Shown here: positions 1 to 64,000 of the stretch, in pieces
Position numbering within the stretch: the stretch's first letter is position 1
How the letters are laid out: each line of letters starts with the position of its first letter
Virus record (IMG/VR): IMGVR_UViG_3300045988_083460
Length of the DNA: 64,000 nt
From: a virus
Direction: 5' to 3' (one strand)
Notes under the pieces: model-generated
Database searches by the model: none
What the model was told of the DNA's origin: nothing
The model's input: the letters and a program-made list of their open reading frames with translations, nothing else
Program-made: the position numbers and the translations under genes

Positions 1-1123
1 TCATTAGAAAAAAACGGACAACTTATTTTTGCATATCAGGTAATCTATCTACTACCCAATTAATCTATATATTAGTTTTTTTCTCTTCTGTCTATACATA
101 TTCAAAATCAAGAAGCTACAAACGACATAATATCTCAAGAGGATCCATTACAACTGCATTATTTGATGTAGTGGTTGTAGCAATTCCAATATAATCCTTC
201 ATCTATGATACAGTAACAATATAAGACTATTTTTCATTAGCACAAAATCTACCATACAGATACTAATAAATATCAATAACATGCTATTTTAAAACATTAG
301 TCAAGATAGAAAGAGTCTTATAGTATATAATATTAGCTTCCTCTGGCTATAACAAACGCAATCTATAATACTTCCCTTCTTCATCAATAATATAACCCTA
401 ATCCTCTAACCAATGAAAATACTTGCTTATGGTTTTTCTACTCATTACTTTGTTACCTTGACTATCTGTCATTTCTCTCTCAATATTAGTAAACTAACAT
501 TTCTTCTTTTCAATCTATCTATCTCGACTATGCAAAGTTATCCTTTCAGAATTACACTACAACCAAGCATATAATAAATCACAATAATTCTTTTCGCTCG
601 TAACCTCTCTTCGACAAGGCATTTGCCGAGTATCAAGCTCTTCTGGACTTCGTTTCATTATTATTATTTCAATCCTTTCATTCTTAATCTCATTATATCA
701 TAAAAATCCAGATAAATCAATTATTTGTCCACGACCAGAAAATTTAGACCAACTATCAGAAAATTTTGGACAACTCATTAGAAAAAAACGGACAAATCAT
801 TAGAAAATTTTGGACAAGTATTAGAAAAAAACGGACAAATTTGCCTATGTGTCCAACAATTTATTACACATTCCTAAAATTTATTACAATCTCTCAAAAT
901 CATGATATACTTCCTCTACGTACATATGAAATTTTACCTCAATTTTTTACCTCTTTTGGATATTCCGATCGTTTTTAAAACGCGGGATTGCCAATTTCTC
1001 TGCCTAAAAAATTCCCGCATCCGTGAGAAATTATGACGGTTCGTTATAATCCATAAGATTTACTTGCGTATCTTAATAAAATATGGTAATATATTTATAT
1101 AAATAAGAAAAGAGGTTTTACTC

Positions 1124-1629
1124 ATGCCACTAGCTATTGGGTTCTTTATATTATTCATGGTTACATCTCTTATAATATTCTATAAAGACTGTGACTCTTT
1201 TGTAGAATATCTATTCTCTACCATTGTCGGAGTTGTGCTTTCAGCATTCGTCGCTTTCTTAATTATGTTTATAATTTGTGGTATTGTTATTTTTGTTGAA
1301 CCCGCAACCTATTCTGCGAAAACCACTCAAACATATTCTATTACTGCTTTAAATGATAATTTTAGTTCCTATGTAGGTCGTTACTATACAGAGGATGGGC
1401 TTTATTATTCATTCTTATATCAAACAGATAAAGGTATAACTGCTAAATCTATTGAAGCAAATTAGTCTTATATCAAGAACACAAATGATGACCCATACAT
1501 AGAAGAAAATAAAATCCGTTTCAAAAACCCAGTTTTAAATTTCTTACTTGGACCTCGGTCTGTTGAATACACCATCTATATTCCAGAAGATTCATTTATC
1601 CAAGAGAATTATGTAATCGACCTTGAGTA
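1124..1629 (+). CDS. small membrane protein (2 predicted TM helices); ORF reads through in-frame TAG at 1463-1465 and stops at TAA 1627-1629
   Basis: ORF track 1124..1465 ends in TAG; same frame stays open to TAA; hydrophobic N-terminus; followed by intrinsic terminator. Confidence 0.5.
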
Positions 1630-1631
1630 AA

Positions 1632-1672
1632 ATAAAGACGCTCTTAAAAGAGCGTCTTTATTTTTTTATAAA
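1632..1672 (+). terminator. rho-independent terminator (AAAGACGCTCTT/AAGAGCGTCTTT hairpin + T-run)
   Basis: perfect inverted repeat followed by TTTATTTTTTT. Confidence 0.7.
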
Positions 1673-1719
1673 ATTATTATATAATATATATAGAAAGTTA
1701 AGGAAAGGGAGTAAAAGTT
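1660..1719 (+). promoter_or_regulatory. conserved promoter (-10 TATATAAT) plus conserved leader ATATATAGAAAGTTAAGGAAAGGGAGT
   Basis: one of >25 near-identical copies of the promoter/leader unit in this window. Confidence 0.55.
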
Positions 1720-2154
1720 ATGAAGATTAGTGAGCTGATTAAATCAGAAGGATACAAGAACTCCACTGTAAGAATCTGCGAGTTCCTCGGCTTTTCTGAT
1801 ACAGATCAACTCAAAAGAGCTAAATTCTTCGCTATTCAAGAAACTTATAGTCCTATTCCGGTTCTTGGGGTCAGCATTAATAATGGAGACCCAACTTGGC
1901 GGTTATGCGAAGTAGATAATAATGTAAGAGATCTCTATTCTGTTGATGAAGGATATAAAATTCGCCTTAAAATTTGCAACGAGTTCGGAGGTCGTACTTA
2001 CTATCAAAGTGACTTTCTTTCCTTGCTAAAAAGTGGACATATTGTTTACTGTCCCGATGAAAATAAATATGAAATTAAACACATTGTTTGCGCAGAAAAA
2101 ATCAGTGATGGAACAATCTTAATTCATGAATTTGATTCTGTAGAGGAGGTATAA
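1720..2154 (+). CDS. hypothetical protein
   Basis: ORF with RBS AGGAAAGGGAG upstream. Confidence 0.5.
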   Translation: MKISELIKSEGYKNSTVRICEFLGFSDTDQLKRAKFFAIQETYSPIPVLGVSINNGDPTWRLCEVDNNVRDLYSVDEGYKIRLKICNEFGGRTYYQSDFLSLLKSGHIVYCPDENKYEIKHIVCAEKISDGTILIHEFDSVEEV

Positions 2155-2157
2155 AAT

Positions 2158-2349
2158 ATGGATATGTCATTTTTCGCATACACTGGCGCTTTTGAACTGG
2201 CTGCTCGAGAATTGGCTTCAAAGCCATGGACTATGAATGATCCATCTCAGCAAGCTCAAATCTGCGCAAAATACGGTATCTTTTTTGATAACATAACAGA
2301 TGATGAAATTGATATGCTTTCTCAAATGGTTGAAGAGTATTCTAATTAA
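2158..2349 (+). CDS. hypothetical protein
   Basis: ORF, RBS GGAGG upstream. Confidence 0.4.
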   Translation: MDMSFFAYTGAFELAARELASKPWTMNDPSQQAQICAKYGIFFDNITDDEIDMLSQMVEEYSN

Positions 2350-2365
2350 AGAAAGGAAGAGAAAT

Positions 2366-2902
2366 ATGATTGGTGAGACTATTACTGTAAATGGAGTAAA
2401 GTGCCTTGTTCTTGACGAAATTGATGGTAACCCCTTCGTAATTGCACTTGAAGTGGGAATTGATTTTGTTTTTGGAAATTCTAATAACTATAAAGAGAGT
2501 ACATTGCGGAAGGGCGCTGAGGCTTGGCTTAAGAAAACTGGCATTAAGGCTATTCCGCGCGATGTCGACCTGACTGCAATGGATGGATATAAAGGATATG
2601 GTTCGCTAAATACCGCTGTTGCACCCCTTACCTTCGACGAATATCGCAAGTATAATCATATTCTAACTCCTCATATCAAGAATTGGTTCTGGCTTGTTAC
2701 CCCTTGGGGATCTCCTGAGAAAGATAATTGGGCCTCGACCTACGTTTGCGTTGTCCACACCGATGGATCTGCGAACCGCATCACCTACGGCAACAGCTAC
2801 GGGCTGGCGCCGGCTTTCATTCTTGATAAAAATGAGAAGTCTCTTAGTGACTTTACTAATGAGGAGCTAATTGCTGAACTTAACAAGAGATTGAAGGTAT
2901 AA
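2366..2902 (+). CDS. hypothetical protein
   Basis: ATG at 2366 preceded by RBS GAAAGGAAGAG; ORF track gives longer 2300 start without RBS. Confidence 0.5.
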   Translation: MIGETITVNGVKCLVLDEIDGNPFVIALEVGIDFVFGNSNNYKESTLRKGAEAWLKKTGIKAIPRDVDLTAMDGYKGYGSLNTAVAPLTFDEYRKYNHILTPHIKNWFWLVTPWGSPEKDNWASTYVCVVHTDGSANRITYGNSYGLAPAFILDKNEKSLSDFTNEELIAELNKRLKV

Positions 2903-2904
2903 TT

Positions 2905-3768
2905 ATGTATCGCCTTAGCTCTAAAGATATTGACCCAATTCTTGACAAATATACAGAAAAAGTTAATTCCAAAACAGGATATTATAAAATTCCGTATGAT
3001 TCGTGGAGACTATTAAAGAAATTAGCTTCCTCAGAATTAACTTTTGAAGTTGAAACTAAAATTCGCTGTGGAGAAATTTTTCTACTCTTAAATAGTGGCT
3101 CTTTTCACTATGACATTCCCGTCACTTACGGTTTTGTAAGTATTATGAAAGAAAGGTTGACAAAGGCAATGTATACTGACTCTAATTCTGCTACTACTAA
3201 TCCTAAGCCCAATAAGTCCTCTTTTAATATGAATATTGATTTCGGCCCTTGCGGGGACGAGGTAGCTTTTTCTCCTTATGGCTTGGCTATTCGTAATTCT
3301 AAGGGTGAATATTTTACCTATAATCCTACCTCTAAGCAGACCATTGATGTGACTGGTTTTACTTTCACCTTCCAGAATATGGTATATCGTATGCCTGTCG
3401 CGGCTTCTGCTGTAAAGGAAGGCGACATGATTATCCATAAGCATCACCCCATGTTCGTTTCGTCAATTTCTGAAGGTAACATTGAAGTCATTGATATCCT
3501 TGAGTCTGAGGTTAAAACTGTAATTCCCACCTCTAATCCCTTTGGCTTTAACTTTATTACCAAGATTATGCCTATCGTAAACTTTGGTAATACTGCACCT
3601 TCTCCTGACCAGCCTTTTGGCAATCTCATGCCTATGATGATGGCAAGCATGGTGTTTGGCGATAATGATGGCAATAATGGAAACGATATGGGTAAAATGT
3701 TTATGCTTTCTGCTATGATGGGCAACTCTAATCCTTTTAGCTTCCTCACTGGAGACACATCTAAGTAA
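2905..3768 (+). CDS. hypothetical protein
   Basis: 287-aa ORF; minus-strand ORFs overlapping it judged spurious. Confidence 0.5.
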   Translation: MYRLSSKDIDPILDKYTEKVNSKTGYYKIPYDSWRLLKKLASSELTFEVETKIRCGEIFLLLNSGSFHYDIPVTYGFVSIMKERLTKAMYTDSNSATTNPKPNKSSFNMNIDFGPCGDEVAFSPYGLAIRNSKGEYFTYNPTSKQTIDVTGFTFTFQNMVYRMPVAASAVKEGDMIIHKHHPMFVSSISEGNIEVIDILESEVKTVIPTSNPFGFNFITKIMPIVNFGNTAPSPDQPFGNLMPMMMASMVFGDNDGNNGNDMGKMFMLSAMMGNSNPFSFLTGDTSK

Positions 3769-3894
3769 TCCTAATAGGCGAGATTGGAGAATTTCCAATC
3801 TCGCCTACACACGCATCTTCTATTTTTCTCTTGTTGCAATTATATTTATTATAATATATAATAAATATATAAAATAAGAAAGGAAGTAAATGCC

Positions 3895-4122
3895 ATGACT
3901 GCTATTATTACTTGTTCTATCGAAAATAAAACTTTCGAGAGCCATTTCCCTATTGATAGAGAAACTCCTGAGTATATGATTGCGGACGAGGCATATAGAC
4001 TTGCTATTCTTTTCGCGCAGACTCAGTTCATCGCAAAATTCGGTAGAATTATCTCTGGATATGATTTTGGTGAATTTCTAAAAAATCTTGATTATGATTA
4101 CAAGATTAAGGAGGAAGCATAA
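3895..4122 (+). CDS. hypothetical protein
   Basis: ORF after conserved promoter/leader. Confidence 0.4.
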   Translation: MTAIITCSIENKTFESHFPIDRETPEYMIADEAYRLAILFAQTQFIAKFGRIISGYDFGEFLKNLDYDYKIKEEA

Positions 4123-4333
4123 TGGAATACGCAATTTTAACAGAATCAGATATGGAAGATATAATTTTTTCCTTTTGGGACAGAATCACATATGACTTTT
4201 TAGTATTTATGGAGTTAATATAAAATTACTATATCTTAGCAAAGAGCTTCCTCAAGGAAGCTCTTTTTCTTTTGCAAAAATTAAAAAATAATGATATAAT
4301 AATTATAGAAGATGAGGAAAGGAGTATCAAAAG

Positions 4334-4555
4334 ATGAAGAATTACTACGAATACGAGGTAGAAGTGTTTGAAGACTATCAGGTAGAGACTTATCAGGGCA
4401 TTACCTACGGTAGCAATTTCGCTGAAGCTCTCAGAAATGTAACTGATTACTACAGTGAGGAAGATTTATGTTCTGTAAAGATTATCCCTTGGGATTGCGA
4501 AGGCTGCATTAGCTTGAGCAAGAATGCGCTCGATGAACTTCGTAAAAATCATTAA
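4334..4555 (+). CDS. hypothetical protein
   Basis: ORF after conserved promoter (TGATATAAT). Confidence 0.4.
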   Translation: MKNYYEYEVEVFEDYQVETYQGITYGSNFAEALRNVTDYYSEEDLCSVKIIPWDCEGCISLSKNALDELRKNH

Positions 4556-4568
4556 GGAGGTTTAAGTC

Positions 4569-5051
4569 ATGCCTGTTGCTCCTAGTTTTCAGTCTTATAA
4601 GCGTATTACTGAAGAGCCTTTTATCAAAAATGGCAAGTATTATGTTACTGTAGAGCATCCAAATACTAAGAATCATCGAGATGTTCGCTATTACAGCGAT
4701 GCAGAGTATGCAAAAGCCTATGGTAAGAAGATTGTTGATACCGATAAAGGCTATGATGGTCTAAAGCATGCTCGCGGCTTTGACAATGGGCCTATTCTTG
4801 TAATTCGTGGGAATAAGGCTGCTGATGAAGATTGGCTGCGGGCTTCCGTAGCTAGATATGCCGTAGGGATTGGTTGGTATATCGCTTCTACTGATATTTT
4901 CCCCGATGATGCTCCTGAACATCTAAAGTATCTCCTGCTCGGCTGGGATGAATTTCGAGATGGCGACGACCGTCATATGAAGAAGCCAGCGGATTTGTCT
5001 ACTTTGCTCGATAAAAAAGCCAGAAATAAGGAATGGATTAAAATGAAATGA
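4569..5051 (+). CDS. hypothetical protein
   Basis: ORF with RBS AAGGAGG. Confidence 0.5.
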   Translation: MPVAPSFQSYKRITEEPFIKNGKYYVTVEHPNTKNHRDVRYYSDAEYAKAYGKKIVDTDKGYDGLKHARGFDNGPILVIRGNKAADEDWLRASVARYAVGIGWYIASTDIFPDDAPEHLKYLLLGWDEFRDGDDRHMKKPADLSTLLDKKARNKEWIKMK

Positions 5052-5298
5052 AAACTACTCTGCTATTAATACTACATATATTTCTCGTCTTTTCGTCTCT
5101 AGTACTTCTGTATTCTGCACCCACAATGCTTCATGCAGTCTTATATGGCATCTGCGCAGCTTGTTGGATTACGAATCTGATCCTTTTCATTAGAGATATT
5201 TGACATAAAAATTGCCACTTCAGCCGAGAAATCGGTTTGCAAAAAACAAAAAAATAAGTTATAATAGATATAGAAAGTAGGAAAGGAGATTTCTTGTA

Positions 5299-5607
5299 AT
5301 GAGCGTTAGCTATTTTACTAAAATCGTCTATGGAGTTCGTCTTGAAAATGACGAAATCAATGTCTTAAATCAGAAGGATGATGAATTTTGTGATAAAAAT
5401 TGCGATTTTATTCACAGAGCTAACTACTATGATAATGATGAAGATATTGTAATTGGTATTCAAGTAGGCGATGACGTTGAAGAAGGGACAATTAGAGAAA
5501 TCACTTTCTCTAATAACAATCTTGAAACCAGTGAACTTAAAAACATTTTGGGCGCGTTAAACATTACGCGAGAACCTAAATGGTATGTAGTCCATTGTGT
5601 TTTGTAA
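5299..5607 (+). CDS. hypothetical acidic protein
   Basis: ORF after promoter/leader copy. Confidence 0.4.
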   Translation: MSVSYFTKIVYGVRLENDEINVLNQKDDEFCDKNCDFIHRANYYDNDEDIVIGIQVGDDVEEGTIREITFSNNNLETSELKNILGALNITREPKWYVVHCVL

Positions 5608-5689
5608 ATTACAAGAAATTTTCTTGACTTTACTCAAAAAATATCATATAATATAAATACAATAAAACAAGAGAGGAATTGATTAAATT

Positions 5690-6130
5690 ATGTCTAACAC
5701 TGTAAAGAAGCCCACAAAGAAAGCCAATTATAATGCTATTTTGAGCATTTTGTCTGTCGCTGAAAACGAGGGTCTTGTCCTCGAGTCCAGTGAAATTACT
5801 TATGATAGCCTGCGCGAGTTCGTCGAGCACGAGGTCGAGTTGCTTGACAATAAGGCTGCTGCTGCCGCTAAGAGAGCTGCTGCTAAGAAGGTCGAGGGAG
5901 ATGCTCTTCGCGAGAAGATTTATGAAGTCCTTGGTGATGAGCCTATGACTATCAATGATATTGTAAAGGCTTTGAACGACGAGGACATTTCTGCTCAGAT
6001 GGTTACTGCTCGTCTAACCCAGCTTGCTTCTCCTGAGGTCAATCGTGTTGCTAAGGAGACCGTAAGTGTTCCTGCTTCCACTGAGGGTGGAAAGTCTAAG
6101 AAGCTCTCTGCTTACCGCAGAATTGGCTAA
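5690..6130 (+). CDS. hypothetical protein, Ala/Lys-rich segment (possible DNA-binding)
   Basis: ORF; AAAAAKRAAAKK stretch; terminator downstream. Confidence 0.45.
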   Translation: MSNTVKKPTKKANYNAILSILSVAENEGLVLESSEITYDSLREFVEHEVELLDNKAAAAAKRAAAKKVEGDALREKIYEVLGDEPMTINDIVKALNDEDISAQMVTARLTQLASPEVNRVAKETVSVPASTEGGKSKKLSAYRRIG

Positions 6131-6138
6131 TTAAAACC

Positions 6139-6178
6139 TTTAGAAAGGTATCTACGAAAAGTAGATACCTTTCTTTTT
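6139..6178 (+). terminator. rho-independent terminator
   Basis: AAAGGTATCTAC...GTAGATACCTTT hairpin + CTTTTT. Confidence 0.7.
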
Positions 6179-6424
6179 AGCCATACTTTAGTACAAATTG
6201 CAAATCCAGAAGGGCCACCTGGAAAATTCATAATATGAAATGCCGCGAATAATATTACGCAAATAGCGATAATAATAAAAACCACAGTTAAAACTCCTTT
6301 TTTTATTTATATATTTATTATAACAAAAACAAAAAGATGTGTCAATTTGGCATTTTCATCTCAAGATTGACGGATTTTTTATTATATGCTATAATAAATA
6401 TATAAATAAAGGAGGGCTTATTTA

Positions 6425-7201
6425 ATGATATTTAGTGTAAATTATCATTCCAGCAATATAAAAATGGCTGGAGAGATACGTTGCCCCTACAATCAATTAG
6501 GAACAATTATTAAATTTCTTAAAGAAAATCCAAATAAAAGGTGTAATATAATTATTCCAGATGAATTAACTCAGGTGCAATTAACAAGATTGGCTGAGCA
6601 GGTTGAGATAATTAAAACAATAGCAGATGATTACACTATTCAATGCGGAAACATATATCAATTAAATGATTTAAAAGATATGGGATATAATAGATATTTG
6701 CGGTTCCCGGTTACTGATTGGGAAACTTTTCAAGAATTGCGGGAGGCCAAGGTTAGTGACATCTATATAGATGGACCACTAGGATTTCAAATGGAGTTAT
6801 TAGAAAAGGTTAAAGGAGATATTAAGATAAGAGTATCACCCACCATTTCCCCTAATGTCTCCCTATCCGCAGAAAGAAAACCTTCAAGTTTTTTTATTCG
6901 TCCAGAGGATCTCCATTTATATTCTGCTATTGATGTAATAGATTTTAAGCAACCTAATTTAGAAAAAGAAGATACTCTGTTTAATATCTATAATAGAGGT
7001 TCATTTAATTATGACATAAATCTTCTTATTGATGGCTTACCGGCAAGAAATAATCTAACATTTAAAGAAACATTTGCAAAAACTCGTTTAAACTGTGGGC
7101 AAAAATGTAATATACCCGGTCATTCTTGTCATTATTGTGATACTTATTTTTCAGTAATCTCGCATTTCCATGAACTTGCTAGACTTAGCAAAAAGAAATA
7201 A
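6425..7201 (+). CDS. hypothetical protein
   Basis: 258-aa ORF with RBS AAGGAGGG. Confidence 0.5.
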   Translation: MIFSVNYHSSNIKMAGEIRCPYNQLGTIIKFLKENPNKRCNIIIPDELTQVQLTRLAEQVEIIKTIADDYTIQCGNIYQLNDLKDMGYNRYLRFPVTDWETFQELREAKVSDIYIDGPLGFQMELLEKVKGDIKIRVSPTISPNVSLSAERKPSSFFIRPEDLHLYSAIDVIDFKQPNLEKEDTLFNIYNRGSFNYDINLLIDGLPARNNLTFKETFAKTRLNCGQKCNIPGHSCHYCDTYFSVISHFHELARLSKKK

Positions 7202-7266
7202 TTAGATTTTATTATTTTTATATATTATAATATTATTATAAAGATAATAAAAGGAGTGTTTCTAAA

Positions 7267-7980
7267 GTGAAATGGTCGGAAATTCTTCCTCAAGAGGCAC
7301 TGGATTTAAGTGTTCAACTTGAAAATCATGCTTTAGAAGAGCGCTCTAAAGGAAAGATTTTATTTCCAGAATAGGATAAAATCTTTAGAGCGCTTAATCT
7401 TACGCATCCAGAAGATGTAAAAGTTTGTATTGTAGGACAAGACCCATATCATACTCCGGGCGCAGCAAACGGGTTAGCATTTTCTATTTCTGATGGGAGC
7501 CCCATTCAACCATCTTTAAGAAATATTTTTAGCGAGCTTAATAGCGATTTAGGGATTTCAATTCCGCAGTCTGGAGATTTAACATCTTGGGCAGAAAGAG
7601 GAGTATTGCTTCTTAATGCAAGTTTAACTGTCTATGAACATCAAACCAATAGCTGTGTTAATTGGGGATGGAGTAGGTTTACGACAGCGGTGCTGAAAGC
7701 CGCAACCCAGTTGGCACAACCTATTGTTTTTATGCTGTGGGGAGCTAATGCTCAAAATTTATTAAAAGATTTAAATTCTAGTCCTATGGTATGGGATGGA
7801 CCTGGAGTTGCCAGAGAGAATTTAATTAAGAAAGCTTATATTTTATCTTCCCCTCCAAGTCCTTTTAGTGTAAGTAAACCATGTAAAGGAACTCCTGCGT
7901 TTAAAGGTAGTAAACCGTTTTCAACAGCAAATAATTTACTGCTTTCTATGGGTGGAGAACCGATTGATTGGAGTTTATAA
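7267..7980 (+). CDS. ung: uracil-DNA glycosylase (family 1); GTG start; one in-frame TAG at 7372-7374
   Basis: motifs GQDPYH and LLLNASLT; TAG falls at the position that is Gln in E. coli Ung (YPPQKDVF vs FPE-TAG-DKIF); no TAA/TGA between 7267 and 7980. Confidence 0.8.
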
Positions 7981-8001
7981 GATTGGAGATATAATGTATA
8001 G

Positions 8002-9306
8002 ATGATAGAATTACAGAAGTTACAAAATGATTTTGAATCTGTACTTGTTCATTCTCAAGATTATCCATTTTATCTCGATTCAAAAAATTTAATCGAACAA
8101 TGGGCAGAAGCGAAAAAAGATATAATAAATCTTTTTGGCGGAGAATTGATATTAAGAAGCAAGGAACCAATTAAAATTCTTTTGACAGAAGAGCAGAAGA
8201 ATAAAAGATTTGAAGAGTTTATTCAAGCTCTTGATGAAAACGGAATCTTAACTACTGATCTCGAATTATTTTTGAGAGATAATAAAGGAGGATTTTTTGA
8301 TAACAGAGTTTTATTACCATATCCTTCTTTTAATATTCCACTAGGTTCTAAATTATCCAAATCTTTTAAGCGATTTATTAATAGTCAAGAGATTGTTAGA
8401 TGGGCACAAGATACTGCTTCAAGATATATGCAAGAAAATAAAATAGAAGGATATTTATATCTTTCTATTCATCCTCTTGATTTCTTAACTATTTCAGAAA
8501 ACAATGAAAATTGGTGGTCATGTCAGTCTCTTGATGGAGATTATAGAAGTGGAAATCTTAGTTATTTAGTAGATAAAACAACTATTGTTGCTTATTTATC
8601 TAATGGTAAACAAGAGCATCTAAAATGTCTTCCATTAGGAATGAAATGGAATAGCAAAAAATGGAGAATGTTAGTCCATACAGATGGTATCAGAAATATT
8701 TATTATAATAGACAATATCCATATGAATCAAGAGATTTACTCGCTTGTGTACATAATATGTTACTTAAATTGATTAAATTTGATATGTCTCTTCCTCTTG
8801 ATTATGGATTTAAAGTAATCCAAACTCAATGGGGTAGTGAGCAACTTATATATAATCAAATAAATGCAGGTGGACGTATTCATGATACGAGAGATGTAAT
8901 TGATATGAGTGATTATTTAGGATATTCCGATTTAGTTATTTCTAGTACGTACGCACCGATTATATCAGTAAATAATGGAAAGTATGAGGATTATACAAAG
9001 CATTTAGATCAAAATAAATATGTGGAAGAACTATATTTTAATGATGTTTTTCAAATCAAAATTGGTGAAAGACCAATTTGCCCCTGTTGTGGAACAGAAC
9101 ATATAAATAGAGAAGATTCATTTTTATGTAATTTCTGCATATCAGAGAAAGAGGCAGATGAAGATTTCTTCTTGACTTGTAATAGTTGTTATCGTAGAAT
9201 ATATGATGAAGATAAAATTTATTGGATGGATGGTAGGCCGTATTGTAAAACTTGCCATAATCTAATGAAACAAGAGGATAGATTAATCGAGGAGGACGAT
9301 GAATAA
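8002..9306 (+). CDS. hypothetical protein with C-terminal CxxC zinc-ribbon motifs
   Basis: 434-aa ORF; C-terminal CPCCG...CNFC...CNSC...CKTC. Confidence 0.5.
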   Translation: MIELQKLQNDFESVLVHSQDYPFYLDSKNLIEQWAEAKKDIINLFGGELILRSKEPIKILLTEEQKNKRFEEFIQALDENGILTTDLELFLRDNKGGFFDNRVLLPYPSFNIPLGSKLSKSFKRFINSQEIVRWAQDTASRYMQENKIEGYLYLSIHPLDFLTISENNENWWSCQSLDGDYRSGNLSYLVDKTTIVAYLSNGKQEHLKCLPLGMKWNSKKWRMLVHTDGIRNIYYNRQYPYESRDLLACVHNMLLKLIKFDMSLPLDYGFKVIQTQWGSEQLIYNQINAGGRIHDTRDVIDMSDYLGYSDLVISSTYAPIISVNNGKYEDYTKHLDQNKYVEELYFNDVFQIKIGERPICPCCGTEHINREDSFLCNFCISEKEADEDFFLTCNSCYRRIYDEDKIYWMDGRPYCKTCHNLMKQEDRLIEEDDE

Positions 9307-9614
9307 TGGCAGTTAGACGAGGAGATGCCGCGAAAGACCTAATTACAAAGACAATTCTTTCAACATTTGAAGGCTCTTTTGTTTCGGATAAAAAGATTTA
9401 CATTTCAGTAAAAGATGGAGCGAGTGGAGAAGTTGTTCAGATTGCTGTATCACTTACAATGCCTAAGACACCGATCGCGGGCGGAGGAGATAGTACGCTC
9501 TCTACATCAAGTTCTGATACTCCATCCGCAAATAGTTTTGCTCCAACTGAGTTGGCTCCAGAGGATAAAGCTAAGATTGAGGAGCTTAAAGCCAAGTTGG
9601 GAATTACTGATTAA
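9306..9614 (+). CDS. hypothetical protein
   Basis: ORF overlapping stop of the upstream gene. Confidence 0.4.
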   Translation: MAVRRGDAAKDLITKTILSTFEGSFVSDKKIYISVKDGASGEVVQIAVSLTMPKTPIAGGGDSTLSTSSSDTPSANSFAPTELAPEDKAKIEELKAKLGITD

Positions 9615-9960
9615 AAATTTTGGGTATGGGTAATTAAGATATTTAATATAAAGTTTAATAATAGTACAAACTTCCTTACTAAAAGGGAAGCGTAAGAGAA
9701 ATATTTTCTAGAACTTACGCTTCCTTGAAAAATAAAAAAAATTATTATATAATATATATAGAAAGTTAAGGAAAGGAAGTTTTGAGTTTATGAGTAAATA
9801 TGTTTATGCAGTTTCTTTCACTATCCTTGCTATTATCGAGAGTGATGAACCTCTAGCGGAGGAAGAAATTATTTCTCAGGCAGAACTTGAAACTTGTGTG
9901 ACTAGAGATCTATGTAATGATATTGATATTACTGGTCTTTATGGAACACCTACTCCTTAT

Positions 9961-10004
9961 TGATTATTTGAAAAATAAAAATAAATATTATATAATATTT
10001 ATAT
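9961..10004 (+). promoter_or_regulatory. sigma70/sigmaA-type promoter (TTGAAAA ... TATATAAT) driving the tRNA cluster
   Basis: -35 TTGAAA and -10 TATAAT with about 17-18 bp spacer; near-identical copies at 10568 and 11408. Confidence 0.5.
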
Positions 10005-10091
10005 AAGTTATCGACAGTAACTATAAATAATTGCACAGGTAAGGCGTGAGTGAGGCTGATATGCGTTAAATAAAATACTCACTTTATCTAT

Positions 10092-10167
10092 ACTCCGGTA
10101 GTTCAAAGGTTAGAACGGGCGACTTATAATCGCTTGATGCTTGGTTCGAGTCCAGCTCGGAGTACCA
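10092..10167 (+). tRNA. tRNA-Ile (anticodon UAU)
   Basis: acceptor ACTCCGG/TCGGAGT, anticodon loop CTTATAA, T-loop GGTTCGAGTCC, CCA encoded. Confidence 0.7.
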
Positions 10168-10229
10168 TTTAAGAGGACAGACCCAATAGGAGGGCCCTCT
10201 TGCTATAAGACGTATACAGCAAATCTATT

Positions 10230-10302
10230 TCCAGAATAGTCAAATGGTTAAGACATTTCAACTCAAAGTGAAAAATTATTGGTTCGAATCCGATTTCCGG
10301 AG
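10230..10302 (+). tRNA. tRNA-like gene with apparent 8-nt anticodon loop (ACTCAAAG); anticodon ambiguous (CAA or UCA)
   Basis: acceptor TCCAGAA/TTCCGGA (1 mismatch), D-loop AATGGTTA, T-arm ATTGG-TTCGAAT-CCGAT; anticodon stem TTTCA/TGAAA leaves 8 loop nt. Confidence 0.4.
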
Positions 10303-10386
10303 CTAAATAGCTAGCGTCTTGAAAACATTTGAAAAACTTTTATAAATATGATATAATATTTATAGAAAGTAAGAAAGGAAGTTGCA

Positions 10387-10588
10387 TATGGATAAGAAGT
10401 TATATCTCGCACAACTCGCGGCCGAGGCTCTTTCTTGTTATAAAAATGAGGATAGTATTTGTGATGCTATTTGGCTTATGAATGGTGGAGTTGGTGGCCC
10501 CGAGGAACAGTGGGAGAACTTTAACGCAACTTTCAAGGATACCTTTGGTATTTCTTATGATGAAGCTAAACAACTGAATCTTTTTTGA
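10387..10588 (+). CDS. hypothetical protein
   Basis: ATG with RBS AAGGAAG after promoter/leader copy. Confidence 0.45.
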
Positions 10589-10701
10589 AAAACAATAAAA
10601 AATATTGTATAATATTTATATAAGGCAGACACAGCAAATCTTTTATTAAATAAAACACTTATTTTTGGTTTAAGAAAGTTTATTTATTCTGCCTTGAGCT
10701 T

Positions 10702-10778
10702 GGGTCGGTAGCTCAGAAGAGTAGAGCGCTTGCCTGTTAAGCAAGATGTCGTGGGTTCGAGCCCCACCCTTCCCGCCA
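10702..10778 (+). tRNA. tRNA-Asn (anticodon GUU)
   Basis: D-arm GCTC..GAGC, anticodon arm CTTGC-CTGTTAA-GCAAG, T-arm GTGGG-TTCGAGC-CCCAC; acceptor stem has 2 internal mismatches. Confidence 0.6.
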
Positions 10779-10904
10779 AAGTCGAGTTTGTGAGTAGCGC
10801 CGCGACTTTAACCCTAAACTCTCAATTCGTCCACTGCGAACTAAAATAATAGGCTGGCCCAATAGAGCGACGGGTAGTTCTGAAACAAATAGTTGCTCTT
10901 TTAT

Positions 10905-10981
10905 GTTCTCGTGGTGCAATAGGCAGACACGCGTGGTTTAGAACCATGATGTTGCGGGTTCGACTCCCGCCGGGAACACCA
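10905..10981 (+). tRNA. tRNA with anticodon UAG (Leu, CUN) but type-I architecture (short variable arm)
   Basis: acceptor GTTCTCG/CGGGAAC, anticodon arm CGTGG-TTTAGAA-CCATG, T-arm GCGGG-TTCGACT-CCCGC, A73, CCA. Confidence 0.55.
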
Positions 10982-11138
10982 GATGGTTCCGGTGACATTG
11001 TCTTAAACCCATATAACCGGCGGAGCTATGGCCCGTAGTTGAAGACTGGATTTCTTGTCGTAAATGGCCAAGCATTTATGATGGCTAGTCAGTATTAAAA
11101 GAGGAAGCCTTGGAACTCGATCAATACCATAGAAATAT

Positions 11139-11225
11139 GCGCGTGTGCTGGAATCGGCAGACAGGCGAGCTTGAGGTGCTCGTGTTCGTAAGAGCGTATG
11201 GGTTCAAGTCCCATCATGCGCACCA
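11139..11225 (+). tRNA. tRNA-Leu (anticodon GAG), type II
   Basis: acceptor GCGCGTG/CATGCGC, anticodon arm CGAGC-TTGAGGT-GCTCG, long variable arm, A73-CCA. Confidence 0.75.
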
Positions 11226-11329
11226 TGGTTTCTACTGATTTCCCATGCCCAATAAGTCAGAAGTGTGATATATGTGAACGACGAGGCGCAAAGCACACGG
11301 GGTGCGTACGACCCTTCCTCGTCTTATAC

Positions 11330-11406
11330 GGTGGCGTAGTTCAGTAGGCTAGAACGTCGGCCTGTCACGCCGAAGGTCACGGGTTCAAACCCCGTCGTCA
11401 TCGCCA
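11330..11406 (+). tRNA. tRNA-Asp (anticodon GUC)
   Basis: anticodon arm TCGGC-CTGTCAC-GCCGA; T-arm ACGGG-TTCAAAC-CCCGT; G73-CCA. Confidence 0.7.
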
Positions 11407-11407
11407 A

Positions 11408-11450
11408 TTTGAAAAACAATAAAAAATATTGCATAATATTTATGTAAGGT
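11408..11450 (+). promoter_or_regulatory. sigma70-type promoter TTGAAAAACAATAAAAAATATTGCATAAT
   Basis: TTGAAA, 17-bp spacer, TG-extended CATAAT/TATAAT; copy of the 10568 promoter. Confidence 0.5.
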
Positions 11451-11620
11451 TAAGAAAGAACAAAGTATCGCAAGTCGTATATAGGCAGCGATAGCGCGCA
11501 AGCGAATCAGCAATGCGGTGTCCCTTTTAGGTTGATGCCTGGCACATTGGACTGTAGTAGCCGATAAATTAGAGCGTAGTTCTCCTTGATTGACACGACC
11601 AATCATCTTAATCACAATAT

Positions 11621-11696
11621 GGGGCATTAGCTCAGTTGGGAGAGCGCCTGCCTTGCAAGCAGGAGGTCACGAGTTCGACCCTCGTATGTTCCACCA
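11621..11696 (+). tRNA. tRNA-Ala (anticodon UGC)
   Basis: GGGGCAT acceptor with G3-U70 wobble, anticodon loop CTTGCAA, A73-CCA. Confidence 0.8.
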
Positions 11697-11948
11697 TAGG
11701 TATCTACTAATAATTATATATGATACCGTCTAATAATTACAGGTTTTTATTGATTTCATTGCCATAAGAACAATAGGGCATTCCTATTTCCGTCCTTAAT
11801 AGAAATAGGTGGTTTTCAGTGACGCCGCTGTTCACCAACTAGAAGATAAGTTAATATTCTCTTTATATATAGTAATGACAGTATAGCTTATAATAAACAA
11901 TGGCTATTATTAAATAAGACAGAAAGAGATTATTAAAAGTGCAGATAT

Positions 11949-12023
11949 GCTCGGTTAGTCAAGTGGTAAAGACGCTGGCCTTTCACGCCAGAAACACGGG
12001 TTCGACTCCCGTACCGAGTACCA
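11949..12023 (+). tRNA. tRNA-Glu (anticodon UUC)
   Basis: anticodon arm CTGGC-CTTTCAC-GCCAG; T-arm ACGGG-TTCGACT-CCCGT. Confidence 0.75.
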
Positions 12024-12051
12024 TTAAACAATAGAAAAGGAGATTGCTATT

Positions 12052-12288
12052 ATGAAGAATGTTCACGGGAAGTTCAACTCTTTCGCAGAGCTTGGTAAGG
12101 CTCTCGGAATTAAGGTTCCGCAGAATGTGGAAAAGGAACGTAAGTGTTCTAATTGCGGAAACCCGCTTCGCAAGATTGGTAATACAAATGTTTATATTTG
12201 TGATTATTCCATTCTTGAGGACAACGAGTTGAATGGAACTCCCGTGCAGGTGTTCACCAAATGTGGAGCCGTCGAACTTAGCGATTAA
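12052..12288 (+). CDS. small zinc-ribbon protein inside the tRNA island
   Basis: 78-aa ORF with CSNCGN...C...C motifs, RBS AAGGAG. Confidence 0.45.
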   Translation: MKNVHGKFNSFAELGKALGIKVPQNVEKERKCSNCGNPLRKIGNTNVYICDYSILEDNELNGTPVQVFTKCGAVELSD

Positions 12289-12327
12289 CTAAAAGACCTG
12301 AGCAAGTCAATAAACTGCTCTTTAAAT

Positions 12328-12405
12328 GGCCTTGTCGACGAAATGGCAAAGTCGCCACCCTCTCAAGGTGGAGGTTGATGGGTTCGAATCCCTCCAAGGT
12401 CACCA
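12328..12405 (+). tRNA. tRNA-like, probable anticodon CUC (Glu); T-stem imperfect
   Basis: acceptor GGCCTTG/CAAGGTC, anticodon arm CCACC-CTCTCAA-GGTGG, T-loop TTCGAAT, CCA. Confidence 0.5.
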
Positions 12406-12717
12406 GATGTATGGGTTCCACAGTTTCGAGTGAAAGAAAAGACGGGCCTTTCTTGTGCGTAGAGTATGGTACGGCAAGAATGAATTATTGATATGTGGCA
12501 CGCCCTTGCTTAATTAAAGTGAAACGGTTCCGGCTGATACATCCAGCGGAGGGGCGCAAGAGTACCGTGGCTATTAGAGTTATTCCAAAATATAGAATAT
12601 ATGAGGCGAGAATAAAAAGCGAGGAGTGGCAACGCAGACCAACTCAAGAGTGTCTAGGCGTTAAGTAGTAAAAATATATTTTGGTTTCATTATAATTTAA
12701 TTCTAATAGCTGTATAT

Positions 12718-12792
12718 CGCGGGAAGGGTGTTGGTTCCCAGTCGAGTCTCATAAACTCGATTACGCGAGTTCAATTCTCGCTCCCGCACCCA
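12718..12792 (+). tRNA. tRNA-Met/fMet/Ile2 (anticodon CAU); 1-72 mismatch
   Basis: anticodon arm CGAGT-CTCATAA-ACTCG; T-arm GCGAG-TTCAATT-CTCGC; C1-A72 mispair as in initiator tRNAs. Confidence 0.6.
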
Positions 12793-13190
12793 TTAGGTGC
12801 CAAGAACCTAAAGGCTCAGTTGAAGCAGCTTTATATAGCGCTGTATAAAGAAATCGGCTGGCTGAGAGATAAAATCTGGAGTAACGAAAAGGGTTCGGGG
12901 ATGGAAGTCAACGACCTCGTTAAAAAATTAAGTTGGCACCGATTATTTTCTCAATAGAGATTTATATATAAAAGACTAGCGAATCGGGAACCTATCAAAA
13001 GTGCAAGATAGGCTGTTAGAATGGCACTACCGATTAAAATAAATTAAGGAGGTATTAAAAAATGATGGATATTGATGATTTCATTTTCGCAGAAACAGAA
13101 GTTATTCATAGTGATAGATAACTTTTATGTTTAATGCGGCCGCCGATAGGTGATGGTTCCAAGCCCATAAAACGCAGAGGAAACATATTT

Positions 13191-13283
13191 GGAGGGGTGG
13201 CAGAGTAGGTTGAATGCGAGGGATTGCTAATCCCTTGATTGTGGAAACACGGTCCGGAGGTTCGAATCCTCTCCCCTTCGCCA
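13191..13283 (+). tRNA. tRNA-Ser (anticodon GCU), type II
   Basis: acceptor GGAGGGG/CCCCTTC, anticodon arm AGGGA-TTGCTAA-TCCCT, long variable arm, G73-CCA. Confidence 0.8.
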
Positions 13284-13716
13284 ATAGCCAATCGGGATAA
13301 GACACTGTTATATATGCCGGCCGCATATAAACGAGGCTATTGTGTCAACTACGAAAACCGACTAAGTAGTTCCGTTTGCTTGCGGTGACAATACAAGCGA
13401 TTAACGAAATAATAGGGCTTGTGAAGGTTTGGAAGTATAGCCGCCTGCCGGTCTCAATGAGACAAAAACAACTTCAATATAATCTCGTCAAGTTTTTCGG
13501 TACTGCTGCGGGAGCCTATGGGGAAGAGAAGGCCAAAACCGTGAGTTTACAAAAAAACTCTTGATGACAGAGGAAATTGGGTTCGAGCCCCATGCGGCCG
13601 GCTATGGCTGGCGGCTGGTGTATAGTTTGGAACAGCACGCTGTCAATACCTCTTGGGGTATATACCAAGACTTTATCTTCTGGGCCCGAGCCGAGGCGAA
13701 TATCGGCCATTTATAT

Positions 13717-13791
13717 GCTGGCGTGGCGCAATGGTAGCGCAAGTGATTTGTAATCACTAGGTTGCAGGTTCGACCCCTGTCGCCAGCTCCA
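13717..13791 (+). tRNA. tRNA-Thr (anticodon UGU)
   Basis: perfect acceptor GCTGGCG/CGCCAGC, anticodon arm AGTGA-TTTGTAA-TCACT. Confidence 0.8.
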
Positions 13792-14007
13792 TGCCCAAAA
13801 AGGGCTTTAGCGTGACAAACGCAAATGCGGCAAAGGAATATTATTCCTACCTGCGAGGCATTGTGGCCACTTTACCAAGCAGTCCGTATGCGCTATGGAA
13901 GTTAGCGGAGTCGGATAGGGTTAGATAGGGACGCCGGAGATTGTACCGCCAATCGAAGGCCAAAGGCTTACGTGCCGATACCCGATATTAAAATCTATTG
14001 CCAATAT

Positions 14008-14094
14008 GTTGTGCGTAGCTTAATTGGTAGAGCATCAGATTGTGGCTCTGAGAGGTGCGAGTTCAAGTCTCGTCGTACACCCCATAGACCTATT
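14008..14094 (+). tRNA. tRNA-His (anticodon GUG) with genomically encoded G-1 pairing C73
   Basis: anticodon arm TCAGA-TTGTGGC-TCTGA; extra 5' G (14008) opposite C73; CCA encoded. Confidence 0.65.
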
Positions 14095-14361
14095 CAGCAA
14101 CTTTAAATCATATGTTTTTGGTACATAATAAGATGAAAAGGGGTCTAGTAAAATGAATTTAAAAACTATAAAGCAGGCTCAAAAGAAATCTCCAGAAGAG
14201 CTGCAAGAATATCTTCATTTTAAACAGAGAGGTTCTATAACAAGAGCAAAGAAAGGAAAAGGTTCCTTTAATAGAAAACTCAAGCATAAAAATCTTTTTG
14301 AAAATTCTTAATTTTTATTATATAATATATATAGAAAGTTAAGGAAAGGAAGTTTTGAGTT

Positions 14362-14637
14362 ATGATTATTGCTTCTGCAATTAAATTTATTCCTCACTTT
14401 AGTAAGTACCCTGTAATTATTTGCGGGAAGCGCCATGCAGATTGCCTCGAAGAAGCATATCAGATGGGGTATGAATGGGATAAAGAAGATTTAGTGCAAG
14501 GGTTCTTGACTGATGATGCTAAATTTCTTGATAGATACGACGCAAAGCCTGAAGCCCGCAGATGTAGACAGTTAATTGTCGATGATGACAAATATCGAGA
14601 ATTGTTTAGTGAAGATATGTGGCTAGAGGAGGATTAA
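14362..14637 (+). CDS. hypothetical protein
   Basis: ORF after promoter/leader copy (14318..14361). Confidence 0.45.
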   Translation: MIIASAIKFIPHFSKYPVIICGKRHADCLEEAYQMGYEWDKEDLVQGFLTDDAKFLDRYDAKPEARRCRQLIVDDDKYRELFSEDMWLEED

Positions 14638-14858
14638 GTGTGAGAGACGCAAATCGCATTTCTAGTATTGCTAATAAGATTGAGGTTATTTGGCGAAAGA
14701 CTAATCCAAATCTGCGCTTTTGGCAATTTCTTGAAGTACTAGTTTGTAGATATAATGCAGATCATTCTCTTACTGATCGTAAAACTATGAATGAGATGTT
14801 CTATGTTGAGGATGAAGATTTTGAAAAGATTCTCGATAATATCCTAAGTGAACTTTAA
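14619..14858 (+). CDS. hypothetical protein
   Basis: ORF overlapping upstream gene end. Confidence 0.4.
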   Translation: MARGGLSVRDANRISSIANKIEVIWRKTNPNLRFWQFLEVLVCRYNADHSLTDRKTMNEMFYVEDEDFEKILDNILSEL

Positions 14859-14870
14859 AAGTTTACAGTC

Positions 14871-14947
14871 GCGTGTGTAGCTCAGTAGGCTAGAGCACCT
14901 GCCTTTTAAGCAGGGAGTCGCGAGTTCGAATCTCGCCACACGCACCA
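14871..14947 (+). tRNA. tRNA-Lys (anticodon UUU)
   Basis: perfect acceptor GCGTGTG/CACACGC, anticodon loop CTTTTAA. Confidence 0.85.
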
Positions 14948-15217
14948 TTTCTACTCTTGAGTGAGACACAACTGTTATTCTGTGCACAAGAATTTTCAGT
15001 CAAGGTTAAACCGAGTAGCGTTTCTGGTAGTCTGGCGTTACGAAGACTGCATGACTTAGGGACAACTTGATGACGATTCTCTGATTCAAGAAGAAGAAAA
15101 CAATTTCGTTCATCTCCGCATTTTGGTTTGTTTTGTTTGAGCGGGTTATCTGTGAACAAACGACAAAGTCGACTTGGGTTAGGTAGTACCTCTAAAAAAC
15201 AGGGAAACTACCATATG

Positions 15218-15292
15218 CAGGATTAGTGTTAGCGGCTAGCACGTCTGCCTTCCAAGCAGAAAGGGCCGGTTCAAATCCGGTATCTTGCTCCA
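15218..15292 (+). tRNA. tRNA-Gly (anticodon UCC)
   Basis: anticodon arm TCTGC-CTTCCAA-GCAGA; T-arm GCCGG-TTCAAAT-CCGGT. Confidence 0.8.
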
Positions 15293-15519
15293 CCCCTCGT
15301 AGCCGGGGGCGAATAGACTGCGGGAAGCTCCTCCTCGGAGGCGTATAAAGGAAAGCCACGCCATTCTTCGGCGGAAAGGTTGAAAGTGATGAGCCGGGTG
15401 TCAAAAAACTTTCTGTTGGCGAACATAACGCTGGGCTGTCGTCGAGGTATGCCCTAAGGCCTCAGACTGGGGAAATGGTTCTCCTCAATGCGGGTGACGC
15501 CGAAACGAACCTATTATAT

Positions 15520-15596
15520 GCTTCGGTAGTTCAGTTGGTTAGAATACGCGACTGATAATCGCGAGGTCGGCAGTTCAAATCTGCCTCGGAGCACCA
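15520..15596 (+). tRNA. tRNA-Ile (anticodon GAU)
   Basis: anticodon arm CGCGA-CTGATAA-TCGCG; T-arm GGCAG-TTCAAAT-CTGCC. Confidence 0.8.
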
Positions 15597-15835
15597 ACCG
15601 AATGTCAGCCTTGATAGATGGCAGGGTGAATACCTAACGCAAAATTCTATCATGTGCAAAGAGTTCGGTTCGAAAAATTCTTTGTGGGACAAAGACCACA
15701 GAGGCCATGCTACACTAGGGTGTCATGCTGCTTTGACTAGAGTGTAGAACAAAAGGCTTTTGTTTATCGAGTTCGCCCGTCAGTGGAAGCAGCTCCAAAG
15801 TAACTCGATTAGGGCTGGGGACGCTCAGCTTACAT

Positions 15836-15910
15836 AGGGCGATCGGTTAATGGCTAAACCAATGGTCTCCAAAACCATGACTGTAGGTTCGAATCCTACT
15901 CGCCCTGCCA
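15836..15910 (+). tRNA. tRNA-Trp (anticodon CCA)
   Basis: perfect acceptor AGGGCGA/TCGCCCT, anticodon arm ATGGT-CTCCAAA-ACCAT, G73-CCA. Confidence 0.8.
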
Positions 15911-15928
15911 ATAAAAGGGGAGAGTGCC

Positions 15929-16180
15929 ATGTCTATAGCAAGTTATGCAGAAGTTCGCGATATGGTAATCCGTGGTGATAATGGTATCAATCAATACTGC
16001 ATTATTGCAGTTGATGAATTTTCCTTTGAAGATTACCCTATTTATGCAGTTGATAGAAATGAAGCGATTAGTCTTATTGATAGGACTAATAGCTTAAATA
16101 TGCAACGGGTTCTCGAAGTTTATAACTATCAACAAGATCTGGAAGAGCAGTTCAAAGAGTTTCGTACATGGAGAATATAA
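15929..16180 (+). CDS. hypothetical protein
   Basis: ORF with RBS AAAGGGGAG. Confidence 0.45.
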   Translation: MSIASYAEVRDMVIRGDNGINQYCIIAVDEFSFEDYPIYAVDRNEAISLIDRTNSLNMQRVLEVYNYQQDLEEQFKEFRTWRI

Positions 16181-16195
16181 AAGGAGGTCGATAAA

Positions 16196-16429
16196 ATGGT
16201 AATGGATATTAATATCAAAAGCACAAGTGATGTTGAGCGTCTAAATGCCGTAGCGAGTAAAACTCCAGATGTACTTTGGGTTCATTCTAATGACGGTATG
16301 ATTATGGTTGATGCTCGTAGTCTGCTTGGTTTATTTGCTCTAATTGGAAAGCCATGTAAATTGGTTGCAGAAGATAGTACAGACTATAAAATTCTTGCAA
16401 GAGTAGCAAGAAAAGCTGGAGTAGCTTAA
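16196..16429 (+). CDS. hypothetical protein
   Basis: ORF with RBS AAGGAGG. Confidence 0.45.
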   Translation: MVMDINIKSTSDVERLNAVASKTPDVLWVHSNDGMIMVDARSLLGLFALIGKPCKLVAEDSTDYKILARVARKAGVA

Positions 16430-16441
16430 TGCTCCTTATTT

Positions 16442-16518
16442 GCCCCGTTAGCTCAGCTGGAAAGAGCAACCGCCTTCTAAGCGGTAGGTCATTGGTTCAA
16501 GTCCAATACGGGGTACCA
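16442..16518 (+). tRNA. tRNA-Arg (anticodon UCU)
   Basis: anticodon arm ACCGC-CTTCTAA-GCGGT; D-arm GCTC..GAGC. Confidence 0.8.
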
Positions 16519-16599
16519 TCTCTATTAGTTTAAAAGTGGAAAACACAAGAGCGCGCGTCTTGGTTGTGAGTTGAGCATCGCCTCACATAGAGAGCCTAT

Positions 16600-16674
16600 G
16601 GGCCATTAGCTTAACAGGCAGAGCAGTAGGTTGAAGCCCTACGGGACGAGGTTCGAGTCCTCGGTGGCCCACCA
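16600..16674 (+). tRNA. tRNA-Phe (anticodon GAA)
   Basis: anticodon arm GTAGG-TTGAAGC-CCTAC; T-arm CGAGG-TTCGAGT-CCTCG. Confidence 0.8.
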
Positions 16675-16746
16675 GTCCGCAAGGACAAAATTTCTTGAAG
16701 TGTTATATACCCCTTTTGCTTATATAATTAACAAGAGGGGTCACAT

Positions 16747-17062
16747 GGGGCCGTAAAGGTTTCGACGGGGCATTGAAGGATTAAAGTTCACGGGTATGCA
16801 CACCCCCTTAAGGGGCAACAAAAATTAACTGACAACGATTATTTCGAGAATTATCTTGCGGCTTGAGCTAAGCTCGCCGCTTAACCCTTGAGTTTCTTTG
16901 TTTACTCTCTTAAACAAAGTGGTGGAGGTAAACCAGTACGCTTAATGGAGTGTGGTTTGTTAAAGCCTATCCCACTTAATGGATAAAGTTTAACTATCGT
17001 GTGAAAAGACTTTAATTATATAGGTGTTTCGGACGCGGGTTCGACTCCCGCCGGCTCCACCA
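16747..17062 (+). ncRNA. ssrA: tmRNA (ssrA), about 316 nt; predicted tag ends ...NDYFENYLAA then TGA
   Basis: 5' GGGGCCGTAAAGGTTTCGACGGGG and 3' GGACGCGGGTTCGACTCCCGCCGGCTCCACCA closely match E. coli tmRNA ends; internal ORF AATTATCTTGCGGCTTGA encodes NYLAA-stop. Confidence 0.8.
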
Positions 17063-17092
17063 GTTAATAATAAAAGTAGGAAAGGATTTATT

Positions 17093-17356
17093 ATGGAATA
17101 CTTTTTTAATGTCTCAGTTAAATTAAAGACAGTAAAAAGTAAAGTGTTTAAGCGGAATGTTCTTTTAGTAGCAAATTCTCCTTGGGAGGCGATGAACATC
17201 GCTGCGAGAGTTTTTTCCAAAACTACTGTAGGAGGAGAGCCTTTAATCATTCTTGATGCTTCTGCGGAGAGAGATAATAAGTATGAGTGTGTTATTATAA
17301 AAGACACTCTTTATGAAGATGAAGATTATTTGATGGAGGATTCGTATGGAAATTGA
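17093..17356 (+). CDS. hypothetical protein
   Basis: ATG with RBS AGGAAAGGA; ORF-track start 17024 lies inside the tmRNA. Confidence 0.45.
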   Translation: MEYFFNVSVKLKTVKSKVFKRNVLLVANSPWEAMNIAARVFSKTTVGGEPLIILDASAERDNKYECVIIKDTLYEDEDYLMEDSYGN

Positions 17357-17798
17357 AAGAAAGTGGATTCTTCAAAGAGTTCCTACCGAATTTCGATTAG
17401 TAAAAAATTCTCAGGTAGAGCAATTTTATGTTTCGACGAATCCAGAAGTGCGATTACGACATAACCCGGCAAGTAAAGAGCCTTTTAGAATTACCGTAAA
17501 AGGTGAAGGCTCTTTAACAAGAGAAGAAATTGAAACAGAAATTTCGGAAGATTTTTACAATCAGCTAAAAGATTTTGTCGGTAAACCTCCAATTAAGAAA
17601 AATTATTCCGTTTTTAATTGCGGCGGGTATCCGCTCACGGTTTCTGTAGTAGATGATGGAGCTTTTATCTATGCAGAAATTGAATTTGAATCAGAGGAGC
17701 AGGCCCGCGACTATCAGTTTCCTATTGATGATGCTATTGAAGTGACGGATGATTCAAATTACAAGATGAAAAATTATTGGTTACGTACTCGTAATTAA
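17346..17798 (+). CDS. CYTH-domain protein (triphosphate tunnel metalloenzyme / CyaB-like)
   Basis: N-terminal MEIERKWIL signature (EXEXK motif) of CYTH proteins; about 150 aa. Confidence 0.65.
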   Translation: MEIERKWILQRVPTEFRLVKNSQVEQFYVSTNPEVRLRHNPASKEPFRITVKGEGSLTREEIETEISEDFYNQLKDFVGKPPIKKNYSVFNCGGYPLTVSVVDDGAFIYAEIEFESEEQARDYQFPIDDAIEVTDDSNYKMKNYWLRTRN

Positions 17799-17872
17799 AA
17801 TTTAGACCCGTACTGCAAAGAACTCTTTACCTGTTGTTTGAACTGGAGAAAAAGATGATGGGTCTAGTATAT

Positions 17873-17949
17873 GCGCCAGTAGCATAACGGAGAGTGCACA
17901 GGGCTACGGACCCTGGTTTGTGGGAGTTCAAATCTTCTCTGGCGTACCA
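17873..17949 (+). tRNA. tRNA-Arg (anticodon ACG)
   Basis: anticodon arm CAGGG-CTACGGA-CCCTG; acceptor GCGCCAG/CTGGCGT. Confidence 0.7.
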
Positions 17950-17952
17950 TAT

Positions 17953-18040
17953 GCAGAGATGGCCGAGTCTGGTTTATGGCGCCTGCCTAGAAAGCAGGAG
18001 GTCGAAAGATCCGTGGGTTCAAATCCTACTCTCTGCGCCA
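17953..18040 (+). tRNA. tRNA-Ser-like, type II, anticodon AGA (A34)
   Basis: perfect acceptor GCAGAGA/TCTCTGC, anticodon arm CCTGC-CTAGAAA-GCAGG, long variable arm, G73-CCA. Confidence 0.65.
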
Positions 18041-18316
18041 TATTGGTATCTTACATACAAGTCTGAAAGGCAGTAAGAATAAATCGTAGGGCCTTAAATC
18101 CGAGCCAGTAAAATAGAAGAGCTATACTTCGAGATACCCTTCGAGGATTGGAGCAACGAAGGTAAAAAAATAAAGTCCCCAAGATGTTTTCCGGTATCAG
18201 TACACAACCGGCATAGAGCAGAAGGGTTTAGGGTCGGTGCCTCGTATAGCACTAGAGGAAACGATAAGGACCAGGCATGGAAATCTGCGGAAGTGCGAAA
18301 AACCCTAAGTTAATAT

Positions 18317-18393
18317 CCGGGTGTAGTTCAGTTGATTAGAACGCGTGATTTGGGATCACGAGGCCGTGAGTTTGAGTCTCACCACTCGGACCA
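18317..18393 (+). tRNA. tRNA-Pro (anticodon UGG)
   Basis: anticodon arm CGTGA-TTTGGGA-TCACG; T-arm GTGAG-TTTGAGT-CTCAC. Confidence 0.75.
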
Positions 18394-18662
18394 CTCGCTC
18401 CCTAAGAGCGAGAATATGTATCACTCCTTTCCTATATATATAGACTCAATACAGCAAATATATGCAAATATACTTGTATAAAAAGATTTTACTAAATAAA
18501 TCTTATTTAGAAAGCTAAGAAGCATTTTCTTTTTGAAGGGAAGCCAAGAAAATGTTGAGCATATGGGGCAAGCCCTTTTGAGTCTAGTCTTTAGAAACTT
18601 TTGAAAATATTAAAAATAAATGATATAATATTTATAGAAAGTTGAGAAAGGAAGTCTTAAAT

Positions 18663-18857
18663 ATGAAGAATAACTTTGTTGCTATGGGTTGCTTTTATCG
18701 AGCTAATCCTTATGGTCTTGTTAAGACTATTTGTCGTGGTTTCGATGCTGACTCTGGAGATGTTATGATTGCTTATGTTCAAGTCGGCAAAGGTGGTTGC
18801 GCGAGCGAAGTTTTCTTTATGCTTGAGAACGAATTTAAAAATATCTTTCTGAGTTAA
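18663..18857 (+). CDS. hypothetical protein
   Basis: ATG after conserved promoter/leader (TGATATAAT ... GAGAAAGGAAGT). Confidence 0.45.
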   Translation: MKNNFVAMGCFYRANPYGLVKTICRGFDADSGDVMIAYVQVGKGGCASEVFFMLENEFKNIFLS

Positions 18858-18859
18858 AT

Positions 18860-18935
18860 GCCCGGTTAGCTCAGCTGGGAGAGCATCGCGTTTACACCGC
18901 GGAGGTCGGCGGTTCGAGCCCGTCACCGGGTACCA
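18860..18935 (+). tRNA. tRNA-Val (anticodon UAC)
   Basis: acceptor GCCCGGT/ACCGGGT, anticodon loop TTTACAC, T-arm GGCGG-TTCGAGC-CCGTC. Confidence 0.75.
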
Positions 18936-18956
18936 CTTAAAGTCTAGGAGAAAATT

Positions 18957-19154
18957 ATGAATTTTGTTGTTGGAGTTCTTAGTTTCTTTGAAAATGAAAT
19001 TAAGTTAGAGAAGATTACTGCTGAATCAGAAAAAGAAGCTCTAAAGAAACATTCTCTTTTGAATGGATATACCATTGATGAAGATGCTTCTTTAGAGAAG
19101 ATTTATGACGATTTGTTCAACTGCGATATAGCAGCGAGTGTAATTAAAATATAA
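18957..19154 (+). CDS. hypothetical protein
   Basis: 65-aa ORF, RBS AGGAG. Confidence 0.4.
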   Translation: MNFVVGVLSFFENEIKLEKITAESEKEALKKHSLLNGYTIDEDASLEKIYDDLFNCDIAASVIKI

Positions 19155-19295
19155 GTAAAATAAAGACGCATACAGCAAATTCTTCTTAATAGAAGATGCA
19201 GGTTCGAATCCTGTGGATCGCGCTTAGCGATTTTGGCGGAATGGTTTACGCAACTGTCTGATAAACAGTCTTTTCTTTAATGCGTCTTGATTTAT

Positions 19296-19369
19296 AGCGG
19301 ATTGGTGTAATGGTAACACGCGGGACTTTGACTCCCTTGTTAGAGGTTCGACCCCTCTATCCGCTGCCA
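19296..19369 (+). tRNA. tRNA-Gln (anticodon UUG)
   Basis: perfect acceptor AGCGGAT/ATCCGCT, anticodon loop CTTTGAC, G73-CCA. Confidence 0.7.
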
Positions 19370-19616
19370 TATACCGCTTTAGTGTAGCGGTCTGCACGCT
19401 TGGCTCTGAACCAAGAAGTTTTCGTTCAACACGAAGAAGCGGTGCCAGTAATAGAAGCAATACGTACAGAAATCGTAAATAAGACTTCTATTGTCAGGAT
19501 GTAGGATTGAAAGCGTCCACCATTTAAAGAGTGGCGAGTAAACCTGCAGGGCTCGCCTTTGGCGTAGTAGCACACTGACGAGGTTCTCGATTAACCTTAT
19601 CCAAAATCGTTTATAT

Positions 19617-19733
19617 GGGGAGTTAGCTCAGTTGGTAGAGCGCGTTATAGTTTGGTCTTGTTAAAGACCGTAACAGCAATCTTTAACTTGCTTTGGGTGC
19701 ACGATGTCGCAGGTTCGAGTCCTGCACTCCCCG
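19617..19733 (+). tRNA. tRNA-like gene with about 49-nt insertion in the anticodon/variable region; anticodon undetermined
   Basis: perfect acceptor GGGGAGT/ACTCCCC, canonical D-arm (GCTC-AGTTGGTA-GAGC) and T-arm (GCAGG-TTCGAGT-CCTGC) separated by 66 nt instead of about 22. Confidence 0.5.
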
Positions 19734-19818
19734 CCGAATACACCGGAGATACTTTCATCCTCCGGGGAAGAAGAAGAGAAAGGTGAGAAGCACAACTCAG
19801 CATAAAAATGTGCAATAT

Positions 19819-19905
19819 CCCGGAGTGGTGGAATTGGCAGACACAGGGGACTTAAAATCCCCTGAGAGCAATCTCGTACGGGTTCGAGTCCCGTCTCCGG
19901 GACCA
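19819..19905 (+). tRNA. tRNA-Leu (anticodon UAA), type II
   Basis: perfect acceptor CCCGGAG/CTCCGGG, anticodon arm AGGGGA-CTTAAAA-TCCCCT, long variable arm, A73-CCA. Confidence 0.8.
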
Positions 19906-19923
19906 AACAATTCTTTTATATAT

Positions 19924-20011
19924 GGGTCAGTAAAGTGCTAAAGTAGACACCCCGGTCTGTAAAACCGGTGCTTTCGAGCTCGAGTGGGTGCGATTCCCTC
20001 CTGGCCCACCA
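19924..20011 (+). tRNA. tRNA-Tyr (anticodon GUA), type II
   Basis: anticodon arm CCGGT-CTGTAAA-ACCGG; variable arm with GCT-TTCG-AGC hairpin; A73-CCA. Confidence 0.7.
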
Positions 20012-20040
20012 CATCTAACAATAGGAAAGGAAGTAAATAG

Positions 20041-21162
20041 ATGAATATTGTCCATACAGGAAATCGTTTTTAGGTATATGGTGACGATGTAAAAACTTAT
20101 AAAGAGTTACCAATCGGAACCTATACAATCGGTTTCCATCCCCAAATGGGAATTTGGCTTTCTGTTCATAATAATTTGCAGATTGGCGAAGAAAAAGTTT
20201 ATGGCTCGCATAGTCATAAGGTAGAGAAAGTTTTCAACTCTTTCGATAAGTCCGAGCGAAACTTTGGTATAATTCTTTCTGGTAAGAAAGGTATTGGCAA
20301 ATCTCTTTTTGCAAGAATGATTGCGGATGCCGCGATCAAGCGAGAAATGCCAGTGATTGTAGTCGATTCTCCTATTCCCGGAATTAGTAATTTCCTCAGT
20401 TCCATTGAACAAGAAGTTGTTATTATCTTTGACGAGTTTGAAAAGACTTTTGCCAGGAATGATGACGGCGATCCGCAGGTAGGACTTTTAAGTCTATTTG
20501 ATGGGATTGATAATGGAAAGAAACTTTTTGTTATCACTTGTAACGATACAAGAAAATTGAACGAATTTCTTATCAATCGCCCTGGTCGTTTTCACTATCA
20601 TTTTGAGATTGGCTGTCCTACAGCGGATGAAGTGCGGGCATATATGATGGATGCGCTTGGAAGCGGTATGGAAGAGGAAATTGAAAAGGTTGTTAAGTTG
20701 TCGCAGGTCGCGGACATTACTTATGATAGCCTAAGGGCTATTGCTTTTGATTTGAAACAAGGTTATCCTTTGGAGGAAACCTTAATGGATTTGAATATTA
20801 ACTATGAGAGAGGTGTTCTCTTTGATGTTAATGTTCGTTTGACTAATGGTTGGGTTATGACTGCATATAATTATAATCTCGATCTTTATGCCAAAGAGGT
20901 TCAGTGTCTTCGGTTTAAAAAAGATAAGAATGATTTCTACCTTTCTTTTGATCCAGGAAAGATTAAATCTATGGATGGTACTCTCGTACTTATGGGCGTA
21001 GATGCTAATTTCTATTGTGATTTTGATGCTTTCGATTATGATTACCCCACTGAGGAAGAGAGTGCAAAGGCTAGAAAGGAATTTAACGAAAAAGTAAGGG
21101 TTGAAAATGCAACCTTTACTAAGGTTTCAATTTATGGAGTCAATAAGTATATTGACCTTTAA
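20041..21162 (+). CDS. AAA+ family ATPase; in-frame TAG at 20074-20076
   Basis: Walker A GKKGIGKS, Walker B VIIFDEFEK, sensor-1 ITCN, arginine-finger region NRPGRFHYHF; RBS AGGAAAGGAAG before ATG 20041. Confidence 0.75.
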
Positions 21163-21201
21163 TATAAAGACCTAAGCAAGTCTTAAAACTGCTTTATATA
21201 T

Positions 21202-21277
21202 TGCGGGTAGGACAAGTGGTTAAGTCGCAGCCCTCATAAGGCTTGAGGAATGAGTTCGATTCTCATACCCGCAACCA
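21202..21277 (+). tRNA. tRNA-Met/Ile2 (anticodon CAU), second copy
   Basis: perfect acceptor TGCGGGT/ACCCGCA, anticodon loop CTCATAA, T-arm ATGAG-TTCGATT-CTCAT. Confidence 0.75.
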
Positions 21278-21361
21278 TCCATCGTTGCAGCGGTGTTTAT
21301 ATATATTTCATTTATAAATGCAATATGTATGATTGAGGTTCTGCAAAACCTTGATTACCCT

Positions 21362-21394
21362 AGAGGGGCTAGCCATAAGCTGGCCCCTCTTTTC
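21362..21394 (+). terminator. rho-independent terminator (GAGGGGC...GCCCCTC + TTTTCT)
   Basis: inverted repeat plus T-run; followed directly by the conserved 55-nt element. Confidence 0.65.
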
Positions 21395-21400
21395 TGTTGT

Positions 21401-21455
21401 CCTCGTTCTGCTCCGAGTTTCCGTTCGCGCAGGCCCACCAAATTTTTCTTTCAAA
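21401..21455 (+). repeat. 55-nt conserved element, copy 1 (CCTCGTTCTGCTCCGAGTTTCCGTTCGCGCAGGCCCACCAAATTTTTCTTTCAAAA)
   Basis: 53/55 identical to 47922..47976; both copies follow a terminator and precede TAG-rich operons. Confidence 0.8.
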
Positions 21456-21557
21456 AATGGGGCTTGGACAATTTATGTGAAATCTCTTGTCATTATTGTT
21501 ATATAGTATAAAGAGAGATAATTTTCTTCTCTACTTCTTTAAGAAAGGAGAATAAGT

Positions 21558-21813
21558 ATGATTACTATTGGTAAAAATATAGATAATAAAGTTTTTTATG
21601 GTACAGTTCATTTTTTATGTGATTACCAAAGTGATGTTGCTAATCTCCCTAAAAACCGCAAGCCGGGCAGTTCAGCCTACGTAATTGAAAATGGAAATAG
21701 ATATATTTTCAATTCTGATCATGAATGGGTGTTGTAGCACTCTGGTGGAGGCGGAGATTAGCCTCTTCCTCCAGAAGATACAACTATTATTTATGATGGC
21801 GGACTAATTGGCT
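21558..21813 (+). CDS. hypothetical small protein; 2 in-frame TAG
   Basis: RBS AAGGAG; frame open through TAG 21729 and 21756 to TAA. Confidence 0.45.
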
Positions 21814-21829
21814 AAAGGAGGGAGTGACT

Positions 21830-22390
21830 TTGGCTGAAGTTGTTTATAAAACAATATTTTAGTTCAAGCGAGGAACATCAGAGAAGTGGACCGAATTAAA
21901 TCCAATTCTTCGTCAAGGTGAGCCGGGATTTGAAATAGATACTGGAAAGTTAAAAATTGGAGATGGAGCCACCGAGTGGAAATAGTTAAAATATATAAAT
22001 AGTAGTTTGGTAAATGTTGATGTAGACAATCAATCTATTGTTATTGATGGAATTGGACAGATTTCATTAAAAGGATTTGCAGAAGCATCAACAGGGCAAT
22101 CTATTAGAAAAAGAGAAGATGGCACATTAGAGTGGTATACTCCAATATCTTAGGATAAAGTAATAGAAACTATCTCTATCGGAAATAAAGATTTGCCGGT
22201 TGAAGATAATAAAGTTACTATTCCGGCGGGAACAGAAGAAAATCTTGGTTTAATTAAGGGGAGTAGTTAGAATAATTAGATAAAAATACTTTCAGATGGA
22301 ACCGGAGAAATTAATTCTGTAGGACTTGATAAAATAGTGGATGTTGAAGGTTTTACTTTAATATTAAACTGTGGGACAGCAGTAGACTAA
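21830..22390 (+). CDS. tail-fibre protein A with conserved N-terminal fibre module; 6 in-frame TAG
   Basis: TTG start after AAAGGAGGGAG; motif NPILRQGEPGFEIDTGKLKIGDGATEW shared with genes at 22411, 24688, 26096; frame open to TAA 22388. Confidence 0.55.
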
Positions 22391-22410
22391 AATAAGGAGG
22401 CATTTTAAAG

Positions 22411-23472
22411 ATGGCCAATGAATTAAAAACTAGAATCCAACTTAGACATGATACCGAGGAAAATTGGACTTCAGTTAAGGACTCCTTTATTCCTCTCGTT
22501 GGAGAGGCTTGTCTTACCACCGATGGCGAGAATAAAGGAAAAGTAAAATATGGTGATGGAACAAGCACTTGGGGTTAGTTAGAATATTCTGGTGGAAAAG
22601 ATATTGTAGAAGTTGATTCATCTATTGTAAAATTTGATGATGATTTTACATTTACCTATACTTTTGGTAAATATGCTCCTGGAGGAGATGGATCTGTTAA
22701 TATTCCCGCGACTGGAAAAACATTAGATCAATTACTGCTAGATGCTTTTGCGGAAGAAAAAAATCCTACTATTACGCAACCTTCTGTTAGTATTTCCTCT
22801 AGTCAAATGAAAGCGTATGAAGCAGGCACTAATGTAACTCCAACTTATACTGCAACTTTAAATAAAGGATCTTATCAATACGGCCCAGACACTGGAATTA
22901 CAGCAACCGGTTGGAGCGTCCAATTTGATGAAGAAACAAAAACAGAAGCTACTGGAACTTTCTCTGAAATTCAAGTTGAAGATGCTACTAATTTAAAGAT
23001 TACAGCAACAGCTAATTATGGGAATGGAGCTATTCCTGTTACAAATCTTGGTTCTGAATATGTAGAAGGACAGATTAAAGCTGGATCTAAGTCTAATAGC
23101 ACAGGAGCTATTACTGGATATCGCTAGATTTTTTATGGAGTTAATAATTCTACAGATCCTTTAACTAGCGCGATTATTCGTTCTTTAACAGCAAGCAATA
23201 AAGCGGCAGCCGCAATGACTATTAATAGCATTAAAGCAAAAAGTGATACTAAGAGAATTATTATCGCAGTTCCTCAATCTTCTGGGCTTAAAGTTACCGC
23301 AGCTAATATTACTTCTAGTTTGAACGCAGATGTAACTTCTAGCTATGTAAAGCAAGGACCAGTGCAAGTAGAAGGAGCAAATGGATTTACCGCGGTTCCT
23401 TATGATGTATTCGTTTATCAACCTGCTTCCATTGATCCAACTGAGGATCATAAGGTTGTAATTGGAAAGTAA
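22411..23472 (+). CDS. tail-fibre / receptor-binding protein B; 2 in-frame TAG
   Basis: N-terminal RIQLRHDTEENW...KYGDGTSTW module; ORF-track fragments 22807..23127 and 23215..23472 lie in the same frame joined by TAG. Confidence 0.6.
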
Positions 23473-23489
23473 GGAAGGAGGAACAAATA

Positions 23490-24662
23490 ATGGCAGTAAT
23501 TAACAAAGATATTGCATATATGGCGTTACCTCTGAGTATTCGTAGAGGAAATCCTTTCCCTATTGATGAATATTCAGTATGGTATGATATGGAAGAATTA
23601 ACAACATATGCTCAATCTAGTCCTGTAGCATATGTTGGTTAGGTAGTTACCTTAGTTAATGAAAAAGAAAATACAGTTGAAGCGTATATGATTCAAAATG
23701 CTGCTGGCAATTTAATGAAATTGGCTTCAACTACTGCTTCTGGTGATTTAACGGAAGATGTTTTAGAGCTTCAAGGAAAAGTTTCCGCATTAGAAACCTC
23801 TGTTGGTACCAAAGAAGAAGAAAGTTCAATAACAGCTTCTAATCTTTGGGCAGCCATTGAGGAAGTTAAAGCAGCTTATGAAGCAGCTGATAGTTCTATT
23901 AATGGAAAATTTAATGATTATTATAATAAAACAGAAGCAGATTCTAAGATTGACCAAAAAATTGCTACTGCAATAAGTTCAACTTATAAACCTGCTGGTT
24001 CCATTATGTTTAGTTTCCTTCCTACACTTGGAGCTGATCAAGAGGGAAAAGTATATAATATTATAGATGCTTTCACCACTACTGAAGACTTCGTTGAAGG
24101 AGCCGATAATAAATATCCAGCTGGAACTAATGTAGTATGTATTGACACTGATGATGCTGGAACTTACAAATGGGATGTTCTCGCGGGATTTGTAGATTTA
24201 AGTGGATACGAAACTACAAGTAGTGTAGATACTAAGTTAGCTAATAAAGTCGACAAAGTAGAAGGATCATCTTTAGTTCAAGATATTCTAATTGCTAAAT
24301 TATAGGGTTTAGCAGAAATCAAAGGAGTTAGTGATGAATTAGAAATTGATCCTGATGATAAAACTCTTGGCGTAAAAGCGATTGCATAGGAGAAAATTAC
24401 TGGCCTTCCCGCGGCTTTAGCAGAGAAGATTAAGAGTATAACCGTAGGAACTACTCCTCTTTAGGTTAGCGATGGCGCAGTTACTATTCCTATTGCTACA
24501 GCAGAGGCTCTTGGTGTAGTAAAAAGCACCACTAGTGAAAACGGCGTTTCTATTACAGGCGATGGAACTATGATTGTCAATAACATAAATATAGAAAAAA
24601 TTACTTAGACTCCTGGTACAGAGCTTATCTTAAATGGTGGAGATGCTACTGTTAGTGAATAA
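23490..24662 (+). CDS. tail-fibre protein C; about 5 in-frame TAG
   Basis: same frame as ORF 23688..24305, extends through TAG codons to TAA 24660; C-terminal domain paralogous to gene D. Confidence 0.55.
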
Positions 24663-24687
24663 AAATCAACTTGGAGGAAGATAAATA

Positions 24688-26025
24688 ATGGCTACAACTT
24701 TTAATACAAGAATCCAATTAAAATATGATACTTATGAAAATTGGGATACCAATAACCCCGTTCTTCTAAAAGGAGAAATGGCGGTTGTTGAAGTTCCTGT
24801 TGAAACTGGAGTTGCTCAAAATGAGCCTACCTATTTGTTAAAAATCGGTGACGGTGAATCAGATTTTAAAACTTTAAAATGGGTAAGCGGGACGGCCGCA
24901 GATGTTTATACTTGGGCTAAAGCGGCAAGTAAACCAACTTATGCAGCGACTGAAATTACCGGACTTGAAGATTTTATTGGAGAAAAAATTCAAGATACCG
25001 ATACACAATATTAGATTGTTAAAAATGGAGATATGGGTTTTAAGCTTCAATCTAGACCAAAAACTGGCGGATCTTGGACAGATGTAAGCACTATTGCTCT
25101 GACCGCTCCCACTTATAATTTAGTCGAAGGGACTACTAATGGTACTGTAAAATTTGGAGTTACTGGTTCTGAAAAAGAAGTAAAAGTTCATGGACTTGGA
25201 TCAGCAGCTTATACTGAATCTGGTGCTTATGACGCAGCTGGTAGTGCAGATACAGCAAAAAGCGAAGCTATCGATGAAGCTGCTAATGCCACCGATGAAA
25301 AAATTGCAGCTCTAAAAATCAATGAATATGCAAAAACCACAGAAGTAGATTCTAAAATTGGGGCAGCAAAAACAGAGTTAATTGGTGAAGGAAGTGGTTC
25401 TTCCACTACTATTAAAGGTGCTTATGATGAAGCTAAAACCTATACTGATTAGCAAATTGCTGCTAGAATTTCCTCTACTTATAAAGCCGGAGGATCTATT
25501 GCGTTCGCTTCTCTACCAGAACTAACTGCAACAGAAGAAGGAAAGGTTTATAACATTCTTGATAAATTCACTACTACAGACGATTTCGTAGAAGGTTCCG
25601 GGAAGAGTTATCCTGCTGGTACTAATATTGTTTGTATAGATGTGGGAGAAGAAGAATTTAAATGGGATGTTTTAGCTGGAATGGTAGATCTTTCAGCGTA
25701 TGATACAGCAGAGATAACTCAGGGAAAAATTGATTCCGCTAAGCAAGAGGCCAAAAGCTATGCAGATTCTAAAGTTAACGCTTTAGATAAAGAAGATTCA
25801 GCCGTAGAAAATCAATTTGTAACTGCGGTGTCTGAGACTGATGGTATCATTAGCGTAACTCGTGCTCAACCTACCATGGAGAATATCAACGGGTTACCTG
25901 CGGCTCTTACTAAAAAAGCTAATGATGCAGACTTAGCATCTGTTGCTAAAAGTGGAAAGATTGATGATCTAACTCAGACCGCTACAATTATTTTTAATTG
26001 TGGAAGTTCTAGCACAGTAATATAA
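24688..26025 (+). CDS. tail-fibre protein D; 2 in-frame TAG
   Basis: N-terminal module TRIQLKYDTYENW...LKIGDGESDF; ORF fragments 24688..25014, 25033..25452, 25642..26025 share one frame. Confidence 0.6.
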
Positions 26026-26033
26026 AATTTTAG

Positions 26034-26073
26034 ATAAAGCCCATATTTATTTAATAAATATGGGCTTTATCTT
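26034..26073 (+). terminator. rho-independent terminator
   Basis: AAAGCCCATATTTATT...AATAAATATGGGCTTT hairpin + TCTTTTTATT. Confidence 0.7.
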
Positions 26074-26095
26074 TTTATTAAGGGAGGTCATAATA

Positions 26096-26293
26096 ATGAC
26101 TTTTGATACTAGAATCTCTCATAAGATAGATACAGAAGAAAATTGGAAAACAAATAATCCAATTTTATTAAAGGGAGAATTAATTATAGTAATTGATGAA
26201 TCTAATACAGTTCATCTTAAAATTGGAAATGGAACAAGTCATTATTCAGAATTACCATTTATTGAAAATGAAATTGTCTGGGGTACTTTCTAA
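26096..26293 (+). CDS. stand-alone copy of the tail-fibre N-terminal module (66 aa)
   Basis: TRISHKIDTEENWKTNNPILLKGE...LKIGNGTSHYSELPF; RBS AAGGGAGG. Confidence 0.5.
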   Translation: MTFDTRISHKIDTEENWKTNNPILLKGELIIVIDESNTVHLKIGNGTSHYSELPFIENEIVWGTF

Positions 26294-26378
26294 TTTGCAA
26301 AAAAATAAAAAATATAATATAATATATACATAAAGTTAAGGAAATAAAAACTTAAAATTATTAAAGGAGATTTAGATT

Positions 26379-26711
26379 ATGTATCCTATTGAGAAGTATC
26401 GCTATTATACTAACGGTCGGCGAGTAATCGCCGTGTCTACTTATGCTGGAAAGACTGTCCGCGGTGTAGCTACCTGTGATCCCGGTGATGAATTTTCTAT
26501 GGAAAAGGGTAAGGCACTTGCGGCCGCTCGATGCGCGTTGAAGATTGCTGGTAAGCGCTATGATCGTGCCACTCGTAAGACAAAGGAAGCTAATGAAGCT
26601 TGTCATGTGGCTGAGCGTCATCTTGAAAAGATGTGTGAGTATCTTACTGATTCTGAGCGGATGTTGATCCAGGCTGAGGATAATCTCGAGGATATTCTGA
26701 ACGCTCTTTGA
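26379..26711 (+). CDS. hypothetical protein
   Basis: 110-aa ORF, RBS AAAGGAG. Confidence 0.45.
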   Translation: MYPIEKYRYYTNGRRVIAVSTYAGKTVRGVATCDPGDEFSMEKGKALAAARCALKIAGKRYDRATRKTKEANEACHVAERHLEKMCEYLTDSERMLIQAEDNLEDILNAL

Positions 26712-26715
26712 TACC

Positions 26716-26742
26716 TGGGGCTTTATGCCCCTTTATGCCGGC
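26716..26742 (+). terminator. terminator hairpin GGGGC-TTTAT-GCCCC + TTTATG
   Basis: inverted repeat directly after stop codon. Confidence 0.5.
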
Positions 26743-26746
26743 GTGG

Positions 26747-26824
26747 TAGAGTGGTTTAATACAGCGGTCTTGAAAACCGCCGATCCGCAAGGGTCCGTAG
26801 GTTCGAATCCTACCGCCGGCGCCA
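26747..26824 (+). tRNA. tRNA-Ser (anticodon UGA), type II
   Basis: perfect acceptor GCCGGCG/CGCCGGC, anticodon arm GCGGT-CTTGAAA-ACCGC, long variable arm, G73-CCA. Confidence 0.8.
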
Positions 26825-27061
26825 TCTATAATTAAAGGAGAAATATAATGCGCTGGTTAGTGAATTATATTCGACAAATATTTTGTAAACACGATTTTGT
26901 TTTTGATGAAGGTTGGGCAGAAAAAACAAGTGATTCAGGATCTTTTCGCAAAGGGATAAAAGTTTCTTGCTATTGTAAGAAATGTTCTTATCATAAATCT
27001 TGGTGGAAGTATTGACAATAAAAAATTTTTTTGATATAATATTTATAGAAAGTTGAAAGAT

Positions 27062-27388
27062 ATGAAAAACTGTTTGGATTGTAATAAATGTTGGGTTGTA
27101 AAAGACCCCGATCCAAAAGACGATACTTGTTTAGCTGCTTTCTGTAGCAAGTCTAAAACAAGAGGCATGAAATGCAATGAAATTTCATACCTAATGCCTT
27201 TAGGATATAATTCTGCGTTTGCAGAAAGTCCTCTTCCTGATGACCCATGGATTACTGTTGCGGAACATTGGGGCACTCTTAGAGAAAAATGCACCGTTCC
27301 AGATTGGTGTCCGGGAATGGAAGAGAATGGAGAATACAGTTTGTTCACAGATAAAACATCGGTTGATATTATGAAAGAGCGACAATAA
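27062..27388 (+). CDS. Cys-rich hypothetical protein
   Basis: ORF after promoter (TGATATAAT) and leader. Confidence 0.45.
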   Translation: MKNCLDCNKCWVVKDPDPKDDTCLAAFCSKSKTRGMKCNEISYLMPLGYNSAFAESPLPDDPWITVAEHWGTLREKCTVPDWCPGMEENGEYSLFTDKTSVDIMKERQ

Positions 27389-27477
27389 CTAAAAGACGCT
27401 TTCAGCAATTTATTTTAAGAATATAAAAAAGTTTGATTTTTAATTTCTTGCCATGATTTTGCGTCTTGAGAATATAT

Positions 27478-27553
27478 TGCGGAGTAGCGTAATGGTTTAG
27501 CGCAGGGGTCTCTAAAACCTCGGGAGTGGGTTCGAATCCCACCTCCGCTGCCA
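27478..27553 (+). tRNA. amber suppressor tRNA (anticodon CUA), Gln-type
   Basis: anticodon arm GGGGT-CTCTAAA-ACCTC gives C34 U35 A36; weak 1-72 pair (U1/U72) and G73 resemble tRNA-Gln identity; T-arm GTGGG-TTCGAAT-CCCAC; CCA encoded. Confidence 0.75.
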
Positions 27554-27573
27554 TATTATAAGGAGGTATTCGT

Positions 27574-27888
27574 ATGAGTAGATCAAGAAAGAAAACTCCG
27601 TACAATACAGATACTTCCCAGAAATTCTTGAAGAAAGTCGCAAATAAGAGAGTTAGAAGGCTTCTAAAAAATCCTGATAATAGTTTACCTTATAGTTCAT
27701 ATAAGAAAGCCTTTCAATCATGGGATATTTGTGACTATAAAAATTACGGGCATAGCTTTGAAGAGTTCTATAAAGAAGAGGTCGCTCTGTGGAGACATTG
27801 GAGAACTCTTCCTTATTGGAAGAATGAACCAAAACCAACAAGGGAAGAATGTTGGTTAGATTACCTCAAACAGTATTTGCGAAAATAA
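27574..27888 (+). CDS. hypothetical basic protein
   Basis: ORF with RBS AAGGAGG directly after the suppressor tRNA. Confidence 0.5.
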   Translation: MSRSRKKTPYNTDTSQKFLKKVANKRVRRLLKNPDNSLPYSSYKKAFQSWDICDYKNYGHSFEEFYKEEVALWRHWRTLPYWKNEPKPTREECWLDYLKQYLRK

Positions 27889-28305
27889 GAAATTTTTGCA
27901 ATAACTTAAAAAATATTTTATAATATAAGTGTAAATCTTCCTTTCAAATATATAAATAAGGCTCATACAGCAAAATTTTATTGCCGAATATTCGGCTCCT
28001 TGGATGAATCAAATGTATGATATACCCTAAGTATGATGCGATATTGCGAGCCTTGCAATTAAAACAATAAAGTGTTAAAACGGGGCATCGCGCGGAAGAG
28101 CCATTATATAATGGACATAGGGCCATTCTTCCGCGCATTTTCTTTATCGGGGAGTTGGCAATTTATGTGGCAAAATAATATTGAATTTTTAGATGTACTT
28201 ACAATGATTTCTTTTATTCTTCAGGTATAGAACTCAGAAGGTTGTAAACTAGATGAAGTAAATAAAAAGTTGGATGTTTTAATTGCTGAGGTTGCTAAAT
28301 TAAAT

Positions 28306-28382
28306 GCTCGAGTGGGCTAATTGGTATAGCCGTCAAGCTCAAACCTTGATGTTTGTGAGTTCGAGTCTCACCTCGAGTACCA
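28306..28382 (+). tRNA. type-I tRNA with anticodon CAA (Leu, UUG), A73
   Basis: acceptor GCTCGAG/CTCGAGT, D-arm GGCT..AGCC, anticodon arm TCAAG-CTCAAAC-CTTGA, T-arm GTGAG-TTCGAGT-CTCAC. Confidence 0.6.
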
Positions 28383-28525
28383 AAAGCCTCAGAATCGTGT
28401 AGATTCATGCCTCTTTTTTTATTATAGCTAAAAAAATGCAAACCTAATTGGGCTATAACCAATTAGCTAAAGAGTTAGGGGTTTTCTTTAGGGTAGAGCC
28501 ACCGCCTTAGATCGTGGCATTATAT

Positions 28526-64000: not shown

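Follow-up and report, generated by a model that had tools for sequence, protein, structure and literature searches.

An intact one-piece tmRNA gene in the tRNA island of TAG-recoding gut phages related to phAss-1

Cluster C mycobacteriophages carry a gene for tmRNA, which releases ribosomes that have stalled and adds a tag to their incomplete products. Huge phages encode a tmRNA together with SmpB (PMC7162821), and a survey found tmRNAs in 402 of 18,146 phage genomes (2.3% of genomes), many of which use the standard code, with two-piece forms in marine phages such as Melnitz (PMC9004378). Phage-encoded tmRNAs are already established, and one in a phage with 31 tRNA genes will not surprise specialists; since many standard-code phages have one, recoding of a stop codon is not needed to explain its presence. 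For recoded phages, a preprint lists suppressor tRNAs, aminoacyl-tRNA synthetases and release factors as code-change genes and never mentions tmRNA (10.1101/2021.08.26.457843), and the literature we searched held no paper linking natural recoded phages with a phage tmRNA. Here we analysed a stretch of 64,000 nucleotides (IMG/VR record IMGVR_UViG_3300045988_083460, called the window for simplicity), which contains a tmRNA gene of the canonical one-piece form. New in detail are the unannotated tmRNA of this phage clade, a blind spot of the gene finder ARAGORN, a tag family proper to the clade and alleles that recombine freely.

ARAGORN run on the 64-kb window called a tmRNA at exactly 16747-17062 on the plus strand with the tag DNDYFENYLAA*, and the Rfam model RF00023 matched over its full length (1-374) at the same coordinates with 116.3 bits compared with a gathering score of 47 (E 9.5e-45). 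A preliminary description made from the letters of the window had placed a tmRNA here, quoted its termini, its reading frame and a tag …DNDYFENYLAA with a TGA stop, and proposed a covariance model as the check. Both programs agree with this placement, the model scores well above its gathering score, and the quoted termini, frame and tag are all correct in the sequence. By its sequence, the segment is a real, intact, one-piece tmRNA gene (ssrA; 316 nt, CCA end encoded) with every sequence feature of that class, and the call is backed by covariation in 34 distinct relatives.

The gene starts with GGGGCCGTAAAGGTTTCGACGGGG and ends with GGACGCGGGTTCGACTCCCGCCGGCTCCACCA. All of its elements lie on the plus strand, and the tRNA-like domain is complete: a 7-bp acceptor stem is formed by the 5' strand GGGGCCG (16747-16753) and the 3' strand CGGCUCC, which is followed by the discriminator A73 at 17059 and the 3' CCA (together 17052-17062); G3 at 16749 pairs with U70 at 17056; and the T-arm GCGGG-UUCGACU-CCCGC, with a loop of the UUCGANU type, occupies 17035-17051. 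Helix 2, the long stem leading from the tRNA-like domain to the pseudoknot ring, was delineated by RNAalifold and pair counts and consists of a 5' strand at 16766-16792 and a 3' strand at 16998-17031. In the Rfam alignment, 16792-16830 covers the region of PK1 together with the A-rich leader that precedes the tag frame (…AAAAAUUAACU). The tag frame itself (16831-16866, gene positions 85-120; ARAGORN) reads GAC AAC GAT TAT TTC GAG AAT TAT CTT GCG GCT TGA, i.e. the resume codon GAC opens the tag DNDYFENYLAA and the stop TGA lies at 16864-16866. Helix 5 (GCGGCUUGAGC-UAA-GCUCGCCGC, 16858-16880; RNAalifold) contains the stop and the last two alanine codons. In the leader motif UUAACU, U occupies -5 and A occupies -4 relative to the resume codon, the arrangement of E. 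coli tmRNA, for which a position rule has been described (PMC3985003).

Compared with bacterial one-piece tmRNA (RF00023), the locus shares the acceptor stem, G3:U70, the discriminator A, CCA, the T-arm and the long helix 2, as well as the A-rich leader with U(-5)/A(-4), the hydrophobic-Ala-Ala tag end and the stop within helix 5. It differs in lying in a phage tRNA island rather than on a chromosome beside smpB, in its short length, in its resume codon GAC (Asp) instead of the usual GCN or GGN, in its single UGA stop, in a PK1 second stem that shows no covariation and in the lack of a matching bacterial copy in our scans (see below). In E. coli tmRNA, PK1 plays an important part; in the PK1 region here, a 3-bp helix GGU/ACC is conserved among the copies of the clade; the candidate for the second stem is 71% paired with zero double changes. 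The Rfam alignment passes through the PK2-PK4 region at low posterior probability, and RNAalifold supports two hairpins in the downstream region, including a conserved GUGGUGGAGG strand that is identical in 26 of 34 copies. The pseudoknot ring is likely reduced, the RNA being short at 316 nt.

The surrounding tRNA island holds 31 tRNA genes on the strand of the tmRNA (ARAGORN). One of them has a CUA anticodon (amber suppressor, 27478-27553, plus strand) and a promoter of its own at 27012-27040. Compared with the other tRNAs of the window, it gives an indecisive result (69% similarity to Trp, 67% to Gln), and we assume, following the phAss-1 paper, that it inserts glutamine. The endolysin ORF at 50907-52361 contains 10 in-frame TAGs, yet its product gives full-length Pfam matches to Phage_lysozyme2 (E 4e-35) and Amidase_2, along with a weak SLH match. 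When TAG is read as sense, fragmented ORFs join into long ones; the tail-fibre-like genes at 21797-26025 and the genes at 39120-39998 and 59575-60507 are recoded likewise. The 63 standard-code ORFs on the plus strand end in TAA (41), TGA (16) or TAG (6), and five of the six TAG ends fall within recoded genes. Judged by these reading frames, TAG is a sense codon in the late genes of this phage.

Matches to phage families in the window include topoisomerase II, DNA ligase, PhoH, RNA ligase and a Sak4-like protein. The genome arm of the tmRNA carries the RNA ligase, an RNase T-like exonuclease and phosphoesterases, and also an NAD salvage set (nicotinamidase-like, Prs-like, NAMPT and NAD synthase). 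The downstream gene of 150 aa matches only phrog_6660, a family of unknown function; a CYTH assignment considered for it (start MEIERKW) was dropped, as Pfam gave no match. The sole related record in the phage collection was phAss-1 (OQ749652; human gut, 136 kb, 'code 15 clade'), whose authors propose Clostridia as hosts. The clade comprises gut phages of roughly 100-150 kb that are related to phAss-1 and probably infect Clostridia.

The island has about 12 strong host-type promoters (TTGAAA-N17-TATAAT) for its 32 RNA genes. The nearest strong one upstream of the tmRNA is a sigma-70-type promoter at 14298-14326 on the plus strand (TTGAAA-N17-TATAAT, 12/12 match; repeat family D1/D2 and promoter scan). 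Between this promoter and the tmRNA no promoter-like site was detected on the plus strand, and no allele has a dedicated tmRNA promoter within 200 nt upstream. We infer that a polycistronic unit starts at 14298-14326; downstream of this promoter follow tRNA-Lys, Gly, Ile, Trp, Arg and Phe, the tmRNA, two ORFs, and tRNA-Arg, Ser and Pro. The missing promoter had been put forward as a trait that sets the tmRNA apart from its neighbours, a contrast that does not hold: tRNA-Arg(tct), Phe, Arg(acg), Ser and Pro are equally without one. A clear terminator-like hairpin 3' of the tmRNA was seen only in phAss-1. In the 72-nt spacer after tRNA-Phe, a 9-bp hairpin (16710-16740, plus strand) is followed by a leader …CACAU that ends in U(-1), and the two are probably part of an RNase P-processed precursor. 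T occupies position -1 in 29 of the 32 tRNA and tmRNA genes, and this resemblance between the leaders suggests a common processing by RNase P. The ORFs of the unit have zero in-frame TAGs and end in TAA or TGA, so that the unit is readable ahead of any code switch; lying in standard-code-compatible DNA behind host-type promoters, the tmRNA would be expressible before the TAG-containing late genes.

Beyond the window, 50 copies of the gene (37 distinct) were found in independent assemblies with the conserved motif, the downstream protein and the tag pattern as probes. They come from IMG/VR contigs of 82-146 kb, from ENA/JGI metagenome contigs and from two 148-kb MAG-binned contigs. Every copy with enough flank sits among phage-type tRNA genes, and in most relatives the tmRNA comes after tRNA-Arg(tct) and tRNA-Phe, matching the order in the window. 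A metagenome scan with a degenerate tag pattern returned 37 contigs, all with the gene in tRNA clusters of phage type. A scan of 185,579 species genomes with two invariant tmRNA motifs as pattern returned 14 chance matches and the two 148-kb 'MAG' contigs (Oscillospiraceae and Eubacterium), which are phage genomes, their tRNA order being the same as in the window. No copy in a bacterial context was found in the 185,579 species genomes or in the metagenome collection with these exact patterns, which a divergent host tag would escape; the two exact-pattern scans gave no bacterial match that would point to the host lineage through the tag. A literature search for the tag strings gave nothing relevant. 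That dozens of independent phage assemblies share this synteny bears out the earlier claim that the gene is phage-borne. A look at the flanks in relatives had been advised against host-DNA carry-over; these flanks are of phage type, and the recurrence of the gene among phage tRNA clusters across assemblies rules out host carry-over as well as an assembly chimera.

In phAss-1 itself we found a tmRNA at 92139-92577 (439 nt; Rfam 77.9 bits) that ARAGORN misses and that is absent from both the published description and the GenBank record, i.e. a gene conserved in phAss-1 and its relatives is missing from the published annotation. It lies about 10 kb downstream of the tRNA island and is followed by the terminator-like hairpin and a promoter. 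Its tag has 24 residues, ends in RQAA and is closed by a UAA stop; the phAss-1 genome has three CUA suppressor tRNAs. Besides this type, we distinguish at least five allele types (311-346 nt), and mutual identity is only 66-72%. ARAGORN called allele type 1 and reported no tmRNA in loci with types 2-5. As it remained blank on the loci of four of the five tested allele types, ARAGORN-based surveys would undercount phage tmRNAs.

Allele type does not follow the flanks. Between the window and locus L007, the two upstream tRNAs are 100% and 99% identical and the downstream gene 94%, and the tmRNAs are only 71% identical; between L010 and L024, flanks of 95-100% identity enclose tmRNAs of 72% identity. 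The window and L011 show flanks of 76-87% and a tmRNA of 92% identity. By these comparisons, tmRNA alleles move between near-identical flanks, the type being independent of them.

The action of selection was evaluated on 34 distinct copies with a nested consensus structure of 49 pairs (RNAalifold). Across these copies, 98.8% of the base-pair cells are paired. Changes on both sides were observed in 24 of the 49 pairs, compared with 11.7±1.3 in column shuffles (0 of 500 reached 24) and with only 2-6 double-change pairs in controls in which the partners were slid by 1-3 columns. The compensatory changes occur at acceptor positions 4-7, in helix 2 (double changes in 15 of 23 pairs) and in the T-stem (3 of 4 counted pairs). 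Helix 5 is 97.9% paired and has a double change in one pair. G3:U70 is invariant in all 34 copies, and three blocks are common to the allele types, namely CACGGGUA (32/34), AGUGGUGGAGG (26/34) and, in the 3' strand of helix 2, CUAUCGUGU (33/34).

The predicted tags fall into 11 variants of a family DN[D/A]YF-x-x-[Y/H/N]-[L/I/M/F]-AA, among them DNDYFENYLAA, DEDYFENYLAA, DNDYFSSNIAA, DNDYFDSYMAA and DNDYFDSHMAA. The first five residues are DNDYF with few exceptions, the ninth is L, I, M or F, and both terminal alanines persist despite synonymous GCG/GCT/GCA changes; the conservation of the peptide through synonymous changes argues that the tag frame is translated. Every copy of the tag family has the resume codon GAC and, the phAss-1 type apart, the stop UGA, and TAG ends no tag variant. 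With aspartate at the resume codon and UGA as stop, this is a tag family of the clade's own. Taken together, the substitution patterns in the alignments demonstrate purifying selection on both the RNA structure and the tag peptide inside the phage clade.

The tag had also been described as a ClpXP/SspB-type degron, which is partly supported. The ClpXP half draws only on the C-terminal LAA, the ClpX determinant in E. coli; the tags of other alleles end in IAA, MAA, FAA or QAA. The SspB half is unsupported: the SspB site in the E. coli tag is AANDENY, from which (A)DNDYFENY differs, and the probable hosts here are Clostridia.

A partner protein encoded by the phage was not detected. With the E. 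coli and B. subtilis SmpB sequences as queries (adequate for detection of the family), no tblastn match fell below E 0.15 in the window and related loci or below E 0.8 in the complete phAss-1 genome. No release factor was found by tblastn, and no aminoacyl-tRNA synthetase, in the window, the related loci and the complete phAss-1 genome. As no phage SmpB was found, the RNA would have to use SmpB, AlaRS and EF-Tu of the host. The locus differs in this respect from the huge phages with their SmpB (PMC7162821). It resembles the code-change module of recoded phages (10.1101/2021.08.26.457843) in sharing an island with the suppressor tRNA and differs from it in that neither release factor nor aminoacyl-tRNA synthetase was found. 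With phage tmRNAs described earlier it has in common a complete ssrA gene in a large, tRNA-rich, apparently virulent phage, for which upkeep of the hijacked translation machinery has been proposed; unlike them, it belongs to a clade that recodes TAG, has its own tag family and has several alleles that recombine across near-identical flanks.

We consider it rather probable that the gene specifies a working tmRNA, long resident in the TAG-recoding clade related to phAss-1, which would give the infected cell extra trans-translation capacity. Host-type promoters would drive its transcription within the polycistron of the tRNA island, and the RNA would then be excised like the phage tRNAs with their common U(-1) leader, its CCA already encoded, charged with alanine by the host AlaRS (G3:U70, A73) and delivered by host SmpB and EF-Tu to ribosomes stalled at mRNA 3' ends. 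Translation would resume at GAC, append (A)DNDYFENYLAA and terminate at UGA, the ribosome being freed, and the tagged product would end in hydrophobic-Ala-Ala, a form that ClpXP-type proteases recognise. Demand is likely raised by the phage amber suppressor tRNA, with which ribosomes would pass TAG stops toward mRNA ends, and likely also by mRNA damage in infection.

A tie between the tmRNA and TAG read-through is plausible. Suppressor tRNAs increase tmRNA tagging (Ueda 2002, as cited in PMC3985003), and tmRNA acts at UAG codons under impaired termination (PMC6207430). A CUA suppressor tRNA is present in the window and in six of the eight related loci that are sufficiently long. The standard-code cultured relatives Enterocloster phage PMBT24 (zero tRNAs) and Enterococcus phage EF1 (about 15 tRNAs), which the phAss-1 authors name as relatives, have no tmRNA, an association drawn from one clade and two non-recoded relatives, i.e. 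from a small sample confounded by phylogeny. No tmRNA was found in the 20 kb examined of L013, a recoded phage that is distantly related and has two suppressor tRNAs. The locus offers a testable tie between the cost of switching to a code with TAG as an amino acid and ribosome rescue; the link between suppression and rescue is documented in laboratory suppressor strains, and natural recoded phages were not considered in the literature searched.

Compatible with a working tmRNA that adds trans-translation capacity is a possible role, which we hold tentatively, as a counter-defence backup that would keep translation going under RNA cleavage by host defences. These could be abortive-infection or toxin RNases, anticodon nucleases or CRISPR collateral RNases; ribosomes would be stranded on the cleaved mRNAs and freed by the phage tmRNA. 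As a variant, the phage tmRNA may stand in for a host tmRNA under attack, and the variety of alleles would stem from an arms race or from adaptation to different hosts. tmRNA is known to relieve the action of RelE-type toxins. The near-complete tRNA set, the RNA ligase, the RNase T-like exonuclease and the phosphoesterases resemble RNA repair, the NAD salvage set lies on the same arm as the tmRNA, and the allele swaps between the window and L007 and between L010 and L024 would fit. In one account, phage tRNAs are proposed to evade tRNA-targeting defences (PMC10264068). On the other side, the gene neighbourhood is no more than suggestive, ordinary recombination among co-circulating phages can yield allele diversity as well, and the near-constant G3:U70, the three blocks and tag residues 1-5 speak for purifying rather than diversifying selection.

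Somewhat more doubtful is a stronger form of the tie to read-through, in which the tmRNA would be an overlooked accessory of phage stop-codon recoding. The suppressor would drive ribosomes through the TAG stops of host and early transcripts, ribosomes would pile up at mRNA ends, and the tmRNA would clear them with a UGA-ended, phage-specific tag, sparing ribosomes for the TAG-containing late genes. If so, the swapping alleles would track compatibility with the SmpB and proteases of the hosts, or an arms race. Lak megaphages were considered as independent support for the recoding link and dropped: TAG is recoded in these phages as well, and their SmpB is encoded about 6 kb from a tRNA cluster, but no tmRNA was found within ±20 kb, the part of the 541-kb genome that was scanned.

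It is unlikely that the tag serves to reprogram proteolysis, with DNDYF…[L/I/M/F]AA routing proteins to a particular protease or adaptor for amino-acid recycling, for removal of selected host proteins or for avoidance of the host tag pathway. The tag family is conserved across alleles, its exact pattern was met only in phage contexts (37 of 37 metagenome contigs), and both genuine matches of the genome scan, obtained with the structural-motif pattern, are phage-type contigs. The phAss-1-type tag, very different with its 24 residues and QAA end, could also be read in this way, and a comparable idea was put forward for phage Melnitz (PMC9004378). However, 'phage-specific' here means that no bacterial match was obtained by exact pattern; the hydrophobic-Ala-Ala C-terminus is the ordinary form of a bacterial degron; and tmRNA tags any stalled product, a choice of targets being without known mechanism. 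The phage tag is in any case a handle, as peptides ending in ADNDYFENYLAA in gut metaproteomes would reveal the proteins that stall in infected cells.

That the gene is a passenger or an artefact, i.e. host carry-over, a mis-assembly, a decaying pseudogene or an ssrA-fragment integration site, is highly improbable: many temperate phages do bear the last ~45 nt of ssrA as attachment site, such 3' fragments account for nearly all other BLAST matches to the tmRNA query, and smpB matches in phage records lie mostly at the ends of prophage records, but here the gene is full length, is enclosed on either side by phage tRNAs and phage genes, was recovered from independent assemblies of many samples, matched zero bacterial chromosome copies in the genome scan and displays strong compensatory evolution and a conserved tag, and on these conservation data the chimera, carry-over, pseudogene and attP readings were rejected. 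The ssrA-fragment attP sites resemble the locus over the last ~45 nt of the tmRNA (89% identity by BLAST) and lie beside integrases in temperate enterobacterial phages of 30-50 kb, whereas the locus is a whole gene in a large phage, with no integrase among the window ORFs scanned and none mentioned in the phAss-1 paper.

Two minor observations concern the variable cassette, which spans the stretch from tRNA-Phe to the downstream phrog_6660 gene. In L007, the cassette holds about 880 nt of additional sequence and a tRNA-Lys(ctt). In two allele types, 33 nt from the interior of the tmRNA are repeated immediately 3' of the gene, which may be a scar of recombination.

The published genome of phAss-1 (OQ749652) contains an unannotated tmRNA of 439 nt at 92139-92577 (8001-8439 of the locus extracted from it), whose tag comprises 24 residues and ends C-terminally in RQAA. 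ARAGORN made no call for this allele and likewise reported no tmRNA in the loci carrying allele types 2-4.

In two of the tmRNA allele types of the phage clade, a 33-nt duplicate of an internal tmRNA segment (GTTTCTTTC…AAAGTGGTGGA) directly follows the CCA end. This copy lies at 9489-9521 in the related phage locus L009 and is likewise present in L010, L025, L014, L020 and L021; it may be a scar from allele replacement. On the 5' side, the spacer that separates tRNA-Phe from the tmRNA harbors a tRNA-like mini-element in L009 (about 9090-9148), L010, L024 and L025, in which a perfect 10-bp stem (GACCCTCTAT/ATAGAGGGTC) encloses a T-loop-like sequence, GAGTTCGATTC. At the corresponding position, the window has a plain 9-bp hairpin (16710-16740).

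Further RNAs were observed in the window and its relatives. A 117-nt tRNA match at 19617-19733 of the window (Rfam, 49.8 bits), where ARAGORN made no call, could represent a tRNA carrying an insertion or an intron. In two relatives, L010 (12032-12627) and L011 (10054-10649), tRNA-Gln(ttg) and tRNA-Gln(ctg) flank a ROOL RNA (RF03087, 350 bits); in the window, at 19369-19373, just 3 nt separate these two genes and the ROOL RNA is absent. ARAGORN also called tRNAs with four-base anticodons (taaa, tgtt) in relatives with the DNDYFDSYMAA allele, L020 (4753-4826 and 11795-11869) and L021 (4959-5035 and 11258-11331).

An uninterrupted series of four tail-fibre-like ORFs occupies 21797-26025 of the window; they contain internal repeats, and each has two to five in-frame TAGs. 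Since a block of tRNA genes lies on either side of these TAG-containing ORFs, the tRNA island is interspersed with late, recoded genes.

The tmRNA partner protein SmpB is encoded by the Lak megaphages, which also recode TAG, about 6 kb upstream of a tRNA cluster. The region examined was 487053-527481 of Prevotella phage Lak-A1 (MK250018), and no tmRNA was detected there within ±20 kb. Of the other SmpB matches in phage records, most fell at the termini of prophage records.

Immediately beyond the tRNA island, the window encodes an unusual pair of proteins for a phage (28857-33230): a DUF2828/DUF7788 protein of 506 aa and, after it, one of 813 aa that has the shoulder and repeat domains of the major vault protein and matches Band 7 (SPFH) weakly. 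Downstream, an RNA-repair-like run (34259-39040) consisting of RlaP (a weak match), a metallophosphoesterase, an RNase T-like exonuclease and an RNA ligase is succeeded by an NAD salvage set (40079-44638) with isochorismatase/nicotinamidase-like, Prs-like, NAMPT and NAD synthase members. The same NAD genes occur in phAss-1, where they fall in the interval from the tRNA island to the tmRNA.

What the first reader, a model, noticed from the sequence alone, without database searches (positions are those of the whole stretch)
19617..19733. tRNA gene interrupted by a 49-nt insertion that carries the recurring AAGAC...ACAGCAAT motif
A perfect 7-bp acceptor stem, canonical D-arm and canonical T-arm are present. 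The segment between D-stem and T-stem is 66 nt instead of 21-22. I could find no canonical anticodon stem in it.

The insert folds into GGTCTT-GTTA-AAGACC and GCAA-TCTTTAAC-TTGC hairpins. It contains AAGACCGTAACAGCAAT, a copy of the motif found upstream of five other tRNA or tRNA-like loci.

It is too short for a group I intron. It could be a small spliceosome-independent intron, an insertion of a mobile mini-element that disabled the gene, or a tRNA-derived regulatory RNA.
Basis: seen in the sequence. Interest (0 to 1): 0.6.

Follow-up and report, generated by a model that had tools for sequence, protein, structure and literature searches.

The report
tRNA carrying a Y-RNA-like handle
A phage tRNA gene is interrupted in its anticodon stem by a 44-base hairpin module that also marks about 200 tRNA-like RNAs beside Ro60-like protein genes in huge phages and gut bacteria, so it is most likely a new kind of Y-RNA-like chimera and not a broken gene or a classical intron.

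Summary
Window 19617-19733 is a full-length tRNA (Rfam 49.8 bits) with an insert of 44 nt, not 49, at 19646-19689. The insert lies in the 5' strand of the anticodon stem, between positions 29 and 30. Removing it restores a perfect arm, CGUGC/UUUGGGU/GCACG.

The insert is one copy of a conserved, strand-specific RNA module. It has a 7-8 bp helix P1 (WAGRCNN/NNGYCUW) followed by NNN-CAGCAAW. The module occurs 7 times in the window and 198 times on the same strand (1 on the other) in 52 related phage loci.

P1 covaries strongly. Elsewhere the module encloses tRNA-like cargo in direct or circularly permuted order. Here P1 is capped by a GUUA loop inside a normal tRNA.

Interrupted tRNAs of this type are conserved, with compensatory changes, across diverged phages. 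Their anticodon loops drift.

The module lies upstream of DUF2828/DUF7788 genes, one of which is in the window. A predicted structure of that protein matches Ro60/TROVE. In Clostridia such genes sit next to RtcB. One permuted member aligns end to end, but weakly, with Rfam YrlA.

Best reading (about 0.55): a Y-RNA-like handle for a Ro60-like protein, grafted onto a tRNA body. A true spliced intron (about 0.2) is not excluded.

The parts
19617..19645 (+). 5' part of the tRNA body: acceptor 5' strand 19617-19623, U8 A9, D arm 19626-19641, G26 19642, anticodon-stem positions 27-29 (CGU) 19643-19645
   Evidence: Rfam tRNA alignment. Covariation in the 13-sequence alignment A2.
19646..19689 (+). 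44-nt insert, the Y-RNA-like module in hairpin form: linker UAUAGUUU 19646-19653; P1 strand GGUCUU 19654-19659; loop GUUA 19660-19663; P1 strand AAGACC 19664-19669; junction GUAACAGCAAU 19670-19680 (conserved CAGCAAU 19674-19680); linker CUUUAACUU 19681-19689
   Evidence: Sequence. P1 is paired in 100% of cells in 13 homologues, with 3 pairs changed on both sides. The same module occurs in 198 same-strand copies in 52 phage loci. P1 pairs 6 and 7 pair in 141/150 and 142/150 copies.
19690..19733 (+). 3' part of the tRNA body: positions 30-31 (GC) 19690-19691, loop UUUGGGU 19692-19698, GCACG 19699-19703, variable loop AUGUC 19704-19708, T arm 19709-19725, acceptor 3' strand 19726-19732, discriminator G 19733. 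It is followed by CCG, not CCA.
19163..19288 (+). Linear copy of the module enclosing a circularly permuted tRNA-like body. Order: P1 5' strand 19163-19169, junction ending in CAGCAAA 19170-19179, V hairpin, T arm, acceptor 3' strand, loop, acceptor 5' strand, D arm, anticodon arm CUGAUAA, P1 3' strand 19282-19288.
   Evidence: ARAGORN calls tRNA-Ile(GAU) across the junction of the circularised interior. Coordinates.
10207..10320 (+). Linear copy of the module enclosing a complete tRNA-like body in direct order (ARAGORN tRNA(CAA) 10230-10303, no CCA)
10622..10695 (+). Linear copy of the module with a short AU-rich interior. It starts just after a promoter-like TTGAAA-N17-TATAAT and ends 6 nt before tRNA-Asn.
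18441..18586 (+). Linear copy of the module (P1 UAGACUC/GAGUCUA) with a 121-nt interior
27393..27467 (+). Linear copy of the module with a short interior. It ends 10 nt before the suppressor tRNA(CUA).
27958..28054 (+). Linear copy of the module, about 800 nt upstream of the Ro60-like gene
28857..30377 (+). Gene for a 506-aa DUF2828 + DUF7788 protein, the proposed protein partner of the module
   Evidence: Pfam. AlphaFold2 model, pLDDT 79.4. The top 12 Foldseek PDB hits are all Ro60/TROVE, E 7e-8 to 2e-4, followed by vWA domains. The module is linked to homologues of this gene in phages and bacteria.

Best explanation
The locus encodes a chimeric, tRNA-derived non-coding RNA.

**Anatomy.** It has a normal tRNA acceptor stem, D arm and T arm. 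Its anticodon arm carries a stem-bulge module: helix P1 (GGUCUU/AAGACC) capped by GUUA, followed by the single-stranded CAGCAAU.

**What the module marks.** The same module closes the 5' and 3' ends of a large family of tRNA-like RNAs. These are encoded next to genes for a Ro60-like (TROVE + vWA fold) DUF2828/DUF7788 protein, in huge phages and in RtcB operons of Clostridia.

**Proposed mechanism (inferred).** By analogy with Y RNAs and YrlA, the module is the docking site for the phage Ro60-like protein. In Y RNAs a terminal stem next to a bulge carrying a CGAA-type motif binds Ro60, and the rest of the RNA mimics tRNA. Here the tRNA body would act as bait or tether for enzymes or nucleases that recognise tRNA. 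The RNP would serve the phage's tRNA repair and quality-control programme, whose enzymes fill the same window.

**Topology.** This locus has the same parts as a permuted YrlA-like RNA, but the chain ends lie at the acceptor stem and P1 is closed by a loop. That is why it looks like an intron.

**Shown:** the anatomy, conservation, covariation, the genetic linkage and the protein fold.

**Inferred:** protein binding, absence of splicing, and the role in repair or as a decoy.
For: 1. **Real, conserved RNA.** Rfam tRNA scores 49.8 bits. In 13 homologues 95.4% of cells pair and 16 pairs change on both sides, with 0 of 500 shuffles as high. RNAalifold independently predicts the acceptor, D, P1 and T helices.
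2. **The module is a family signature.** The regex gives 198 + strand hits against 1 on the - strand in 52 phage loci. Of 176 distinct copies, 149 have the P1 partner downstream and 10 have it 4-5 nt upstream. P1 pairs that were not used to find the partner pair in 94-95% of copies with four or more pair types.
3. **The cargo is tRNA-like.** It occurs in direct order, in permuted order and as fragments.
4. **One full-length but weak alignment to YrlA.** One permuted member (L010:7525-7638) aligns to the whole Rfam YrlA model (positions 1-114) in the same order of stem, T arm, acceptor stem-loop and D arm. The score is only 29 bits and the E-value of 1e-4 applies to a 201-nt search.
5. **The partner candidate has the Ro60 fold.** The DUF2828/DUF7788 protein model has pLDDT 79.4. 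Its top 12 Foldseek PDB hits are Ro60/TROVE (9kop, 1yvr, 9l5y, 2nvo), followed by vWA domains.
6. **Genetic linkage.** In 79 genome loci with DUF2828 homologues (37-80% identity), the regex hits 80 times on the gene strand and 2 times on the other. In the 41 loci with both flanks, 51 hits lie upstream, 0 in the gene and 0 downstream, and 31 of 41 loci have at least one. In Yeguia hominis the order is WYL regulators, two module RNAs, RtcB, then the Ro60-like gene. This mirrors rsr-yrlBA-rtcBA (PMC7790460).
7. **Decoding is not what is conserved.** In orthologues the would-be anticodon loop reads UUUGGGU, UUAUGGU, CUUAGGG, UCUAGGG, CUAGGGG, UUUUGGG or GUAUGGG. In L165 the module replaces the whole anticodon arm. 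The window already has tRNA-Pro(UGG) at 18317.
8. **Known Y RNAs have a matching design.** They are described as a 5'-3' stem flanking a bulge with a CGAA motif (PMC12135203), or a GNCGAAN0-1G motif near the 5' end (PMC4201824).
Against: - No binding or expression data exist.
- The conserved motif (CAGCAAW) is not the published Y RNA motif.
- The YrlA match is far below Rfam's gathering score (29 bits against 69).
- The Ro60-like assignment rests on a predicted structure with moderate TM-scores (0.30-0.55). Sequence searches against PDB chains found nothing.
- In W, L004/5, L023, L043a and L137, removing the insert restores a flawless anticodon arm with canonical loops such as CUGAUAA and CUGUUAA. 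Several copies also encode CCA. A spliced intron predicts this more directly than a binding handle does.
- The window encodes an RNA ligase, a P-loop kinase of the AAA_33 type and phosphoesterases. If these act as RNA end-healing and sealing enzymes, which I infer from the domain families, they could join exons.
Confidence: 0.55

Rival explanations
1. It is a genuine protein-dependent tRNA intron. The linear copies would then be permuted or leader-flanked genes processed by the same machinery. An endonuclease would recognise P1 plus CAGCAAW and cut on both sides. A ligase (the phage RNA ligase with kinase and phosphoesterase, or host RtcB) would join the ends. The result would be tRNA-Pro(UGG) here and circular intermediates for the permuted genes, as in Cyanidioschyzon merolae and archaea.
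For: - Deleting 19646-19689 gives a perfect cloverleaf.
- The same holds for L023 (Ile GAU), L043a (Asn GUU) and L137 (Asn GUU), whose anticodon loops are fully canonical.
- CCA is encoded in L007-L019, L023 and L043b.
- Permuted copies carry G-CCA plus a short linker between the acceptor strands.
- The circularised interior of 19163-19288 is called tRNA-Ile(GAU).
- The window encodes an RNA ligase, an AAA_33 kinase, metallophosphoesterases and Thg1.
- RtcB sits beside the module RNAs in bacteria.
Against: - There is no bulge-helix-bulge geometry. The 5' junction would lie inside a helix.
- The insertion point varies: 28/29, 29/30, 30/31 and 31/32.
- The spacing from module to junction varies, 6-9 nt on the 5' side and 6-11 nt on the 3' side. 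A ruler mechanism is therefore not supported.
- Many cargoes could never yield a tRNA: AU-rich 34-60-nt interiors, anticodon hairpin only, or the YrlA-like class with no anticodon arm.
- The anticodon loop drifts by substitutions and indels among close orthologues.
- The interrupted tRNAs checked are redundant with intact isoacceptors (Pro-UGG in W, Ile-GAU in L023).
- No splicing endonuclease was recognised among the 30 window ORFs scanned against Pfam.
Confidence: 0.2
2. It is a selfish miniature mobile element, MITE-like, with the inverted repeats AAGAC/GTCTT. It landed in a redundant tRNA gene and inactivated it, so the locus is a decaying pseudogene.
For: - The module has terminal inverted repeats and many copies per genome.
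- The tRNA is redundant with Pro(UGG) at 18317.
- The 3' end has CCG where CCA is expected.
- The anticodon loop drifts.
Against: - In this locus the repeats are adjacent (GGUCUU-GUUA-AAGACC), the opposite of transposon ends.
- Copies are strictly on one strand, 198 to 1 and 80 to 2.
- Copies within a genome differ in P1 sequence but keep pairing. This points to selection at the RNA level, not recent transposition.
- The interrupted tRNA keeps all helices through compensatory changes across diverged phages.
- The module has a fixed position upstream of one gene family in bacteria.
Confidence: 0.07
3. The P1 plus CAGCAAW module is a small self-cleaving ribozyme or an RNase processing signal. 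It would trim tRNA precursors, as the twister ribozyme upstream of tRNA-Ser in this array may do.
For: - Several linear copies end 6-10 nt before a tRNA (10695 before Asn, 19288 before Gln, 27467 before the suppressor tRNA).
- A twister-P1-like ribozyme lies 5 nt before tRNA-Ser, so ribozyme-assisted processing is plausible in this genome.
Against: - No ribozyme family in Rfam 15 matches any copy, even at E up to 1-10.
- The conserved core is only about 12 nt plus one helix.
- In bacteria the module RNAs are stand-alone genes beside the Ro60-like gene and RtcB, not next to tRNA genes.
- A copy inside a tRNA would destroy that tRNA.
Confidence: 0.05

Closest known systems
YrlA / bacterial Y RNAs (Rfam RF02553; Chen et al. 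2014, PMC4201824; phage phiLo Yrl1/2, PMC12135203)
   Same: - They are encoded next to a Ro60-type protein gene, and in bacteria within an RtcB operon.
- They have a terminal 5'-3' stem beside a single-stranded conserved motif.
- The rest of the RNA mimics tRNA (T arm, D arm, acceptor stem-loop).
- One permuted member aligns to the full YrlA model in the same order of domains.
   Different: - The motif is WAGRCNN-NNN-CAGCAAW, not GNCGAAN0-1G or CGAA.
- The protein is DUF2828/DUF7788, not Pfam TROVE. It is similar to Ro60 only at the level of a predicted fold.
- The score is far below Rfam's threshold (29 bits against 69).
- There are up to a dozen copies per 20 kb.
- The cargo topology varies: direct, permuted, or fragments.
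- In this locus the RNA is not permuted. The ends are at the acceptor stem and the Ro-type stem is a capped hairpin inside the anticodon stem, next to a still recognisable anticodon loop.
Archaeal and eukaryotic protein-spliced tRNA introns and permuted tRNA genes (BHB motif; Cyanidioschyzon merolae)
   Same: - It is a short insert in the anticodon arm whose removal restores a cloverleaf.
- Interrupted and circularly permuted versions coexist and share one junction structure.
- Ligase genes lie nearby.
   Different: - There is no bulge-helix-bulge motif.
- No splicing endonuclease was found.
- The setting is bacterial and phage.
- The same junction module also flanks RNAs that cannot become tRNAs.
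Bacterial and phage group I introns in tRNA anticodon loops
   Same: The location is in the anticodon arm of a tRNA gene in a bacterial virus.
   Different: The insert is 44 nt, whereas group I introns exceed 200 nt. There is no group I core. No Rfam intron family matched.

Membership tests
tRNA (Rfam RF00005) | Cloverleaf scoring above the gathering threshold | tested here: met
   49.8 bits against 29, model positions 1-71. The acceptor, D and T helices covary.
tRNA (Rfam RF00005) | Contiguous 5-bp anticodon stem with a 7-nt loop in the primary transcript | tested here: not met
   The stem is split by 44 nt between positions 29 and 30. ARAGORN in default mode misses the gene. ARAGORN -i gives only a poor Lys(CUU) model.
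YrlA / Y RNA | Gene adjacent to a Ro60 (TROVE + vWA) protein gene | tested here: met
   The Ro60-like fold is supported. The family is linked to this gene in phages and bacteria. In the window the protein gene is at 28857-30377, the nearest module is at 27958-28054, and this locus lies 9 kb upstream in the same array.
YrlA / Y RNA | Conserved Ro-binding motif GNCGAAN0-1G (CGAA) at the terminal stem | tested here: not met
   A different conserved motif, CAGCAAW, occupies the analogous position after a WAGRCNN helix.
YrlA / Y RNA | Rfam RF02553 gathering score | tested here: not met
   The best family member scores 29 bits against 69. No YrlA match with E up to 1 appeared in the scan of window 9000-30000.
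YrlA / Y RNA | Permuted tRNA-like domain: ends in the Ro-binding stem and acceptor stem closed by a loop | tested here: not met
   Many family members meet this. This locus does not, because its ends are at the acceptor stem and P1 is capped by GUUA.
YrlA / Y RNA | Physical binding to the Ro60 protein | not testable with these tools
   This needs EMSA or RIP.
BHB-type (archaeal/eukaryal) tRNA intron | Two 3-nt bulges separated by a 4-bp helix at the exon-intron junctions | tested here: not met
   Inspection and folding of 7 homologues showed no such geometry. The junction positions and spacings vary.
BHB-type (archaeal/eukaryal) tRNA intron | Removal restores a functional tRNA; spliced product exists | tested here: inconclusive
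   In-silico removal restores a perfect cloverleaf in W, L004/5, L023, L043a and L137, but not cleanly in the L007 group, L043b, L147 or L165. No RNA data are available.
Group I intron | Conserved P3-P8 core, more than 200 nt | tested here: not met
   The insert is 44 nt. There is no Rfam hit.
MITE-like mobile element | Near-identical copies, outward terminal inverted repeats, target-site duplication, both orientations | tested here: not met
   Copies are diverged with compensatory changes. They occur on one strand only. In this locus the repeats abut each other.

The most novel reading that the evidence does not exclude
P1 plus CAGCAAW could be the recognition element of a previously unknown bacterial and phage RNA cut-and-rejoin pathway, involving a Ro60-like protein with RtcB or the phage ligase. 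This pathway would splice the 44-nt insert out of this tRNA and circularise the permuted and fragment cargoes. It would be the first protein-dependent tRNA intron and permuted tRNA gene system outside archaea and eukaryotes.
Probability: 0.12. Interest if true: 0.92.

Novelty: new variant of a known kind. Interest (0 to 1): 0.72.

Why it matters
If the reading is right, three things follow.

1. **A large undescribed branch of Y-RNA-like RNAs.** It has its own sequence signature. One member's predicted fold matches Ro60. This would give both the RNA and the protein a testable function.

2. **A topological intermediate between tRNA and Y RNA.** This locus is an ordinary tRNA with the Ro-type stem grafted into its anticodon arm. 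Relatives retain, degrade or lose the anticodon loop, and permuted versions sit in the same genomes. The long-standing idea that bacterial Y RNAs derive from tRNAs could therefore be tested by comparison.

3. **A clue to huge-phage biology.** These phages carry up to a dozen such RNAs among their tRNA arrays, next to an RNA ligase and kinase, phosphoesterase, Thg1 and vault-protein homologues. This points to an elaborate RNP-based defence of the translation apparatus, for example decoys or repair scaffolds against anticodon nucleases.

Tried and rejected
- **Nucleotide similarity.** Megablast of 19000-21500 against GenBank phages found nothing. Only a protein search placed the window near the 462-735 kb uncultured huge phages LR756500-3.
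- **ARAGORN with introns.** It forces a 42-nt intron into the loop and a weak Lys(CUU) fold. I rejected this in favour of the 29/30 split, which gives five Watson-Crick pairs.
- **Exhaustive in-silico deletions scored by ARAGORN.** The program was too permissive to fix the junction.
- **A fixed-register P2 helix next to CAGCAAW.** It was only weakly enriched (duplex energy -3.7 against -2.5 kcal/mol) and showed no preferred register. I did not include it as a defined feature.
It is not conserved.
- **An intron-less orthologue.** I found none. L009 and L012 tRNA-Leu(UAG) are unrelated class II tRNAs. Every orthologue recovered by its flanking sequences (L007-L011, L013, L016) keeps the insert.
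- **Protein structure.** The single-sequence AlphaFold2 model of the protein was unusable (pLDDT 39.8). Sequence and profile searches of PDB chains found no Ro60. Only the alignment-based model gave the Ro60 match.
- **Viral-collection pattern scan for hairpin-type copies.** It returned mostly chance hits. After filtering for a T loop, 9 stretches were left, of which two repeat the window's own tRNA and three are new module-bearing tRNA-like loci.
- **Literature.** Searches for permuted tRNA in phage, tRNA introns in huge phages, and DUF2828 found no prior description. Two key papers (PMC5062991, PMC10870794) are not held.
Full report
**1. What is at the coordinates**

The window carries a + strand array of 31 tRNA genes and a tmRNA between about 10.1 and 28.6 kb. 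ARAGORN does not call 19617-19733. The Rfam tRNA model matches it end to end (model positions 1-71, 49.8 bits, gathering score 29) and places 55 nt where the model has 11.

Reading the sequence gives this layout:
- acceptor 5' strand GGGGAGU (19617-19623), then UA;
- D arm GCUC-AGUUGGUA-GAGC (19626-19641), then G26;
- CGU (positions 27-29, 19643-19645);
- 44 nt of insert (19646-19689);
- GC-UUUGGGU-GCACG (19690-19703);
- variable loop AUGUC;
- T arm GCAGG-UUCGAGU-CCUGC (19709-19725);
- acceptor 3' strand ACUCCCC and discriminator G (19733).

Deleting the 44 nt gives a perfect 5-bp anticodon stem CGUGC/GCACG, a 7-nt loop with U33 and G37, and the anticodon UGG. The boundary can slide by 1-2 nt because of repeated U residues.

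The insert is 44 nt and not 49, and a canonical anticodon arm is present in split form. ARAGORN with intron search forces a 42-nt intron into the loop and yields a weak, GU-rich Lys(CUU) model, which I consider inferior. The locus is followed by CCG. The other tRNAs I read in the array, with the exception of tRNA(CAA) at 10230-10303, encode CCA.

**2. The insert is a copy of a conserved RNA module**

The insert reads UAUAGUUU-GGUCUU-GUUA-AAGACC-GUAACAGCAAU-CUUUAACUU.

The motif recurs six more times in the window, always on the + strand and always inside the tRNA array. Every other copy has the same plan:
- a 5' strand WAGRCNN;
- three or so nucleotides, then CAGCAAW;
- an interior of variable length;
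- the exact complement NNGYCUW;
- almost always a G after that.

The copies lie at 10207-10320, 10622-10695, 18441-18586, 19163-19288, 27393-27467 and 27958-28054. In the interrupted tRNA the two strands of this helix (P1) are adjacent and capped by GUUA. This is the same junction with the chain connected the other way round.

**3. The module is real, strand-specific and under selection for pairing**

A search with the neighbouring AAA ATPase brought in 52 related loci from IMG/VR.
- The regex for the module hits 198 times on the tRNA strand and once on the other.
- Of 176 distinct copies, 149 have the 6-nt complement downstream within 400 nt. Ten have it 4-5 nt upstream, which is the hairpin form.
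- I then located the partner by the five conserved positions only. The next two, variable, positions pair in 163/172 and 162/172 copies.
- On a 150-row alignment the helix is 94.3% paired and has 230 cells changed on both sides. No shuffle out of 500 reached either value, and all slid registers collapse to 30-51% paired.
- A second helix directly after CAGCAAW is only weakly supported and has no fixed register.

**4. What the module encloses**

Interiors cluster at about 37-58, 85-95 and 120 nt.
- **Short interiors.** Many hold a hairpin that looks like an anticodon arm, with loops such as CUUUUAA, CUGUUAA, CUGAUAA and CUUAAAA. Some also hold a T arm.
- **Hairpin enrichment.** Hairpins with a 4-5-bp stem and a YU...R 7-nt loop occur in 119 of 203 interiors, against about 22 after shuffling. 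This count includes T arms. UUU is the commonest non-T triplet.
- **Interiors of 80-120 nt.** ARAGORN finds a tRNA-like body in direct order in 17 cases. It finds one across the junction of the circularised interior, meaning a permuted body, in 11. By eye many more are permuted, with the T arm about 21 nt into the interior.
- **Window 19163-19288 is permuted.** It runs V hairpin, T arm, acceptor 3' strand, loop, acceptor 5' strand, D arm, anticodon arm CUGAUAA. ARAGORN calls Ile(GAU) on its circularised form.
- **A large permuted class has no anticodon arm.** One example is L010:7525-7638. It runs hairpin, T arm, acceptor 3' strand, G-CCA, short linker, acceptor 5' strand, D arm.

**5. The interrupted tRNA is conserved**

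The same interrupted gene sits at the same place in phages whose ATPase is 57-81% identical to the window's (upstream of tRNA-Leu(UAA) and the ATPase in the closest relatives). Independent interrupted tRNAs occur in L023, L043 (two), L137, L147 and L165.

On 13 of these sequences the acceptor, D, T and P1 helices and the outer anticodon-stem pairs are 95.4% paired. Sixteen pairs are changed on both sides, and 0 of 500 shuffles score as high. RNAalifold predicts acceptor, D, P1 and T without guidance. This is not a decaying remnant.

Two points argue against ordinary decoding.
- **The insertion point varies.** It is 28/29 in L137; 29/30 in W, L004/5, L023 and L043a; 30/31 in L008; and 31/32 in the L007 group and L019.
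- **The anticodon loop drifts.** In the orthologous lineage it changes by substitutions and indels: UUUGGGU, UUAUGGU, CUUAGGG, UCUAGGG, CUAGGGG, UUUUGGG, GUAUGGG.

The series runs from copies with a fully canonical loop (L023 CUGAUAA; L043a and L137 CUGUUAA), through degraded loops, to L165, where the module replaces the entire anticodon arm. The window already has an intact tRNA-Pro(UGG), and L023 has an intact Ile(GAU).

**6. Link to a Ro60-like protein**

*The window's RNA-related genes.* Just after the tRNA array the window encodes:
- a 506-aa DUF2828 + DUF7788 protein (28857-30377);
- a major-vault-protein homologue (30789-33230);
- an RlaP-like nucleotidyltransferase;
- metallophosphoesterases;
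- an RNase T-like exonuclease;
- an RNA ligase (37769-39040);
- Thg1;
- an AAA_33 kinase;
- a PIN-PhoH protein.

*Fold of the protein.* Sequence searches of PDB chains did not reach Ro60. An AlphaFold2 model built on 35 homologues (pLDDT 79.4) has as its top twelve Foldseek PDB hits only Ro60/TROVE structures. These include phage phiLo Ro60 (9kop/9l5y), Xenopus Ro (1yvr/1yvp), Deinococcus Rsr (2nvo) and human Ro60, with E from 7e-8 to 2e-4 and alignments of 515-600 columns. vWA domains follow.

*Linkage in phages.* Homologues of this gene accompany the module in about half of the phage loci. In several loci a module copy starts about 190 nt before the gene. The interrupted tRNA-Ile of L023 ends about 70 nt before it.

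*Linkage in bacteria.* The decisive test was outside the phages. There are 79 loci in GTDB representative genomes with DUF2828 homologues of 37-80% identity. They include isolates of Merdimmobilis, Yeguia, Moryella, Acetivibrio and Brotocaccenecus.
- The regex hits 80 times on the gene strand and twice on the other.
- In the 41 loci with both 5-kb flanks there are 51 hits upstream, none in the gene and none downstream. Thirty-one loci have at least one.
- The interiors there are again tRNA-like. Rfam scores them as acceptor-less tRNAs and matches nothing else.
- In Yeguia hominis the order is two WYL-type regulators, two module RNAs, RtcB, then the Ro60-like gene. This matches the layout of the Salmonella rsr-yrlBA-rtcBA operon (PMC7790460).

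*Similarity to YrlA.* The Rfam YrlA model aligns over its full length to the permuted member L010:7525-7638, with the terminal stem, T arm, acceptor stem-loop and D arm in the same order. The score is only 29 bits and the E-value of 1e-4 applies to a 201-nt search.

*Published descriptions.* Y RNAs are described as a 5'-3' stem flanking a bulge with a CGAA motif that mediates Ro60 binding (PMC12135203). YrlA is described as a GNCGAAN0-1G motif near the 5' end followed by V, T, acceptor-like and D elements (PMC4201824).

**7. How it most likely works**

*Shown:*
- the RNA anatomy;
- its conservation and covariation;
- the family-wide signature;
- the genetic linkage to a protein with a predicted Ro60 fold;
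- the RNA-repair gene context.

*Inferred:*
- P1 plus CAGCAAW is the docking site for the Ro60-like protein.
- The transcript of 19617-19733 acts unspliced, as a tRNA-shaped arm attached to that protein.
- The RNP belongs to the phage's tRNA repair, quality-control or decoy programme. The idea that YrlA's tRNA-like domain could competitively inhibit an anticodon nuclease has been raised before (PMC7790460).

In this view the locus is a YrlA-type RNA in unpermuted topology. The anticodon stem plays the role of the second helix of the stem-bulge-stem, P1 is capped by a tetraloop, and the chain ends are at the acceptor stem. I put this at about 0.55.

**8. Rivals**

- **A true protein-dependent intron, about 0.2.** This reading would make the linear copies permuted or flanked genes processed through circular intermediates. 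It explains best why removal restores flawless anticodon arms and why CCA is kept. A ligase and candidate end-healing enzymes are present. Against it: no BHB-like geometry, variable junction positions and spacings, many cargoes that can never become tRNAs, drifting anticodon loops, redundancy with intact isoacceptors, and no recognisable splicing endonuclease.
- **A disabling mobile mini-element, about 0.07.** Strand bias, compensatory evolution and conservation contradict it.
- **A self-cleaving ribozyme or RNase signal, about 0.05.** There is no support from Rfam, and the module RNAs stand alone in bacterial operons.

The remaining probability is for something not considered here.

**9. Novelty**

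Rfam 15 has no family for these RNAs. Full-text searches found no description of them, of a DUF2828-RNA link, or of interrupted or permuted tRNA-like genes in phages. Two relevant papers could not be read, so earlier mention of DUF2828 as a TROVE relative cannot be excluded.

I rate the finding a new variant of a known kind (Y RNA / YrlA). It differs in:
- a new sequence signature;
- a new protein partner family;
- multiple copies per genome;
- several topologies;
- in this locus, an unpermuted tRNA carrying the Ro-type stem.

Noticed in passing
window 13128-13185 (+): A type-P1 twister ribozyme-like element (Rfam RF03160, 51.7 bits, E 4e-9, below the gathering score of 67.2, full model, conserved core nucleotides aligned). 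It ends 5 nt before tRNA-Ser(GCU) at 13191, which suggests ribozyme-assisted 5' processing of a phage tRNA.
   Followed up: partly
window 19924-20011 (+): An unannotated tRNA-Tyr(GUA)-like gene with a long variable arm and encoded CCA (acceptor GGGUCAG/CUGGCCC, anticodon arm CCGGU-CUGUAAA-ACCGG). ARAGORN missed it. Rfam sees it only as tRNA-Sec at 33 bits. It would supply the Tyr tRNA otherwise missing from the array.
   Followed up: partly
window 27478-27553 (+): A tRNA with anticodon CUA (amber suppressor, labelled Pyl by ARAGORN). It lies directly after a module copy and hints at stop-codon recoding in this phage.
   Followed up: no
window 30789-33230 (+): An 813-aa homologue of the eukaryotic major vault protein (MVP shoulder and vault repeat domains). 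It is encoded immediately after the Ro60-like gene and is conserved in related huge phages (LR756500-3, 39-44% identity). The pairing of a TROVE-like protein with MVP recalls vault particles and their small RNAs.
   Followed up: partly
window 34259-47454 (+): A dense cluster of RNA-repair and NAD-salvage genes: RlaP-like nucleotidyltransferase, metallophosphoesterases, RNase T-like exonuclease, RNA ligase, NAPRTase, NAD synthase, Thg1, AAA_33 kinase. A PIN-PhoH protein follows at 48785-50041.
   Followed up: partly
window 10041, 10330, 10585, 11407, 18600, 27030 (approximate starts, +): A recurring promoter-like block TTGAAAA-N17-TATAATATTTATA. Also, nearly every tRNA in the array is immediately preceded by TAT/ATAT, which may be a conserved processing context.
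   Followed up: no
window 10168-10206, 10850-10870, 11240-11260 (+): GC-rich structured spacers directly after several tRNA 3' ends share a CCCAATAG/CCCAATAA box. No Rfam match. Their nature is unknown, and ribozyme-like 3' processing elements cannot be excluded.
   Followed up: no
L104 980-6470 (Yeguia hominis NSJ-40) and other genome loci L089-L131: Bacterial operons with the order WYL/WCX regulators, one to four module RNAs, RtcB, then the DUF2828 Ro60-like gene. This appears to be a Clostridial counterpart of rsr-yrlBA-rtcBA with WYL regulators in place of RtcR.
   Followed up: partly
L012 about 210: In one related phage contig the sequences that flank the interrupted tRNA in its relatives appear to abut. 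The whole interrupted tRNA may be absent there. I did not check this beyond a fuzzy pattern match.
   Followed up: no

What the first reader, a model, noticed from the sequence alone, without database searches (positions are those of the whole stretch)
21558..26293. In-frame TAG is rare in early and replication genes and dense in tail-fibre, lysis and selfish-nuclease genes
Counted by eye: 0-1 in-frame TAG per gene across 1-20 kb, 53-58 kb and most metabolic genes. By contrast there are 2-6 in each tail-fibre gene (21.5-26 kb), 2 in the SPOR-domain phosphodiester glycosidase gene and 9 in the lysozyme-like+amidase_2+SLH fusion ORF of the lysis cassette (50.1-52.4 kb), 6 in the Zn-finger/DUF559 nuclease and about 10 in the GIY-YIG gene.

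This bias is what is expected if synthesis of late proteins is gated by expression of the suppressor tRNA, as described for other recoded phages. The suppressor tRNA sits in the middle of the genome (27.5 kb), away from the main tRNA island.
Basis: seen in the sequence. Interest (0 to 1): 0.65.

Follow-up and report, generated by a model that had tools for sequence, protein, structure and literature searches.

The report
Amber codons confined to late-type phage genes
This common human-gut phage reads the stop codon TAG as glutamine but uses it only in a small set of genes (tail fibres, lysis, DNA-cutting enzymes, a replication-initiator-like gene), a pattern already described for other recoded phages.

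Summary
Under a TAG-as-sense gene call (86 genes), the 74 ordinary genes hold 7 in-frame TAG. The five tail-fibre genes hold 2, 5, 2, 5 and 2; the lysis genes 2 and 9; the zinc-finger homing endonuclease 6; the GIY-YIG gene 8, not about 10. Enrichment is 20-50 fold (Fisher p 1e-9 to 1e-17) and survives a codon-usage-matched control (p 5e-13).

TAG means glutamine. It aligns with invariant Q in homologues and exchanges with CAA/CAG across relatives. A tRNA(CUA) is present and conserved.

It is flanked by 22-nt iterons and its model resembles plasmid Rep initiators. Just outside the window, the same lineage has TAG-rich RecJ-like, RuvC-like and recombinase genes. So "rare in replication genes" is too simple.

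Gating by the suppressor tRNA is consistent with the data but untested. The tRNA lies in a TAG-free operon behind a perfect sigma-70-type promoter, which suggests early transcription. Individual TAG codons turn over like ordinary synonymous codons.

Borges et al. described this pattern, including a stop-rich intron homing endonuclease. This is a new instance of a known phenomenon, of modest interest.

The parts
27478..27553 (+). Suppressor tRNA, anticodon CUA. It has a U1-U72 mismatch and G73, and its acceptor stem is nearly identical to that of the phage tRNA-Gln(UUG).
   Evidence: ARAGORN; Rfam tRNA 59.8 bits; cloverleaf fold; comparison with the other tRNAs; present at the same place in relatives L081-L086 and L107, and as two copies in L088/L089.
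27012..27040 (+). Perfect sigma-70-type promoter (TTGACA, 17 nt, TATAAT, with TG). It heads the TAG-free unit of gene 27062-27388, the suppressor tRNA and gene 27574-27888.
   Evidence: no terminator-like site between 27040 and 27478; promoter conserved in L082, L083, L086 and L107.
27393..27469 (+). Conserved stem-flanked element (AAGACGC ... CAGCAA ... GCGTCTTGA) directly upstream of the suppressor. It is one of six copies near tRNAs.
   Evidence: compensatory stem variant (AAGACAC/GTGTCTT) upstream of the suppressor in L083 and L107.
21558..26025 (+). Tail-fibre-like operon of five genes with 2, 5, 2, 5 and 2 in-frame TAG. It is bounded by terminators at 21362-21390 and 26032-26072.
   Evidence: Counts; Mtd_N domain; PHROG tail-fibre hits; terminators; TAG-rich in relatives.
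39135..39998 (+). Mobile homing-endonuclease gene (Zn-finger repeats plus nuclease), 6 TAG.
   Evidence: PHROG HNH/homing endonuclease, E 9e-54; family members sit at different positions in relatives and are TAG-rich, 54 TAG in 3,005 codons.
39068..39139 (+). Hairpin that sequesters the ribosome-binding site and start codon of the homing-endonuclease gene.
   Evidence: MFE -25.4 kcal/mol, z -6.2, 0 of 200 shuffles fold as well; 89% of the initiation region is paired, the highest of 86 genes.
50095..52693 (+). Lysis cassette: NAGPA+SPOR protein (2 TAG), lysozyme+amidase+SLH endolysin (9 TAG) and a two-TM holin-like protein (0 TAG here, usually 1 in relatives). It is bounded by terminators at 50045-50072 and 52695-52733.
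   Evidence: Pfam; counts; TM windows; terminators; six of the nine TAG columns align with Gln in most homologues, two of them invariant Q.
59596..60507 (+). TM helix, coiled coil and C-terminal GIY-YIG nuclease, 8 TAG. It is a resident gene after DNA ligase.
   Evidence: Pfam and PHROG; syntenic in 18 relatives down to about 57% identity, each with 8-15 TAG; TM window.
23..658 (-). Tandem winged-helix, Rep-initiator-like ORF with 12 TAG in 211 codons. It is the most TAG-dense gene in the window.
731..831 (.). About five iteron-like direct repeats at 21-22-nt spacing upstream of the Rep-like ORF. Another copy lies at 1-22 downstream of it. An inverted half-repeat at 719-731 overlaps the ORF's promoter (720-692, minus strand).
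   Evidence: the same arrangement (22-nt repeats, seven or more upstream and three or more downstream) occurs around the 48%-identical homologue in L111.
19296..19447 (+). Standard tRNA-Gln(UUG) and tRNA-Gln(CUG) genes in the main tRNA island, used here for comparison with the suppressor.

Best explanation
The window comes from a widespread human-gut, SPbeta-like phage (related contigs about 100-150 kb) that uses genetic code 15 only in part.

Mechanism proposed.
- TAG is read as glutamine by a phage tRNA(CUA).
- About 80% of genes contain no TAG and never end in TAG. The unmodified host apparatus can therefore translate them correctly.
- A discrete minority of genes use TAG for 14-85% of their glutamine codons. 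In the window these are the tail-fibre operon, the lysis cassette, a mobile homing endonuclease, a GIY-YIG nuclease and a Rep-like ORF. Outside the window they include RecJ-like, RuvC-like and resolvase genes.
- Full-length product from these genes requires enough charged suppressor tRNA to outcompete release factor 1. Their synthesis is therefore tied to the state of the code switch, which acts as a delay or safety catch on virion-completion, lysis and DNA-cutting functions.
- The partition is maintained mainly by strong selection against TAG in genes that must work before suppression is effective. In the permissive genes TAG behaves as a near-neutral synonymous codon.

Shown: the distribution, TAG = Gln, the suppressor gene, conservation of per-gene TAG density across relatives, and neutral turnover of sites.

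Inferred: the temporal order, competition with RF1, and any adaptive use as a timer.
For: - Counts and statistics.
- TAG = Gln. In the endolysin, six of nine TAG columns are Q in most homologues and two are invariant Q. Across all families TAG exchanges mostly with CAA/CAG. In the Rep-like family the TAG at WLQCNSER is an invariant Q.
- The suppressor tRNA is present and conserved.
- TAG is never needed as a stop. The 69 TAG-free genes read the same under either code and all end in TAA or TGA.
- Per-gene density is conserved across lineages at 50-99% identity. gyrA, gyrB, ligase, RNase H and the MVP-like gene are essentially TAG-free over 4,000-20,000 codons each. The GIY-YIG, HEG, lysin, holin-like and tail-fibre families are TAG-rich.
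- TAG-free genes with the same codon usage (gyrase, PhoH, RNase H, AAA_24) show that the exclusion is specific.
- TAG and CAA are retained equally, 78% versus 79%, and flux between them is symmetric.
- Both TAG-rich operons are exact terminator-bounded units. Twelve near-consensus sigma-70 promoters (1.6 expected) all precede TAG-free genes or tRNAs, apart from one 67-codon ORF (59046-59249) with a single TAG.
- The homing endonuclease also has a sequestered ribosome-binding site.
- The pattern matches the published model.
Against: - No expression data exist, so early or late class is inferred from function and promoters only.
- The functional split is imperfect. The Rep-like ORF has a sigma-70-type promoter yet is the most TAG-dense gene. 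RecJ-like is TAG-rich inside an SPbeta-like replication operon, and DnaB, PolIII-alpha, NrdD and NrdG carry 1-2 TAG each. A Phage_lysozyme2 protein is TAG-free.
- The promoter association is not statistically decisive.
- The host and its genetic code are unknown.
- No RF2, aaRS or anti-RF1 gene was found in the window.
Confidence: 0.6

Rival explanations
1. Adaptive lysis and late-gene timer, which is the first reader's reading in its strong form. TAG codons are positively selected in late genes as a regulatory device, and late or induced expression of the suppressor tRNA throws the switch.
For: - Lysis and tail-fibre units are TAG-rich and insulated by terminators.
- The endolysin is individually significant.
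- Gene-level TAG density is conserved in relatives.
- Borges et al. found convergent enrichment in lysis cassettes.
Against: - Individual TAG positions are no better conserved than CAA positions.
- TAG:CAA:CAG is 41:72:8 in the TAG-rich genes. That does not exceed a simple AT-biased mutational expectation, in which TAG would roughly equal CAA (inference).
- Only the Rep-like ORF prefers TAG over CAA.
- The suppressor sits behind a perfect sigma-70-type promoter in a TAG-free operon, which suggests early rather than late transcription.
Confidence: 0.25
2. Expression level or tolerance rather than timing. Suppression is inefficient, so TAG is purged from genes needed in quantity or at full fidelity. 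It drifts upward in low-demand or dispensable genes such as fibres, lysins, nucleases, HEGs and Rep, whatever their time of expression.
For: - TAG turnover is neutral-like.
- TAG-rich genes include dispensable or mobile ones (the HEG family).
- Many replication and nucleotide-metabolism genes carry a low level of 1-2 TAG.
- RecJ-like is TAG-rich although it lies inside a replication operon.
Against: - Many small accessory genes of unknown function, and the NAD-salvage and RNA-repair genes, are completely TAG-free, which is unexpected if dispensability alone allowed drift.
- The distribution is close to bimodal: 14 genes with eight or more Gln codons have zero TAG, while the TAG-rich genes have 14-85%.
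- In other recoded phages abundant structural proteins are recoded.
Confidence: 0.2
3. Foreign-module origin. The TAG-rich genes are mosaic or mobile modules recently imported from more fully recoded phages and keep their donor's codon usage.
For: - TAG-rich genes have lower third-position G.
- The Rep-like ORF, HEG and GIY-YIG genes have low GC, 0.28-0.33.
- The HEG family is clearly mobile.
- The Rep-like module in L111 is an AT-rich island.
Against: - Tail-fibre, lysis, GIY-YIG and RecJ-like genes are syntenic residents in relatives at 57-99% identity and TAG-rich throughout.
- Several TAG-free genes share the same codon usage.
- TAG sites turn over in situ.
Confidence: 0.1
4. TAG is a true stop, or encodes another residue such as pyrrolysine, which is how ARAGORN labels the tRNA. 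The TAG-rich ORFs would then be pseudogenes or strings of small genes.
For: ARAGORN names the CUA tRNA 'tRNA-Pyl'. Under table 11 these ORFs fragment.
Against: - None of these frames contains TAA or TGA (P as low as 7e-12).
- Full-length domain architectures span the TAGs.
- TAG aligns with invariant Gln and exchanges with CAA/CAG.
- No Pyl synthesis genes were found among the proteins scanned.
Confidence: 0.01

Closest known systems
Partially recoded (code 15 or code 4) gut phages of Borges et al. 2021/2022, the Lak, crAss-like, Jade, Sapphire, Agate, Garnet, Amethyst and Topaz clades
   Same: - TAG is read as Gln and the phage encodes a suppressor tRNA.
- Only a minority of genes carry in-frame stops (26% in the Sapphire clade; about 20% here).
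- Structural and lysis genes lie in several recoded modules scattered through a large genome.
- Recoding of the replication machinery is variable.
- A homing endonuclease is strongly recoded.
- Early genes are compatible with the standard code.
   Different: - Clade membership was not tested because no terminase gene lies in the window.
- The closest GenBank phages share only distant protein similarity.
- Here the TAG-rich set also includes resident DNA-cutting enzymes and an iteron-flanked Rep-like operon.
- No RF2 or aaRS 'code-change module' was found in the window.
crAss-like phages using code 15 (validated by metaproteomics, Peters et al. 2022, PMC9523058)
   Same: TAG is decoded as Gln in late genes of gut phages whose hosts use the standard code. 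The metaproteomic validation is taken from the abstract listed.
   Different: The lineage and probable host differ. This phage has SPbeta-like yor replication genes and SLH and SPOR lysin domains, which point to Firmicutes. In crAss-like phages the recoded genes form one contiguous block; here they are islands among TAG-free genes on the same strand.
Delayed translation of phage T4 homing endonucleases through RBS-sequestering hairpins (for example I-TevI; recalled from my own knowledge, not checked here)
   Same: The mobile endonuclease at 39135-39998 has its ribosome-binding site and start codon buried in a strong hairpin. This would limit translation from read-through transcripts.
   Different: Here a second layer, six amber codons, is added. 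No late promoter inside the hairpin was demonstrated.
Iteron-binding plasmid replication initiators (R6K pi, mini-F RepE, RctB)
   Different: It has no sequence-family match: Pfam and PHROG found nothing. Origin function is untested. Dependence on 12 amber codons has no counterpart that I know of among plasmid initiators.

Membership tests
Partially recoded code-15 phage (TAG to Gln with suppressor tRNA) | Conserved ORFs contain in-frame TAG but no TAA or TGA | tested here: met
   chance of staying open 1e-5 to 7e-12 for ORFs of 188 codons or more.
Partially recoded code-15 phage (TAG to Gln with suppressor tRNA) | TAG positions align with glutamine in homologues | tested here: met
   Endolysin: six of nine columns are Q in most homologues, two of them invariant. 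TAG exchanges with CAA/CAG in all families. The Rep-like family has an invariant Q at a TAG position.
Partially recoded code-15 phage (TAG to Gln with suppressor tRNA) | Phage-encoded tRNA with anticodon CUA | tested here: met
   27478-27553; conserved in relatives. That it is charged with Gln is inferred only.
Partially recoded code-15 phage (TAG to Gln with suppressor tRNA) | TAG is not used to terminate genes | tested here: met
   All 69 TAG-free genes, which are identical under either code, end in TAA or TGA.
Partially recoded code-15 phage (TAG to Gln with suppressor tRNA) | Recoded stops concentrated in structural and lysis genes and scarce elsewhere | tested here: met
   Exceptions are the Rep-like ORF and the RecJ-like and RuvC-like genes.
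Partially recoded code-15 phage (TAG to Gln with suppressor tRNA) | Standard-code host and a switch of code during infection | not testable with these tools
   The host is unknown and there are no expression data.
Partially recoded code-15 phage (TAG to Gln with suppressor tRNA) | Accessory code-change genes such as RF2 or an aaRS (optional; present in only some clades) | tested here: not met
   None among the window proteins scanned. A YqeY/GatB-like protein at 41510-41878 is the only gene related to tRNA(Gln).
Homing endonuclease (mobile, selfish) | Nuclease family typical of homing endonucleases | tested here: met
   39135-39998: PHROG HNH/homing endonuclease, E 9e-54. 59596-60507: GIY-YIG domain, Pfam E 4e-9, PHROG E 5e-21.
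Homing endonuclease (mobile, selfish) | Sporadic, variable insertion sites among related genomes | tested here: met
   This applies to the 39135-39998 family only. Copies lie between different genes in L003, L005, L086 and L101.
Homing endonuclease (mobile, selfish) | The same mobility criterion applied to the GIY-YIG gene at 59596-60507 | tested here: not met
   It occupies the same position after DNA ligase in 18 relatives down to about 57% identity, and has an N-terminal TM helix and coiled coil. It is a resident gene, not shown to be selfish.
Iteron-binding Rep initiators (pi, RepE, Rep_3) | Tandem winged-helix fold | tested here: met
Iteron-binding Rep initiators (pi, RepE, Rep_3) | Adjacent array of direct repeats of about 20 bp | tested here: met
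   731-831 and 1-22 in the window; 22-nt repeats around the homologue in L111.
Iteron-binding Rep initiators (pi, RepE, Rep_3) | Sequence membership in a known Rep family | tested here: not met
   No Pfam hit at E<=0.01 and no PHROG hit.
Iteron-binding Rep initiators (pi, RepE, Rep_3) | Origin activity or iteron binding | not testable with these tools
   Needs experiment.

The most novel reading that the evidence does not exclude
Amber codons may do more here than delay virion and lysis proteins. They may place a whole class of potentially self-destructive or mode-switching DNA functions under translational control by the suppressor tRNA.

That class includes an iteron-flanked Rep-like initiator operon, which is transcribed from a host-type promoter but needs 12 TAG read-throughs. 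It also includes the resident nucleases and recombinases (GIY-YIG, RecJ-like, RuvC-like, resolvase).

The code switch would then also time a change in replication or recombination mode, or the firing of an origin. This dependence is conserved in a 48%-identical homologue in an unrelated 198-kb phage.
Probability: 0.2. Interest if true: 0.65.

Novelty: new member of a known kind. Interest (0 to 1): 0.33.

Why it matters
- The lineage is very common. One window protein is indexed in 1,196 blocks of public assemblies, including human-gut metagenomes. Correct annotation requires code 15, because under table 11 the endolysin, tail fibres and nucleases fall apart.
- The window gives a clean quantitative example of partial recoding: about 80% of genes are code-neutral and a discrete TAG-dependent minority is not.
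- Two results sharpen the published model. The signal lies mainly in the exclusion of TAG from the other genes, while TAG sites inside permissive genes turn over neutrally. The TAG-dependent set also extends to resident DNA-cutting enzymes and a Rep-like initiator.
- If the timing model is right, a TAG map becomes a sequence-only predictor of temporal class for uncultured phages.

Tried and rejected
1. The idea that TAG specifically replaces CAG, because (TAG+CAG)/Gln is about 40% in all classes. Rejected: with a third-position-G-matched control the CAG/CAA ratio does not differ (p 0.53). Low CAG is part of a general shortage of G-ending codons.
2. My prediction that the flanking Phage_lysozyme2 gene would be TAG-rich and the flanking replication genes TAG-free. 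It failed: lysozyme2 has 0 TAG, RecJ-like 13 and DnaB 2.
3. A shared late-promoter motif upstream of the TAG-rich units. None was evident by eye. The sigma-70 promoter association is suggestive only (12 sites).
4. A search for the Rep-like ORF in IMG/VR by peptide patterns and by a 29-nt DNA word. Nothing was found. It was found instead in the protein collection.
5. The nucleotide after TAG shows no preference compared with CAA/CAG.
7. My regex scan for the tRNA-associated element in relatives had a mis-set arm offset and is not informative.
8. My own errors. Both rows are void and were redone with true sequences (protein 1, 52, 54). The q-values printed were wrong (bug) and are replaced by those.
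9. Walking to the capsid, portal and terminase genes. I reached only about 26 kb beyond the right end of the window and about 10 kb beyond the left. A TAG-rich minus-strand block begins about 26 kb to the right, but it was not annotated as structural.

Full report
**What the window is.** The 64-kb window has 36% GC and carries 31 tRNA genes plus a tmRNA. Almost all coding is on the + strand. With TAA and TGA as the only stops I obtained 86 genes.

Pfam and PHROG annotation gives this layout:

| Region | Content |
|---|---|
| 1-10 kb | small genes of unknown function |
| 10-20 kb | tRNA island |
| 20041-21162 | AAA ATPase |
| 21558-26025 | five-gene tail-fibre-like operon (Mtd_N domains) |
| 26.3-28.7 kb | small genes and four more tRNAs, including tRNA(CUA) at 27478-27553 |
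| 28.9-33.2 kb | TROVE-like and Major-Vault-Protein-like proteins |
| 34-47 kb | RNA-repair and NAD-salvage genes |
| 48785-50041 | PhoH |
| 50095-52693 | lysis cassette (NAGPA+SPOR; lysozyme+amidase+SLH; two-TM holin-like) |
| 52.8-59 kb | RNase H, gyrase B and A, DNA ligase |
| 59596-60507 | GIY-YIG protein |
| 60.8-63.8 kb | ThyX, a wHTH protein, YorF-like and AAA_24 proteins |

Identical proteins occur in human-gut metagenome contigs of 78-148 kb. The flanking genes (YorF, YorH, DnaB, RecJ-like, PolIII-alpha) resemble the SPbeta yor replication module. GenBank phages show only distant similarity.

**The observation.**
- Tail-fibre genes: 2, 5, 2, 5 and 2 TAG.
- Lysis genes: 2 and 9.
- Zn-finger homing endonuclease: 6.
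- GIY-YIG gene: 8, not about 10.
- Of 74 other genes, 67 have none and 7 have one.

The single TAGs include genuine sense positions in UDG and ThyX.

Enrichment is 20-50 fold. Fisher tests give p 1e-9 to 1e-17, both per codon and per Gln-family codon. The heterogeneity test was exceeded by 0 of 200,000 simulations.

Three controls hold.
- Out-of-frame TAG differs only about 1.3-fold.
- TAG-rich genes do use fewer G-ending codons. However, 16 TAG-poor genes with equally low third-position G, among them gyrase, PhoH, RNase H, ligase and AAA_24, hold 3 TAG against 141 CAA/CAG. The TAG-rich genes hold 41 against 80 (p 5e-13).
- The TAG-containing frames have no TAA or TGA at all (P as low as 7e-12).

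Per gene, the Rep-like ORF, the endolysin, the GIY-YIG gene and one fibre gene pass BH q<0.05.

**What TAG means.** I collected 76 endolysin homologues from IMG/VR, of which 51 are distinct and 24 are TAG-free.
- Six of the nine TAG columns are Gln in most homologues.
- Two of them are Q in every other sequence, 48/48 and 45/45.
- Across all gene families, TAG in the window pairs with TAG, CAA or CAG in relatives, and the reverse also holds.
- In the Rep-like family one TAG sits in the invariant motif WLQCNSER.

The tRNA(CUA) folds as a cloverleaf. It has G73 and a U1-U72 mismatch, and shares five of seven acceptor pairs with the phage tRNA-Gln(UUG). It is conserved 3-4 kb upstream of the MVP-like gene in relatives at 53-100% identity.

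None of the 69 TAG-free genes ends in TAG. So TAG is a glutamine codon, and most genes are compatible with either code.

**The pattern in relatives.** Orthologue tables over 110 related loci:

| Family | TAG / codons |
|---|---|
| gyrB | 0 / 17,981 |
| gyrA | 1 / 20,443 |
| MVP-like | 1 / 19,344 |
| DNA ligase | 0 / 7,128 |
| RNase H | 0 / 4,152 |
| GIY-YIG family | 227 / 5,049 |
| homing-endonuclease family | 54 / 3,005 |
| holin-like | 15 / 1,948 |
| tail fibres | 4.5-22 per 1,000 codons |
| endolysin | 141 / 25,397 |

Half of the endolysin homologues come from apparently standard-code relatives.

- The homing-endonuclease family sits at different places in different genomes and is TAG-rich wherever it lands among TAG-free neighbours.
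- The GIY-YIG gene behaves differently. It is syntenic after DNA ligase down to about 57% identity and carries 8-15 TAG in every copy. It has an N-terminal TM helix and a coiled coil. It is a resident gene, not demonstrably selfish.

The minus-strand ORF at 23-658 has 12 TAG in 211 codons, and 12 of its 14 Gln-family codons are TAG.
- It has a sigma-70-like promoter (720-692, minus strand) overlapped by an inverted half-repeat.
- About five direct repeats at 21-22-nt spacing lie upstream (731-831), and another copy lies just past its stop.
- It has 361 full-length homologues of unknown function.
- A 48%-identical homologue in a 198-kb contig is also flanked by 22-nt iterons. It holds 4 of the 5 in-frame TAG found among the 27 called genes checked in that 20-kb locus; the fifth is in an HNH endonuclease.
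- In a 96%-identical relative the ORF heads a three-gene minus-strand operon that is TAG-rich throughout, with 10, 3 and 4 TAG.

Outside the right end of the window, in the same lineage:

| Gene | TAG / codons |
|---|---|
| RecJ-like exonuclease (inside the yor-type replication operon) | 13 / 583 |
| RuvC-like resolvase | 9 / 159 |
| serine recombinase | 4-5 |
| DnaB, PolIII-alpha, PIF1-like helicase, NrdD, NrdG | 1-2 each |
| Phage_lysozyme2 protein | 0 |

The RecJ-like gene has 5 TAG in 65%-identical relatives and none in 51%-identical ones.

The TAG-dependent set is therefore tail fibres, lysis genes, DNA-cutting enzymes and a Rep-like operon. It is not simply 'late versus replication'.

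**How it most likely works.** About 80% of genes can be translated by an unmodified host. A discrete minority cannot yield full-length protein until the suppressor competes effectively with RF1. This is the model of Borges et al., who also reported a strongly recoded intron homing endonuclease and 'variable' recoding of replication genes.

- The suppressor lies between two TAG-free small genes. It is 438 nt downstream of a perfect TTGACA-17-TATAAT promoter with no terminator between them, and the promoter is conserved in relatives. The tRNA is probably made early by host polymerase. Any gate would then be accumulation or competition, not late transcription.
- At 80-99% protein identity, TAG codons are retained as often as CAA codons (78% versus 79%) and flux is symmetric (9% each way). 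At 40-80% identity the sites are nearly randomised. Density per gene is conserved, but positions are not. TAG:CAA:CAG is 41:72:8 in the TAG-rich genes. A simple AT-biased mutation model predicts TAG roughly equal to CAA, so no positive selection for TAG is needed (inference). Only the Rep-like ORF prefers TAG.
- Independent hints of separate regulation exist but are weak. Both TAG-rich operons are exactly bounded by intrinsic terminators. Twelve near-consensus sigma-70 promoters (1.6 expected) all precede TAG-free genes or tRNAs, apart from one 67-codon ORF with a single TAG. The homing endonuclease also has its ribosome-binding site and start codon buried in a hairpin (-25.4 kcal/mol, z -6.2).

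**Rivals.** I considered four.
- A strong adaptive lysis timer.
- Tolerance in low-expression genes. This cannot be excluded without the capsid genes.
- Import of foreign modules. Synteny argues against it.
- Pseudogenes or another amino acid. This is refuted.

**Novelty and verdict.** The phenomenon and its interpretation are published. This is another lineage showing it, probably Firmicutes-infecting and abundant in the human gut. The most novel reading still open is suppressor-dependent control of a Rep-like initiator and of resident nucleases and recombinases (probability about 0.2).

Noticed in passing
window 28857-33230: A DUF2828/DUF7788 (TROVE-like) protein of 506 aa is followed by an 813-aa Major-Vault-Protein-like protein (MVP_shoulder 6e-18, Vault repeats). 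The pair is conserved in 30 IMG/VR phage contigs and, at 39-44% identity, in the 462-735-kb huge phages LR756500/LR756501. Both genes are TAG-free.
   Followed up: partly
window 10207, 10622, 19163, 19664, 27393, 27958 (+ strand): Six copies of an element with a conserved 5' box (TAWAAGRCnnnwACAGCAA). Five of them have a complementary 3' arm (nnnGYCTTG) 60-120 nt downstream. The stems vary in a compensatory way (AAGACGC/GCGTCTT, AAGGCAG/CTGCCTT, AAGGCTC/GAGCCTT). Copies lie directly upstream of tRNA-Asn, tRNA-Gln(UUG) and the suppressor, and one copy encloses tRNA-Leu(CAA). There is no Rfam match. The element is conserved upstream of the suppressor in diverged relatives.
   Followed up: partly
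window 19617-19733: Rfam finds a tRNA (49.8 bits) with a 55-nt insertion in the anticodon arm, which ARAGORN missed. The insertion contains the AAAGACC...ACAGCAA box.
   Followed up: partly
window 10092-28612 (all tRNA genes): Nearly every tRNA gene is immediately preceded by ATAT or a close variant. The tRNAs are separated by long (100-400 nt), often GC-rich spacers. One spacer (19163-19290) contains a T-arm-like remnant.
   Followed up: no
window 16747-17062: A phage-encoded tmRNA (Rfam 116 bits, tag peptide DNDYFENYLAA) lies within the tRNA island.
   Followed up: no
window 41510-41878: A YqeY/GatB-C-terminal-like protein, conserved in relatives, lies among the NAD-salvage genes. It could relate to tRNA(Gln) handling in a host that makes Gln-tRNA by transamidation. 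This is speculative.
   Followed up: no
window 34259-47454: A dense RNA-repair and tRNA-repair set (RlaP-like nucleotidyltransferase, three metallophosphatases, RNase_T exonuclease, RNA ligase, Thg1-like, AAA_33 kinase) is interleaved with NAD salvage genes (nicotinamidase-like, PRPP-synthetase-like, NAPRTase/NAMPT, NAD synthase). All are TAG-free.
   Followed up: no
window 5624-61435 (12 sites): Twelve near-consensus sigma-70 promoters are present, against 1.6 expected from shuffles. All have a 17-nt spacer and all are intergenic. Most lie 22-38 nt upstream of a gene start, and the others lead into the tRNA island.
   Followed up: partly
L116/L121 (about 1-16 kb right of the window) and L140 13764-19002: In the same phage lineage the RecJ-like exonuclease (13 TAG), the RuvC-like resolvase (9 TAG) and a serine recombinase (4-5 TAG) are TAG-rich. 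A block of TAG-rich minus-strand genes begins about 26 kb beyond the window end.
   Followed up: partly
window 59558-59600: The GIY-YIG ORF starts 10 nt after a strong intrinsic terminator and has no recognisable ribosome-binding site. A public gene call starts it 75 codons later. However, homology in relatives covers residues 26-303, so the longer ORF is probably real.
   Followed up: partly

Follow-up and report, generated by a model that had tools for sequence, protein, structure and literature searches.

A tRNA gene with the anticodon CUA lies within a 64-kb stretch of phage DNA (IMG/VR record IMGVR_UViG_3300045988_083460; hereafter the window, analyzed over its full 64,000 nucleotides), which raises the questions of whether TAG is translated in this phage, which amino acid it specifies, and what role such a tRNA might play. 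The window is probably part of a ~148-kb genome of a phage that uses genetic code 15 (TAG = Gln) and has a host among the gut Clostridia. The explanation that we favor, with a probability of roughly 0.88, is that TAG is a rare glutamine codon read by the phage tRNA(CUA), with the tRNA acting as a timer of late genes.

TAG is translated in the window and never serves there as a terminator. The 60 curated plus-strand genes contain 47 in-frame TAG codons, spread over 15 genes and absent from the remaining 45, and the same 60 genes terminate with TAA (45 genes) or TGA (15 genes) and in no case with TAG, as counted in a window that covers ~43% of the genome. The original prediction that TAG-bearing reading frames end at TAA or TGA thus holds for every curated gene; its figure of at least 20 interrupted frames was slightly high, in that many do exist but their number is 15 in the curated set and ~19 when small or doubtful open reading frames (ORFs) are added. 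Genes that lack internal TAGs avoid the codon at their ends too, a pattern that is also compatible with a host in which TAG is not a stop signal. In the phage tmRNA, ARAGORN and the Rfam alignment confirm that the frame of the tag (DNDYFENYLAA) stops at UGA, as had been claimed. On the plus strand, coding sequence occupies 72.1% with code 11, 79.2% with code 15, and 70.6% with code 4.

The coding signal also continues past the TAGs. In 14 of the 15 genes, frame-0 codon-usage log-odds are positive both before and after the first TAG; the exception is gene 35942, in which the TAG is probably upstream of the true start. Pfam domains cross TAGs 13 times in total (Phage_lysozyme2, 6; Amidase_2, 2; NAGPA, 2; GIY-YIG, 2; ThyX, 1), PDB matches likewise run across TAG positions, and full-length relatives exist, such that homologous alignments do not end at the TAGs. 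The same nine lysin TAGs recur in an ENA contig (ERZ28596143), a Logan contig (these two may share one sample origin, SAMN13293046/SRR10499448), and several IMG/VR contigs, which excludes assembly error. That the TAGs are real stops, located in pseudogenes, gene fragments, or sequences carrying sequencing or assembly errors, with the CUA tRNA being incidental, has only the default standard-code reading in its favor; this is refuted by the domains and homologs that span the TAGs, the in-frame coding signal, the identical TAGs in independent assemblies, and the exchange of TAG with CAA or CAG among relatives, which together leave it a negligible chance.

Features of the window, with coordinates, strand, and the evidence on which each assignment is based
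Feature	Coordinates	Strand	Basis and details
Small membrane protein	1124..1630	+	1 TAG (1463); frame-0 coding signal on either side of TAG
Family-1 uracil-DNA glycosylase (UDG)	7267..7980	+	Pfam UDG; PDB alignments; 1 TAG (7372)
Phage tmRNA	16747..17062	+	ARAGORN; Rfam tmRNA, 116 bits with alignment
Tandem tRNA-Gln(UUG) (19296-19369) and tRNA-Gln(CUG) (19373-19447)	19296..19447	+	ARAGORN
AAA+ ATPase	20041..21162	+	TAG at codon 11 (20071); frame-0 signal on both sides of TAG
Tail-fiber module, five genes (21558-21815, 21824-22390, 22411-23472, 23490-24662, 24688-26025)	21558..26025	+	Mtd_N domains
Sigma-70 consensus promoter-like site, TTGACA-17-TATAAT, with TG before second hexamer	27012..27040	+	Promoter/terminator scan; whole-window scan
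Suppressor tRNA, anticodon CUA	27478..27553	+	ARAGORN; Rfam tRNA; sequence; synteny in relatives
Cys-rich zinc-ribbon-like repeat protein with endonuclease-like C-terminal region	39126..39998	+	Sequence; 6 in-frame TAGs
Free-standing YqeY protein	41429..41878		Homology to a tRNA(Gln)-binding tail found in GatB and in Deinococcus GlnRS
153-aa protein	48055..48516	+	TAG at codon 15 (48097); same TAG in close relatives
Cell-wall enzyme with NAGPA phosphodiester glycosidase and SPOR domains	50095..50949	+	2 TAGs (50326, 50575)
Endolysin with Phage_lysozyme2, Amidase_2, and weak SLH match	50952..52361	+	Pfam; 9 in-frame TAGs
GIY-YIG endonuclease-domain protein	59596..60507	+	Pfam; 8 in-frame TAGs
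ThyX thymidylate synthase	60784..61410	+	Thy1 domain (residues 21-197) covers TAG (60922)

Protein matches in databases were rejected as evidence for glutamine because they are circular, the proteins of recoded relatives having already been translated with TAG as Q; we therefore compared the relatives at the DNA level, across more than 80 related phage loci. Among the 410 codons other than TAG that stand opposite TAGs of the window, 191 (47%) are CAA or CAG, and other residues in this set include Lys (57 codons; 14%), Asn (28), Arg (24), Glu (16), and Trp (2). Three TAG columns in the lysin are occupied by Gln in relatives (34 of 35 at residue 40, 51 of 51 at residue 225, and 49 of 49 at residue 274), encoded throughout by CAA or CAG, and many of the relatives in these columns carry no TAG anywhere in the lysin gene. 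In the reverse direction, the window has CAA or CAG at 34 of the 86 sites at which a relative has TAG, Gln codons making up 2.8% overall, and within the lysin, a TAG and a CAA have exchanged positions between the window and one relative (L004). Several TAG positions correspond to Lys, Asn, Arg, or Glu rather than Gln in the relatives, as would be expected of variable columns.

Individual genes can be read in the same way. At four of the eight TAG positions of the GIY-YIG gene, Gln codons (chiefly CAA) are found in the majority of distant relatives, and at two further positions these relatives mostly have TAG, the rest being Gln codons. In the zinc-ribbon protein, residue 230 (in EFDGPXH) is encoded by TAG in three relatives and by CAA in three, and residue 36 is encoded by CAA (Q) in two, AAA (K) in one, and ATT (I) in one; the TAG that had been placed opposite a Glu of the paralogous repeat does align there (WECXCDCG versus WLCECSCG). 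The UDG gene, in which TAG was thought to occupy a conserved Gln site, bears out read-through, with PDB alignments that start at query residue 3 and cross the TAG at residue 36, but its TAG column is variable (Q in the Coxiella UDG [3tr7] and S, V, R, or A in the four other alignments shown) and says little about the amino acid. Similarly, PDB homologs of ThyX align across the TAG, which argues for read-through, but they have Arg in the TAG column and so give little indication of Gln. Overall, the codon comparison, from which we infer the residue, supports glutamine as the amino acid that fits TAG, as originally predicted and on stronger evidence (the CAA and CAG codons opposite TAGs) than was cited at the time.

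The tRNA itself is a 76-nucleotide molecule for which the ARAGORN anticodon (cta) and the sequence agree with the predicted loop CTCTAAA, and it scores 59.8 bits against the Rfam covariance model RF00005, for which the gathering score is 29. It has a canonical cloverleaf with a 5-bp anticodon stem, G18G19, a T-loop of TTCGAAT, an encoded CCA, and A37; its 1-72 pair, previously described as weak, is actually a U1·U72 mismatch. The set of nucleotides that identifies a tRNA to GlnRS comprises U35, G73, a weak or open 1:72 pair, G2-C71, G3-C70, and G10, with U35 being the major GlnRS determinant and C35 the major TrpRS determinant. All of this set is present in the tRNA(CUA) save that position 3-70 is C-G, which is also found in the phage's own tRNA-Gln(UUG). 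Both tRNA-Gln genes of the window have A1-U72 and G73; they decode CAA and CAG in the normal way and served as comparators for the suppressor. The G73 cited in the original description as a supE-type tRNA-Gln is present, and acceptor stem positions 2 to 6 are in an alignment identical to those of tRNA-Gln(UUG), but a supE-type ancestry is not supported by the body of the tRNA, which is as close to tRNA-Trp as to tRNA-Gln. Global identity of the body is 71% to the window tRNA-Trp(CCA), 68% to tRNA-Gln(UUG), and lower to tRNA-Gln(CUG), so that tRNA-Gln is not its closest match and these values do not discriminate; a single base change in the anticodon of either tRNA-Trp(CCA) or tRNA-Gln(UUG) yields CUA, and G73 with a weak 1:72 pair also occurs in the window tRNA-Trp. 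By these identities, the body may derive from either tRNA-Gln or tRNA-Trp.

Two Escherichia coli suppressors, supE (glnV; tRNA-Gln with anticodon CUA) and su+7 (tRNA-Trp with anticodon CUA, charged with Gln), likewise insert Gln at UAG after a one-base anticodon change; in contrast to both, the window tRNA is a dedicated phage gene kept across a lineage rather than a host mutation, and it has C3-G70 instead of G3-C70 plus a true 1:72 mismatch. A Gln-like acceptor end is not universal in phage suppressors: in an arbitrary sample from a scan of viral contigs for CUA tRNAs (at least 120 loci, with 49 usable tRNAs among the matches listed), 35 of the 49 have G-C or C-G at 1:72, and 24 have A73.

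These data bear on whether TAG might instead be read as Trp (through TrpRS), as Glu (through a nondiscriminating GluRS, without amidation), as Lys, or as pyrrolysine. The identity to tRNA-Trp, the G73 common to both tRNAs, and the Trp isotype that the theta-ribozyme study predicted for 19% of phage suppressor tRNAs would suit Trp; Lys is the second most common residue opposite TAG; and ARAGORN labels the tRNA "Pyl," a label assigned from the anticodon alone. The invariant-Gln lysin columns opposite TAG oppose these readings, however; Trp and Glu codons are scarce opposite TAG, and the tRNA has U35 rather than C35. A residue other than glutamine is highly improbable. The canonical cloverleaf, G18G19, the T-loop, and the score against the general tRNA model speak against an identity as tRNA-Pyl, and no Pyl genes (pylS or pylBCD) were seen among the annotated proteins of the window.

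The distribution of TAG follows gene function. Nine genes, encoding tail fibers, lysis proteins, the GIY-YIG protein, and the zinc-ribbon protein, contain 41 of the 47 TAGs (27 in the tail-fiber and lysis genes and 14 in the two endonuclease-like genes), and TAG accounts for 1 to 3% of their codons. The tail-fiber module has 16 in-frame TAGs, across which the frame-0 coding signal continues; the C-terminal motif common to its paralogs lies downstream of the last TAG in 23490-24662, and a 19-bp terminator-like hairpin (26032-26072) follows the module. Both TAGs of the cell-wall enzyme are covered by its NAGPA domain (residues 52 to 206) and kept in seven close relatives. The GIY-YIG gene, the most TAG-dense of the window (2.6% of its codons), has two TAGs within its domain (residues 211 to 291). 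The zinc-ribbon protein has no match in Pfam. No TAG occurs in the gyrase, ligase, replication, NAD-salvage, or RNA-repair genes of the window, and the genes neighboring the suppressor are also TAG-free. Five TAGs are found in genes of which none is obviously late, namely, those for UDG, ThyX, the AAA+ ATPase, the membrane protein, and the 153-aa protein. The AAA+ gene has a ribosome-binding-site-like AGGAAAGGAAG upstream of its ATG (20041), and homology does not cover its TAG because the AAA domain starts only at residue 77; at the TAG position of the 153-aa gene, which is also called in another relative (L002), distant relatives have AAA or GAA.

Under the explanation that we favor, most genes (including those for gyrase, ligase, NAD salvage, and RNA repair, as well as the suppressor and its neighbors) are free of TAG and would be readable by an unmodified host. 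The tRNA(CUA) would then accumulate, be charged with Gln by host enzymes, and outcompete the host release factor RF1, which would allow full-length tail-fiber, lysis, and endonuclease-like proteins to be made. Since the TAG-rich genes would yield full-length products only after the charged suppressor has beaten RF1, the tRNA would switch on, or time, the translation of genes that are late and may be harmful. We infer the charging enzyme, the RF1 competition, and the standard-code host, and the timing of genes is judged from their functions and from the promoter-like motifs. The window proteins scanned include neither a release factor nor an aminoacyl-tRNA synthetase.

The promoter-like motifs are consistent with this timing. 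The only perfect sigma-70 consensus site in the window lies ~440 nucleotides upstream of the suppressor tRNA, with a small TAG-free ORF (27062-27388) in between and no plus-strand terminator-like sites found in that interval by the promoter/terminator scan, and it may drive expression of the tRNA(CUA). The 13 promoter-like sites of the window that come near the consensus all lie between genes, and none directly precedes a TAG-rich gene; the nearest (58982-59010) precedes the GIY-YIG gene by ~590 nucleotides and is separated from it by two small ORFs. This last site suggests that the GIY-YIG mRNA may be early, and along with the plausibly low dosage of the endonuclease-like genes (2.1 to 2.6% of codons), which with lysis genes are the densest in TAG, it would suit TAGs that are leaky stops, at which inefficient suppression throughout infection keeps the TAG-rich products low. 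Tail fibers are needed in quantity, however, and yet hold 16 TAGs; nine successive TAGs would leave almost no endolysin unless suppression were efficient; and there is no bias in the +4 context after in-frame TAGs (chi-square P = 0.62) by which termination might be tuned. Dosage control of this kind is therefore unlikely.

It might also be that TAG already means Gln in the host, or that the host has no RF1, with the phage matching the code of its host and the tRNA topping up supply. Not one of the 60 genes, the TAG-free and presumably early ones among them, has TAG as its stop, and the phage brings at least 30 other tRNAs (by ARAGORN) that would merely supplement those of the host. Opposing this, only one in four genes contains TAG, these genes cluster strongly by function, and syntenic relatives with 60 to 69% lysin identity have 0 or 1 in-frame TAG over 3,300 to 4,200 aligned residues, from which it follows that the phage group has standard-code members. 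Moreover, the nearest endolysins are those of Faecalibacterium and Oscillospiraceae phages, and these hosts use code 11. Recoded phages and prophages are known to reside in standard-code hosts (Borges et al., bioRxiv 10.1101/2021.08.26.457843), and a recoded host is, on balance, very unlikely. Megablast returned no GenBank phage match to 24 kb of the window. Pfam gave no match at all for ten proteins encoded in the first 28 kb, and the window contains no terminase or capsid gene.

The window phage is a further example of the known phage code-15 system. Among its closest counterparts is phAss-1 (proposed genus Phassvirus; "Caudoviricetes code 15 clade" at NCBI), a 136-kb human-gut phage with 36 tRNAs, including tRNA-Sup-CTA, whose predicted host is among the Clostridia/Eubacteriales; TAG occurs within 28% of its ORFs, which are chiefly virion genes, and is taken as Gln from alignments; the phage has no dedicated aminoacyl-tRNA synthetase and encodes a homolog of the suppressor that tRNAscan-SE assigns to Gln (PMC10607447). 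One of its suppressor tRNAs is 85.5% identical to the window tRNA(CUA), with a likewise unpaired 1:72 position (U·C) and G73; outside tRNAs, there is no nucleotide similarity, marking phAss-1 as a different lineage, and its three suppressor tRNAs lie beside an anaerobic ribonucleotide reductase gene, whereas the window has one, located elsewhere.

The recoded clades of Borges et al. (Lak, crAss-like, Jade, Sapphire, Agate, and others) concentrate recoding in structural and lysis genes while replication genes keep the standard code, encode suppressor tRNAs, include close relatives with different codes and a heavily recoded homing endonuclease, and have recoded modules scattered over genomes of ~150 to 200 kb (10.1101/2021.08.26.457843). 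The window shares all of these features; some of those phages carry RF2 or an aminoacyl-tRNA synthetase, and the window has neither. For crAss-like phages, Peters et al. 2022 (PMC9523058) used metaproteomics to show that late structural proteins carry Gln at TAG, and the coding density of these phages is higher when code 15 is applied. By the density thresholds of that study (>5% for contigs of ≥100 kb and 10% for contigs of 5 to 100 kb), the 7-point rise in the window exceeds the former, which fits a ~148-kb genome, but falls short of the latter, which applies to the 64-kb size of the window. Those phages infect Bacteroidota and have unrelated gene contents.

The window genome and its ~148-kb relatives need to be annotated under translation table 15, as table 11 splits the endolysin into ten pieces and also fragments the tail-fiber and endonuclease-like genes. 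They add a further lineage, with a probable Clostridia host, in which TAG = Gln is concentrated in tail-fiber, lysis, and selfish-endonuclease genes; existing knowledge of phage code 15 is unchanged. With both recoded relatives (e.g., IMGVR_UViG_3300045988_054378) and syntenic standard-code ones (e.g., 3300045988_112927 and 3300045988_079139), this lineage fits the published model in which recoding gates late or harmful genes and offers a natural pair of recoded and nonrecoded relatives for testing it.

The suppressor might, finally, be one of several phage components that act on tRNAs and together impose the new code, a tentative reading that we consider unlikely. The conserved unpaired 1:72 position could offset the loss of G36 as an identity element, the YqeY protein might promote Gln charging of the tRNA(CUA) in trans, and the RNA-repair-like module might protect the phage tRNA pool; the yqeY gene is detectable only in the four closest relatives, too few to inform on any association with recoding. 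The RNA-repair-like module, which adjoins the suppressor and is TAG-free, encodes an RNA ligase, RlaP, a Thg1-like enzyme, a kinase, and phosphatases, as well as a vault-protein-like protein and a DUF2828 protein. Rfam detected no theta (HDV-like) ribozyme beside the suppressor down to E = 5. The suppressor gene lies between the tail-fiber module and the RNA-repair-like module, and a nearly identical, syntenic tRNA(CUA) occurs in nine other phage contigs (IMG/VR), all with the same context, Ser(UGA)-Sup-Leu(CAA)-Cys. The ribosome-binding site of the next gene begins 10 nucleotides past the suppressor CCA.

The prediction that amber codons are translated here, probably as Gln, is correct, and the system that it describes is a known one, the already-described phage genetic code 15. 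All computationally testable defining features of this code are present: a CUA tRNA in a phage, read-through, correspondence of TAG to Gln, a gain in coding density, the loss of TAG as a terminator and a bias toward late genes. The main value of the finding is practical, in that translation table 15 is needed for this genome.

The credible genes of the window are confined to the + strand. In a curated set of 60 genes, which excludes spurious ORFs overlapping the tRNA array at 10-20 kb, 47 in-frame TAGs are spread over 15 genes; with small or doubtful ORFs added, about 19 ORFs are interrupted, slightly fewer than the predicted count of at least 20. As anticipated, all 60 curated genes, interrupted or not, end at TAA or TGA (45 and 15, respectively), and the tmRNA tag, DNDYFENYLAA, is followed by UGA. 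In 14 of these 15 genes, codon-usage log-odds, trained on genes that lack TAG, are above zero for frame 0 and below zero for both other frames, before as well as after the first TAG; the exception is the 35942 ORF. When genes are called greedily on the + strand and RNA genes are masked, coding density rises from 72.1% with the standard code 11 to 79.2% with code 15 (TAG as sense) and falls to 70.6% with code 4 (TGA as sense).

Homologue alignments do not stop at the TAGs. In a Pfam search with TAG masked as X, domain alignments cross 13 TAGs: Phage_lysozyme2 (full profile, endolysin residues 3-165) spans six, Amidase_2, NAGPA and GIY-YIG two each, and ThyX one. Alignments to uracil-DNA glycosylases (UDGs) of the PDB begin at query residue 3 and continue past the TAG at residue 36, and those to its ThyX proteins cross residue 47, also a TAG. 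Assembly error as the source of the TAGs is excluded because the same nine endolysin TAGs occur in a 148.8-kb ENA contig, a Logan assembly (these two possibly from one sample, SAMN13293046/SRR10499448) and several IMG/VR contigs. On this alignment evidence, read-through of TAG is real.

Features of the window, with in-frame TAG counts for protein-coding genes
Feature	Position	Strand	TAGs	Remarks
Five tail-fibre genes	21558-26025	+	16	
Two cell-wall/lysis genes	50095-52361	+	11	endolysin, 50952-52361
GIY-YIG protein	59596-60507	+	8	
Cys-rich endonuclease-like protein	39126-39998	+	6	
UDG	7267-7980	+	1	
ThyX	60784-61410	+	1	
AAA ATPase		+	1	
Small membrane protein	1124-1630	+	1	
153-aa ORF	48055-48516	+	1	
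35942 ORF		+	1	TAG probably upstream of true start
Other 45 curated genes		+	0	
tRNA, anticodon CUA	27478-27553	+		76 nt; ARAGORN; Rfam general tRNA model
Perfect sigma-70 promoter-like site	27012-27040			extended -10 TG
Promoter-like site	58982-59010			~590 nt upstream of GIY-YIG gene
Terminator-like hairpin	26032-26072			19 bp
Free-standing YqeY protein	41429-41878	+		PF09424, 32.2 bits (cutoff, 27)
Twister-like element	13128-13185	+		type P1
tRNA-Ser(GCU)	13191-13283			
tRNA-like match	19617-19733	+		
Probable tRNA-Tyr(GUA)	19924-20010	+		
Vault-protein-like gene pair	28857-33230	+		
RNA-repair-like cluster	34271-47454	+		TAG-free
Thg1-like tRNA-His guanylyltransferase	45443-46297			within the preceding cluster

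Because the protein collection already assumes TAG=Q, codons were compared on the DNA of 80 related viral loci and 3 others; database proteins with Q at every TAG were discarded as evidence for Gln, being circular products of a pipeline that translated contigs in this way. The endolysin gene carries no TAG in at least 30 distinct relatives, and at its residues 40, 225 and 274, each a TAG in the window, 34/35, 51/51 and 49/49 relatives, respectively, have CAA or CAG, making these columns essentially invariant Gln. Exchange runs in both directions with L004, a relative 63% identical, which has CAA at three endolysin TAG positions of the window and TAG at six positions where the window has CAA. 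In the GIY-YIG protein, Gln codons, mainly CAA, predominate among distant relatives at four of the eight TAG positions, and at two more TAG itself predominates, the rest being Gln codons. Pooled over all genes and distinct sequence contexts, the 410 non-TAG codons opposite window TAGs comprise 191 for Gln (47%), 57 for Lys, 28 for Asn, 24 for Arg, 16 for Glu and 2 for Trp; conversely, of 86 positions at which at least one relative carries TAG, 34 are CAA or CAG in the window, where the overall share of Gln codons is only 2.8%. The near-invariant endolysin columns and these counts all favor Gln as the probable amino acid. Single examples offered in the original prediction fared unevenly: the UDG TAG aligns with Q in the Coxiella enzyme but with S, V, R or A in the remaining four of the alignments shown, solved ThyX structures have Arg at the TAG column, and the zinc-ribbon repeats do have Glu in the paralogous repeat opposite TAG. 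UDG and ThyX are thus the weaker evidence for the amino acid. In crAss-like phages, TAG=Gln has been shown by metaproteomics (PMC9523058).

ARAGORN reports 32 RNA genes in the window, every one on the + strand, and the CUA tRNA expected there is also recovered by the Rfam general tRNA model at 59.8 bits (gathering score, 29). It has the anticodon loop CTCTAAA (C34 U35 A36 A37 A38) on a 5-bp stem, G18G19, the T-loop TTCGAAT, a 5-nt variable loop, G73 and a CCA end that is part of the gene; bases 1 and 72, described as a weak pair, are in fact a U·U mismatch. ARAGORN labels it tRNA-Pyl from the anticodon alone, a reading ruled out by its canonical architecture, and no Pyl genes occur among the window proteins scanned. 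Derivation from tRNA-Gln (supE type) is plausible: acceptor positions 2-6 (GCGGA) match those of the window's tRNA-Gln(UUG), but the body is 71% identical to tRNA-Trp(CCA) and 68% to tRNA-Gln(UUG), and CUA is one base change from either anticodon. By the identity rules for tRNA, U35, G73, an open 1:72, G2-C71 and G10 favor GlnRS, and in Escherichia coli a CUA suppressor derived from tRNA-Trp is also charged mainly with Gln. Bacterial GatCAB tells a weak U1-A72 pair from G1-C72 (PMC2811023), on which ground the indirect charging pathway is compatible as well.

Nine IMG/VR contigs carry a near-identical CUA tRNA in the same Ser(UGA)-Sup-Leu(CAA)-Cys(GCA) order, and phage phAss-1 (PMC10607447; placed by NCBI under "Caudoviricetes code 15 clade") has a tRNA-Sup-CTA 85.5% identical to it. 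All of these have G73, and in none of them does base 1 pair with base 72 (U·U, C·U or U·C). A second, adjacent tRNA-Sup-CTA of phAss-1 (L001:3083-3173, OQ749652) differs from the window suppressor in having a paired A1-U72; it is 91 nt long, with a ~17-nt variable-region insertion, an acceptor stem resembling that of the window's tRNA-Gln(UUG), and a class-I-like Gln-type body with a long extra arm. Nucleotide similarity is restricted to tRNAs, and a megablast of 24 kb against GenBank phages gave no match.

YqeY is homologous to the tail with which GatB and Deinococcus GlnRS bind tRNA(Gln) (PMC1865053; PMC2811023), and its gene is detectable in the closest relatives only. A putative role in charging the Gln suppressor is tempting; that YqeY, the 1:72 mismatch and the RNA-repair-like module together form an active code-change toolkit is unlikely. 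No release factor or aminoacyl-tRNA synthetase gene was found in the window.

TAG is absent from the genes for gyrase A and B, DNA ligase, PhoH, NAPRTase, NAD synthase, RNA ligase, the Thg1-like enzyme and the 813-aa vault-protein-like protein. The sole perfect sigma-70 consensus promoter-like site lies ~440 nt upstream of the suppressor tRNA, with no + strand terminator-like site found between them, and the terminator-like hairpin ends the tail-fibre module. Thirteen near-consensus sites (at least 11/12 matches, all with a 17-nt spacer), all intergenic, precede tRNAs or genes that lack TAG; no TAG-rich gene has one immediately upstream. This layout and the TAG distribution fit the published model of suppressor-gated late-gene translation (Borges et al., bioRxiv 10.1101/2021.08.26.457843): standard-code genes and the suppressor would be expressed first, and TAG-containing structural, lysis and homing-endonuclease genes could be translated from the point at which the suppressor competes with RF1. 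The order of expression, the enzyme that charges the tRNA and its competition with RF1 are all inferences. The 13 promoter-like sites lie on the + strand at 9725-18629 and elsewhere; six of them are within the tRNA array and share the -35 hexamer TTGAAA.

Syntenic relatives fall into a recoded group (e.g., L011, L017, L019, L027, L029 and L047; 18-26 in-frame TAGs over about 4,500-4,800 aligned residues) and a standard-code group (e.g., L040, L046, L030, L041 and L025; 0-1 TAG over 3,300-4,200 residues), both at a similar distance (60-69% lysin identity). Phage groups whose members differ in code have been described before (Borges et al.), and this split is a natural comparison set for the origin of recoding. 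Among isolate phages, the closest matches of the endolysin come from phages of Faecalibacterium, Oscillospiraceae, Evtepia and Anaerosphaera; together with SPOR and weak SLH Pfam matches, they point to a probable host among gut Clostridia.

Several other features merit mention. The twister ribozyme-like element scores 51.7 bits, below the gathering score of 67.2 (local-search E of about 4e-11; core nucleotides conserved), and ends 5 nt upstream of tRNA-Ser(GCU); HDV-like theta ribozymes are known to adjoin phage tRNAs, and the theta-ribozyme study does not mention twister. The tRNA-like match (Rfam, 49.8 bits; no ARAGORN call, no CCA) has normal acceptor, D and T arms and a 55-nt insertion in the anticodon arm, its fold being ambiguous. 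The probable tRNA-Tyr(GUA), the only isotype otherwise absent from the array, has a long variable arm, an odd D arm and a cloverleaf fold with anticodon loop CUGUAAA; ARAGORN does not call it, and Rfam matches it weakly as tRNA-Sec (33 bits). By appearance an RNA/tRNA repair and NAD-salvage module, the TAG-free cluster encodes an RlaP nucleotidyltransferase, metallophosphatases, an RNase T-like exonuclease, RNA ligase, isochorismatase, a phosphoribosyltransferase, NAPRTase, NAD synthase and a KTI12/AAA_33 kinase. Unexpected in a phage is the vault-protein-like gene pair, a DUF2828/DUF7788 protein (506 aa) followed by the 813-aa protein with Major Vault Protein shoulder and repeat domains (MVP_shoulder, E=6e-18; Vault_3).
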